The position numbers and the translations under genes were made by a program. Source: Sporopachydermia quercuum (lineage: Eukaryota). Taken from it: a stretch of 64,000 nt of DNA. The notes under the pieces were generated by a model that was given only the letters and a program-made list of their open reading frames with translations, made no database searches and was not told the DNA's origin. This document shows, in pieces, positions 1-64,000 of the stretch. The first letter of the stretch is position 1, and every line of letters starts with the position of its first letter. The DNA is taken from contig BCGN01000003.1 of the NCBI GenBank assembly GCA_001599295.1, positions 1,550,001-1,614,000 of the forward strand, given 5' to 3'.

Positions 1-137
1 TTGACTACTTGGTCATCAGAGGTCTTGTTTCCATCTCCGGAATTTTCTTTCCAGGGTTTTTTCCCACCTTTACAAGCCTTGAATTTACCTCTCTTCTTTG
101 CTGCTTTCTTAGTAGCTGGCTCTCTCATTCGTGGCAT
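1..137 (-). CDS. 5' part of an unidentified gene running off the left edge (MPRMREPATKKAAKKRGKFKACKGGKKPWKENSGDGNKTSDDQVV...)
   Basis: ATG at 137-135 opens a stop-free, Lys-rich frame to the window edge, divergent from VPS71; no recognisable domain. Confidence 0.5.
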   Translation of the reverse strand, partial: MPRMREPATKKAAKKRGKFKACKGGKKPWKENSGDGNKTSDDQVV

Positions 138-981
138 GNTTAATTAAGGAGTGATGATCTATATTACAACTGGTTAGTAACCAATGTTCATGGCGCCTGG
201 GTAACGCGCGACAAAGCAAAAGCCATCAAGTTGTAAGCTAGGCACATATTGCAAAAGGGTATCATGGTACAAAGTACAAATATCTGATTGAATCAAGTTC
301 TGGTAGTTCAACTTAGTATGTATCAGGTTGATAGGGCTCTGTATGGTCCCAGACAGTTGTTTGATATAACTAATGGGAGTACTGTATTGATACTGGTTTA
401 GTTTCCATGAAAGTCTTGTTATGGCCACCCACTGCATAGACAATAANGATAGTGTTAAAGAAAGCCGAGAGAAAAGTAGAAAAGGAAAAATGGATAGGCT
501 GTTACGCGAGGAAGACAATTGTAAACAACAACAAACACAATTACAATCATAACAATGTCACAAGTGATCTAGCTCCACAGAACCATAACTCAAACGAGTA
601 AAATTAAGATAAAGTTAGGTTATTTCCAAATTTGACTTTACGAGTTGAAGCGGAAATTGTACCAACATTCCGGAGACAATGCTGTTCAGTTTTTTGATAA
701 GGTCCTTCTATTCTTCCTATACCTTTTTCTCCTCTTTTATTAATCCAAGAACTATTTCTGATAGCCAATAAGGCATTCCATTATATCAGGTTATATACCG
801 ATATTGAATATNTTATGCAAATATTTGTTGTTGTATTAGTTCTTTCTTTGTTTTGATAGCATCTGCTGAAAAGTTATTAGTTCTGGATTCCTCGCTCATT
901 TGTCTTTCGTCCTATAATACTGTAATTGCTCGGCTATCTATTTCCTTGGCAAAGTAGCATGAATCATAGATCTCTTTCACA

Positions 982-1563
982 ATGCCTCTAGTTGAAGACT
1001 TATCCATTCCTACGGTTAGGAAAGTCACCAAATCAATCCCTAGAGATAGAAGAGCTGCAGCAGTGAACTATGCTTACAGAGAGCCTGATCTTGAAGATGT
1101 TGCCATCACCTTTGACTCTCACTTATCGGTAGCTCAACAAAGAGCAATCGCAAAACATTTAGAAGATCTTGAGAAGGAAAATAATCCAACATTAGAGAAT
1201 AGCAATTTTTCTTCGCGATTAGTGGAAATACCAAAACCGATTGCTTATTTACCTGTGAAGTATTCTAACTTGGCACATCTACCGCACAGAAGGAAAACGA
1301 ATTCATCATTGTCTACACCTGGCGTTCGGAAGATTCTTATGTCTAAAAAGACTTTATCGAACTATTTGGACGAAGATGAATTTTCAACTGATTTATTATT
1401 ACGCAGGAGTTTAGTTGGACCAAGTAAATATCCTACTGAGAAAGTATGCACCGTATGTGGTTATTGGCAATCAGGAATGTGTTCGAAATGTGGCATGAGG
1501 TACTGTTCTTTGAACTGCATGCTAACTCATCTTGAAACCGACTGTACTAAGGCTTATCTTTGA
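982..1563 (+). CDS. VPS71: SWR1 complex subunit Vps71/Swc6 (zf-HIT)
   Basis: 193 aa; 'LEDLEKEN', 'STPGVRKILMSKKTLSNYLD' and C-terminal HIT zinc finger CTVCGYW...CSKCGMRYCSLNC...H...C. Confidence 0.9.
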   Translation: MPLVEDLSIPTVRKVTKSIPRDRRAAAVNYAYREPDLEDVAITFDSHLSVAQQRAIAKHLEDLEKENNPTLENSNFSSRLVEIPKPIAYLPVKYSNLAHLPHRRKTNSSLSTPGVRKILMSKKTLSNYLDEDEFSTDLLLRRSLVGPSKYPTEKVCTVCGYWQSGMCSKCGMRYCSLNCMLTHLETDCTKAYL

Positions 1564-2691
1564 TGATCGGTGCGTCTATAAACTTAGGATGGTTAGATGT
1601 ATTTGAATATTGAGNCACGGTGTATAGATTTGGTTCTACTTTTACAATACTGAAAAGCATTGTACCATGGAGAGGATAAAGACTATTATACCTCTCATTA
1701 TACTCGAGTGGTATCTATTACCAACTATTTGAGTATCACTATATATTCTGGTAAGAGGTGCGAAATGAGAGCACACCTCTAGATTGGAACTTTTTTATCT
1801 CACACTTTAACTAGAAGAAGCTACGAAGTCAGAAATGAAAGAACTGAAGATAATTCTTGCCGCCAGATGGTAAGTCATCAAAATCGTCCGTTCNCTACAG
1901 GAGCCAAGTTGGTTTGATGACTCTGTCATATACTATATTAGAGTCGTCTGATGGAAACTATTCCCAGGGGATGGCTTTCCAGTTTTAAGAACAATCATGA
2001 GACACTAGTCGCTATGATTCATTTCTAAAATCTATCTAAGTAGTTAAGTAGTTGAATCTTTACCATTCTAAACTCAACAACATATGTACTATAGCAATAA
2101 ATGAACGATGACTGTTCTCCTGGTATTATCCTTATCCAAGTAATTCGTCAATTGGTGATAAATATGATCAATAATGATTAGGTAATCTAAAATACTAAAT
2201 GACTGTTGGTCTATCCGTCTTGCATAATAATACATGAAATGGCTTAAGTCCGACTTTATTTTTTTATTAGCCAAGTTCAACAGCAAATCATCGAAATGTA
2301 TGCATCACCTACATTTAGCTAAGAGGAAGCCCAAAGATACTTCTAATGGTTTATATTGCATTGTTTTCCATGAAGGCCCTTGGCTTTGTATGGTGTTATA
2401 CATTGTATACCTGTCCTGTGTCACGGATTCTGAAGATACTTGCAGAAAGACACATGTCTTATACATCAAGTTCTAGCACATTTCAATCCATTGACTCATA
2501 TTTCATCCTTATTATACATCTTTCTTATACCATTCAAGAGGACTACTAATAGTTACAATTTGTCCATTGAGTGATCTCTTAATTATTACCAATAACTATC
2601 ACTTCGAACCAGCAAATAATAGTAGCAAAGGTNNAAGCTTACTTTGGAAGTTTCAGGGAATTATACATCCATAGCTTCNACGTCCCTAACG

Positions 2692-4554
2692 ATGCTAGTC
2701 TCAAGAGCCTTTAATAAGGCNCACATCAACTTGCGCTGCAGGATCAAACAGATAAATCTTGGTTTCTACAAAATATCTGCTCATACTATGTCAAAAGCAA
2801 GAAGTTTTGCCACACAAGCTAATGAAGGCAGATTCAAAATTGCCATTGTTGGCTCAGGACCTGCTGGGTTCTACACTGCCGCTAGGATCATTCAATTTCT
2901 ACCGAAAGAGCCTATAGACATCGACATGTTTGAAAGTTTGCCAGTTCCTTACGGATTAGCAAGGTTTGGTGTTGCTCCTGATCATCCTGAAGTGAAGAAC
3001 TGCGAAGAGAAGTTCGATGAAGTCTTGGCTTTAAACAAAGCAGTGACAGGTCCTGTCTTCAATTTTTATGGCAACGTTAAAATAGGAGAGGACTTGCCAT
3101 TAGAGCAATTGAAAGAGAGCTATAATGCTGTATTTTTAACATATGGCTGTAAAGGTGAGAATTCTCTGGGAGTCCCAAATGAAAATTTACCAGGCGTAAA
3201 ATCTGCTAGACAATTTGTTGGCTGGTATAACGGCCATCCTGACTTTCAAGATTTCAATCCAATGATTAATAAATATGGGGTGGAAGATGTAACGATCATA
3301 GGAAATGGTAACGTGGCTTTAGATGTTGCTAGAATGTTACTTACTCCCGTTGATCTTCTGCGGAATACAGATATTACTGAAGAAGCCCTTGAGACTCTGA
3401 GTGAAAGCAGAGTACAGCGGGTAAATATTGTAGCTCGTAGAGGTGTGATTCACAGTGCTTTCACTATTAAAGAGCTACGGGAGCTTTTAACGCTAGAAAA
3501 ATACGGACTAAAGTACATTCCCGTAAATAGTAGCGACATGGATGTTTTAGAACCTTTTAGACAATCAATGGAACGGGCATTGGCTAGGAAAATTGCTCTT
3601 TTGGAGGAATACGCCTTTCCTATGGAGCATCGTTTGGCAAGTGCGAAAGGTAAAAAGAAGCTCCAAATGGAAAAATCTATAGAAGAGCGCGATAGACTAA
3701 GAATCACGAATTCTCATTTGTATCTCACTAAGGAATGGACTTTGAAGTACCATCTAGCTCCTCAAGGATTTATAGCTCATGAGTTTGATAGAGACCTGTT
3801 ATCAGCTACTCAATTCAAAGCTACGAAACTTGCTGATGCCTCGAACAGGGACGAAGATAAATCAGGCTTGTTTGAAGTGAGCAATAACAACAAGTCAATT
3901 GATCCTGATTCTGAAAAGGTGAAAATTGAAGGTGATACTCGTTATATTAAGAACGAGCTAGTGTTTAAATCGATTGGCTATAAAGGTGAACAGCTTAAAG
4001 GTTCCGAGTCAATCAACTTGCCCTTTGATAAGCTGAAAAAGATTATTCCTAATGTTCAAGGTAGAATAGTATCTCCCAAATACTACTATGATTCTAGTTT
4101 CGCTGGTTATATATTATCTGGAAACACAGGAAAAGCTACGCCTGCCCCAGTATCACATCACAATCGATTGGATAATCAACTGATTATAGAAGAAGAGGAA
4201 GAACCCATAGAATATTACCCTGGCTGGTACGTTTCTGGGTGGATTAAAAAGGGCCCAAGAGGAGTAATCGTTGATACGCTGAGTGATGCTTATGAGACAG
4301 CTGAATTATTTGTTCATGACTATGAGAAAGGATTCAACAACGTTCTCTATAGCAATTCCATCACTGGGGATGGGATCAAACAAAGTAAGCCTGGATTTGA
4401 AAAGGTGAAAGAGACTTTAGATAATAAAAATATCAGATACATTACAACAGAAGATTGGGAGAAGATCAACAAGGCAGAATTAGAAGAAGGGTCAAAAAAG
4501 GGTAAGCCAAGGGTGAAATTTACTAATTTGAAAAAGATATTGAATGTGTTGTGA
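2692..4554 (+). CDS. ARH1: Mitochondrial NADPH:adrenodoxin (ferredoxin) oxidoreductase
   Basis: FAD motif IVGSGPAGFY, GLARFGVAPDHPEVKN, NADP motif IGNGNVALDVAR, GWIKKGPRGVI; first ATG at 2692 gives a basic presequence (alternative ATG 2788). Confidence 0.95.
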   Translation: MLVSRAFNKXHINLRCRIKQINLGFYKISAHTMSKARSFATQANEGRFKIAIVGSGPAGFYTAARIIQFLPKEPIDIDMFESLPVPYGLARFGVAPDHPEVKNCEEKFDEVLALNKAVTGPVFNFYGNVKIGEDLPLEQLKESYNAVFLTYGCKGENSLGVPNENLPGVKSARQFVGWYNGHPDFQDFNPMINKYGVEDVTIIGNGNVALDVARMLLTPVDLLRNTDITEEALETLSESRVQRVNIVARRGVIHSAFTIKELRELLTLEKYGLKYIPVNSSDMDVLEPFRQSMERALARKIALLEEYAFPMEHRLASAKGKKKLQMEKSIEERDRLRITNSHLYLTKEWTLKYHLAPQGFIAHEFDRDLLSATQFKATKLADASNRDEDKSGLFEVSNNNKSIDPDSEKVKIEGDTRYIKNELVFKSIGYKGEQLKGSESINLPFDKLKKIIPNVQGRIVSPKYYYDSSFAGYILSGNTGKATPAPVSHHNRLDNQLIIEEEEEPIEYYPGWYVSGWIKKGPRGVIVDTLSDAYETAELFVHDYEKGFNNVLYSNSITGDGIKQSKPGFEKVKETLDNKNIRYITTEDWEKINKAELEEGSKKGKPRVKFTNLKKILNVL

Positions 4555-4919
4555 TAGCAATAGTAACGATAGTGATTATATAGTATCATGACTTAATATC
4601 TCTTGTAAATAGCATAATACAAATAAGATGAAACGTATTTCAATGGAGAGAGGTTTAATGCTCTCAGAAGTAGTGTTACAGTTAGATGAAATGCGAAGAG
4701 CATATTCTATGAAAAAAATGTGAAAGTCGTATATTATCAATGGATAAATATTTTATTCTCCTATAGTTGTTAAACATGACAAAAACAAACCAGACATCAA
4801 TCAAAATGACGTTTAATGAAAATGTGTATATGTTCTCCAATTGCATATATGTCTTTTTGGCTTATATCCAATCAGAAGTGACACATGCAAATAAATGTGT
4901 TCTCATTGCATCAATTGAT

Positions 4920-5958
4920 TTAGTGATCCTTGTGGTGACGGACTAAATTGACGGTTAGTATTAAGTGACGTTATAGATAGAAGGAAAAAAAAAAATTAAA
5001 AAAAAACTGCTGTAGAGAATGGAAAACATACGATGGAAGTAATAATCCATGGAGTATCCAAGAATCAAAACGAAGAAAGCAAGGTGTAGGATGGGCTTGC
5101 CGCTGGCGTTTTCACCATCAAAGAACTTGACTCTGTATCTGTCAATTAAGCCTTTGGCTTGGACAGCAGGAGCATCTCCTCTTGGTAAGGCCTTGTAAAA
5201 AGAGACGACATTGGCCATTCTCTTAGCATTAGGTGCGGCTCCAAGATTCTATTTGATTTGTTAATAAATTGAAGTAATAGAAAAAGTATTCTACTGAGTA
5301 TAAATTTTGAAAAATGATTGATAGACACAGATAATTTGAGATGTATCATAGTAATTGATATGCTGACTGGTGTTGATGTTGAAATTGATAGGGGCTGTTA
5401 AGTGTATAAGAGAAGTATATAACGTGTCAATCTTTCCATAGTGATTTCCTCCAACTGTCTTTACCTTTGATGTTTACTTTTCACTCTTCCGGCCTTCCTT
5501 GTGGCAGCTGTTGATTCCATACCCAAACATTAACAAAATAAAAGTACTCCCTGTCGTTAAATGACTTTTATATTTAGCCGTCCAATGTATACTTTGATTC
5601 TTCCAATATGCATATAAATACTATTGAAAACACGTTTTCTGCTGCTCTGCTGCTGAATTTCAACTACAATCGAGTGTTTATTATCACCGGTCTTCATAGT
5701 AAATGCCACCTACAAAATTCATCCCAAATCATTAAGGTGTACATCTCCAATAATAACATAACCATATCTTCTACCCTCTTAACTCATTCAAAACTTTCAG
5801 AAAAAGCCAATTGCGTGATTTCTGTTTCCCATCATTCGTGAAAAGTGAGTTATCATATCAATTTCAAACTACTACTTCAGTGCCATTATACTTACAGTTG
5901 CAGATGCAATCTTAGGAGGAATCAAAGTAGAAAGTGATCGCTTGATAACAAAAGACAT
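4920..5958 (-). CDS. ATP17: Mitochondrial ATP synthase subunit f, 3 exons
   Basis: Exons 5958-5896 (MSFVIKRSLSTLIPPKIASAT), 5248-5032 (NLGAAPNAKRMANVVSFYK...YYFH), 4942-4920 (LRHHKDH*). Intron 5895-5249: GTAAGT..TATTAAC..TAG, 647 nt. Intron 5031-4943: GTATGT..TACTAAC..TAG, 89 nt. Confidence 0.93.
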
Positions 5959-6642
5959 CTTGACTATAGTTTATCACTCAATCAATTGATGGTATATTCA
6001 ATGTACACTTCAATGATACTTCCTATATAATCAATTGCTGTTTGATGATGAAGGAATTGAATTCGATCAACTTAAGACGTCGTAAAGGACTATCTAACGT
6101 CGAGAAGATCCCTCACAAAACACTCAGGGAGAAGAAACTTCAATATGAATGGTCAACTCCTATTATTGTGGCTGGGAGAATGGGTGTAGAACAATCCGAT
6201 TAAGGTTTACTGGCAGGAAGTTTGAATGAAAGAATCCGGAAACACTAGTTGCCATGGAGTGAGAGGTGAAGTGAAATATGAGGGTAAACCTATGTAAATG
6301 GATGATGACGGTAAGATAATAAAGATAAGAAAAGCAAACGAAAGGATGAAAATGATAGAGAAAATTGACAAAAATGAGATCGAATCACTACTTANCTGGG
6401 TTACAATCAATTAAGAGTATTGATCAGTCTTGTTAAATATTGTGGACTCAGTAAGCATTGAGCTTATTAGTAACTAAAACATGTATGTATCTAGCCATCA
6501 GAGCAATACTAATTATTACTGTCAAATATCTACATTCATTCATCTATCATGAAAAAAATCTTAAACATCAAGCCATTAAATATTTTTATCTTACTCCGAG
6601 ACAATAAATCACTATATTATAGAAACACTTTCATGCACTTCT

Positions 6643-7986
6643 TTAACGAGGAGTGTATGAACTGTTTTGGAGGATCAGAGATTTGATATATTCCTTCAAT
6701 TCCGAATCTTCGCTACTAGCAGGCTTGAAAATATCACCATTCAAACATAGTTGGAGAAATTGATTCTGAATATACTGTTCAAAGTCCCGGGACTTCAAAT
6801 AATGAATTGTGTCATAAATAACTTGATAATACTCTCCTCCTGAAGACAATTTATCAAACAAGGCCTGAGAATCAACATAACCGTTGAAAACAATCCCAAT
6901 CTCAAGTAGATACAGATCGGTCAAGTCGGGTAAATTCGTCTTGTTGATAAAATCATGACAATGCAAACGAAAGTTCGGTAATTTGTTGACTCTTCCTTCT
7001 TGGCGTTCTCTAAATACTGAGTTTAAGAACATAACATCCAAATGTATATAAGCAGCCAAGTATCCATAAAGTGTTTGCCTCATCAGCCTTTTCTTGGTTC
7101 TTAGAAGTCTTGTAAGCTTAAAGTTCAAGTATTTAGCGTTAGTATTTGTCATTGACTTTATATCCTCATAATAGCTCAATCCTATTATACTTCCATTGAT
7201 ATAATTCTCATCTCTGGATTCTACCTGGGAATCAATGTTTCTGACTTTCAAACTGTGAATCGACTCTGGAGTAGATATATCATAATTATTATCTTCTTCA
7301 GCAGGATAGGGTATTTCCAATGTTTTGACTGAGAATGAGGAGGTAAACCATCCGGGTATCCATCGGTCTGGTAAACGTTGTTCAGTTATAAAGGTATTAT
7401 TTTCAATGATCTTGTCTTTCAAAATAGATTTAAAAGAGGTTTGCTTCTCTTTGATTTTTTCAATAATTCTCATAAGTGTTTTGTTTTCCAACATTTGTGA
7501 GATCCATTCTTTTGCTTGATTATCATCAACAACATTTGACTTAGGTATAATAGTTGGTCGTTGATGGTTATAATCTATGGATACATCTATATTTTGATGA
7601 TGGCTAAATCCTGTCTCAATATTTTCTTTGCTATCATACTCGATAGTATATAAGTCAAGTGTGTCGCTACACAGAGGTTCTGGATATTGATTAGATCCCC
7701 CCATTAACTGGAAATCCACATGATTAGCAGGGGTAGAGCTAAGAGTTGAAACACTATCGTTACAGCAATATGTATCATATAGATCATAGAGCATGTTCGG
7801 GTATTTGTAAGTCTCTGCGACGCCACTACCGTGCTTTGACTGATGCTTAGTGTCGTTTATATCCTGACTTGCTTTTTCACTGGTTCGTTGTCTCGGCCAA
7901 TAGTAGCCAAATGGATGATTATAGTCTTCCTGATATCCAAATCCTCCATTTAATTTATCTCCTTGTATTTCTGTTTCCGTAGCCAT
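6643..7986 (-). CDS. Hypothetical 447-aa protein, no recognised family
   Basis: Long ATG-initiated ORF in AT-rich DNA, not overlapping another gene; hydrophilic N-terminal half, helical-looking C-terminal half. Confidence 0.7.
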   Translation of the reverse strand: MATETEIQGDKLNGGFGYQEDYNHPFGYYWPRQRTSEKASQDINDTKHQSKHGSGVAETYKYPNMLYDLYDTYCCNDSVSTLSSTPANHVDFQLMGGSNQYPEPLCSDTLDLYTIEYDSKENIETGFSHHQNIDVSIDYNHQRPTIIPKSNVVDDNQAKEWISQMLENKTLMRIIEKIKEKQTSFKSILKDKIIENNTFITEQRLPDRWIPGWFTSSFSVKTLEIPYPAEEDNNYDISTPESIHSLKVRNIDSQVESRDENYINGSIIGLSYYEDIKSMTNTNAKYLNFKLTRLLRTKKRLMRQTLYGYLAAYIHLDVMFLNSVFRERQEGRVNKLPNFRLHCHDFINKTNLPDLTDLYLLEIGIVFNGYVDSQALFDKLSSGGEYYQVIYDTIHYLKSRDFEQYIQNQFLQLCLNGDIFKPASSEDSELKEYIKSLILQNSSYTPR

Positions 7987-8526
7987 GTTGATAGAGCCAA
8001 TTCAATATCTTTTTCTTTGCTGCTATCTATTTAATCTAAGATTTACCATAAGCAATCTTAATTACATTCCCCAATTTATTATTATAATTGACATAAATGC
8101 ACATCTGATACTTCAGTGGTAAAGCAGTACATAAAAGCAATTCAACTAATCTTACACATAAGTCAGATCGAACTATAAGGTAGAAGAAATAAAGGAAAGC
8201 GACTCTCTGGAGATTCTCTAGAGTTTTGGTTATGTACCGGGTGAGAAATGGCCAGAAGCGGAAATGATATAAGAGATTGTTTTTATTTTTTATTTTATTT
8301 TGGTTAATGATCATAAATACATGTTGTAGTAGTTCTCAGCACTAAATATTNAAAAAAAATCCTTTTGTATGGAGCAAGTGAAAATTATTGATTGAAGGAG
8401 GAGATAGATAAGAAAGAAACATATTGACCGATCCATTCCAAACTGAAAGTGATGAAGTTTTGATGTTAATTTACTGTTCAAGAGAAGCTTAAATTTGTAA
8501 GTTTTAGTGGATTTGCATTATTTGAT

Positions 8527-10461
8527 ATGACGGAAACTACAGGTAGCCAAGATACTGGCTTGAAGAGATCAGCCGAGGAACCTCATCTTGGAGTTGAGAC
8601 CAAGAAGGTCCATATAGAGGGGAAGGGGGAAAAAGCGAAAGAAAACTCCAAGGATGAATCAACCCAAATCGACGGCTATGTCAAAGGTATAGCTGCGATC
8701 AAAAAAGAATACTTGATAAGCAATGACACAAGGGCAACGATTGATGACGATCAAGCGGAATCTGGAGGCTCATTGGAAGTAAAGAAAGATCAAAAAGGCA
8801 AACGAAGAGGTCAGAATAAGAATCGAAAATTGACTCAAGGAAGAGAAATAATCAAGTTATGTGACTCNCTTTTGAGGATTCCCCGTGTGGAATGTCAATT
8901 TGCTGAGGGCTGTCGATTTGAGCATGACGTGGAAAAATATTTGGCTTCCAAACCAGCAGATATCCCTGGTATATGCCCTGTGTACGAAGCCATTGGATAC
9001 TGTCCATCAGGTGTAAGATGTCGCTGGCTACATAGTCATTACAGTGTAGAAACTAACGATGTTACTGTGGATTATGCTAAATGGGAAGAATCAAAGAAGA
9101 CCAATTACGAAGTCAACAGAATTGATGTGGATGATAGGCTGTCACTTCAGAAAAAGAAAGTTAAATACGAAAGAGCTGACCAATATATCAAGTATTTAGA
9201 TTCAATCGTGCAAACTCAAAAAGATGAGACTGCTTCTGAATCCAATGACAGTTCCATTGATAAAGATGCAGTGAAAGAGAATGCTGCTTCATACGTGGAA
9301 CCACCGTTCCTTCCTGAGGAAAAAAAGCCATTGTATTTAAAGGGAGCAAAGATAGTCTCACCATTAACAACTGTTGGTAATCTACCTTACAGAAGATTGA
9401 TGAAGAGCTTAGGAGCTGATGTCACATATTCTGAAATGGCATTATGTCTTCCCGTCATTCAAGGTGCTAAAGCTGAGTGGGCACTGACCAGGGCACACAG
9501 TTCTGAAATTCCTGGCTTTGGTGTTCAACTAGCAACTTCAAAGTACTGGCAAGCTGTGAAAGCTGTTGATGCCATAGAAAGATTCGGAAACAAAACAAAT
9601 GCATTATCTGAATATAATTTGAATTGTGGCTGTCCAATTGACCTTATCTACCGTACTGGTGCTGGATCGGGCTTGATGGATAATCCAACTAAAATGTTCA
9701 GAATTCTTAATGGTATGAATGCTGTTAGTGGTGAAACTCCTGTAACTGTCAAAATCAGAATGGGTACACGTGATGGAAAACCTACTGCGCTTTCTCTGGT
9801 TAAGCGATTGGTCCATGAAACAAACGTTGCAGCTATCACAATCCACGGAAGGTCTAGGCAGCAAAGGTATACCAAGGTAGCTGATTGGAAATATATCGGT
9901 GAAGTGGCAGAGGTTGTGAAGTCAGAGTATGACGAGAGTGACAAAGACAAACGACAAGGAAGACGTCCTTGGATCATTGGCAATGGTGATTGCTTCAACT
10001 TTGAAGATTGGCATGCTGCTATTAACGATCATAAAGTTGATTCCGTGATGGTGGCCAGAGGAGCATTGATTAAGCCATGGATTTTTGAAGAAATCGATTC
10101 TCAGCAGTATATTGACAAGTCGGCCACTGAAAGACTGGAATACCTGAAGACCTTTTCACACTATGCCTTGGAACATTGGGGATCGGATGAATATGGTCTT
10201 AATATGGCTAGAAGATTTATGTGCGAATTTATCTCGTTCACCCATAGATACATTCCGGTAGGTATACTGGAACGATTGCCTGCGAAGTTAAACGAGAGAC
10301 CACCTTTATGGAAAGGTCGTAATGAACTTGAAACATTGCTAGGTAGCAATGATTATAAGGATTGGATTAAAATAACAGAGATGTTTTTGGGACCTGTTGG
10401 TGACAGTTTCCAATTTACTCCCAAACATAAAAGTAATTCCTATGAAATGACATCAGCTTAA
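8527..10461 (+). CDS. DUS3: tRNA-dihydrouridine(47) synthase
   Basis: Tandem CCCH zinc fingers; PLTTVGNLPYRR, NLNCGCPID, IHGRSRQQRY, ARGALIKPWIF and C-terminal FTPKHKSNSY. Confidence 0.96.
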   Translation: MTETTGSQDTGLKRSAEEPHLGVETKKVHIEGKGEKAKENSKDESTQIDGYVKGIAAIKKEYLISNDTRATIDDDQAESGGSLEVKKDQKGKRRGQNKNRKLTQGREIIKLCDXLLRIPRVECQFAEGCRFEHDVEKYLASKPADIPGICPVYEAIGYCPSGVRCRWLHSHYSVETNDVTVDYAKWEESKKTNYEVNRIDVDDRLSLQKKKVKYERADQYIKYLDSIVQTQKDETASESNDSSIDKDAVKENAASYVEPPFLPEEKKPLYLKGAKIVSPLTTVGNLPYRRLMKSLGADVTYSEMALCLPVIQGAKAEWALTRAHSSEIPGFGVQLATSKYWQAVKAVDAIERFGNKTNALSEYNLNCGCPIDLIYRTGAGSGLMDNPTKMFRILNGMNAVSGETPVTVKIRMGTRDGKPTALSLVKRLVHETNVAAITIHGRSRQQRYTKVADWKYIGEVAEVVKSEYDESDKDKRQGRRPWIIGNGDCFNFEDWHAAINDHKVDSVMVARGALIKPWIFEEIDSQQYIDKSATERLEYLKTFSHYALEHWGSDEYGLNMARRFMCEFISFTHRYIPVGILERLPAKLNERPPLWKGRNELETLLGSNDYKDWIKITEMFLGPVGDSFQFTPKHKSNSYEMTSA

Positions 10462-10609
10462 GCTTCATAAACGTTGCATTTACAAAAATAAAATAAAATA
10501 AAACTTTTAGCAAATCTACCAAACAAATCATCATAAAAAATAGTAGGCTAATTTCGAATAGTGCTTAAATTCAAAACATATAGTGTCCTTTATTTATAGT
10601 GTCTATGAA

Positions 10610-11330
10610 TCAATCAGTCTTTTTATCTGATACTATTCCAGATTTGTCATTCAACTCATCAGAGACTTTCTCATATTCTTTAGAAAGACCTTCAGCTTGC
10701 TTCTTCAAAGCAGTAATATCTTTATCCTTCTTTTCTAACTTCGCCTTGAGTTCATTAACAATATCTGATTCAGCTACTGTAGCAGCACTTGTAGAAGCGG
10801 ATGAAGACTTTTTCAATTGGTCTTTCAACTCCATGACTTGATTCAAAAGAGTATACAATCTGTTTAGGATTAAGCTCAAAAACAAGGTGAATCCACACAA
10901 GTACATATTTCTTTGAGCATAAAATTTTCTGGCTTGAAGTTCTGACCTATCACTTCCAACAAACATAGTGGAGGAGTTCCTAGATTGGTCTTGAGAGTTT
11001 TGATCCATTGGACTTGTCTTGTATACTCTATTGACAGAGTCAACAAATAACAATAATATAAACCCAAGAAGGAACTTCAGACCTATTTGAACTTCAGTTG
11101 ATCTGAATGAAACGTTAACTGTTTTTATGATTGTTCTGCGAACAGCATTGGGTAAAGGCAATGATAACGCCACAACAAATGCCATCTCAGCAATAAGGAT
11201 GAAAAACACCTGTAGAATGCGGTTAGACTCTGACTCCAGCTTGTTATTTCTTCCATCATGTCTACGCCAATCAATTATCAAATGTTAAAAACAACACTTA
11301 AGTACTTACCAATGAATAATATAAAGTCAT
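10610..11330 (-). CDS. YET3: BAP31-family ER membrane protein (Yet3-like), 2 exons
   Basis: Exon 1 11330-11310 (MTLYYSL); intron 11309-11210 (GTAAGT..GTCTAAC..CAG); exon 2 VFFILIAEM...RKFYAQRNMYLCGFTLFL, coiled coil, C-terminal KKTD (KKxx). Confidence 0.88.
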
Positions 11331-12002
11331 TCTGCTTTATTGTTTCTCCTAATCAGTATGTATCAATATCAATTATCTAACAAATATACTCAAGTCTAAT
11401 TGATCTGATAACTTCAGCCACTCAATCGTATTTAGTTGATTCCTTTGAAGATTCCTTTGAAAAGTTATGACATAAACAAATAAAAGTGCCTCGCAATTGC
11501 CAGATATCAAAAGAATTAATCGAACACTTGACTTGTCAGGAAAAGAATGAGAAGGGCACCCTAAGTACTACAATAAAGATAATTCTAGTATGTAAGTTGT
11601 TTTAGGAAGGCGATGATGTAGTCAGTAATTAACAGAAAGCTTAATTGCTATGTCACTACCAGAAAAGGAACAGGTTATGGGCAGGTATGATAATTACTTC
11701 TTCAAAAATAATTTCTTGACTTCCATATTCATTAATCTTCCTTCGGTTAAATTCGAAGAACAGGGGAGAAAACTAATTCTGTTCTGGTGGGCGACTGATT
11801 GGTGGATCAATTGTCACTTCTACGCACAATTAAAGATCGCACAATCTCTCAGTAAAGACTATGCATCTAGATGAAACAGGCAAAGTAACTAAGTACCTTT
11901 CTTCGCGTTGAAAGCCGATATATTATGTACGATCAAACTTTATGCTTGGACAATAACGGAAATAATACAAATGGAGAACAATACAAAGGAGCAATTAAGT
12001 AA

Positions 12003-12264
12003 GGATTACATAATCGGAAAACAGAAAGTGGGTTGATATTTAGTTTCACTCACTATGGTATGCACGAAATCTGCACAATTTTCTTGAACCTTAAAGAAAC
12101 CAGAATTTATCATTTGTATGGGTTTCTTAACCTTTTCTTTCAAACCTGGTTCTTAAAGTTAAGATTCTCTGCACAATTCTGCGAAATTGATGCATATGCA
12201 ATGCATACCATAGTAAGTGAAACTAAATCTCAACTCACTTTTTTGTTTGCCGATTATGTAATCC
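12003..12264. mobile_element. Non-autonomous MITE, PIF/Harbinger (Tourist)-like
   Basis: ~62-bp imperfect terminal inverted repeats (12003-12064 vs 12202-12264), GGATTACATAATCGG...CCGATTATGTAATCC, flanked by direct TAA at 12000-12002 and 12265-12267; no coding capacity. Confidence 0.72.
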
Positions 12265-13471
12265 TAACTTTCTAAATCTAGCCCAGATCAGATTTTTTTT
12301 TTTCAAGGGGACCCTTGCAAATTTTGCTGATCTCAAGCAAAATTTGATGGCCGTTTATTCGATTATTAAACAATAAAGATCTTTTTCAGATCAAATTTGG
12401 TACCAAAATGGGAGATTCTCAAGTTTTATATAGTTTTCTATGGCATACGAAAATACTGCTTATGGTAAAAGCAACCTAACAATATTACCTTTTACGGAAG
12501 TAATATTGATTGATATTCCTCAATCTATGCTTTCTCATTTAAATGTGATTATACTACCCACCACAATACGTTTGACAAATGAATACTCTCTATAGAACAG
12601 TGATGTGATGTTTTTTATTATATTCCTCAACTAATAGTGTATATTGAAGTAAAGGCTGCTATAGATTTCTTGCTGCGTTTCTTCTTGTTCCAGTAGCCCA
12701 GTAGCCCATTCTATTTCATTCTATATGACTCTCCTTGTAGACAATCTCGAGAGGTTCGCATTTTTCGTACCAAATACAAAGATTGATAGATATCCTATGC
12801 AATTCCAGCATACTCCTTTGCCGTTACTACGACTTAACATACACACATCTATGAGTACTGACATCTTTAAGATGTCTTCTCTCAATACATCCTACCCCCA
12901 AAGCCACACCCTATCAAGCAACTTCGAAATCTACAATTCTCAACCCTCGGCTTTCAATTCTTCCATAATAAGCCAAAATATCTTATCTTCACCCAATTTT
13001 AGTCCCCATCCTTTCTGATCCAACAGTTAATCATCAACTTCCTTTCATTGTATCGTCAACCATCATCATAGATCCAAATAAACTTCAGACTAATTTCCAG
13101 TTATTTGCATAAACGTAAACCTTATTCGAAGAAATAATCAAACTCATTGAATGGCAAACTGCTTTGAAAACTTAATGAAAATGATCGACTTTCTCAAAAA
13201 TTGATTAAAAGCATATCAAAATACATAAATAGGTTAGTTCCGTTTATAAATTTATGACACCAGGTTTTGTTTGAAAAGAATCANCGTTTCTTCGAAATCA
13301 AGGATCGAAAATATCCACTTATCGCACCATACAAATGGTTGATGAATAGTATAGCATCTCCAAGTAATTGATTGTATGGTACATGGAGGAAAAAGACATT
13401 TGATTAATTGCAATACGACAGTATTGCAATTAAAATTATGATTGAACGGCAAGTAGGAAAGATAGTTCAAT

Positions 13472-16400
13472 ATGTCTTTTTCTTCTCGTAAGACTAGAAC
13501 TAAATCTCGTGGTAATAATAGTAATAGCTCGAGAGCTACTTATGGGCAATTGGATCCGGTTTATAAGGATATGATGAGAGATTACCTTGTTGAAGAGAAA
13601 AACAAGTCTGGGANTGAAAGGCCATTGAAACGGAAACAACGGAAACGTGGAACTGATAGAACTGATAAAGACGAACATGCTGTCATCGAAATCGATAGTG
13701 ATAGTGATAAGAGTGGCAGAAGTGCTAACACGGTCAAACAACAACGGCAGAACAACAAACTAAGCAATCGTGAAGACGAATCAAACGGTTCAGTTTCTAA
13801 TACTAAAAATATAACTTACCTGTCAAGTGATGAAGCTGGTGATGCTGATGTTGCTGTTGTTACTGATAGAATCAAAAGGAGCAGGAAGAACAACGATACT
13901 AACATCAATAACACTANTAATATCAGCGTAGACTCGGCTTTTACTACTCCAGTTTCTCCCACCTTTTCTGCTTCTTCTGAATCCTTTGATGATGATGATT
14001 TCGAAGACGTGACTATCGATTCTGATAATCTCCCCCTGAGATCAACTTCTGCTACTCCTACGACTACTCCTATCCCTAACTCTTGGTTAAGTACATCTAC
14101 CTCTACGTCGGATGATTTGAATATATCGTTTGAGCCTGCAACTCCACTAAGCCAACAGAAAAAACCTTCAAAACAAGTAATTATCTCCAAAGAGGANCGG
14201 GAGTTCAGGACTAAATTCCATATGCTATCTTTGCTAGCACAACTAGCTCATGGCTATATACGGAACAAATGGTTGAATGATTTCGAGATAAGAAAAGCCT
14301 TAAAACGGTATATAACTACTGGTTTAAAGCAGGAGCTGTATCCTTCGGATCAGCTTGGAAATCACTTAAAAAATAGAAAATTCCTTGATGGTGTTCGCCA
14401 TGCTATGCATGAATGGAACTCCCATTTCAACCTAGCATCAAAGCAAGCGACAATCTTCTGCAGAACCTGGCCGGAGATTGAAATGAAGTGTAAACTAAGG
14501 AGAAAAGACGCAATGACCTTAAAAAGGTTCAGGCGGCAAATTATTAATCGGAGGGGCTCCTTGGAAATAGGAGCTCAAGGATTCTGTGCTTTTCTCAGAG
14601 CTCTTGATTTAGATGCTAGACTAATTCTCTCGCTACAACCGCCTGATATAACGTCTTTTGCTGTGGGTAAGAAGGCTAGTAATATGAATGAAAACACTAG
14701 TAATGAGTTGGATAATCCAGCCTTCCAGCGGTCTGGTGTCCCATTGGTTCTCACCGACACTTACCCCGTTTATTGGGTCGAAGTGTACAATCCGTATTCC
14801 AAAAGCTGGGTAACTGTAGATCCGATGGTTCAGAAGATAGTAGAAATTGTCGGGAAGAAATCCAAGCTTGAGCCGCCGCAATCGGATGTTCGGAATATTT
14901 TGCGGTACGTTATTGCGTATGATAGCTGTTACTATTGCCGAGATGTCACTCGGAGATATGCCCATGCTATGAACAGTAAGACTCGGAAGCGGAGAATCAC
15001 CCGAGATGAGACCGGCGATAAATGGTGGGATCGCGTGATTGGCAGCTTAGCACCTAAATTTGCTTCCGAGCGGGAAATAGCCGAAGATTCCGAAATGTTG
15101 AAACGGCATTTGGCGGAGGGAATGCCTTCAAATGTCCAGGACTTCAAGAATCATCCCGTGTACGCTTTAGAACGCCATTTGCATAAAAATCAAGTGATCT
15201 ATCCGAAAGCAAGATGCGGAACGCTGAGAATCAAAGGAACAAAAGGTACTCCCGATTCCGTGATTTCAGTATATAAACGGCAGGATGTTCATACGCTACG
15301 CTCGGCCCGCGCTTGGTATCAGAGAGGTAGGATAATAAAAATGGGAGAACGATGTTTACTTACTGTTAAACATATAAGTTTAGGTAATCAAATAAAACGG
15401 ACCGGAGATACCAATCCCGGTTCAGATCTAGAAGAGCTATTCCAAGACCGAGAAGAAGGGGACGATGTTCGGCTATACGGCGAATTTCAAACCGAACTTT
15501 ACATTCCGCCTGAAGTAATCAACGGAATAATCACAAAAAACGGCTACGATAACATTGATGTTTATGTACCAAGTATGATTCCCAAAGGAGCCGTTCATAT
15601 TCGGAAAAAGAATGCCGAGGAGGCAGCAAAACTGGTCGGAGTTGACTACGCCAAAGCTGTCGTTGGCTTCGATTATAACAAACGGAACGCTAACCCGAAA
15701 ATTGAAGGTGTGGTAGTAGCGGAAGAGTTTGCCGAGGCTGTCGAAGCTGTTTCCGATGCTTTGTATCAGCAACGTCGGGAAGAATTTCGGGACAACCTAG
15801 AATTGAAGCTGTTTATGATGTGGAAAACGCTATTAACGAAAATGACCATTCAGCAGAGGCTTGAAGCCCAGCATGGAGCTGTCGATGATTTGGACAATGA
15901 GGGAGCAGCAAAAACTGTGAAAACAGTAGGAACGGGAGATCGAAGCCTCAGAAGAGCTAAAAGTAAGGAAGCGTATAATGAAGATGAGGAATTTGACTCG
16001 TACGATGAGAATTCGTATATAAGCGATCATGAAAGCAATGGAGAGTTCAGTGATGAGTTTGCCCATGAATATGGTGATAGCGATGACGATGACGATGATG
16101 AGTTTGCAGGAGGATTTCTACTTGGGGATGCGATTGAAGTTGACGAGATGCCAATGAAGTCTGTTGAAAGAGATGATGGTTTGCATGTGGCTGGAGCTGA
16201 TGGGACTGATGAAGTTCCAGAAAAAGGAAAATCTGTACTGAAAAAAGGAATTGTGGCTAAAGACAATGACGACGACGACAACGAACTGGGTGGGTTTATA
16301 CCTGAAAAGGGTAATGGTTCTGAAGCAGAAGGCATTGTCCCTGAAAAGGATAGCGGTTCCGAGTACGATGGTGGCATTTTAACAAATCCAGAGATATTAT

Positions 16401-16960
16401 CCGAATCAGGAGAAGATCTCATCTCCAACTCCAACTACAATTCCGGTAATCTCTTACCAGAAACAGCTATTTCCTCTCCCAAATCAGGACCCCATCTTAC
16501 GAAAAACTCATCCAACCGCTCATCTTCGGCTCCTATGACGTACCTTGAAACTTCGGATGAATCACCAACTGAGTCCCTCACTGATTCTGATGAAGATCCA
16601 AATTTCAAATACACCGCGAAATTATCAACCGTTCGGCCTAATTTCAATACCCGAGGAAAGTCTCAGCAACGTAGTCTAAAATACGAATTAGTGGTGAAAC
16701 CCAATGAGGATGGTCCTGGTGCTGAAAATGATAATCGTGTTTCTACTTTTGGTATCAATAACAGTAACATTCCAAAAGATACTGCAACTTTAGCTAAACG
16801 AGAACAAAAGTCACCGGAAGAGGAAATACCCGGTGATCTCTCCGGGTATTCTGGTGAAGAAGAGGAAGAAAACCAAGAAAACGAAAATAAAAGTGTGATA
16901 GAAACAGGAAAACAAGAGGACGAAGATGATTTTGATTTCGAATACAGCGATGACGAATAA
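13472..16960 (+). CDS. RAD4: DNA damage recognition protein Rad4/XPC
   Basis: Transglutaminase-like core (AQGFCAFLRAL, YWVEVY, RDVTRRYA), BHD domains (FKNHPVYALERHL, LRSARAWY, KNGYDNIDVYVPSMIPKG), N-terminal acidic DDFEDV motif. Confidence 0.95.
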   Translation: MSFSSRKTRTKSRGNNSNSSRATYGQLDPVYKDMMRDYLVEEKNKSGXERPLKRKQRKRGTDRTDKDEHAVIEIDSDSDKSGRSANTVKQQRQNNKLSNREDESNGSVSNTKNITYLSSDEAGDADVAVVTDRIKRSRKNNDTNINNTXNISVDSAFTTPVSPTFSASSESFDDDDFEDVTIDSDNLPLRSTSATPTTTPIPNSWLSTSTSTSDDLNISFEPATPLSQQKKPSKQVIISKEXREFRTKFHMLSLLAQLAHGYIRNKWLNDFEIRKALKRYITTGLKQELYPSDQLGNHLKNRKFLDGVRHAMHEWNSHFNLASKQATIFCRTWPEIEMKCKLRRKDAMTLKRFRRQIINRRGSLEIGAQGFCAFLRALDLDARLILSLQPPDITSFAVGKKASNMNENTSNELDNPAFQRSGVPLVLTDTYPVYWVEVYNPYSKSWVTVDPMVQKIVEIVGKKSKLEPPQSDVRNILRYVIAYDSCYYCRDVTRRYAHAMNSKTRKRRITRDETGDKWWDRVIGSLAPKFASEREIAEDSEMLKRHLAEGMPSNVQDFKNHPVYALERHLHKNQVIYPKARCGTLRIKGTKGTPDSVISVYKRQDVHTLRSARAWYQRGRIIKMGERCLLTVKHISLGNQIKRTGDTNPGSDLEELFQDREEGDDVRLYGEFQTELYIPPEVINGIITKNGYDNIDVYVPSMIPKGAVHIRKKNAEEAAKLVGVDYAKAVVGFDYNKRNANPKIEGVVVAEEFAEAVEAVSDALYQQRREEFRDNLELKLFMMWKTLLTKMTIQQRLEAQHGAVDDLDNEGAAKTVKTVGTGDRSLRRAKSKEAYNEDEEFDSYDENSYISDHESNGEFSDEFAHEYGDSDDDDDDEFAGGFLLGDAIEVDEMPMKSVERDDGLHVAGADGTDEVPEKGKSVLKKGIVAKDNDDDDNELGGFIPEKGNGSEAEGIVPEKDSGSEYDGGILTNPEILSESGEDLISNSNYNSGNLLPETAISSPKSGPHLTKNSSNRSSSAPMTYLETSDESPTESLTDSDEDPNFKYTAKLSTVRPNFNTRGKSQQRSLKYELVVKPNEDGPGAENDNRVSTFGINNSNIPKDTATLAKREQKSPEEEIPGDLSGYSGEEEEENQENENKSVIETGKQEDEDDFDFEYSDDE

Positions 16961-17404
16961 TTGGAGCTCAACATAAGGAAATTGAAAGATTCTGATCATT
17001 AAAATGAAATAGGAATGTATATTAAACAGCTGACATTGTATGTTAATAATATAGTCGATATCTATCTATAAGTAGACGATAAAGGAAGGAAACCAATGAT
17101 GATTATAAACTCAAAAGGAAGATTTGAAAAGTTTCTCTAATATAATAACTTATGAAGATATCAAAAGCCTTTTCAATTCTGTTTTCCTACTAATCATTGA
17201 ATAGCAGAGCTTTGATATGTTGTTGTTTCAGGATAACAGCGAGAATATGACCGAAGAAGCAGTACCGAGCTTACATCGCCACCAAATATTTAGGTAATCA
17301 ATTCCATTATTGATATAAATATACGCTTCGTTCCTTGATAAAATTGTTTTATTTCGTTTACAGTTCTATAAATCTACCTGAAGCGCGCATAAAAGAGATA
17401 TCAT

Positions 17405-17428
17405 CGGAAAAGATATCCGATATCGGAA
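17405..17428. promoter_or_regulatory. CGG-triplet cluster with perfect palindrome TCCGATATCGGA (candidate Zn2Cys6 factor site) upstream of NHA1
   Basis: 12-bp palindrome at 17416-17427 plus CGGAAA at 17405; further CGGATA at 17511 and 17580. Confidence 0.3.
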
Positions 17429-18530
17429 ACTATTAAAAATAAGCTTTTACTCCAAGAAAAGCTTAAGCTAAATAAGGCAGTTTGGCAGGTCTGCTGAAGA
17501 TAACGTTTTGCGGATAACGAAGCTTATCACCAACCTTTATCTATTGGGACACAGAAGGAAATGATACGATGAGATACAGCGGATAGATTTGATGTAAAGT
17601 TTTATATTAAGGATTTTGTCTAATAAATAGATTATGTTAATAGTACTTATTTGGTTAGATTTCTCTTGGAGTACGTTTATTTATACATATATAATGATTT
17701 CTTCTTTACTTGTAAGGGGACTGCGACAGATGATGTTCTGCGACTTTCTTATGTACAGCGAAATCTTAAAATAAAGTTATGATTCCATCTACCCTGCTTT
17801 ATTCTGTCTTTTGAACAGAGATCCCCAAACTGCGTGGTTCTGACTTAAACAAAAACCTGTATCAAACATTCTAATACTACCAAATTACGAAAAATCAGAT
17901 AGATCAACAATAAAAAGCACTAAACGTCATTTTACATCTTCCCTGGCGCCCCACATAGATTATGGCACTGAATAATCTCTGCATATGCTCTGCATATTTT
18001 TCTATACATTTATCTGCTGTCTCATGCATATGTGCAGCATTGACGTACTCCGTACAATTCATGCTTCTCTCTAAAACTCTATTCTCCGGAATATTGTCCT
18101 TTGCCTTTCCTCTCATTTTTATATTCCCTGCTATTCGAGGTTTGTGCAGTGCATCAACACTTTTTCAACTGCTACGATTGATCAGCTATACAATATGTTT
18201 CAGTATAGGAGATAAAAGAAGAGATTCAGTTTTACTCTTAGTTAAATGTTTACTGTGTCTTTGTTTGCTGGTCTCAACTCAGCTATAGCACTTGCACACA
18301 GATAGAATAGTAGTAACATACGAAATCGCTATCATAAGACACCAACCACAGCCACATCACATCACCTATTGCTAGATTGATTGTTTGATTACTGAGTGCT
18401 ATTTTGCTCAAGTGCTTCCCTAGTTGCTACCTACAAATTCCACAACAAGACAGAGCAAATAATGAACCGATAAACTTGTTCCTATTGGTATTGCTATAAT
18501 TATTAATCGCTATCTTGTATGCTATCTATA

Positions 18531-21251
18531 ATGGCTTGGGATCATCTAAACCTAGCAGAAACACACATTGCCTACGCTATATTAGGTACGTTTACTGCTT
18601 TATTTTCATTGGTCTCTCTGTTCGTAAAAGAACGATTATACATCGGTGAGGCCACTGTAGCTGTGATATGTGGTATCATCGTAGGTCCTTTTTGTTTAAA
18701 CTGGTTCACGCCTACAACTTGGGGTGACACTGATAATATCACTTTGGAGATCTCCCGAATAGTTCTATGTGTTCAGATTTTTGCTGTGGCTGTCGAACTG
18801 CCAAAAAAGTATATGCTTCGCCACGCTTTATCCGTGGTGATGCTCCTTGTGCCCGTTATGACTTATGGGTGGCTCATCACTTCAGTCTTCGTATGGAAAC
18901 TCTTTCCGCAGCTTTCATGGCTAGAAGGATTGATTGTCGCAGCCTGTGTAACTGCCACTGATCCCGTGTTGGCTTCTGCTGTCGTCGGTAAAGGTAAATT
19001 TGCTCAGAGAGTGCCAGGTCATCTCAGAAACATTCTTTCTGCTGAATCAGGCTGTAATGATGGTATGGCCTTCCCTTTCTTATATCTTGGATTATACATT
19101 TTAGAACATGAAGGACATGCAGGAGAGATTATCAAAGACTGGATATGCGTTACGATCCTCTATGAATGTTTCTTTGGATGTATATTAGGATTTACTATTG
19201 GTTATTTAGGTAGACATTCTATCAAATTTGCTGAGAAACATAACATCATTGACAGAGAGTCTTTCTTGGTATTTTACTTTTGTTTGGCTTTAATGTGTGC
19301 AGGATTTGGCTCAATGCTGGGCACCGACGATCTTCTAGTATCCTTTGCTGCGGGAGCTACTTTTTCGTGGGACGGATGGTTTGCAAGGAAGACTGAAGAA
19401 GCTCATGTATCAAACGTCATTGATTTACTGTTAAATTTGGCATATTTCGTTTACTTTGGGGCTATTATTCCATTCCAGTTCTTCAACCAAGCAGTTTTGG
19501 GACTTGAAGCTTGGAGATTGGTAGTTCTAGCTATTCTAGTTATCCTCTTCAGACGTATTCCCGCTCTGATAATGTGTAAACCTTTGATTCCTGACGTGAA
19601 AACATGGAGAGAAGCATTGTTCTGTGGGCATTTTGGTCCAATTGGAGTGGGAGCTATTTTTGTTTCCATTCTGGCGAGAGCTGAGCTTGAACATGAGAAA
19701 ATACCTTTACAAGAGCTGCCACAACCAGGAGCACCTAACTATTATATCGTGACTGTTATTTGGCCTATTGTTACCTTTATGGTGTTGTCTTCTATTATAG
19801 TTCATGGCTCGTCTGTAGCTGTTATCACTTTAGGAAGACATTTGAATACTATGGCTCTAACCATGTCCTATACTACTACTAATACCACTGGCAACCCTCA
19901 AAGCTGGTTATCACGTTTGCCAGGCATCGATAGCAAAAAGTCCATGTCTTTACATAGGATTGACACTATGAGCACTGATGATATTCCGAGAAGGTTTTCC
20001 TATGGAACTGTAGCTCATCACGCAGGCGGAATGTCTGCTGAGACTGTCAGAGAGAGGAGGAAGGCAAAGAGAGATCGTAGGAGACGTCGTGGTATTATCA
20101 AGGGAAAAAATGGTGATTTTGAGGAAGAATCTAGACCGGCACCAGTTAATATTCCTATTGACTTAGGTGCCATTCATCGGGAAAGGTATGAAAACACCGC
20201 TGAGCCTTCAAATAGAATCTCGAATGAAAATGCTGTTGAAAATACTGTCCAAACTCCAATGCATAATAGCGATAACGAGAGAGAGAGTACTGATAATGTT
20301 GTACCTGTTATACCTACGGTGTCTATTCAACAAATTATGGAAACAGACACTGCTGCTCAATTACCTGATGTACCTATAAAACTTGGTACTGTGACAGGTC
20401 AATCGATCAGCAAAATAAATTCGAATCCTGTGACTGCCTATGGAGAGGGCAACAAGCTTATCTTAGAAGACTCTACTGGTGAGATTGTTCATACTATTTC
20501 CCGCGAGGCAGACAGTACTTCTGGCGATACCGGCGGACCCTCAGGAAGTGACAACGGCAGCACCAACAATAGCACTATTAATAACAATACTAGTGCTACA
20601 ATCAGCAGATCAGCCAGTATAATAAGCAGAATATCGTCCAGGATTAAATCTAAGCGAAAGTCAAAGAAACAAAAAGTGGTTGCTTATAAGATCGATAACG
20701 ACATTGTTATCGAAAACGAAGAAGGAGAAGTGATCAAACGGTATAGAATCAATCATCATCAAGTGGAGTCAAACTCAGGATTAGGATCTGTGTCTGAAGC
20801 TCCAACAAGAGCAAGATCGGCTACTATTTCAATGATGGGAACGTTAGAGAGAGCTGCTTCTCTCATAGGGGTTAAAAGGAGAGGAACAGTCCACGGCGAT
20901 TTGGAATCAGGAGCCTCAACTGCTGGTGGTGCTAGCACAGGTGTAAGTCCTGCGGTTCATGTGGGCCTCATGCCTTTGCAGGAACAACATATACGAGAAG
21001 AAGAAGAAAATGATGACTATGATGATAATCAAATGGATTCTGAAGAAGATGATGACCTCGATACTGATAGTGATGATGAGGACAACGAGAACGATAACGA
21101 CAGCGAGGAAGAAGAGGAGGAGCTTGATACCACACCGGAGACAGAAATTGAACGTAGAAGAAGACTGGCAGCGTTAGGAATCTCATCTGATGTCGGACAT
21201 GATAGTGATGAGGAAGAAGATCTTCCAGCGCTTGCCAAGAAGAAGGTTTAA
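18531..21251 (+). CDS. NHA1: Plasma-membrane Na+(K+)/H+ antiporter
   Basis: SLFVKERLYIGE, TATDPVLA, AESGCNDG, GHFGPIGVGA, SIIVHGSS and a long hydrophilic C-tail; MAWDHL start at 18531 preferred (upstream in-frame ATG at 18519). Confidence 0.96.
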   Translation: MAWDHLNLAETHIAYAILGTFTALFSLVSLFVKERLYIGEATVAVICGIIVGPFCLNWFTPTTWGDTDNITLEISRIVLCVQIFAVAVELPKKYMLRHALSVVMLLVPVMTYGWLITSVFVWKLFPQLSWLEGLIVAACVTATDPVLASAVVGKGKFAQRVPGHLRNILSAESGCNDGMAFPFLYLGLYILEHEGHAGEIIKDWICVTILYECFFGCILGFTIGYLGRHSIKFAEKHNIIDRESFLVFYFCLALMCAGFGSMLGTDDLLVSFAAGATFSWDGWFARKTEEAHVSNVIDLLLNLAYFVYFGAIIPFQFFNQAVLGLEAWRLVVLAILVILFRRIPALIMCKPLIPDVKTWREALFCGHFGPIGVGAIFVSILARAELEHEKIPLQELPQPGAPNYYIVTVIWPIVTFMVLSSIIVHGSSVAVITLGRHLNTMALTMSYTTTNTTGNPQSWLSRLPGIDSKKSMSLHRIDTMSTDDIPRRFSYGTVAHHAGGMSAETVRERRKAKRDRRRRRGIIKGKNGDFEEESRPAPVNIPIDLGAIHRERYENTAEPSNRISNENAVENTVQTPMHNSDNERESTDNVVPVIPTVSIQQIMETDTAAQLPDVPIKLGTVTGQSISKINSNPVTAYGEGNKLILEDSTGEIVHTISREADSTSGDTGGPSGSDNGSTNNSTINNNTSATISRSASIISRISSRIKSKRKSKKQKVVAYKIDNDIVIENEEGEVIKRYRINHHQVESNSGLGSVSEAPTRARSATISMMGTLERAASLIGVKRRGTVHGDLESGASTAGGASTGVSPAVHVGLMPLQEQHIREEEENDDYDDNQMDSEEDDDLDTDSDDEDNENDNDSEEEEEELDTTPETEIERRRRLAALGISSDVGHDSDEEEDLPALAKKKV

Positions 21252-21727
21252 TTTGTTACGTTGTGATTTCTGTCCAATAGTTCTCTGCTCTTCTGTTGTC
21301 TTCGGTATTAGTAGCAATGAACTGTCGATATCCATTTCTATTTCCAGTTCCTTCTGATTACTTCCATTTTCATGTCTTGAGAATCACCTAAGAATATCTC
21401 AATTCAGTATTGCTAATCCTCATTGAAATACTCATTCACGCAACTACATACTAAGAGACATACATAGATACATGGATACAAACGTATATAATGATAGTAC
21501 TGAACCTAATCATCATTATAACTATATTAACAATAGCTATAAGAATAATGTAAAATCATTAATAAACATATAATTGAAATATTAACATTATGAACCGAAT
21601 TTAATACATAATCAAATTATCACCAAACTCAACTATTCCTTTGAACATATATATTATATCACCACTAAAAATACCCTAAACAACCAAACATACACACATA
21701 TACACCTCAGTATAGTGAATACTGCTA

Positions 21728-22673
21728 TTAAGCCTTAATTGGTTCTGCTCCTGGTTTGGTTTCTGTTTGAGCACTTTCAGCAGTTTGACCACTGATAATC
21801 ACTTTGAAAGCATCAAGAGGTGAGCGGTTTAAAGTGCCAGTTTGATAGGTATATAGACGTCCTATTTGAGCCACGGCGACAGTTCCCAAGAAGAAATTGA
21901 CTGATGCCAAAAGGTAATTCTTTGGTTTGATGATCATACACCAACGGGTCCAAATAATACCAGTAGCTGCTAATGCCAGTTGTTGAGTACCAGAGATCTT
22001 CTCCACTGGTCTTTGTAAGTCAGAAATACCTGCAAATACAAGGGCCCACTATAGATTGTTAGTATTTTCATTCATCATTCGAAAGAACTAGAAGAACGTG
22101 AGAAAAACAGCATGAAGAAGAAGAGTTATATTTGATCTCAGTAGATCTTGGTGTATGCAAATTGAAAAGATTATAAGTGGCCTAGTCCTTTGAGATACTG
22201 TGGTTCACGAAAATATCCTGCGCTTTCTTCTGATTTTATGTGGCTGAATCTACTATCGAATGGAACAGTTTTTTGCACTTCTGTTTCTTATTATTAACAA
22301 TAGTTAATCCAAATCCATTCAAATTCATAATATAGTGTGATGTCCTTCTGATTGCAGTCATTCTTCTATAATGCTGCCACTGGTTCCATCCTCATTTAAT
22401 CTCCCAATTGCCTTCCCATAAAACAGATCAATTCAACACCCCATTTTGATTTCAATGACTAAAATCTTACCTTCATAACAGGAGCCTATCAAAAATTAAT
22501 ACGTTAGTAACATTATCTCATCAAACTATCAAAACACATTATATGTATGCAAGAGCAACCAATCAATAAATTACCCCACACCATACATCTTCTCATCAAT
22601 TCAAACATACCCAAAAATGAATGGTTCTTGGACCTGTCTCGGAATTGAGAAACCTTTGGAATCTAGAAGCCAT
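21728..22673 (-). CDS. MPC2: Mitochondrial pyruvate carrier subunit MPC2/MPC3 type, 3 exons
   Basis: Exons 22673-22611 (MASRFQRFLNSETGPRTIHFW), 22485-22471 (APVMK), 22048-21728 (WALVFAGISDLQRPVEK...). Intron 22610-22486: GTATGT..TACTAAC..TAG. Intron 22470-22049: GTAAGA..TACTAAC..TAG. Confidence 0.92.
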
Positions 22674-23474
22674 TTTCACGACTTTCTGATAGGTGAATAC
22701 AATAACAATAAAGTATCTTTGCTATACAATATTATGTTCAAAACTTCCAAGCTCTAAACCGTATCACCATGTATATAGTGTTATCTGTTGATGCAACTTC
22801 AAGTACTTTACTCAAACAAACGATGTGCCAATACTCTCCAATAAACTCCAAGTAGTCCAAAACACTAGAAATTATCTACCTGAAAATGCACTCGTAATCT
22901 AGTATATATCTACCAATTGAATGATTGATATAAACAGTTGATAAAGGATCCTCTCAATTGTTTTTTATCCTTCATCATTTAACCGGTTTTGCTTACAATT
23001 ACAAACCTTTCTACAATAGTGAGTCTGTGTTAAACTTCGGGGTTAAATGTATTCTCGAGAAATGCCCCCTGAAAGGAAGAATCAAGTGGGGGGAAACTGA
23101 GAGATGCCAAACACCCAGACATATGGGAATGTAGGGAATCAATGTGGAAATATGAGTTATATGATGAGATATGATGTTAGAAAATCTGAAGTGTGGATAA
23201 AATGGAGAGGAAGATAGGAGAAATCGAGCTCTCAGAGAAAATGATTGGGGATGCCGGTTTTCTTTCGGTTCAATCAGTGAATCGTTGAAAGAAATTCTTT
23301 TAGGAAGTTTTAGAAGTAACAATTGGAAGTTCATGAAAAACATTGGGCATTATGGTATAGGCACGTCGGTCCATGGTAATGAACCCATTTGTAGATCTAC
23401 GTCAAACTCATACGATGGTGAAACACTTGATTATTACAAGGATTTGATTTTACTTATTGAACTATGATAGTAAA

Positions 23475-24349
23475 TTAGACCTTAACGGCATTAGCGGCAG
23501 CATTCTTTCTCTTGGTCAACATAGCCTGGGTCTTGGCACCCATGATACCACCACCCCAGTGCTTTCTGGTTTCTTCATACTTTTCAGTGAAGTTGGCGTT
23601 GATTGTAGAAACTAAAGTTGCCAAAGCAGATTCGTCTTCAGGTCTAACTTCAGTCAAAGCGGCGACAGAAGAGGTCTTCAAGTGAACTAAAGTTCCTAGT
23701 CTAGCCTTACCTTTGACAATGGCGTAAGGGACACCCATCTTTCTGCAAAGAGCAGGTAAGAAAACAACTAGTTCGATAGGGTCAACATCGTTGGCAATCA
23801 AAACCAACTTAGCCTTCTTGTTTTCAATCAAGGAAACAACGTGGTTCAAGCCGTACTTAACAACAAAAGGCTTGGAGGAAACATCTTCCTTCTTCTTACC
23901 TTCGGCAATAGCAGCGGCTTCCTTGGTGAGACGTTCCTTCTTTTCAGCGCTGGTCTCAGGTCTGTACTTGTTGAATAATTTGAAAGCGTTAGCAGCGGTG
24001 TTCTTGTCTAAAGTGTGTTGGAATTGAGCAATGGCAGGGGGGACCTTCAATCTGATGCTCAAGATCTTCTTTTGTCTTTGAAGTCTAACATATTCGGGCC
24101 ACTTGACAAATCTAGACAAGTTTCTCTTGGGTTGGAGATCTTGACCGATACCGAAATTTCTGGGCTTAGAAATAAGGAGGGGGTTCTTAGCACCACCTTT
24201 CTTAGATCCAGCTTTTCCGCTCAATGGGGCGGGAGCAACCTTCTTTCCTTTGGGAGCCTATAATAAATAGTTAGTCTCTGTTTTCGATCTCACTTCATCA
24301 ATGTTTCAGCACTAGAGCCTGTTGCTTCGCTAATTCTATCACATACCAT
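23475..24349 (-). CDS. RPL8: 60S ribosomal protein eL8 (L8/L7a), 2 exons
   Basis: ATG at 24349-24347; intron 24346-24258 (GTATGT..GACTAAC..TAG); then [11 protein letters not shown]...[23 protein letters not shown]...HWGGG; strong codon bias. Confidence 0.97.
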
Positions 24350-24487
24350 TTTTTTCCTGTTGATTATCCTTGGATGTATAAACTTCCTTGTATAGCTGGA
24401 TATTATCACAGAATATTGTTAACATCTGGTTGTGATAGACGTTCTAGTATTGTAAGTAAGAAATTATACAGGATCACATTCTAACTT

Positions 24488-24582
24488 GTTAGGGTCTGCA
24501 GTAGGAGGAGAGTGGGAAGCTAATCCGAAGTCTGCGTGGGTTTAGTGATTGAACATTATTCTATTTTGAAAAATTGTGACTG
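24488..24582 (-). promoter_or_regulatory. RPL8 promoter: Homol-D box and Tbf1-like site
   Basis: CAGTCACA on the minus strand (TGTGACTG at 24575-24582) and ACCCTAAC (GTTAGGGT at 24488-24495). Confidence 0.5.
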
Positions 24583-24873
24583 TTGAATTTGTTAGATATA
24601 TATTCGGTCCGGCCTATAAGTTACATAAGGAGATTTCGTGTTCATTATTATTGATTAGGTAATTGTCATTGCATAAATTAGCCTATTTGGGAATCTTGCA
24701 TGCATACCGCATATCATGCATATTAGTTCGTCCNACTTATCCTAATTCAACTTTTTGATATTTTTCGACCCAATAGCAAATGAAAACTGTATTAGTGTAT
24801 TCAACATTCATAAGTTCTCTTTCAATTTTTCCATCTTGGCTCAGTGTACTCGTGTTAATCCTGTTGTTCAGGT

Positions 24874-27396
24874 TCAATCACTCAACAGTGATTCAGGCAT
24901 CTTCATAATCATCACCACCAAAGAAGTCCACCCAAGAAAGTGTCTTACCCCCTGCCCTGCACCACTCTCTTGGTTATACTGTTCATAAGCATAATTAGTC
25001 GTCTCCCATTGTTTAAACACGTTGCTCACCAAATTTACTCTTAATTCCTTATACAGCGCATTTCCAAATGTCTTTACAGTTTCAGGCGTATTCTCTGATC
25101 CTTCACCTGCAACATAATGTTCTAACGCAGATAACACAAGATAATTCATGTTTATCCAAACTGGACCTCTCCAATAGTTCTCACCACTTCCGTAGTATGA
25201 ATCGTTCTTCGATAAGCTTCTGATTCCATATGGACTAAACAGTTCGCTTTCATTTCTGATCAGCTTCAAGACATCTAACAAATGTTCATTATCATTTGAT
25301 AGAAGCTTAAGCAAAAATGGGAACAACGAAACGTATCCTTTATGACATACATGTTCAATTTCATTATAATTATTAATCCATAAATCACAGTAAGCTTTCT
25401 CTTTATCAGACCAATGAACAGCATCAATATTCTTAACAATAGCTTCTTCTTTCAAAGCGAAATCTTGATAATCCTCTTCATATCCTAATAGCTTAGATAT
25501 CTCTTTCATCGATCTTGTCATAGTTCCAATCCATGATAATAAATCAACATGAAGCTCGCTATCATCAGGAACATCAGATCGTGGATAATCGTCAAGTCCT
25601 GATGCGAAACAATGTGAGGATGTTCTTCCTCTCCATCGGTAGCCTTCTTGAGTTGAAAACACCTCAAGGTCGTATTCATTCAAATCACCAGCTTGAGTCC
25701 TACGAAACCATTCATAATGCTTAACTAACTTAGGGTATATTTCATGTGCATAGTTGAACAATAATGACGGATAATTCAAATGGGCATCACCAACAATGCT
25801 TTCCTCAGCTTCGGGCTCAACATCAAGTTCCAGGCTGTTTTCATACTTATGACCATTCATTCTTTCATAGTCGAGATCCATACCATTATTCTGTTCATTA
25901 GCTTTACTATTAGCTTTCTCTAATAACGATTGGAAAACTAGCATAAGAGTTGGAGGGTTTGCATAGAAAGGATACTGAACTTGGAACTGTTCTGGAACTT
26001 TACTTCGAGATTCAGGTCCTAATATTTGCTCTCTAGCTATCCAACCAGAATCATCAATCAAAGAAAACCAGCTTTTAAGTACTTCCAATGCTAGGTCAGT
26101 ATCATACTCTAATATCGGTATTAGATGGAATCCTTCATCCCATAAGAATCCTCTTGGGAAAAAAGGTCTGCTTGGAACAGCCGTAAACAGTTGGAATGGT
26201 CCTTCTTCTTTGCCATGGTTTGATGTCTGTTGAAACTGTTTTAGCTCACTCTCATCAAAATCATCAAAGTCAAACTCATTGGTACGATCGACTAAAGACT
26301 TACCATAGAAGTAGCCAATTCCTCCCATAATATTTGATAGAAATGTTTCAGCAAATTCTCTATATTTTGCTGAATTATTAAAGGGGGCTTGAAACAGAAA
26401 TCTGTCGTTGAACTTAGTTTGAAAAGCGTTCAAGTGAGTACTGATTAGATCATCTAAGGATTCTACTGTAATACCTTTGTTAAGATTGATTGATTCCTGA
26501 TTATTAAACAGAATATCAAATTGGAACTCTCCTTCAAATACTTTCTGTGTATAATGCATGTTTCCTTTGAACTTATTTAGCTCTTGCAGTATCAATATAT
26601 TACTTGCTGGAGCCATACCTGTGTCAGAGAATTTCTCTTGGAGATCAGTTACCGAATCTTGTAACAGAGTAAGGAAAATTTCTTTGGCCTGCCAAACACT
26701 GTCATCAGGTACTGTAAGACTTACATGATGTGTTTTCTCGCAGTTCAGAAATTCAGCAATAGGATGATTAGTGATTGGATGTCTGTTATGCTTATTATCT
26801 GCTACTGCTAGTTCAAATTTTCCTAACTCTGGAGATGATCCCTTTAAAACCAAAGCTTCATCAGCTTCATATCCACTGGTTTTCTTCTCATTTTTCAAAT
26901 CCAGTTGCCCTCTGCCCTCTATTCCTGCGTAGAATACTATTGAAGTTTTCACGTTTACATAGCCCTCATAAGGTACACCTTTCACTCTCAATGCCCAATT
27001 GCCTTCTTCGTCTTTAACGAAATCGGTAGTCAAATGAACTTTGGCAGTATTATCGTGTATTTCCTGTCTTCCTCCAAGTCGAGGGTCATACTGAACCCAA
27101 CCAAATCCTTGCAGATCATCTTGCTGATCACACGCATGTCTCATAGATGTGACACCATTGAAATCATCAACATTCATCCACATCAGTCCAGTTAACAATG
27201 AATGTGGAATCCGGGGCCTTATTCCAACGTATAAATTGGATCTGTATGGACCCCATAGCAGCGTCTTATTATTTTGGCGGTTGAATTCCTTGAGAATCAC
27301 TTCATCTTCTGATGATATTGTGTACCCTGATGATGATTTGGCAATTGACAGCCATGTCAATGTTACCACTATCAGATGAAACAATGGTATATACAT
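24874..27396 (-). CDS. CWH41: ER processing alpha-glucosidase I (GH63)
   Basis: Hydrophobic N-terminus; LLWGPYRSNLY, PSRPFFPRGFLWDEGFH, GWIAREQILG, SGLDDYPR, NYWRGPVWIN, FLGWTSLV. Confidence 0.96.
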   Translation of the reverse strand: MYIPLFHLIVVTLTWLSIAKSSSGYTISSEDEVILKEFNRQNNKTLLWGPYRSNLYVGIRPRIPHSLLTGLMWMNVDDFNGVTSMRHACDQQDDLQGFGWVQYDPRLGGRQEIHDNTAKVHLTTDFVKDEEGNWALRVKGVPYEGYVNVKTSIVFYAGIEGRGQLDLKNEKKTSGYEADEALVLKGSSPELGKFELAVADNKHNRHPITNHPIAEFLNCEKTHHVSLTVPDDSVWQAKEIFLTLLQDSVTDLQEKFSDTGMAPASNILILQELNKFKGNMHYTQKVFEGEFQFDILFNNQESINLNKGITVESLDDLISTHLNAFQTKFNDRFLFQAPFNNSAKYREFAETFLSNIMGGIGYFYGKSLVDRTNEFDFDDFDESELKQFQQTSNHGKEEGPFQLFTAVPSRPFFPRGFLWDEGFHLIPILEYDTDLALEVLKSWFSLIDDSGWIAREQILGPESRSKVPEQFQVQYPFYANPPTLMLVFQSLLEKANSKANEQNNGMDLDYERMNGHKYENSLELDVEPEAEESIVGDAHLNYPSLLFNYAHEIYPKLVKHYEWFRRTQAGDLNEYDLEVFSTQEGYRWRGRTSSHCFASGLDDYPRSDVPDDSELHVDLLSWIGTMTRSMKEISKLLGYEEDYQDFALKEEAIVKNIDAVHWSDKEKAYCDLWINNYNEIEHVCHKGYVSLFPFLLKLLSNDNEHLLDVLKLIRNESELFSPYGIRSLSKNDSYYGSGENYWRGPVWINMNYLVLSALEHYVAGEGSENTPETVKTFGNALYKELRVNLVSNVFKQWETTNYAYEQYNQESGAGQGVRHFLGWTSLVVMIMKMPESLLSD

Positions 27397-28216
27397 GGTA
27401 GCTAATGTCCGTTTTATGGGATAGTGCTCATTATATGGTTAACCTCATATGGAGGAGGTTGAGTCATCAATGATGGAATAAATAGACAGTTTAAAACGTA
27501 AGATAATTGAAGATAAACGCTATCAACATATATGTCATAATTTAGCGGAATGGATCTTCCAGATGCAACCGGAAAAGGCAACTGTTTCCTGAATAGGGAG
27601 TTACAGCTTTTATTTGGATAACAGTTTCTTTATTCAATTATATGCATGAGTTAAACATGAAGCACGCATACAGCAGCATGATTCATTAGTACTAGTTTGA
27701 GAATATTATCAGTGAATATAAATATACACCTAAACAATATCATATATATTATTATCAAGCAAGAAAGAAGTATTTATCACTGCTTTTAAGAGTTCTTGAA
27801 GTCTTTGCAACAAACTTTTGAGGCCATAATTATGAATCATATATCATGTCTCATTGGTGGTGATACTCGATTTATCATATTTCTGATTACCTAATCTTAG
27901 GATGCTACTGATAGGAAGCTTGTTATTATTATAACTATATCACACTATCACCTAATGGTACATTAGTTCCCAATATATATTACACTTTTATATTTACAAG
28001 ATTACATGATAATTGATGATTATTTCTATGACTGTGTTGAAGTTTTGGTAGTATCAGACGTCTGAGTTGAGAGGATGCTTAGCTTGCCTGCGCATTCTAT
28101 CGTTTACCATCATTTACCAGTGATCTCTCAGTTCCATGATATGAGTATTGAATATCACCAATTCTCAAGATATAACTTTAAAATTTGCTGGCTTGCATTG
28201 CACCAACCGATAATGT

Positions 28217-31200
28217 TCATTTGAAGCCGCCGACTTTCCGCTTTCTAGCTTTACTCTTTACCTTAGTTCCTCTTTGAGACAATGACATTTGAGACGCTGG
28301 TTGCTGTTGACTGAACTGCGACTGAGACTGGGACCTAGAAAATGCCTGCGAATCAGATTGATATGCTAAATCAGTATGAACGGTCATCTGCGAATTGGAA
28401 AGCGAGTTGATATCGCCACCATCAAATGAGGAATCAGGTAATTGTGTAAAAGATGCATCGGCACTAGGCTGAGACGATGCTGGCCATTGATGTGACGTCC
28501 TATCTGGTTGTGACTGTGATAGTCCAATTGTAGGTAAATCAGGTTGCGAAAGGGTTGTTTCAAGCTTTTTTTGTAGTTCCTCCCGTTTCCTTCTCTCTCT
28601 CTTCGACATCTTTTTCTCTTTCTTCCCATGCCATATCTTTAATACTTCAATGGACACTTCGTCCAATGACAAACTAGCAACAACTTTTTCTAGCTGATCA
28701 ATCACAGGATTATCATTGTTTTCACCTTTCTTACTATGTGATTTCTTCTTACTTTTCGTCTCCTCGCTATGATACTTTTGGCTTTGGCTTTGGCTTTCAG
28801 TGATTTGACTTTCAGTGATTTGACTTTCAGTGATTTGACTTTCATTTGCTTCAGTTTCATCAGTTTCATCAGTTTCTATTGGCTGCACACCTCTAGACAG
28901 ATCTTTAGTAGAATAGAATCTATGACAACCCAACACCAAGTCAAGGATTGCTGAATTGCATACAAATCTGGTTAATCTCCTTCTCATTTCTTTGTACCTC
29001 TCGAGCCCATCACTAGAACTATCTTCTGTGGTAGCAGTAGCAGTAGTCCCTAAGCCTTTGATGAAAATAGGTATTATAGCTGTCACAGCATGTTCTATAG
29101 TTGATTCAATGTTCACTGGAATACCAAACAACCTTCCGGGGATAAAAGATTTCTCTAAATCAAGAAACCGTATTTGATGTTGAGAAAAGAACTCAAAAAA
29201 CTGAGTAAGCATTGAATCTACTTCACTGGTATCGTGAAATTGGGGTCGATAACTTGTTAGTTCTCCTAGAATACCAATTTTCGGGACAGATGAGAGTGTG
29301 AGGTTTCTAGGAATGGATTTTTTGCTTAGCTTCTGAGCTGGTTTATGGGTGGGTTTCTTATTGGACTTGCTGTTGACATCTTCAGTAGATTCGTTGGTAA
29401 GTTCCTCAAGATCTATATCATCATTATTATTATTGTTTANTATATCTACATTTGCTTCTTGGTGATTCTCCTCGGTATTCTCCGGTTCACTGTTCTTCTC
29501 CTTATTCTTTTCCTGAAAAACCGCCTGACTAAGCTGAAACGCAAGGTTCTGGATGTTGCTGATCTCCTCGTCATCATTGACGCCATCAGACATATCTATC
29601 ATACCCATAATCAGCCGGAAAAATTTCTGATAATGCCCCATAGCTTCTAACGAGATTTTATACTTGTAGATTTCCCTTTTACCATAGTTCAACAGTTCCA
29701 TGTCTTGGAGCATAACTCGAGTACGGACCGGCTCTTTATCTTTCAAAGCCAAAGGTCTTCCATTGTTTTTACTCTGTAATGCCAGTAAAGTACTGAACAA
29801 GTCAAATCTGTCAAGGAGTGTAAATCTGCTGATTATGCCATTGCGCTGAGTGAAAATGCAAGTTTGCACGTTGATGTTCATATTCAGATGTGTAAAATTA
29901 GGTATATCGTAAGGCCTATGAATAATTTTTGGTACTCCGTCGATAATACCAAATGAATATACTATAGCCAGAGAGGTCAGGTTGCTTTGCACGGCTATTG
30001 AAACAAATCTTGATGCAGAATGACCGTTTTCACTGGGAAAGATTGTCATATATAACGAAGGATCTTCAGAGTCAAGAAAATGCTTCCAGCTAATGATTTG
30101 CTCTATTAATGGTTTACCTTCAGATGTGGTAAAGTAGGTAAACCAGGTCAGATACTTTGACGTTAGTATGAAGTAATCATTGGCATTTCCAGGAGAAGTA
30201 GTGATATCCTTTATTTCTATTTTATCGTTTTCAAGAAGCACATCGCTTAAATCAAACAGCAAGCTTTTTCTATCGTTCTGAGAATCTGGGCTTCTTTCTG
30301 CTAGGTTTAGCTCTAATATACATTTCCGTGACAATAGTAGTATCCTATCATTTTCAGGACTCCAAATACATTTTTTGAATCCCGAAATGCTGTTTTGTCC
30401 AGCGAAATACCCATTGCCAATTTCTACTATCTCTACCTTCAGTGTGCTGGACTTTTTCTTATAGTAATCCAAAACATAAAGCTTCCAGTTGCCATCAATG
30501 TCAATAACAAAAATATGTTCTAAGGTACCAGGATTATAAGCTAAATAACTTAGTTGATTCAAACCGGAAGTATTAGCAGCTGCCAGTAGCTTCAAGGTGA
30601 TCGAAGGTGACTTTCTATCGCTGGAGTCAATAATCAAGTGGAATATCAAGAACGAAGATATTGTTCTTACTACTAGCTTGTTCTGTTTGAATAATGGTTT
30701 TTCCACAGAATGTTTTGGTTTTGAAGAATACTCCAGAAACACTAATTGCTGAATTCTGAAGCCAAGATCAATAGATTCAAGATTTCTAATATGAGGGTAC
30801 TGGACAGTATGGGTGCTGCTGTCTTGGTCAGTATTATCCTCGAGGCTAATGGTAGTATCAACATCAGTTCTACCAGTTTCACTAGCATCGCCTTTCTGCT
30901 TCTGCTGCAGCTTCTCTAGTTTATAAACTACAGGGGAAACATTCAATACGGTGCCGAATTTCCCAGAGGCAAAAGCTATTATTTCAATTCCATCTATAGT
31001 TATAGCCGTTAACAATCTTCCGATACTGGCATCATAGCTATCATCCATAGAATTGAACTTTCTTGATTCCTGCTGTAGCTTTGATACAACATTATGATCA
31101 ACAGTGAAAGATTCCTGCTGTAGCAGCACATTCAAATCCTCATTTTCAATTACTATATCTTGTTCATTTGCATCATGAACTAGCTGTATGAACACTTCAT

Positions 31201-31432
31201 TCTCGTTATCATTCAGTCTACCTGATTTCCCTAGCTCCTCGCTGGGTAGAATAAGCTGTCTGGTTGAGAATTCAATCTCTTTATACTTTTTGATATTTTT
31301 CCTTGAGCAGTTCGGGCTGTAGTGCTTTGGAAATATAAATGGATGATCAGGAAATGAGTTAGGTAAATAGGCTAGTTGACCATCTAGACCATAAGACAAT
31401 GGGAGATAACCCTTCGTCTCGTTGAACCACAT
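28217..31432 (-). CDS. RRN6: RNA polymerase I core factor subunit Rrn6 (TAF1C-like)
   Basis: MW...LSYGLDG N-terminus, beta-propeller-like middle (SWKHFLDSEDPSL), SQ-rich tail ending in basic RKRKVGGF. Confidence 0.75.
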   Translation of the reverse strand: MWFNETKGYLPLSYGLDGQLAYLPNSFPDHPFIFPKHYSPNCSRKNIKKYKEIEFSTRQLILPSEELGKSGRLNDNENEVFIQLVHDANEQDIVIENEDLNVLLQQESFTVDHNVVSKLQQESRKFNSMDDSYDASIGRLLTAITIDGIEIIAFASGKFGTVLNVSPVVYKLEKLQQKQKGDASETGRTDVDTTISLEDNTDQDSSTHTVQYPHIRNLESIDLGFRIQQLVFLEYSSKPKHSVEKPLFKQNKLVVRTISSFLIFHLIIDSSDRKSPSITLKLLAAANTSGLNQLSYLAYNPGTLEHIFVIDIDGNWKLYVLDYYKKKSSTLKVEIVEIGNGYFAGQNSISGFKKCIWSPENDRILLLSRKCILELNLAERSPDSQNDRKSLLFDLSDVLLENDKIEIKDITTSPGNANDYFILTSKYLTWFTYFTTSEGKPLIEQIISWKHFLDSEDPSLYMTIFPSENGHSASRFVSIAVQSNLTSLAIVYSFGIIDGVPKIIHRPYDIPNFTHLNMNINVQTCIFTQRNGIISRFTLLDRFDLFSTLLALQSKNNGRPLALKDKEPVRTRVMLQDMELLNYGKREIYKYKISLEAMGHYQKFFRLIMGMIDMSDGVNDDEEISNIQNLAFQLSQAVFQEKNKEKNSEPENTEENHQEANVDIXNNNNNDDIDLEELTNESTEDVNSKSNKKPTHKPAQKLSKKSIPRNLTLSSVPKIGILGELTSYRPQFHDTSEVDSMLTQFFEFFSQHQIRFLDLEKSFIPGRLFGIPVNIESTIEHAVTAIIPIFIKGLGTTATATTEDSSSDGLERYKEMRRRLTRFVCNSAILDLVLGCHRFYSTKDLSRGVQPIETDETDETEANESQITESQITESQITESQSQSQKYHSEETKSKKKSHSKKGENNDNPVIDQLEKVVASLSLDEVSIEVLKIWHGKKEKKMSKRERRKREELQKKLETTLSQPDLPTIGLSQSQPDRTSHQWPASSQPSADASFTQLPDSSFDGGDINSLSNSQMTVHTDLAYQSDSQAFSRSQSQSQFSQQQPASQMSLSQRGTKVKSKARKRKVGGFK
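28794..28843. repeat. 15-bp tandem repeat (x3+) encoding ESQIT in RRN6
   Basis: ctttcagtgatttga repeated three times; adjacent 9-bp tcagtttca repeats encode ETD/ETE. Confidence 0.9.
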
Positions 31433-31884
31433 GGAGTGCTTGTGAGTGTATGGAGGTGATTATTCCATGTCAATTGGTATAAATCCCCAGGTTTCCACAA
31501 GCTTATGACCACTTTCAAAGTCCCTTGTGCGTATTTTCGATTAATTTGTTGAGTTGTATTCTCTGACATTCATTATTTAGCAATAGCTAATATCAACACT
31601 TCTTCCATATATGAGGCAGATGACCAGAATGCAATAACTGCTTCAGAAGCAACATTAAACACAATAATAAAGAAATTTTGGTTAATATCAACAGACCGTC
31701 CGTGATACTTACTGTAAATGGCAGTTTATTCGGACAACTGGATTGGTTTCGGATTGCCTCAAATTCATCACGTGTATTTTGTCCTAGTAGCACTCTCGGA
31801 ATTTCAATCCGTATTAGGGAGTTTTTTGCAGGTAAATTCTTATGTCCCAAATCAGATTCTGTAGTTATTGCCTGAGGGTTCTAC

Positions 31885-32062
31885 TCGCGTTCAATAGCTA
31901 AAAGATTCACCATATAAAGAAGGTTCTGAGGACAGTTTCGCGTCTCGTTGTAGCGACGATAAGCAATGATTGTTGTGTATGATGTAGTTTATTGGTTATC
32001 AAATAGACAATTATGGTTGTTTTGTTAGATAATTCGTCGTAAGTGATATTGATTTTGCGCGT
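31885..32062. promoter_or_regulatory. MCB/SCB-like elements in the RRN6/NSE3 divergent promoter
   Basis: TCGCGT at 31885-31890, TTTCGCGT at 31936-31943, GCGCGT at 32057-32062. Confidence 0.4.
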
Positions 32063-32143
32063 TACATGATATGCTCTTATTGGATATTGTCTTATTAGAA
32101 GTTTACTCGTCTTATTCAATAGCAACCGCGCAACACTTTCACG

Positions 32144-33127
32144 ATGCACAGCTCAGACTCAGATCAATCAGATGATGAAAGAACTGCTAGCAGCAACGAA
32201 ACCTCAGAGCAAGACAATGAAGAATCATCTAGGCAAAAAAGAATCGTCCAAAAGTTCATAAGATGTGTTCTATCACTTGAAGTTAACCGATCAAGTATCT
32301 CACGGGCTACATTAGTAAAGCATGTATGGACAGAGATGAATGAATCTTTAAGGACGTTTAAATTTCAACAGATCTTTAGCGATGCTCAAAAACAGTTAGA
32401 AAACGTGTTTGGGCTCAGGCTTGAGCCTTTGCCAAAAAAGGCTGCAAATACATTTGAGGCTAAACGTAAAGCAGTTCAAAAAGGTGAAATAGATGGTGAA
32501 ACTGGCAAAGGAAGCACTGGTAGCTATGTCTTGATCAATGTGCTTCCTGATCAATTTAAACAGGCAATGTACCCTCGATTGTTGGAAAGAAATCATAAGA
32601 GAATGATTGATAATGCTGCAGAGACAGAACCACGAAATACGTTTAAACGAAGGAAAGGTGATGCTTTTAGTAACCGTGATCTTGTACTGTCCGGGTTTGT
32701 ATTGGTAGTGGTTTCACTGATAATAGTGAACTCCAATCAAGCAACAGAATTAGAAATCAGAAAATGGCTCACAAGAATTTATTGTTCAGGTGATCATCGT
32801 GGGCCTCATCATGTGGAGAATGCAGTTCTAGAGAAAACTTTGGGCATGAATACAGTAGATTTACTGAAGCTGATTGAAAGGCAAGGATATGTTCAGAAAA
32901 GTGTTGAAAAGTCTGATGATCCTCAGGTCGGCGAGATAATCAGTTATACTATTGGACAAAGGGCTAAAGTGGAATTCAATACTGACGCTGTGTTGAGTTG
33001 GCTGAGAAGAATATATGGGCCAATGTGGAGTGAAGTTGAGACTAAAGCTGTTCATACTGTCAATGAAACGTTCCAAAAGACTGAAGAACCTGATGATGAA
33101 ACCGAAGACGTAGAAGGTCGAGTTTAG
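32144..33127 (+). CDS. NSE3: Smc5/6 subunit Nse3 (MAGE domain)
   Basis: KFIRCVLS, AQKQLENVFGLRL, GSYVLINVL, hydrophobic GFVLVVVSLII, QGYV and YTIGQRAKVEF, matching the MAGE winged-helix pattern. Confidence 0.85.
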   Translation: MHSSDSDQSDDERTASSNETSEQDNEESSRQKRIVQKFIRCVLSLEVNRSSISRATLVKHVWTEMNESLRTFKFQQIFSDAQKQLENVFGLRLEPLPKKAANTFEAKRKAVQKGEIDGETGKGSTGSYVLINVLPDQFKQAMYPRLLERNHKRMIDNAAETEPRNTFKRRKGDAFSNRDLVLSGFVLVVVSLIIVNSNQATELEIRKWLTRIYCSGDHRGPHHVENAVLEKTLGMNTVDLLKLIERQGYVQKSVEKSDDPQVGEIISYTIGQRAKVEFNTDAVLSWLRRIYGPMWSEVETKAVHTVNETFQKTEEPDDETEDVEGRV

Positions 33128-33508
33128 ATGTGTCACCATATTCTGTATTATGTATCATAAATTGAATTATATAGAACAAAGGTCATTAGCCGTAATGTAC
33201 GCATGTTAATACTGAAAACATTTTCTACTGTTAAAGTTGTAATGACTAGAATGTCACTTGCAATATTCGGAATTGCGTCTACAACCTTCCAATCATTTTC
33301 AATCAGCAATAACTGCTTTTTTTCAATGTTTTATTACCAGAATTAATTAATTAATGTGTAGTTGTTACTATGTGCCTGTCTTGTTTATATACTCATCTAT
33401 CACCATTTTTGTAGAGCAGCCTTCACATTATATGCAACATTCATGATCTTCCCTATTATCTAATAAAATATCACTTCCTCTCTTTATATAAGCTACCAGC
33501 TACCTTCT

Positions 33509-35674
33509 TCACCAAACATCTTCTTGATAATAATTCTTGGTTTTCAGAGATCTGACAAACTCATGAGCTTTCTCCTCAGAACAGTTCTTGGTCTCAGCAA
33601 CGATAGTAGCTAATGAATTGGAGACATCTCTGGCCATTCTGCTCGCATCACCACATACATAGAAATAACCGTCATTGGATAAGATCAAATCGCCAATAAG
33701 CTTCTTATTTTCTTCTTCGAGCATTTTATCTTGGACATATACTTTCTTATCACCAACTCTTGAAAAAGCAGTAATAAATGTAAACTTGTCCCCAAGAATC
33801 TTCTTATAATCTTCCCATTCTTTAGAATAAAGGAAATCTGATACAGGGTCTCTGCAACCAAAGAACAAAACAATTCGGCCAATGTCAATGCCTTGTTCAA
33901 CTTGACAGCACTTCTCACGAACAAAAGCTCTGAAAGGCGCTACACCAGTACCAGGACCAACCATAACAACAGGCTTCTTTGGATTACGGGGCAACTTGAA
34001 AGTAGATCTTCTAATATGAACGGGCAATTTGTAAGTATTATCGCCATTGGAGAAATAGTCTCTAGGACCTGATAAGTCATAAACAATTGAAGGGTCAGTT
34101 GGGCTACTATGAGTTTCATTATGGATGTTGAGTAAAAGATTAGTAGTAACTCCTTTAAAGGTATAGTTATCAGATGCAAATTCAGAGGATTCAACAACAG
34201 CTGTAACGTGAATAGTATCCTTCTCCTTAGCTGATGAAGAAGAAATTGAGTAATATCTTGGTTGTAAATGAGCAATGTATTCAACTAAGAAGTTGAAAGG
34301 AACCTTTGTCCATTGTACGCCATCTGAGATCTTTGATAGAGCTTCAGTTAAGTTGTACAGCTTTGAAACAATTGCTTCCTGGAACTTGTCCTTGTCACCG
34401 CCAAGGTTCAAACAGGTTTCTTTAGCTTCAGGAGTTGGGGCAAAAGGAGCAATTAATAATAAAAACTGTCTAGAAACGGGTCCATTGATTTCGAGGTAGT
34501 GTCTTGCGATGGTGTCATAAGTAGTAGGGCTATGAGGCAATTGAGAATTGCCAGTAGAATCCTTGGATTTCAATTGAATAATAGTATCCTTTTCGTCAAG
34601 TAGACCAAATATTGATAAAAACTTTTCAACATGATCGTTTGAATTGGAAGGCCAAACAGCAATATGATCACCAGTACTATATTTGATTTTATCACCGCCT
34701 GTTTCAAATTCAACGTGGACACAGTGTCTGGTTTCATCGTTGAACAATTCTTCAGTCTTAACGATAGTAGCCAAGTAAGGATTAGTATGATCAAAAGGAC
34801 CATTTGACTCACCATTACCAGCTTTAAGGTACTTTTCGTTTGGTTCCCCATAATAAACAGTGTTAGCATCAACAGATTCAGTATCAAGCTTAACAATATC
34901 AATACTTGGTTCGTATTCAACCTCTTTTTCAGTCAAATTGAGCTTTTCCTTGATTGCAGAGAAAACTTCATCTTTCCATGAAAGATAATCTTCGTCCATG
35001 GTTCCAGTACCATCATCACCTTCACCATAGCTACCAATTCTTTGAGCACCAAGCTTTGAGAGAAATTCATCAGTTTTCCTTCCCATGGCATTATAGAACT
35101 CATAAGTAGAATTTCCTAAGCCAAAAACAACATAATTCAACTTGCTTAAAGGCAGGTTATCTTCAGAATAATCAGCAAAAGTCTCGCCATTCTTGAACGT
35201 AAGATCATCAATATTAGAGAATAGTTCATAGAAACCCATGGCATTGTCAGTTGGTTCACCTTCTCCGTAAGTAGCCATAATAAATGCCAAGATCTTATCA
35301 GATCCATCAAATTCGTTTAGATTATCATAATCAAAATCATCCAAATCAGCAATCATAGAATTTAATCCAAGTCTTTGAGATGCTTCTTTAGAGAATCTTG
35401 AAGCATACTCTTCAGCTGTACCAGTTTGAGATCCATAGAATACAATCATATCCTTACCGGCTGATTCAAATTTAGAAACGATGCTCCTTTCATCTTCATC
35501 ACCCCCTGACGAAGTGGCGGCTTCGTTTTTGTCCTTAGCTTTGCCCCATAATGTTCCCTTGGTGAAATATAAAAGGGTTGTCAAAAGGATAATAGCTAAA
35601 ATGGTCAAATCAGCTGAATCCAGTTCCGATGATTTGGTCTCACTTAAAGGAGGTTCCTCTATAATTTCTGGCAT
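33509..35674 (-). CDS. NCP1: NADPH-cytochrome P450 reductase
   Basis: N-terminal membrane anchor; FMN motifs YGSQTGTAE, ATYGEGEPTDNA, FGLGNSTYE; RYYSISSS, GPGTGVAPFRAF, YQEDVW; first ATG at 35674. Confidence 0.97.
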   Translation of the reverse strand: MPEIIEEPPLSETKSSELDSADLTILAIILLTTLLYFTKGTLWGKAKDKNEAATSSGGDEDERSIVSKFESAGKDMIVFYGSQTGTAEEYASRFSKEASQRLGLNSMIADLDDFDYDNLNEFDGSDKILAFIMATYGEGEPTDNAMGFYELFSNIDDLTFKNGETFADYSEDNLPLSKLNYVVFGLGNSTYEFYNAMGRKTDEFLSKLGAQRIGSYGEGDDGTGTMDEDYLSWKDEVFSAIKEKLNLTEKEVEYEPSIDIVKLDTESVDANTVYYGEPNEKYLKAGNGESNGPFDHTNPYLATIVKTEELFNDETRHCVHVEFETGGDKIKYSTGDHIAVWPSNSNDHVEKFLSIFGLLDEKDTIIQLKSKDSTGNSQLPHSPTTYDTIARHYLEINGPVSRQFLLLIAPFAPTPEAKETCLNLGGDKDKFQEAIVSKLYNLTEALSKISDGVQWTKVPFNFLVEYIAHLQPRYYSISSSSAKEKDTIHVTAVVESSEFASDNYTFKGVTTNLLLNIHNETHSSPTDPSIVYDLSGPRDYFSNGDNTYKLPVHIRRSTFKLPRNPKKPVVMVGPGTGVAPFRAFVREKCCQVEQGIDIGRIVLFFGCRDPVSDFLYSKEWEDYKKILGDKFTFITAFSRVGDKKVYVQDKMLEEENKKLIGDLILSNDGYFYVCGDASRMARDVSNSLATIVAETKNCSEEKAHEFVRSLKTKNYYQEDVW

Positions 35675-35940
35675 AGTGAATAGGAGCAAAAATGTAGTGA
35701 ATACCTCCGATTGAATGTTGCTTTTCTTTTTCTTCAGCTCCGACTTACCGAACGCGTGATTCGCAGCTGCTTTTCCTGTTCATGTATGTATATAGACAAT
35801 GCAATACAGAAAAGGATCTGAACAGATGGTGACAACGATGAATACGATGATAATATATCAATTAGTATTGCATTAAGTACTAACTAATTGATTTCTCTAT
35901 ATTTCTACAACGTCTATACTAATTGACATACCACAATTGC

Positions 35941-36443
35941 TCGTTTAACAACTATCCAAATATTCCACTAGTTTCTGTCTTTGATGATCTTCCGCTATCA
36001 TCGGTCGGATCTTGTTGTCATTAAATAAGGAGTTAAGAGCTCGTTCTCCCACTTTGCATTGACGCGGGGCTTTCGATTCGGGAAGGGGAAAGTTTCACTG
36101 TCCGGAATTGTTGTCCGATATTGTCTGTAGATTATCGGCTGGTGTTACCCCCAACGTCTTGAATAGGTAAACGACAGGGTGGTAAGAGGGACCAAATGCA
36201 AACGTGTTATGGGACAGGAAGGAATTAACTGAAACGGAAAGAGGTGGAGCAGAAATAATCGAATCAGTGGGTTGAGTAGTGCGAGGACTGGCTGTCAAGG
36301 GTTGCTGAAGAAAAGAAGCATAATTTTGGGTCTGAGTTGGGGAAGATTTCTGGAACAATGAATTCTGCTTACAATTGAAAGAATTATATAACTCTACTGT
36401 TTTCCCAAGTCTTCAATTGATGATTCATCAGAATTATCGTATA
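35941..36443. promoter_or_regulatory. Sterol regulatory elements (Upc2/Ecm22-type) upstream of NCP1
   Basis: TCGTTTA at 35941-35947, TAAACGA at 36168-36174, TCGTATA at 36437-36443. Confidence 0.45.
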
Positions 36444-37876
36444 GGCAGTTATATGTCATACAGACGGTAGGAGGAGACCTGATGGCAAATGTAACTGAAT
36501 TCAGGAAGATTGAATCAGGTAATAAATTCCTTATTGACTTGGCTTGCCCGTCTTATGTCAATTGACTAAGGTTGGCAGATAAGAAAAAAAGGAATGGAAG
36601 ATATCATTCCATAGATGATTCAAAATGAATAAGANGGTTTCAAAGGAAATCAAACCCGTAGAAGATACAACTTGACATTTTTGTTAAAAAAGATCTCCGG
36701 CTTTTAGAAATATTCGACATATGGCAGCTTCGCTTCATAATGTCAATAAAGCTCAAGCTAATAAAATCGACCCACTATAGTCTGCACAATTATGTCGGAC
36801 AGGAGATCATGGCATACGATAGTTCCGACATTAGCTTCCAGTTATGACTTTTATCATGGTTAGGGTGCGAGAGAAGATAGTAAGAGAAGGAGGGTTTATA
36901 TTACAAAAACTAATAGATAACATAATTAGAACCGTTGAAATTTGGAGAATATGCTAACTGCGGGACAATTTAATCCTTGCAGGGATTTACGACTTCTAAC
37001 TCAATCCTATTATGTGGCTAGCGAAAGCTTATCGGCACTTTTGTTCCAGACAGACCAATGCATCGGGTAAGGAAAAGGCCTCCACAATGCGTAAAAGAAA
37101 TGAATCAAGTAANAGAGTTTGTCAAAGGAGTTGACAGTTGATTTTTTTCATCGGTAAATGCTGTAGTCCAAAAGGCAAAAGGTATGTTAATTTGATGAGT
37201 ACATTATTATTTTTGCTTGACTTGTTTCTACNTTGATTTTTTGACGGGAGTAATCTTCACGTATGGTTGCACTTGGTATTGCATATGAAGTGAAAAATAC
37301 ATGACTCTGGTTCACATAAAGAACATAAAGAAAGATTTCTGATACAACAAGTAGAAGCAATTTCGCGAACGAGTAAAATTATTTAGAATAAATATAAATA
37401 GTATAATATTTATTCAACTACATAGAAGTAGCATAGCATAGTGAATATTCTATTTCATTCATGATGAATATGCCATGAAATTACGTTTTAGATATGAATT
37501 AGGACCCTGCCAATTTTCCGATGAATCATGTTGCTCATCCGAAGGNAGTAACGGGTATATGAAAATGAGCAAAAANTCATGTTCGTTAAATACACAATTA
37601 ATATACACCATTTGAATAATCTAATCGGATGCACATTCCGAGACCTCTAGGGTAATATCTTGCGGTTCTGTTGAAGATTCCGTCTTTCTATTAGGGTTCA
37701 TTTTGAAGCAGTGTTTCATACTCACCCTCTGGAAGAGCTGCTCTAGTAACCTCACCAGAATGGAACCTGGATTTTCTTACGACAAAAATACATGACACTA
37801 CAAGAGATGATTCACAATTATATATAGTGTTTTAACCTAATTAGACAATTCATACATTCAATGGTTATGAAATAAA

Positions 37877-39125
37877 TTAGTTCATGGCCTTGATCAAGCT
37901 GTTAATGAATTCTTCTCTGTTACCAAAGGAACCACCTTCAATGAAATGCTTGGACTTTCTTGGGACACCCCAACCACCGGATGGGTTAGACAACTTGAAT
38001 GGCCACAAGAAATTGTTAGCTTGCTTGAAGTTAGGACCAACAGTGTAGATTTCGTGGATCAAGTCTTCAATAGAAGAGATACCGTAGGCGCCTAAAGCTG
38101 CTTCAATGATAGCATTGTCGCTTAAAGGAATTCTTTGCTTGTTGACCTTACCGAAACCTCTTTTGTAGATAATTTGTCTGATGGTAGACAAGTTGGGGTA
38201 TCCATACGCAACGTAAGGTTCAACCAACTTGATCAATTCAGAGGTAGCCTTAGTAACTCTAACGAAGACACCAGTGTTGATTTGGTTGAGTCTCAATAAT
38301 TGAAGGACCTTTCTGGGCTTAGGAGCAACTTTGTTGATACCCTTGATACGGACAATGAAGACAAGTTTGGCTTCAGCAGGAACGTAGAAAGAACCGGCAG
38401 CCTTAGCTTCACGACGAGCATCAATGATAGCTCTCTCAGAGGCAGCGTACTCTTCGTAGTACTTAGCAGTACGTTCCAAAAGGGCTTTTCTCTTTTCTTG
38501 AGAAATCTAAAATATATCATGTTAATAATTTATTCAAATAGTATCTAAAGATACTGTAGTTTGGCAAGAGTTTTGATCTATTCGTTCATCGTTGACAACC
38601 GCTGTAGAACCTGTGATTAACAACACGCAAATGATCCAGGGTTATGGTTCGCTTCTTAAGAATTCAGTCCCGAAAGATGGTATAACAACAAACATCATCG
38701 TAACACTAGTTCGTAAAAGGTTTGTTATGCATCATTATACTATAGAAACGAACTTTTCCCACAAGATTCTTGTTGATAGTTTAGTTATAGACCGCATTCT
38801 CATCCATATGAACATATTTGCTGATATTAGCCTTTGCAACGTCAGATTCACTTTGTTGAAGTTATGATGGTTGAATTGGGGATTGAACTTTTCAGAAACA
38901 CTTGCACATTCTACATTTTGGAAATCATTATCGTACCTTCTTTCTTTCAGCCTTTTCAGCCTTTTGAGCTTCAGTGAGCTTGGCAACTGCTCTTTGCTTC
39001 TTTATAAGAGATTCAGGAACTGCAACGTCACTATAAACCTGTTAGTTATTCATTCTCACCAACATCATAATTTTGTTTTCAAACATTTATGTTTGGTAGT
39101 TTTTCATTCCTATAACGTACGTCAT
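37877..39125 (-). CDS. RPL7: 60S ribosomal protein uL30 (L7), 3 exons
   Basis: Exons 39125-39121 (ATGAC), 39030-38937 (T+[11 protein letters not shown]...ERKK), 38506-37877 ([12 protein letters not shown]...[10 protein letters not shown]). Intron 39120-39031: GTACGT..AACTAAC..TAG. Intron 38936-38507: GTACGA..TATTAAC..TAG. Confidence 0.96.
38661..38740 (-). ncRNA. Intronic box C/D snoRNA of the snR39/snR39B family (register fits snR39B, 25S Gm805)
   Basis: Guide ACCATCTTTCGGG (38681-38669), complementary to conserved LSU CCCGAAAGAUGGU, lies one nt before box D CTGA (38667-38664). C-like ATGATGC (38735-38729), C' ATGATGT (38698-38692), flanking 10-bp stem 38647-38656/38744-38753. Confidence 0.88.
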
Positions 39126-39491
39126 TTTGTATTAATTGATAGATCCTTGTCTGTTTCAAGAGAACAACAATGGTATGACCTAATAATGTGTTACTGATAC
39201 AACACTTTTGTCTATCTATAAAAGAAAGAAGTATTGAAAGAGAAAGGAAGTAGTAGTATCAAACTAACAGTGTGACAATCAGAGTATTGTGAGTCCCGCC
39301 TGAAAGAGCCATCCACTCACTACTACATACTCTCGAGAGTCCGCTTGGGTTTGGACTGNTTCAGAATGTGCGTCAATGTTGATTTAGTATGAAAAGTTAG
39401 TCTGATAGCAAAATTCACATTTCCACCTTAAAAAGTTACATAGGTATAGAAGTTTTAGAACCGCTGTAAATTACATACCTACTTGTCCTTA

Positions 39492-39513
39492 AGCCCTAAT
39501 ATCAAACACGTGA
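39492..39513. promoter_or_regulatory. RPL7 promoter: adjacent Tbf1 and Cbf1 sites
   Basis: AGCCCTAA at 39492-39499 and CACGTGA at 39507-39513. Confidence 0.55.
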
Positions 39514-42500
39514 TTCAATGAGGGCGAAAATTACTGTCCTTTGGTACATTATGTCCAAATATAATTGGTCTTGCGTGTCGGCGTATCTAACGATTTCATA
39601 ATGACGAAATTTGGATATGAAACAACAGCTTCTATCTGAGAATACCAATCTATTGATATCGTTCTATTATTTCTGTTACTTATGACATACAAGCTTTTAC
39701 AATAACCTCAACACATCCTTCAAAATGCCACACACATTGTAGGTTACGTCATCTTTGAATCTCACTCGCGACATTATCCTTACCACCTTCTCTATCGGAT
39801 AATCTGATTTGCACTTGAAACATGTTTTTCGGAGGTGTTGATACCATGAAGAACAATAAAGATAACTACAGTAACTATATAGTTATTCTAGTAGTTGCTG
39901 AGGGTATTTGAGCACAAATATATACTGGCAATTGAGAATGCTAGCCCTCAGTTAAACCATATGGANACCAGTGCTAAGTTAGGATTGACCTATGCCTTCA
40001 TATATCATGGTAGCGGAACACAATACTGATTGCATTGATTGTGTTGAGATCACTAGGAGATGATCAGTTTGGAAATGTACGTATGAGAATAAATTAGAAC
40101 TAGATATATTTGAACCGGAATCCAGTATCTTGTGTTTTGTGAAGTATATATACCATTTTTGTGAAGAGTGATAAAGCATCCAAAGCTCAGATTTCAAACC
40201 TCATTCATTCACCTTCACATAATGCGTCTAGAGCATCATCCATATCAGTTGGCCCACCACCAAAGATATCGTTGAATACTGTTGATGTAGATTTGTTTGA
40301 CTTGAATGAAATGTGACAACTACTTTTCCCAATCTTTATAGTCAGAGATAATACAAGCGATAATACAATCGTGCTTANTATGAGCGGTACATGGAGTATC
40401 GAACATGAGCTCCATGTATGATATCTATCTTAATTCACACAATAATAAAGCAAAGTAAAATAAGGAGTGCTTCTTGGGTAGNTGGAGAGATGAACCCGTT
40501 TAAAACTTACGATAGAAGGACTTCAGTTATGGACAAGGGGCAGCAAGTAAACTCTAAAATATCAAGACTTTACTTAATAGCAATAAGTTTAAATCGTAGA
40601 AAAGCAGTTCTTCAATGAAGAGATCTTTAGTAGATATAACTAGTGATTATTCCATTCTTCGTGATCTTCATATTGAGATGTGTAGATTTGGCAGACAATG
40701 CGTTTCATAAGTAGAAAAATAGTGGAAGCTGTACACGGTTAGGACCAATAGAGAGAAATGTTTGTAGAAGCTGAAATGAGAGCATAGATCAAGATGCATA
40801 AAAGAAACCGGAAGCGCACGGTTTACAGTGTAATAAATATTGAAGTGAATGAGCTGAAACAGTAGTTCAACTGAAAGCAATTCAATTGATAGCAGGTATC
40901 AAATTTATATTAAGGGCTAGATTTAATCGGCTAAGGTAGACGCTTTTTGGTTAAGAAAACAACGAGTATGCAATTGCATTTGGTTTAAGTCTTGTCGATT
41001 CGGTTGTACTTTTAATGAAATAGACACATGATCAAGTCATGTCAACATGGTGCCACTGAGTGTTTGTATTGTTAAAGAGACTAAGTAGCTTACATGTTAA
41101 GACCTCAACACTTCAGAATCAATAAACAAAAATGTTCTTACTAATGCTCTGCAATTAAACCAAGAGGTTTTCTATGTACGTCTAGATACGTCCTATCATC
41201 GAGAATAGACTTGTTCTTGAAACTGGAGATAATAAAGCAAGAGACAAAAGACAAGGGGAACAAGGTAAACAATAAATGAGGAGCGAAGTGCAAATTAAAA
41301 CAAACTGATAAGTTTATTTCAGTCTCTCAATTCTAATATGTCGTAGATCCAAATATTTTGTTAAGGGCCATAACAAATGTACATGAATCCATCTTGCAAA
41401 GGTTTTGAAAACTATCAAACGGCACATGAGCCAGTTAAGAGAAATGGTCATCTGGTTGAAGAATGATATTGATAATTCTCTTTGCGATAATAATCTATTG
41501 CAATAGTCTTTCTTCATTTGAGTTAAAACTGATAACAGCTGATCAGGATAATAAACACTAATTGCTGAATTGCTCTATGGAGTCAACTTTACCAGTCCAA
41601 AGGCTAAGGCTATCGATCAGATATGTTAGAACTCATTCCCCGCAAAAGATATCTACTGAAATTGAAATTTTCAGACTCCAGATGTTAAAGATCAGAGATC
41701 TTAGACATTTGACTAATAGGTTTCATCAAGCTTTTTAATTAGATATTCATGGTATGATTATTTGCNCAGTTCAACAGAAACAGTTATGATTATTTATCTG
41801 TTAGAATGTTTGATGGATTTCCCCACAGTAAAGGCTACTACAGCAAGGTTTAACTTACGTGGACTAAAAACCGAATTTCACATACCTTATATAACTTTAA
41901 CCTTCTAAATATGGTTTGAGAGCTTTCCTTCTGCTTTGAGCAACTGCAGTGAGATGAAATGACCCATCCGGAGAATAAAGGAAGATCTTGAAGTTTATCA
42001 TCTAAGTCTTAAGCAGGAAAAGTACCGATCGAGGATNCCACGATAAGTTAGGTTAGAATTGTCCTATTAGGAAAAGTCATTGCCTATTAACTTTAAAGTT
42101 GTTTGAACCTCATGCAAGTGGTTTAAAATTAGCTTTGTACAGGTTCGTAAGAACAAATTTGGGCTTGTCTGTCAAAAAAAAAGAGATACAATTTGACAAT
42201 AAAGTAAATGGAGATCAACTTTCGTCATATCAAAAGAGTAATAATATTTAAGAGAAATTTCTATGAGATCATAGTTTTCTTCTTGTTTAAATTGTGCTTT
42301 AAAACTAACTGTTTTGACAAAGTTTTAGCTGAAAGTGAAAAAAATTCTTTTCATATGCGAAGTTTAAATGTGCTGTTTATTTGCTGATCTAGTATCATAG
42401 ATTGCTCTTCTATTCATTAAAACAGAAGATAAAGCAAAGAGAGTCGAATCCAAGAGAGATGATTGATTGTTATTTGAGTGATTATTCACTTCCTATTTCT

Positions 42501-44436
42501 TTAAACTTAACAAAGGAATCATCGCTCTTGAAAGCCTATTGGAGCTGCCAGAAGAAAAGAAGGAGAGGCCAGATTCAGGTAGGCTACAGTGACTTGTACT
42601 AAATGAGAGCTGNTTGACATCCTTGATAAAAAAAAAACATCTCAACTGTAATAATTTTATAATTTTATGTTTGAATTCAAACTTTTAATGTAACATCGAC
42701 ATATACATCAAAACGGTCTGTATAAATAAATAATACAGCATAATCATACCAACGATCTCTTATCAACACCCGCTGGGGGATTCCATACAAATAAACTTTA
42801 TATCTTGCAGCATCTCTATGTAAGAAATATGCACGGGCGCTGTATCACACACATACAAAGAAAGTTTTTGTCACATTTGCGTTTTATATGGCATCTACTA
42901 TTTCAACGACCCCTCTTTCATTTAATCTTCAGAGGTATCTGAAGTTAGAAGAACATCAAAGTATTTATCTACACATTACTTAAAGATGAAATCGATCTTC
43001 ATTGCTTCAATATTTCATTATCATGTTATAATATTCGTACCCAATCACAAAGTNTAATAATTTTTAATTCACTCAACCTAACGCTTGGAACTGAGAAAAA
43101 AAAGTTCCATACCTGCACGTTGATGTCAGTCCACCGAATAGTTAGAAAAACACTCTCTACTTCAAATACGAGGGCTTTTAGATAGAAATTTCAGTACGAC
43201 GTCTTATAGGAAGAAGCGGTAACTCCTCTAACCTTCCATCGTGCCTATAACCACTGTTCTGCATGAGCCATAGAAAATATTCGCTCCAAACTGGTGATTA
43301 TTTTATCTTATGAACACTAATTACACTAAATAATAATCAAGGCCCTTACANATCCCTTTAGGGACTCACATGGTGAAGCCACTTCTGGTGTGAAGGGGCA
43401 GACCCCCATTTTCAGTCTACGCATAACCTAGGCATTAGTTACCTATCTATACACAGAAAACTAATCATCATTTCGATAAACACCGTAAATGGTGTCCAAG
43501 AATTTTCAACTAGAACTATGTACAAATCATTTATCAGACAAATAAATCATATTAAATCTTCCACCAACACCACATTTACGATCTACTTATGCCTCTGACT
43601 CACCACATTCGAAGTCCACAGTCTTTGTATGTTCCTGCATACTACATTCAATATAAGTTTTACATGTAAAAATGAAACTTTATTCCCAAGGTTTTCATCT
43701 TGTTTTATACAAAAACATCCAAATTTCCTTTTTCGCCCTACCAAAATAATTACATAATTTATTGCAAAACCAAGAAGGAACAACCTCAAACCACAAAATT
43801 GCACAGGAGGCAAAAATATACCCAACATATATACAGTCTACTTACCAAACACAGCAAACAACACAAACGATCAAGTGTTATTAAATTGAGAATACACAGA
43901 GCTTTTAATTATTTTTGTTTAATTTCAAGTTCAGTTTCTTATTGCAGGAAAGAGGAGTTTTTTTTGCTTCTATAAATCAAATAATCAACAAGNTCCAGTT
44001 GAATAGTGCCACTGGCTATCTAGTCAACAGGGGACACACATCGTATGAACATCTAGAACAGCTTTATCAAGAAGTAAAACTGAAACTATGAGATTGATTT
44101 CTCCACGATTCTTTTGTTTATGTTGAGAAATTGGAAACGAATAGCACAAGAGTTGGTACGATAGTTTAGGAGCGATTGTTCAGTTGAATGTGATCAGAAG
44201 ATTATATCGTTGTAATATCGAAAGCCTACAGATACAGTTTCAAGCTTATTAAAAGAAATCTGAAGAAGTCAAATACTGTTGTATATTCTCATTGTGCGAT
44301 AGAATCACTAACAACTTGAACTGGGGTAAGGTCGAGAAGACAACCGAGTTCTGAAAGAAACGTAGATTGATTAGCCTGTTACTGTCTCATTTGACCAGTT
44401 GATAGGATAGAAGTTACCATTCGACAGAAAGTGATA

Positions 44437-47400
44437 ATGAATGGTAATAGCATCAATAATGGAAATGGTAGTAGCAATGTTAATGGCAACTTTAATAGCT
44501 TTGTAAACCAAGGGATTTCTAATGGAAGAAGCTCCGATTCCTTACAGAGTCAACAACAGCAAATACCAATAGGTATGACAAAAGCGTTGAAAGTATCAAA
44601 AACTACCAGACAACCGAAACAAACAAATAAGAAAAAGAAGTTGAATTCTAAGCAACCACGGTCTACAATCATAATGCCGACTGCTTCTTCAAATTCAACG
44701 TCATCATCAACAACTACTTCCACACCTGCTGGATCAAATTCGAACCCGTCTCATACACAGCTGCCATCATCATCAGCATCATCAACATCAGTTACAACTC
44801 CAATTGAAGAAATAGCCCGTAATACTCAACAATCCTCTGATTTAGATAACGTGACAGGATTGCCAAATAACTATTATAACAGTTACAATTCAAAGGATCC
44901 TAACCTTAACCTAAGATTAGACGATAGCAATATTTCTCTTGCGCCTGGATATCCTGGAATGTCCACTGATGGTAATATGGGCATGCATAATATGAAGAAT
45001 GGGAATCTCGCTAATGGAATGGACTTATCTGGAGAGCGTTCAGGTTTCAATGGAGATATTGGTGCTCATGTTTCGCAACCTCTGACTCCTTTTATGCAGC
45101 AGGATGTGCCAAATGGCTTTTTCAATGACCCACCCAACTTTATAGGATCGTCACCTTTTTCCACTGTTGCTTCACCTTACAATACAGGAGCTACTCCTTT
45201 GGAAATGCAATCCGCTTATAATCCAATGATGTCTTTGGGAACTGGTAACNTTGGACCTAATGGTGTTTCCGGATCAGAGTCACTAGCTGATGTTCAAGAT
45301 TTAGCTGAGCAAAGCGCACTTCCTGTTGGAATGCTTGTATCGTCTTCAAGAGGAAATTGCTCATCGGACGTTAGCTTGAATGGGATGAATTCAAGATCTC
45401 ACTTAGCTGAGGCTGTTCCAGTATCCGTAGGAGGACCTCCAATGATTACTGGCGATGGGTCAGCATCATCAGCTGTCGCATTAGTAAATTCCAGAGATAT
45501 AATGGGACCTCCAATGGCCTCATACGGCTTGGGAGAGACCCCAGAGAACCATATTTCAGCGTTGAATTATCAAGATCAATTGGCATCAGGTGTAGGATCT
45601 ATAAACCAACAATCACAATCACTAGCTACAAATCAACCGCATCTTGTGCCTGTTCATTCTCAGACTCAATCACAGCTCACTAGATCAGCCGGAGCTGCTG
45701 GCAGTAACAACAAGAAGCCTACTAAGTCCCGGAAACCTATTGGCGGGACCAAGACGAGGCCTGCGTTTGTGATGAAACTTTGGAACATGGTAAACGACAG
45801 AGGCAACGAAGAATATATCCGTTGGATGCCGGATGGAAAGAAAATTCAAGTGGTTAACAGAGATCAGTTCGAGAAAGTCATCCTCCCGAAGTACTTTAAA
45901 CATTCGAACTTCTCCTCCTTTGTTCGCCANCTGAATATGTATGGATGGCATAAAGTCCAAGATGTAAGCTCAGGATCTTTACAAACTGGTGATGAAGTAT
46001 GGCAATTTCATTCTCCTTACTTTATCAAAGACCGTGAGGATCTCCTTGATAAAATTGTTCGTAATAAAGGATCTAAAGGCGACGAAGAAGATGAAGAAGT
46101 AGAAATATCTTGTATTATAGGAGAAATCAAGCAAATCAAGGCTAACCAAATGGCCATATGGGAAGATCTACGAAGGGTCCGTAACGACAATGAATTACTA
46201 TGGAAAGAAAACTGTATGTCGCGGGAAAGGCATAAAACGCATGAGGAGACTTTGCAAAAGATTATGCGTTTCCTCGCTTCTATGTTTGGATATCAAGGCA
46301 AGATACCCGATGCTGGAGCTCCATTATCAGCATTGACATCGTTCTACGATGGCGTAGGGTCTTCTGCAGGACTTAGTGAGAATTCAAACGAAGTCAGCGG
46401 TAGCTTGAACTCCACTAGCAATGGAACTGTTGGGGTAAATCCCAGTAGCCTGGGAAGCAATTTGATACCCCCTTCAAGTATCGCTTCAGCCTCAAACGGT
46501 ATCCATTCTACCACTGATGGAGTTAACGGTTCTTCTGATGATCACACATTTAGTGGACCATCAGGAAACATTGGACCTTTGAATAACCCTGACGGCCACA
46601 ATAGACCTTTGCTTATGCTTATGCCCAGTGAAAACAGCAACGGTAGTCACAAATATGATTCAAACCGTTTTGACGATCTTGGATCCGTTCAGGGATCAAT
46701 TAGTGGAGCGACCAATAGAAATCCAAAACTAAGCAAAGAACATATCGATGCAATGAACGATTTGTTCTCGACCTCAAGCTCATCAGCGAACCTACAATCA
46801 CGGTTTGAAGACCTGTCTTCAACACCAGGAGGATCCAACACTGGGAAATCTCCTACATCATTATTCACATCAATTAACTCACCGAAAGTTGATACAGATA
46901 TCCTTAATTCAATGAACAAGCATAGCAGCAGCAGTAACAACATCAATAATACTTACAGTAAGAACAGCACTAAATTTGGTACATCTTTTCTTAATGATAA
47001 CAATACAACCCCCACTGAGATTATGCAAACAAGTAGCACCAGCAGTGGTACTAGCAGTGGCGCAGGCAGTGGCAATAAAGGTACACTCTTTGATGATCTT
47101 GCTTTTCCTAAGGCACGAACTAACAATTTATATCTAGGGCTAAACGATAACAATACGAGTAATAGTAACTCCAAAATATCTACATCGACTACCCCTTCTT
47201 CTGTTTCCCCAACAGAAGATTCATCAGGTGGGTTGGCGTTGCAGATCCCTCCAGGTAAAGCATCTTCTGGTAGTTTTCCTTTAAGCAGTATATCTTTATC
47301 ATCCTCTGATCAGATAAGTGGAACAGGGAATAATATTAATGATAGTACTATAGATAAGATCGATAATGTTCATATTGATGATGTTACTGATAATACCCAT

Positions 47401-47835
47401 GGCGCTGATAGTATTAAGACCCTAGATAATGATGATATTGACCAAATTGATAAAGTTGTTCCGAAACCCGGAACAGAGGATATTGTGCGTTTTGTCACAA
47501 CTCCTATTCGAACCAGTACTAATGATAACGTTTCTATAGATGAGCTTACAAAGAATATTGAACGACAAGGTAGATCAATTGAACAGGTGAATGATTGGAT
47601 CAATCGATTAGCAGAAACGAAGTCGATAATGGTTGATAATGGTGGCCATAGTACTATTCCTGGTGGTAACACTGCCCCCAATGGTAGTAATAGCAATGTT
47701 GATACTGTGGCAAGCGGCAACTCAAGATTTGATGAAGCAGTTGATGGGATGAATGATAATTTTGATTTCGATCAGTTCTTGAGCAACGATGAACCTAGCT
47801 TGTTCAGTGATACAAAGAAGAGGAAATTACAATAA
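44437..47835 (+). CDS. HSF1: Heat shock transcription factor
   Basis: HSF DBD PAFVMKLWNMV...KYFKHSNFSSFVRxLNMYGWHKV, HR-A/B (DNELLWKE...IMRFLAS), CE2-like RPLLML, terminal KKRKLQ; first ATG at 44437. Confidence 0.95.
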   Translation: MNGNSINNGNGSSNVNGNFNSFVNQGISNGRSSDSLQSQQQQIPIGMTKALKVSKTTRQPKQTNKKKKLNSKQPRSTIIMPTASSNSTSSSTTTSTPAGSNSNPSHTQLPSSSASSTSVTTPIEEIARNTQQSSDLDNVTGLPNNYYNSYNSKDPNLNLRLDDSNISLAPGYPGMSTDGNMGMHNMKNGNLANGMDLSGERSGFNGDIGAHVSQPLTPFMQQDVPNGFFNDPPNFIGSSPFSTVASPYNTGATPLEMQSAYNPMMSLGTGNXGPNGVSGSESLADVQDLAEQSALPVGMLVSSSRGNCSSDVSLNGMNSRSHLAEAVPVSVGGPPMITGDGSASSAVALVNSRDIMGPPMASYGLGETPENHISALNYQDQLASGVGSINQQSQSLATNQPHLVPVHSQTQSQLTRSAGAAGSNNKKPTKSRKPIGGTKTRPAFVMKLWNMVNDRGNEEYIRWMPDGKKIQVVNRDQFEKVILPKYFKHSNFSSFVRXLNMYGWHKVQDVSSGSLQTGDEVWQFHSPYFIKDREDLLDKIVRNKGSKGDEEDEEVEISCIIGEIKQIKANQMAIWEDLRRVRNDNELLWKENCMSRERHKTHEETLQKIMRFLASMFGYQGKIPDAGAPLSALTSFYDGVGSSAGLSENSNEVSGSLNSTSNGTVGVNPSSLGSNLIPPSSIASASNGIHSTTDGVNGSSDDHTFSGPSGNIGPLNNPDGHNRPLLMLMPSENSNGSHKYDSNRFDDLGSVQGSISGATNRNPKLSKEHIDAMNDLFSTSSSSANLQSRFEDLSSTPGGSNTGKSPTSLFTSINSPKVDTDILNSMNKHSSSSNNINNTYSKNSTKFGTSFLNDNNTTPTEIMQTSSTSSGTSSGAGSGNKGTLFDDLAFPKARTNNLYLGLNDNNTSNSNSKISTSTTPSSVSPTEDSSGGLALQIPPGKASSGSFPLSSISLSSSDQISGTGNNINDSTIDKIDNVHIDDVTDNTHGADSIKTLDNDDIDQIDKVVPKPGTEDIVRFVTTPIRTSTNDNVSIDELTKNIERQGRSIEQVNDWINRLAETKSIMVDNGGHSTIPGGNTAPNGSNSNVDTVASGNSRFDEAVDGMNDNFDFDQFLSNDEPSLFSDTKKRKLQ

Positions 47836-49764
47836 AACTGTAAGGTTTGGTTAGAAACCAGTGTTCAGTATTTCAAGCGTCGGAAGCATAGAAGCATGAA
47901 AGAATGGAACTGTGAAGAATGAGTTATGAAGTATGAAAGATTAGACAAAGAATCAAAGATCAAAGCATTGAGCATGCTGTGTTGGTTTAGATGGGTTTAT
48001 TTGTGGACTCGTTGTGTTAGTTGTGATTAGGTACCATTGAGAGATGCAGTATATTAAAACAAAAGTTAGCGAAGAGAAGATATTCTTACAAGTATTACAA
48101 TATTAATAGTAATCATCTACTACAGCCAGAATTAAGAAATATAAACAGAAAGACAGAAAATAAAGAATAAAGACAAGAAAATTGGCGGCAAAGTACGGCA
48201 TACAAAGTACATTATATTTGTACCTAATCTACGCTGAGAATCATTAGTGATTGAAGGGAATATGCTCACAACATTTTTAATTCAAGTACATAGAATCAAA
48301 TAATGAATCATTTTCAAGGTATTAAAACCATGTAATATATTTTAATTGATTAGGTAGTAGGGTAATGGTAGAGTTAATGTAGGAGTAAGGAATAATGAGT
48401 TAAAAGAGAATAGCTTTGTTTGAATCTTAGTTCGGTATTCTGCTTGGCTCACAATAACACGATGCTGACGTTAACAAGTTGTAGGCATAGATTGGCTGTA
48501 GTTTTGGATGTTATGGATGTTGATGATATTTAGAAGAGACGTCAAAGAATTGTATGTAGAAGCAGAGATAAGACAAGATGAGAGTTAAACAAAACATAGG
48601 AAGAACAACTCGCTCGCTTGATTGATCATACGATAACTAATTGAGAGAGTATTTAATTGTTTGCCAGCTTTGTTCGTGGGATAACATGAACTTATTATTA
48701 AAGATGATCTGATGTTCTTGCTAATTGNAGTATTAAGCAGCTTTATCCGAGTAAAATGCTTAACTCAATAGGGATAACTACAACAGCAACTACTATTTTT
48801 TCATTTGAACTCACTATGAGAAGAATTGAAGTGCTAATTGGATTTTTTCTTTTATCCACTAAAATNAGGCCTCAGGAAATGAGTGACAGAAAGGAAAGTA
48901 ATGATTCGCTGCTCATTGAAGTAATTATGTACTATTTATCAACTGATTATTATATATATGTTCAATGATTTGCGTACTAAACCATTTACTGTTCCTGGAC
49001 TTTTAGCTAATCAAAGAATAGGGAAAGAATATCTCAGAATCAGTTGATTCAATACGAAGCCACTTGTCCATAGATATTGAACCGAATACGGTACTTGGCC
49101 ATTATTTTCCATATTGAACTTCTATTTCAAAGAACCTCAACGTCTTTACAGTAGAAACAAAAAATAATAATTAAGGCCAATCAGGAATTCTGTAAGGATC
49201 ATCACCTCGAAAACTAGGCATATAACAAGCAGTTTGGTAAGAGACAAGTTAAAGTTTAGAATNTACCCGATGTGGCAATAAGGTTCATGTTGGTTGAGAA
49301 GTTGAATGTAAGGTTTTAAGACCCTGATATTAGTTTGAAACTCAAAACATGTAGTCAACAGTCACATCAACAGAGTCTTATTACTCTCTCATAAGTGATT
49401 TAGTAAGTTTGGTAATTTGTTTAGTATTTTAATCACTTTAATCAAACATGGGAATATTTCTCTTTTTTTCCCACAAATTTCCAAACTGAACGCTTTAACT
49501 GTTCATCCTTTCTGATATACACTACTAAACAGAGTTTATAAAATATGCACAGTGCTCCAAACCCTAACTGATTATACAAACTTTAACCTCCAAGTCAATT
49601 ATTNCTTGATATGAAATCTATACCGCACTGTGCCATATAATTCTTATTTTATTGCTGCATCTTCTTGGGTAAAACACATGGTTTCCCAAAAACCTGCTAA
49701 GATTACTAAGGAGAAGGATCAATTAATCTACGTCAAAGTTCCTGTATAAAAAACATAGGAAATA

Positions 49765-50170
49765 TGAGGTTTCATACCGCTGTCCCGCTATTCCCTTAGT
49801 AATGGAAGGGGATCAATGGGAGCTTCTTACGATGGTCTCAATACCCTTTTCTATTTCTTTCCATATTAAGATAATTGATTCCCTATTTCAGATTTGAAGT
49901 TACTTCAGTCATCTCTTGTTTAGGCATCCTGTTCTCCGTTTGCTGTCCTCACTTCCCGCCCATAGAACTGAAAGCGACCTACGGAATAGAGATGTAGCCT
50001 TCGACGCCAAAACAGGGCAAAAACCGTCGGAAGTGCTTCAAAATACGCCAATGGTTATCAATCAAGCTTAGCCACATTCTACCCCAATTTGGAACTATTG
50101 TGCCCACATTGAAGTTTTGTCGTTAAACGTAGCCGGGCAAAGTCTTTAGGAAATTGAAATGTGGACAATT
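49765..50170 (+). ncRNA. Putative structured non-coding RNA of unknown class
   Basis: Several hand-folded hairpins, the first three with G-U pairs on the + strand; upstream CAGTCACA (49359), AAACCCTAA (49559) and TATAAAA (49746); no long ORF. Confidence 0.3.
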
Positions 50171-50494
50171 ATGAAAGTGATATTCTATGAATGTGACAAT
50201 TCAAACAGCTGAGCCAAAATTATCGAATACTTTCCTATTTGGNCTGTAGTTATACTTTAGTAGTAATCTCTCAGCTCTGCGGATTTTCACAAATTTGTCA
50301 TAAACGTACGAATTCCAAGCTCTGGCTTGGNTCCCATTTACTAAGGTCAATTGATTATCTCGGCCTTAGTGAAAAGCCTTCGGACCAAACCATCAAACCA
50401 TACTCTACGGTAAAACTGGAGCTTACAAAAATCCGAGTTTCTCCATAACATAAGAACTAATTCGCTTCTAGAAAATCAACTTCCTTCAATATTA

Positions 50495-52129
50495 TCACAT
50501 GACTACACATTTATCGCCACTTCCGCTTTTGCCTCCGCTTTTGGCTTTCTCCTTTTTAGTTCCCGATCTTGGAGTCTTCACCATAATATTACTTTCCTTT
50601 GCCGGATGAGCATACTTATCTTCTAATTTAGCTACAGACCCTCTTCGGCTTCTAACCATAATATTCTTCTCGCTATGAGGCGTTCTAGAACCCGAGGGAG
50701 GATCCCAACGTGTCTCTTTAACCATAATGGTTCTCTCTTTATCAGGATGCGTATATCGAATGTCAAGACATTCATTCGACCCTCTTCTAGACTTAACCAA
50801 TACATTATGTGGCTCAGAGTGAGGCGAAGCCAAAGATCGGCCCGGAGATCTGAAAGATTTGGGAGTGTATACCGATTCGGAAGCGGCCCGGCGATACTCG
50901 ACTTCCTGTAACTTCCTTGCTAATTCATAATCGGCGGCACTTGAACCAAGATCCTTCGGCTTGGTGAAGTTTGTAGGTTTGAAGTCTCCAGTTAGATACT
51001 CGTCCTGGTTATCTAGAGGTTGCCATATGATGGAAGGGTCGTAAGAAGTGACACCGGCGTCGGTTACCAATAAGAATAAAGATGTGGCTGAGTCTGAGGC
51101 TGATTTTTCCCCTCGGCGGCCGCTGTTGGGAGGGTCTGTAGCAAACAGAGTTGCAAAATGATTATTAGCAAAATATACAGCAAAACTATCAACTGGTAAT
51201 AGCTCAGATAACACTTTNTTACCATATTCTGTTTGTTGAGTGGCTGTTTCGTATAGGAAATGTCTGGCAAGAGCCACCTGTGCCTCAATTTCCTCATTAG
51301 ATATAGTATCACCTTCATTTGATACTATTAAACCTTGTAGGGCCTCGTAAGACGGATATTTCTTTAGCAGTTTCTGAAGAGGCTCGTCTGAGTCCTCTAC
51401 TATCCAGGAATGGACAATATCGACATTATAGCATCGGAAAAGTGAAAGTTCTGGTGATTCTTCAAAGGAAGGAGAAAAAAAGTTCGGATTAATGTCCAAT
51501 CCGGTATGAATCTTCGGAAGGATTTCTGTCACTGAATTAAGGTCGATTTCTACTTGATTGACTTTAGAAGCTCTTTCTGTCCCGGCTTTGTTTCCGGTGG
51601 TGGTTTCTCCTGCCGCTGAGATATCCGATTTGGCTTCCCCTTTACTCTCCGATTCGGAATCTCCGGTGAACCGAATCAAGATCTCTCCCAGATAATCTAG
51701 TAATCTCTCCAAAGTCAAACTTCCACTATCATCAATTACGTTGGCTAATGGCTTAATAATGTCTAGATATCTTCTAATGTAATCACCATATTTCCCATCA
51801 ACAGACCCTCCTTTGCTTTCAGTTAAGGTCAACCATTGAGACTTCAGTTGATAGTTCAATAGCAAGCAATTGACAATAGCTATTAAAGCACAAGGACCGT
51901 TTTCGTTCTGAACTAGTATCTTATTGGTATATTTATTACCTTTACTATCATACCAAGTAATAACTTTAGTAGAATACCTGATAGAAATGGCATCCGACAT
52001 ACTGAGCGAGGATCTAGAGGCTTGATCAGAAATAGGTGCCTTTGCGTTGAAAGGTGAATCTTTGTCAGGAACCGTTATAGTCAATTGATCCGAAACTCCG
52101 TTCAGAAAGAAATAATTAGAGTCGCTCAT
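50495..52129 (-). CDS. MINDY-family K48 deubiquitinase (Miy1/Miy2-like), CaaX-terminated
   Basis: Catalytic QNENGPCAL and FANNHFATL, LVTDAG, MIU-like ADYELARKLQ, C-terminal CVVM; first ATG at 52129. Confidence 0.9.
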   Translation of the reverse strand: MSDSNYFFLNGVSDQLTITVPDKDSPFNAKAPISDQASRSSLSMSDAISIRYSTKVITWYDSKGNKYTNKILVQNENGPCALIAIVNCLLLNYQLKSQWLTLTESKGGSVDGKYGDYIRRYLDIIKPLANVIDDSGSLTLERLLDYLGEILIRFTGDSESESKGEAKSDISAAGETTTGNKAGTERASKVNQVEIDLNSVTEILPKIHTGLDINPNFFSPSFEESPELSLFRCYNVDIVHSWIVEDSDEPLQKLLKKYPSYEALQGLIVSNEGDTISNEEIEAQVALARHFLYETATQQTEYGXKVLSELLPVDSFAVYFANNHFATLFATDPPNSGRRGEKSASDSATSLFLLVTDAGVTSYDPSIIWQPLDNQDEYLTGDFKPTNFTKPKDLGSSAADYELARKLQEVEYRRAASESVYTPKSFRSPGRSLASPHSEPHNVLVKSRRGSNECLDIRYTHPDKERTIMVKETRWDPPSGSRTPHSEKNIMVRSRRGSVAKLEDKYAHPAKESNIMVKTPRSGTKKEKAKSGGKSGSGDKCVVM

Positions 52130-54237
52130 GATGTAAGAGAAGAAAAGAACCAGTATAAGAGAAATGCACCACACAGGTAGCAAGAGGTGTAACTAACTGA
52201 TCAACAGTAGGGAACAAACCTGNCAAGGAGGCAATACTTTTATGTAGAGGGTCTAGGAGAAGTTAGTATGGAACGGATTAACTATTGGATGGGATGGCCC
52301 TCACAAAAATTTGGAATATAGGAAATAAACAATAAATCATGTGAATAGGAAAGAACAATAAGAAGTGAGAAAAGAACCAGAGAAATAAAGGGAACGAAAA
52401 AGGAAATTAGCTTGTTATATGTAGAAGAGAGTTAACTGAGTAAGTAACTATAAGAGTCAGTTGTAATGTAACGCGCTCGGATTATTTATTAATTCTAATG
52501 TTCTAGACCCTAAAAATTGAAAATTATGAACCCTATTATTAAGAAAACCACTTGTAGTTCGAAAAAATGCTCAAGATAAATAGTTCTGATGACAAAGGTG
52601 CTGTTGCTTGAACTTTTCATTAGCAATAACTCTATGCTCTTTCCAGTTGCGAGACTATCTGAAAAACCCATTGTTCTTATTACTTATAGGTAGTTGTTGC
52701 TAAGCAGATGAACTCAGAAATGTGCATGTAGATGTCAGTCGTTAGGTACCTACTGGATCGCTACTACTTTTTTATTGGGAATGTCTAATGATAATGTCCA
52801 GTTTCTGTCACAATATCTGGATCAAAACCTATTATGGCTATTCTTGCAAAAAGCAAGCATTTTTTCCTTGTTTTTCAAATATCAAGATACATATTACTTA
52901 CTCATTTGTTGACCTTCTAGCCCAAAACTTCACCCGATGTATAAGAATTTGTGACAACACTGTGAGAGGGTTGAATGTAGCCAAACTTCAAGCAAGTTTC
53001 TCCACGAAAATACGTCGCTAAACCATAACCTTAATTCAAAGCTTATTGTTTTCTCATGACATGTATTCATTAATTGCCCAACATTGTTCAGCTTTTGTTC
53101 GCATCTGATGATAAATATAGAAAAGATTACTCAAGGAATATCAATCAGAACTGAGGAGTTGGAATAGAAACTTAAATCAACTGCTGAATTTCCTGGAGGA
53201 ACTGCCAGCGTAAGTAACATAGACACAGGATTTTCCCGGCAATCTATAGGAATCTTCATATGAGATTGTGATCAACAACTAGTACTCTGGTTTATGTAAT
53301 TTGTAAAAAAGACCAACCAAATATAAAATGGTAATACAACCTTGAACTTCTAATATTACTGAAAAAAATACTATACNTTACGTATAAACAAACTTATCCC
53401 ATTTTATTTCCATTACGACGAGTACATAATAAATAAGTATCGACTTTGCGAAAGAATTCTGGAAAACCCGGAAAAACCTTTTGAACTTTAACTCTAAAAT
53501 TTATTGTTAGGTGATGTTAGAGTTCACAATTCAAATCAAAATATGCATGGTACATTTTGCTGAAATAATTACCATCTCATTCATTATTTCATGGTCTATC
53601 ATTTTAACCGATTGCTTTGACTTACTAATCATAGATAGATAATGTTCTCAATTGCGCAGATGATTCTATTCTGTGAATAGCCAGTTCCAACACAGTAGTA
53701 ATACACTTAACGATAGATGTCTTGAAGTCCAATTGGTAACAGCAAATGATTCTCAAACCAACAAATGAATTTCCAGACTTATTTATTTGATTCAGCGAGT
53801 CATTCATTTATTTTAGTTACGTTTGTTTATTCCCCAGACCCTTCGCTCTCTGGCCGATCCTCTTTCATAACCGCTCATCACCATCATCACCCTCACTCTC
53901 CCGAACTCCCCCTTAGTACTACTTCATATCTTGTTTCCGTTATATGTCCCATATCCCATGCAGTTTGATTATAACATCTCTCTCCGTCTTCTACCCCTTC
54001 GGAAACTGGAAAACACAAACTGCTTTCGGATGCCATTCCTAATTGCATTTCGGATATAAACCTATGGTCAACAGATGATGTACAAATTTAGAAGCCGTTT
54101 TTCTGTATTCCGAACAGTGGAACTCAATCAGAAACTCTCCTTGTCATAAGACCGGAGTTTCCTTGACATTTAGTCCTGTTTCTGCTCATTTGCTCCATCC
54201 TATTTGTCATTCCATTAAATCTAACAGCCATCAAACA

Positions 54238-57111
54238 ATGTTCTCTTTCAAAGGCTGTAAGTATAATTTCTCGGAAAATGCTCACATTCTTGCTCGCCGC
54301 TAACATTCAATAGTTAAATCTGGTATAGCTGCCAACTATTCTTCATCTTCTCAGCCAAATTTTTACTGTGGACCTTGGGCCGTGCATACGGGAAAGAAAA
54401 GAGGATCAAGCGATGAAAAAGGAAAAGTTTCAGTGTTTGTTTTCGACAAACGGAAACTGGAAGCCTCTTTAACCAAATCAGCTCTTCCGAAATCCACGGC
54501 GGAAGACGTTTACTCTGTGCTTCGGAAACAGGTCTCCTCTTTAGCCAAACTACGTCATCCTTCTATCTTAGAGCTAATTGAACCTTTACAGGAGTCAAAA
54601 TCAACAATGACATTTGTTACAGAACAAGTGATCACCACAGGGACAATCCTTATTGAAAATAATCATAAAAACGTGCCAAAACTCCAGGGAAATTCGTCTT
54701 TTTATTCTACTGGCATTTCTTCCATCGCCAACGATAGCACATCATCTTTAGACGATAGCGGCAGCATAAATTCTACATATTCGTCCTCAAATACTACAAA
54801 ATCCTCACAATTAGACCTTGATGACCTAATAATCCAAAAGGGTTTACTCCAATTATGTACTGCCCTGGAATTTTTGCATAATAGTGCTGGAATCGTACAT
54901 CTGAACCTAACCCCATCGTCAATAGTGATAAACACCAAAGGAGACTGGAAACTCTCAGGATTGCAGTTCATTGAGACCTTCAAAGACAAACCTTCAAGCT
55001 TTGAATATTTCATTGATCAGTTTGATTCCCGGCTTCCTAATTTCGTTAATATGAACTACAATTTCACTGCTCCTGAACTGCTTATTTCTCATCAACTATC
55101 GCCATTCAATGATATCTTTGGTTTAGGCTGTTTGATTCTTGCCTTTTATACAGGATCTTCGCCAATATCCTGCGGGAACAACCTACAAGCATATAAAAGT
55201 CAAGTGTCGCGGATATTGAATCTTCCTCACTTGGAAGCAAAACTGCCGAATCATCTAAGAACTATTCTACCTTATTTATTAACCTCAGACCCTAACAATA
55301 GATGGTCAATTCAACAGTTTGAATCATCTGCTTATTTTGACAATATGCTGATAAAAGCTATCAAATTCATTGATGATTTCCCTACAAAGTCTTTGATTGA
55401 GCAGTTGACATTCATGAAAGGTCTTTCTAAACTGCTGCCTGAATTCCCAGTGCAGATTCTTACTAAGAAGATTCTTCCGACGTTAATTGATTTATCTACA
55501 ATGACACTCAACGGAGTGAACACCAATGAATATGCCAAAGTTTCTGGTGACATTTCCAAGTTGATAGGCGCAATGGTTTTGAATATATTGTTGATAGGCA
55601 AGAAGCTTTCCCAGTTGACGTTTCAGGAGCAGATTTTACCAGTTTTGAAGAAGCTAAGTCCCATTGGGATGGTGCAGATAATAATGTTTGACAAGCTTGA
55701 TATTATAGCCGATCGGCTTAACGGAAAGGATTTCAAGGATATTGTATTACCTGTTTTTGATTTGGTGGTGGGAGGTGGGCAAAGCGGAAGTCCCACTGGA
55801 AATTCCTTGCAGCCCCAAGCGGTTGGAGCTGCTCCACATTCCCCTTATCTTCCGCAAGGTGCAGAACCGGTTAATCTGTCTCAAGCTGTAATTCAGGAAA
55901 AAGCCCTTCTTGCGACANCTAAATTAACTTCTAAATTAGACTTCCCGACCTTGAAAAACGAAATCTTTCCCAAAATAGCAATCTGTTTCCAAAAGACAAC
56001 AAGTCTTTCGGTAAAAGTAGCCGCTCTTAAAGCGTTCCATGTGTTAATCTCTTGCGGGGGGATAGATAAGTTCACTATTCAAGAGAAGCTTTTACCCGTT
56101 TTGGCGGGGATGAAGACTAAGGACCAAACGGTGCTATTGGCCTGCTTGCCCGTATTTGAGATGATATCTTTACCTAATGAGAGCAAATCTACTATAGAAT
56201 TGGAGTTAGTAGCCACGACGGTTATTCCGCAGTTGTGGGGTCAACTAGTTGGCGGCACTCTTGATCACCGGGGATTTCAGTTGTTTATGAAGACGATTCG
56301 GCTCATTGAGACGCGGGTTGAGACGGAGATGTTTGAACGAGCGGGAGGAGTCGGAACTGGAATTGCGGGAGTCGGCGGAGTCGGCGGAGTCGGCGGGGTT
56401 GGCGGGGTAAGTGGTACAATAGAAAAGCCAGCATCAAACTCCACCGATCAGTTTGAAACTCTAATGACTAGTAAGAAACAATCAGCAAGCCCTCTAGCAT
56501 TTAGCAGTGTCGCCCCGGACTCCCCACAANCCGACTTTCTGGATAAACCGGCAACCCCTGTTAACCCAGTGAAAGTATCTTCGTTGAGTTTAAAGCCGAC
56601 CAGCAAAAAATCGCCATTTGATTCAGCTTTGGCTCCGAATAGAATCAGCAATAGAAGCAAAACAACGAGAGGATTTAGCAATAATAGCATGAATAATACT
56701 ACGACTATCAATTTCAACAATAGCGTTATTGATGATGATGGATTTGATGATTTCCAGAGCTCAGTAAATACAATTCCGCCTATTAGCGTTATCAATAGTG
56801 GTAGTAATACTAGTAATTCCGTTGTTAATGGGAACCCAGTTATTGACTGGACAAGCGAAATCAAGAAAAAGAGCATCACCAGTAACAATAGCAATGGCAA
56901 TAGGCATAGTGATACTAGAAATAGTATTAGTATGAATAATAATAGTATGAACTCAACCATGAATACTAATTCTAATATTGTTCTGCCTCCTGGGTTTTCA
57001 TTACAGCCATTGCAACCAACGCCTCATTCACAGCATAAGAACAATAATACTAGCAATGCCAATAATGGCGGTACTGCTAGCAATTATTCATTCTCCGGTA
57101 GCTTGATTTAA
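54238..57111 (+). CDS. SCY1: SCY1-family pseudokinase with HEAT repeats, 2 exons
   Basis: Exon 1 54238-54256 (MFSFKG+T); intron 54257-54313 (GTAAGT..CGCTAAC..TAG); exon 2 in frame with VSVFVFDK, LAKLRHPSIL, HLNLTP, GDWKLSGL. Confidence 0.9.
56341..56409 (+). repeat. 9-bp repeat (ggagtcggc) encoding GGV in SCY1
   Basis: ggagtcggcggagtcggcggagtcggcggggttggcggggta plus an upstream degenerate unit. Confidence 0.85.
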
Positions 57112-60100
57112 TCAAACAGAAGAACAAAGAACAAACTTGCATTTTATAGAACTTTTTCAATCGATTGTCAGTTTCAGGGACTCTTTTACTGTAAACTACG
57201 AAAGTACAGTTCATCTTTAATAATAAAAAAATCTGATAATGAATGAATTATGGATAGTATATTACTGTCGAATATAAAGCTAACCATTTTTCAATTATTT
57301 CCGGAGGCACACTTAGTTTATCTCCAGCTTCAGGGTATCTTCAAAGTATAGAATAATCGATGACTGGAACATCCCCCAATGAATTTATAAATGTTCAATA
57401 AGGACAGCTACAACAATAACAAATGACAGCAATAATAATAGCAGTAACAATAAAGAAACATTAACTGATTCGACAAATCAAATCATCAAAATCTAATAAA
57501 ATAGAAATACTGAGATTTCTGATTCGTTTGACTCAATAACAACAACGATCATAAGAGTGTTCTTATTAACAAACCATCCGTAATGAAGACCTGAATGTAC
57601 CTTTACCTTTTGAGAAAAGTTTCTAGGGATTGGATTGTTTGATTCAGTTGAATTACTCCAGATACGACTCATTAAGTGCTTGAGGCTTTCGAGAACATTC
57701 CCTGTAAAACAGGTAAACGACTAGTTCAAGTTCAAGGTATTTCTAGGCTGCAGCATATTCTTTACACATTCATAACTTACAAATACTTTATTAGATATAT
57801 TCCTATTTTCCTCCTTTTGGCCTGGGACCCTAGATTTGCATTGGCTATTCTGGGGTCATCTCAAATAGCTCTTGTCCGTATTTCTATGGTTCCCTTTTAG
57901 CATAGTGGCCCATAACCTATTCGTGCATGGCCAGCTTGCTAATCAAATTGATAGGTTAGAATCAATGGGAATATCAAATGCGAATTATTCAAATCATATG
58001 GCTAATGGAAGAACAATGATTGGTATGAATTATGAGTGATTATAACTCACATCGAATATAAATGCTCACTTCCGATGGAAACTGCAGCTATCTACCATAG
58101 AAACTGGAAGGACTTGTCATAACCGTAATAGACACATCGGCAGCCAACAGCAGTAGAATGCAGAACGGGAATAGTGATCGAGTCCGTCTCAAGTTTCAAC
58201 GTTTAGAACCTGTGGAGAATATTTATTTCTTGCGGTAGACAGCCTACAAAAAGGTCAGTTGGTTAAGTGATCAACGGTATAACAATTTAGCATACTATAT
58301 CTTGTCACACATTTATAGCATTCTCATTGTAGTAGTAGCATATGATTACATTTCATAATCCTATGTCCTAATGCAACATATCACATATAGATGATATGGT
58401 TATCAATTAAGTTGAAACAGTTAGCTCGAAGAATATTACATAAGCACTTATGAACAAATGGGAATATTCATCCATCATTTGAATGTCCATCAAATGATAA
58501 AACATTGCGCTTGCGTGTTTCATGATTTCAAATCTCTGACTGACTAAAAAGCCTGGTGCAGTTAAATTTAGTGCGCCAAATTTATCGGTATGAAACAGCT
58601 GAAGTCCCATTGATCTGCAACNCGCCTATTATTGTTGTTATTGTTCTCAATTACAACCGGATAAACAGCCGATACCAGCCGTTCTTTCTTCTTTTCTGTC
58701 AAATGATATGCATTTGTTATATCTGATAGATCACCCAGCAATGTTGTGATTGTCTTCATAGTGTGCTTTATAGTTGACGGAAAACACAGATCAAAAAAGG
58801 ACTGAAGGCCCAAAAAAGCCCAAGAAAAAGCTATAGAAGAGTACTAATATAAATCATGGAATTCCCGAGAATTGAACTCTGTGGAAGAATAAATTAATTG
58901 GTTTTAAAGGCATGAAAAGTCTGAAGATGTCTCTTCTCTTTGGTAATACCAGATTATCAAAACTTAAAATAACATTTAATACTAAACTCAATTCCAGCAT
59001 CCAAATGAGAAATTATTCCATTAGCGTTTGGGTTTGAGTCTTTTAGCTAAAATTTAATCATAAAGTTTTACTACCCCATCTCTCATTCTTCAGCTAAATG
59101 CCGATATGTTAGATGTTTACTATCTATCAAATGAGTTGAATAGGAAAGGAAATCTTCAAAAAATAAAGAGATATCTTCTGAGAGATTTTCCATACAAAGA
59201 TCTACTTCTGTTTCTAGCTTCCAGTTGTGGTATCGTCTTGTAAGCTGTAAGTTGACTTATACGGAGCCACGAATATGTATATATTCTTGGTAGCTATTAA
59301 CTAGCCAATTATTTATATCTACCAATTAGAAACTCTCAGGACAAACACTAGTTCAGCTAATAAATAAAGAAAATCATGGCATTTTATAGTACTCATGTCT
59401 TGACACTAGGCAGTAATATCACTAGTAAGAAGAATATGATGCAAATACTTACTGGAATGAATCTAGAGCCCCTGTAATCGATTGCCCCCCTTNGCTGAAA
59501 ATAAATAAATTGAGTAGTTGTGATTAATCATGCTTTTGACAAAAGGTGTAATAAGCATGATTATTTTTTTGTAGAGTGAGAAGGTTTGTATCCAATAGTG
59601 AGATGGAGATTGCTTACCAACAGTAATTATTAATACAGTTGTTACGTATGGTACAACCATCAAACTAATACAAGAGTAATCCATTGAAGCAGACAAATAA
59701 GTNAAACAAGATTTTAAATGCTTAGTTGCTACCAATTTACTATCACTTAATAANGCGTTTATTTCTATGANTGTTAATCAATTTATCTTCACATAGGCTA
59801 CAGTACTTTGTTATCACATGCATTGACTATGATCGATACTCACTAGTTAATTCCACTGAAAAAACTCAAATATATTTGAGGAGACAGCTAAATTGGAGAA
59901 TTGCATAGTCAGATTTATTTATCGTCTGAGTTTATAAAAATCCTCTCTTTAAAGCATCATTTACTGCAAAGTTATTCTCTCGAATCGTTTTTTAGCTAGA
60001 AACAATAGAAATGAAATGAGCTTTACCGAATTTGTCTGATCATCTCAGAGTTTAAAATATGAAACCCAACTTTAAACGGTAACCACAAGAAGTTAACTAA

Positions 60101-60770
60101 TTTATCTGAAATCTTCCTAGTAATAAAGTTTATCTTGCATTTAAACTTGCAAATCTGGTAAGTACCCCATTAACTCAATTGCCATCTCATTCATTCCAAT
60201 AGTGCATTTCACCACTTTCCTTATTACTGTTTCTTTTTGGATTTATTCCTTTATTATCAGATAAATAGGTAAACAGGCAGCTTTAGAACAGAGAATTCAA
60301 ATTAACCGCCTCAATTGACAGCGTTGCAATATATTTCTTCCAGTGTTTCGTTCCTGGAAACAGTNACACTTCAATCATTTTACCAGTGGAAGCACTCGCT
60401 ACAGTAAAAGAGATAGTAGTATGCTTTAAATTGTTTAGTTATCTATTGATACTACATTATTATTGTTGTTTAAACAAGCTCGTAGAACATTGCCAATACT
60501 TCTGCCAGTTTCTTTTTTCATTTGATACTGCNGCAGTAATCTGGTAAAGTATTCAGTTGTTCAGTATTTGACTTGCCTGTTCGAAATTCATAACAGAGCA
60601 TTCACCACTAACTAAATTGAANCACCGAGGAAAGCAATAAAGGAATTGATATTTTAATTTTTGAAGGAAACAAACCAGGCATCCAAACAGATAAAAAAGN
60701 GTCAACGTCTTCAACAAAATCTTTTCTCAGAGTTCAAAGTCTCCTTGCTCTTCATCCAATCTTCACGAGA

Positions 60771-62588
60771 ATGACTGCTATCATCAGCCAAGTTATAAAC
60801 GCAAATTCCANCCATCATGAAGATCCAAATGTCATACCTTCAGATCACATTTCTATGCCGCTGAATGCAATAGCAACCAATTCCAATAAACCAAGCAGCA
60901 ACGCCTGCACCATCAGCAACAACGATATCAATACCTCTGTTAATACTTACAATATTGCTTCAAGAACGTCTGAAAATCTACGGCTTAAAATCAAACAAGC
61001 CCAACAGGAAACAAGAATTATCCTGTTACAACTGAAAAAACTGCAACAAAGATGCCAAGACGAAACATTATCTCAAACCAGCAAAGGTATCACCAGCTTA
61101 CCGAACAATACTACTTTTATCAACCCTACAACATTNAAAGGTCATTCAGGAAAAGTGTTTGGTTTGACCTGGGGCAGAGATTCACAGCATTTACTTACAA
61201 CTGGTCAGGATGGGTTACTGATAGTATGGGATAGCTTCCATAATCTGAAAGTAAACGCTTTCCAAATGACATCAAACTGGGGACTATGCTCCGATTATAG
61301 TCCTTCGATGAACTACGCTGCAGTAGGCGGATTGGATAACCAATGTGCCATTTATGTATTAAGCAAAGGTTATTATTTTGATAATGAGGATCCAGCAGCA
61401 GCTCCAAAGGCCGTTTTGAAAGGTTCAAGACTTTATATCTCTGGCTGCAAATTTGTTAACGATAACTATATTCTNACAACTTCCGGTGACATGACTTGTA
61501 AACTATGGGATATCAACAGAANTGACTGTCTCTCTACTTTCCATGAACATCTGGGCGATGTTTTAAGCTTGGATATTCAACGAACAGTTTCAAATCAATC
61601 TTATGATCCTAACGCAAGCAGTGCTATTTTCGCTACTGGTTGTTGCGATGGATTTGTTAGAATTTGGGATACAAGAGTCAGGAGACCAGTTCAGAAGTTC
61701 AACTTGAATTCTGGTGCTTNTGCTGGTAGTAATAGTAATAGTAGCAATGGTTCTAGGACAAGATTTAGTACAGTGGATATATTTGATATGGGTTTTGAAG
61801 CTACGAGTGTCGATTTTATCAAGAATGACCCAAATGTGCTGAAGTTTTTCCCCAATGGTGAAGCAATTACTGTTGGATGTGAAAACGGAGTTGTTAGAAT
61901 GTTTGATTTGAAAGCCGATTGTGAGATCGCAACTTACAAGTTGCCTAATAATTATCTCAGGANCTATCCGCAATTTGATGAATTACCATTGACTGAAAGT
62001 TCATTGGGCTCATTAGGAATTCGTCGTCCTGGGGTAGATTTCAATCAAGATAGTAGGGCTGAAAGTCGGACAAACAGTAATGGAATNAGCAAACATGAGG
62101 AACCGTTTGATGAAACTGATTATAATTATGAATATGAGAAGTCTGCTAGGAATGGCAATTATAAAAATAGTAGTAGCAATGTTAATACTGTTATTAAAGA
62201 AGANTACACTTATGGTGAGAATATCTATGATGATTATGACAACTACAACTATAATAACAATAATCAATCATATGATCAGTTTAATCCATTGAAATTGAAT
62301 CGTCCGCCTTCGCAAAGCTATTCAATTGGCTCTTCTATGGTCCCGAGCTCTGATATGGGCTCAGTTACTTCAATGTCCTTCTCAACATCAGGAAGACTGT
62401 TATTTGTTAACTATAAAGATACTGGAACCTTTGTATGGGACACTTTAAAAGGTGAGATTGCTACTAAATTGAAAGGTCCTCCTGGGTCNTTNGACTTGGT
62501 TACTTGTAGTCCAAATGGTATGGCTATTGCTTCTACACACAATGACTCTGATATAAAGATATGGACACCACCGCCAGGAGTTGAATAA
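60771..62588 (+). CDS. STE4: Heterotrimeric G-protein beta subunit (pheromone pathway), divergent
   Basis: N-terminal coiled coil; WD40s KGHSGKV, QDGLLIVWD, GGLDNQCAIY, TSGDMTCKLWD, EHLGDVLSL, RMFDLKADCEI, FSTSGRLLF. Confidence 0.9.
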   Translation: MTAIISQVINANSXHHEDPNVIPSDHISMPLNAIATNSNKPSSNACTISNNDINTSVNTYNIASRTSENLRLKIKQAQQETRIILLQLKKLQQRCQDETLSQTSKGITSLPNNTTFINPTTXKGHSGKVFGLTWGRDSQHLLTTGQDGLLIVWDSFHNLKVNAFQMTSNWGLCSDYSPSMNYAAVGGLDNQCAIYVLSKGYYFDNEDPAAAPKAVLKGSRLYISGCKFVNDNYIXTTSGDMTCKLWDINRXDCLSTFHEHLGDVLSLDIQRTVSNQSYDPNASSAIFATGCCDGFVRIWDTRVRRPVQKFNLNSGAXAGSNSNSSNGSRTRFSTVDIFDMGFEATSVDFIKNDPNVLKFFPNGEAITVGCENGVVRMFDLKADCEIATYKLPNNYLRXYPQFDELPLTESSLGSLGIRRPGVDFNQDSRAESRTNSNGXSKHEEPFDETDYNYEYEKSARNGNYKNSSSNVNTVIKEXYTYGENIYDDYDNYNYNNNNQSYDQFNPLKLNRPPSQSYSIGSSMVPSSDMGSVTSMSFSTSGRLLFVNYKDTGTFVWDTLKGEIATKLKGPPGXXDLVTCSPNGMAIASTHNDSDIKIWTPPPGVE

Positions 62589-63876
62589 GGTGAGTAGGCA
62601 ATGCTAAGGAAATAAGAAGCTGAAACAAGGGTTATTAGAAAATCTGGAAGAAGCTTTAGGAGAATTGATAGGTATACAAATAGGAAGATTAGTAGGAAAG
62701 TAAGAAGAAAGTATGCAGAAAGGAACATTAGTATGAGAAGTTGTATACATTTGATAGAGATATTACTCTCAATATTCTAGAATCCAATGAGCAAACAAAT
62801 AAATGAATCAATAAATGAATCAATATCAGTCGATATTTAGCAAATATCAGTTGAATCATTAAATCACACTAGTACCGGAGAATCAAATAACTAGCTCTTC
62901 TTAGTATTTTCACGAGCTTCAAAAACAAGAGAAATATCAATTTTGTTAGTTTCTAAAAGATCGTAGTATTAATTTAAATCCAGCAAGAGATCTACCATCA
63001 GCTAACTAACTTGATTCATCATNGGCAATATCAGTTATGTCATTAGATAACTGACGGAATATTGCAGATGGCGATTATATTATTTTCATTATTGTTAAAA
63101 CAAATACTACTTGTGAAGAGGTTCATATATATTGATCAATAGCTTGGCGATCATATCACAGGTATCTAGTGAGGAAATGTTTAGTATGAAACATTTATTT
63201 ATCTTAATAGTATTCTAGTAGCTAATAATAACTCAACCACATTGGAGAGTCTAATTACAAGAACATTAAATAAAGAGTACTAGTGATTGTAACAGCGAGG
63301 CCTATCGTTTTATTCTTAATTTCTTTTTTGAAAGATATCTACTGATAACTAGACAGATGGATGAAATTTATAAGGCAGGAGANAATTATATAAATTAAAA
63401 GATTAAGAAAACTGATCTGAGTCAATATTGTTTTAAATGGTTAATTTCTTAGAATATGGTGATATAATTTTCTAATCAGCTAAAGCAACGTCTAATTCTT
63501 AGCATGACAGAGAAAGTGTAATTGACTGATTGATTATTTGTCGATTGAATAGTGAATTTATGAGAAACTGTTAGTAATGGCTATAATCTTATCATTCTTT
63601 CGCAATAATCTCAATACGTTCGATCGGTCGTAAGCAACCAGAGTTGAATAAATCCTTTTTATTATTTCAAACATCAACTATCACAGTAATACTACATATA
63701 CAACTAATTTCTTCCCGTTGCCTTCAACCAATAAATTTTAAAAGCACACTTTAATCTAACCGACACTTCATTCATTTATTCCAAAAGCATTCGGTATATT
63801 GCTAACACGTGGCTATTCTTCTCTTCGAACTATCATTGGCACTGTCTCTTCATAGTTTACTTTTTCATTCATGTCT

Positions 63877-64000
63877 TTATTTCGCTCGTTTGCTCACATA
63901 ATCCCATAAACTTCTCAAAAGGCCATCAGGAAGTGTAAGCAAATCCATATGGAACTCTCCTTCTTCAATATCATTTTTGATATTCATCTCAGGTGTTTTA
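63877..64000 (-). CDS. TAF14: 3' end of Taf14 (ET domain), gene enters from the right edge
   Basis: Hand translation KTPEMNIKNDIEEGEFHMDLLTLPDGLLRSLWDYVSKRAK*, closely resembling the Taf14 C-terminus; stop at 63879-63877; absent from the ORF track. Confidence 0.88.
   Translation of the reverse strand, partial: KTPEMNIKNDIEEGEFHMDLLTLPDGLLRSLWDYVSKRAK

Follow-up and report, generated by a model that had tools for sequence, protein, structure and literature searches.

A lone TAA-flanked hairpin between the YET and RAD4 genes of a budding yeast: a possible orphan of the PIF/Harbinger superfamily

Background

A 262-bp sequence with long terminal inverted repeats lies upstream of the RAD4 gene of Sporopachydermia quercuum. 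Is it a transposable element and, if so, to which superfamily does it belong? The sequence-only reading of this locus took it for a Tourist-like MITE of an undescribed, recently active PIF/Harbinger family in a budding yeast, with a transposase elsewhere in the genome. DNA transposons are scarce in budding yeasts (PMC4316626). In the available part of its text, a review of four model yeasts names Harbinger solely for the basidiomycete Cryptococcus (PMC7175516). According to a fungal survey, Saccharomycetes mostly have three to four superfamilies, whose names are not given in the part available (PMC5751038). All statements taken from the literature, here and below, refer to the accessible parts of the sources.

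Locus and structure of the element

The window analysed here is a stretch of 64,000 nucleotides (C3:1550001-1614000) from a genome of 16.4 Mb in 15 contigs. The element sits in a 2.3-kb gap between a Bap31/YET-family gene and a divergent RAD4-family gene. No credible Pfam match was found in this gap, and the window contains no tRNA gene. Nearly all of the 67 N positions in the window are single and they are denser past 36 kb; none falls within the element. In a tree with 11 Saccharomycotina and 16 Pezizomycotina named relatives, the YET protein groups with Saccharomycotina (support 100/99, long branch), and thus the assignment of the host to budding yeasts holds. Elsewhere in the window, positions 35674-44437 and 57111-60771 (8.8 and 3.7 kb) are without an ATG-started ORF of 100 aa; these ORF-poor stretches contain no match to a Harbinger transposase.

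The features of the locus, in window positions, are as follows.

10610..11185, minus strand: Bap31/YET-family gene; about 820 bp lie between its start codon and the element
11997..11999, plus strand: AAG flank, pairing with CTT at 12268-12270; either part of a symmetric target or, in a rival reading, outer end of the arm
12000..12002, plus strand: left TAA, candidate target-site duplication
12003..12064, plus strand: left arm of 62 bp, candidate terminal inverted repeat, with weaker pairing up to about 12084
12004..12015, plus strand: 12-mer GATTACATAATC in the left arm, about 30-fold enriched and almost always intergenic
12065..12201, no strand: interior, no coding match; 11-bp direct repeat and weak nested inverted repeat
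12202..12264, minus strand: right arm, candidate terminal inverted repeat, 63 bp
12252..12263, minus strand: second copy of the 12-mer, in the right arm
12265..12267, plus strand: right TAA, candidate target-site duplication
13472..16960, plus strand: RAD4-family gene, transcribed away from the YET gene; about 1200 bp lie between its start codon and the element

The arms align with 57 of 63 columns identical, the differences being five substitutions and one gap. This confirms what the sequence-only reading had noticed, a 262-bp unit (12003-12264) with ends of about 62 bp, about six differences including a gap, terminal GG and CC, and TAA on both sides. Identity peaks at the termini, where the first 15 bp are identical, and declines inward; beyond the 62/63 bp, weaker pairing extends to about 83 bp. 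At symmetric cuts, TAA/TAA is the sole direct repeat that reaches three bases, and over the range of cuts tried none of 4-12 bases was observed. Target-site duplications are 8 bp long in hAT and 9 bp in Mutator elements, and thus a miniature element of the hAT (Rover/Roamer) or Mutator type is excluded. The targets of NuwaII (C|TNA|G) and of Pangu and NuwaI (ANT or CWG) do not fit either, as the site reads G-TAA-C (PMC4482050).

The element has the features of a Tourist-like MITE in that it is short, non-coding and hairpin-forming. The fold has z = -13.6 on the plus strand and -12.9 on the minus strand (0 of 200 shuffles each). In 97 stretches of its own genome, together 814,385 bases, no other inverted repeat within 3 kb scores as high as the hairpin, which has 104 bits; the next one has 73 bits. 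Pfam searches gave no coding match within the element, which holds neither a DDE transposase nor a Myb/SANT gene. Both internal repeats described earlier are present. The direct repeat is 11 bp long (12070-12080 and 12168-12178); the nested inverted repeat (12087-12103/12146-12160) does not exceed what chance gives (p = 0.07 and 0.12 in 2000 shuffles).

This anatomy fits the PIF/Harbinger criteria of Han et al. 2015 (PMC4482050), and the hallmarks pointed out in the sequence-only reading, TWA flanks and G-starting ends, are there. The criteria allow terminal inverted repeats of 5-1042 bp starting with A or G. The arms start with G and, at 62/63 bp, belong to the long tail, as 93% of PIF/Harbinger repeats are under 60 bp.

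Copy number

The whole element, used as a query against its own genome in a DNA search, matched only itself, and so did a single arm at E up to 10. This search scores best candidates only and thus may overlook copies with less than about 70% identity. A scan of 814 kb by nhmmer gave a best non-self E of 0.48. The first 15 bp, with at most two mismatches, had 91 matches genome-wide against 20 for the reversed control, two of them being the arms themselves. Neither a partner arm nor similarity past the motif was seen in 88 of the other 89, the single match left out of this count being C11:85088. An inner 20-mer had three other matches at three mismatches, against seven in the control. One near-match pair, at C1:960.2-960.3 kb, has the motif order and orientation wrong for an arm and was put down to chance.

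The element is therefore single-copy in these searches rather than one of an amplified family of homogeneous copies with independent duplications. The family foreseen in the sequence-only reading is thus not supported.

In all three contig runs from the same organism the region is present letter for letter, each time in one unbroken 37.6-kb contig. Thus the stretch is no assembly artefact, although the runs may be the source of this DNA, and the unbroken contigs would argue against a collapsed near-identical copy. The site is filled in all three; no empty site was seen in these runs, whose contigs drop rare variants. The result, a single copy and no empty-site allele, is one of those that the sequence-only reading had named as counting against it; its second half concerns at most three samples, possibly the source of the DNA itself. 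A metagenome scan for the end pattern gave no matches. Relatives of the flanking YET gene were found at 29 metagenome loci, but with best segments only 35-57% alike they are too distant for a comparison of empty sites.

A second lone hairpin was observed on the same contig at about 300.4-300.9 kb (L084:4722-5180). Its arms are about 80 bp long with 77-81% identity, and it spans about 450 bp. TA can be read on both sides, it is single-copy, and it contains a variant of the 12-mer inside, its sequence being unrelated to that of the element. It is a candidate miniature relic of the mariner/pogo type, and lone miniature relics may thus be usual in this genome.

Resident Harbinger transposons

The DDE_Tnp_4 profile (PF13359) matches three places in the genome, and the result is the same with an intact relative as the query. 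All three matches are broken by stops or frameshifts, and neither query detected an intact transposase in the genome. A DNA search with one of these fossils revealed at least six decayed copies of one two-gene family, on C1, C2, C4 and C5.

C5:1057.0-1059.7 kb: decayed Harbinger copy
C2:415.8-418.9 kb: decayed Harbinger copy
C1:136.5-139.6 kb: decayed Harbinger copy
C1:755.9-758.0 kb: further decayed copy
C4:702.4-703.0 kb: further decayed copy
C1:2478.2-2478.7 kb: further decayed copy

Segments compared pairwise between copies agree at 67-80%. TTA flanks the copy at C1:755932-757965 left and right, its ends measure about 75 bp, and the best-kept copy has G-starting ends. The one target site that could be resolved (n = 1) is not palindromic. 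The second gene is convergent and carries a trace of Myb_DNA-bind_3 (E 0.0034, below the cut-off, in one of 12 frames read). Transposition of Harbinger elements built like the hairpin studied here, with a TWA duplication and ends about 75 bp long, has occurred in this genome in the past.

An exhaustive protein search with a piece of the fossil transposase yielded 458 relatives at E <=0.001; the best is 37% identical and none reaches 1e-30, and thus no close donor is indicated. Among intact proteins, the closest are 30-41% identical across the piece used as query; the few names given include plant and truffle ones. A word-index protein search with the same piece returned no matches.

The only PF12776 match in the genome lies in a 1303-aa ORF (L147:3317-7228, C4 at about 1825.3-1829.2 kb, minus strand). 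It is a cross-match to a TEA/ATTS-domain host gene (Tec1/AbaA-like) and not a Harbinger helper, for whose Myb/SANT gene it could be mistaken. The C2 fossil holds a 1.1-kb insert (L037:5745-6885, about 417.5-418.7 kb) of 49% GC against 37% around it, in which a broken frame weakly resembles the N-terminal domain of glutathione S-transferase (E 0.055); this is possibly captured foreign DNA. Perfect palindromes of 30, 30 and 24 bp were observed at L127:9367-9396, L030:2679-2708 and L036:3260-3283, the last of which lies beyond the left end of the C5 fossil, at a distance of about 60 bp.

The ends of the fossils are not those of the element. The element arms are absent among the 40 matches, to E 50, of an nhmmer profile built from the fossil ends; the best match between element and fossils has E 5.7, and the outer 36 bp differ. 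Arm positions 38-59 are in register with the fossil ends (p 0.04 and 0.08; position-weight score, 20,000 random windows), a likeness that may be taken as a weak hint only. The arms differ from each other at 6 of 63 positions, compared with about 25% between fossil copies (p 0.002) and 12% in the best fossil end pair (p 0.36). No transposase younger than the fossils was found in the genome. Nor was a partner found that has the same ends and carries both a DDE transposase and Myb/SANT, the ends of the broken copies giving no significant match.

Thus the expectation of a transposase elsewhere in the genome holds in part: remains of DDE_Tnp_4 and Myb/SANT-like genes, a TWA duplication and long ends are present, but not with the same terminal repeat. 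Recent activity is not borne out, as every transposase match is broken and no empty site was seen.

A 12-mer shared by the arms

The 91 matches mentioned above have their source in the 12-mer GATTACATAATC, which occupies positions 2-13 of each arm. In 723,925 bases with the selected centres masked, it was seen 8 times against 0.28 expected, which is about 30-fold; extrapolation from 8 in 724 kb gives roughly 180 intergenic sites genome-wide. At 52% coding, 29 of 31 sites lie outside ORFs. The half-sites GATTA and TAATC are enriched at a spacing of 2 bp only (30 two-strand counts versus 0-6 at other spacings). The middle of GATTA-NN-TAATC is mostly CA/TG, and the sites have symmetric A/T-rich flanks. 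In the window, the pattern occurs at positions 2176, 12004, 12252 and 27885.

TWA stands ahead of the G-plus-core at 5 of 13 sites and at 2 of 9 in the reverse orientation (p 0.65), in all at 7 of the 22 sites preceded by G. The possibility that TWA-flanked 12-mers are relic ends (5/13 versus 3/39, hand-counted, p 0.017 post hoc) was removed by the reverse control of 2/9. As the bias is the same in both orientations, the dispersed 12-mers are best read as host sites and not as relic ends.

The 12-mer is probably a site for a host factor. Sites of Yap-family bZIP proteins, such as the Yap8 site TGATTAATAATCA, have the same GATTA and TAATC half-sites (PMC3865217). Unlike in this Yap8 site, the half-sites here are 2 bp apart; an even-spaced site modelled in the same paper is identical to the enriched 12-mer. 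Plant MITEs are known to carry factor sites (PMC5950925).

Origin of the element

What do these observations say about the origin of the element? We consider it somewhat probable that it is an orphan, now immobile, non-autonomous miniature element of the PIF/Harbinger type. It would have been mobilized in trans by a Harbinger transposase and a Myb/SANT partner, from a family or subfamily since lost or decayed beyond detection. The two proteins would bind the two 62-83-bp ends, a TAA target in the YET-RAD4 intergenic region would be cut with a 3-base stagger, the 262-bp unit would be inserted, and repair would duplicate TAA. Sister copies would have been few and then lost without trace, which the precise excision of Tourist-type elements (PMC4561436) would allow. 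The only present effect is likely to be the placement of two copies of a common host 12-mer, putative factor sites, between YET and RAD4. The element is unproven as a transposon, is not a family and is not recently active, and the host 12-mer in its ends is not predicted by an orphan Harbinger origin.

A quite possible but less probable explanation is that promoter DNA was duplicated locally in inverted orientation. Template switching or break repair would have placed a reverse copy of about 70-90 bp of intergenic DNA, including one host-factor site, at a distance of 100-130 bp. The arms would then span 11997-12270, from AAG to CTT, and a single A/T change at the central base of the triplet would give the appearance of a TAA duplication. 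Such an origin predicts a single copy and no matching transposase. The alignment does continue through AAG/CTT with one mismatch, and an ordinary host word in the arms is accounted for by its distribution (29/31 outside ORFs, 8 versus 0.28 expected), while TWA before the G-plus-core is frequent in both orientations (5/13, 2/9). The GC content of the element (0.336) equals that of its flanks (0.340, 0.333). On the other hand, one specific transversion is required, spaced repeats of this length are rare (814 kb hold two whose arms exceed 60 bp and whose span is short), and the past activity in this genome of TWA-duplicating elements with ends of similar length is left unused.

The flanks do not decide between these two explanations. 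TAA on both sides is seen at one locus only, and a duplication yields the same letters, so the evidence of TAA is weaker than its appearance. In 100,000 simulated local inverted duplications, a TWA-plus-purine end arose in 0.6%, or in 1.5-1.6% if anchored on the 12-mer. Conversely, insertion without target preference would meet a symmetric AAG/CTT flank at 1.8% of TWA sites, and most of the TAA argument is thereby cancelled. The near-palindrome AAG-TAA-CTT, earlier taken as an extended target, fits a palindromic target and fits equally well arms that are 6 bp longer with one mismatch. Thus the costs are about the same (0.6-1.6% versus 1.8%), except in the case of a transposase with a preference for palindromic targets. 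For mPIF, a preference for an extended 9-bp target has been reported (PMC6327408); no paper giving a PIF target consensus was found in our literature search.

The balance is tipped towards an orphan Harbinger element by context. Firstly, this genome once had mobile elements built in the same way. Secondly, identity of the arms peaks at the termini. Finally, there is a second lone hairpin. Confidence is held back by the lack of further copies, by the ends without a match and by the host word within them.

Other origins appear unlikely. A miniature element of another superfamily would most simply be a TA-targeting Tc1/mariner/pogo element with AGG-starting ends, one flanking TA being mutated to AA. 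The left side does read AAG-TA-AGG and the hairpin at C3:300.4-300.9 kb is flanked by TA, but both a mutated duplication and a chance symmetric flank are required, which makes this improbable. Slightly less credence still is due to the idea of a second Harbinger family with the 12-mer as its terminal word, of which only this element would survive whole. The family would have seeded a host regulon with its ends, or its ends would have evolved to recruit a host bZIP-like factor; this idea is disfavoured, as the dispersed sites share only the word with the arm and the TWA bias is equal in both orientations. The least probable candidate is a structured non-coding RNA or a hairpin selected for pairing: the fold is very stable on both strands, but any long inverted repeat gives such stability, no Rfam family matches the window at the gathering score, and the five arm substitutions (two giving G-U on the plus strand, one on the minus strand, two breaking the pair on both) favour no strand.

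Comparison with known systems

The presence of Harbinger in a budding yeast is the stronger fact. It rests on the fossil copies, to which a singleton element adds little. The superfamily seems to be unreported in print for this lineage. Our literature search found no paper in which Saccharomycotina are described as having a PIF/Harbinger element or a MITE of the TWA type, although Table S1 of the partly available PMC5751038 may list matches; the accessible parts of PMC13728883, PMC5499181 and bioRxiv 10.1101/2025.06.16.659975 mention no yeast Harbinger. If the orphan Harbinger reading holds, there were two or more Harbinger families in this lineage, and insertion polymorphism upstream of a DNA-repair gene could readily be followed with the element as a marker.

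Several MITEs are known in yeasts. mRover1 of Lachancea waltii, of the hAT superfamily, has an autonomous parent and shown insertion polymorphism (PMC4316626). CEN2-2 of Dekkera bruxellensis (PMC4999066) and the Dici1-derived MITEs of Diutina catenulata (PMC13469147) are, like mRover1 and the element, small and non-coding with terminal inverted repeats. The duplications of these three are 8 bp, 5 bp or TA, with 5 or 51 copies where counted, and as described in the available text none is of the TWA/Harbinger type, unlike the element.

The Tourist-like MITEs mPIF of maize and mPing of rice share with the element G-starting ends, a size of 200-430 bp and the lack of coding capacity, and their TAA/TTA duplication has a candidate counterpart in its TAA flanks (PMC6327408, PMC4561436). 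They have many copies and arms of 14-19 bp, whereas the element has one copy and arms of 62-83 bp; and, in contrast to Tourist-like MITEs and PIF/Pong/Harbinger elements, the searches made here detected no autonomous partner that shares its ends. From the fossil Harbinger family resident in its own genome, the element differs in the outer 36 bp, in the lack of a significant alignment and in the broken state of the fossil copies. It resembles that family in the candidate TWA duplication, in the long ends and, as regards the best-kept copy, in the initial G.
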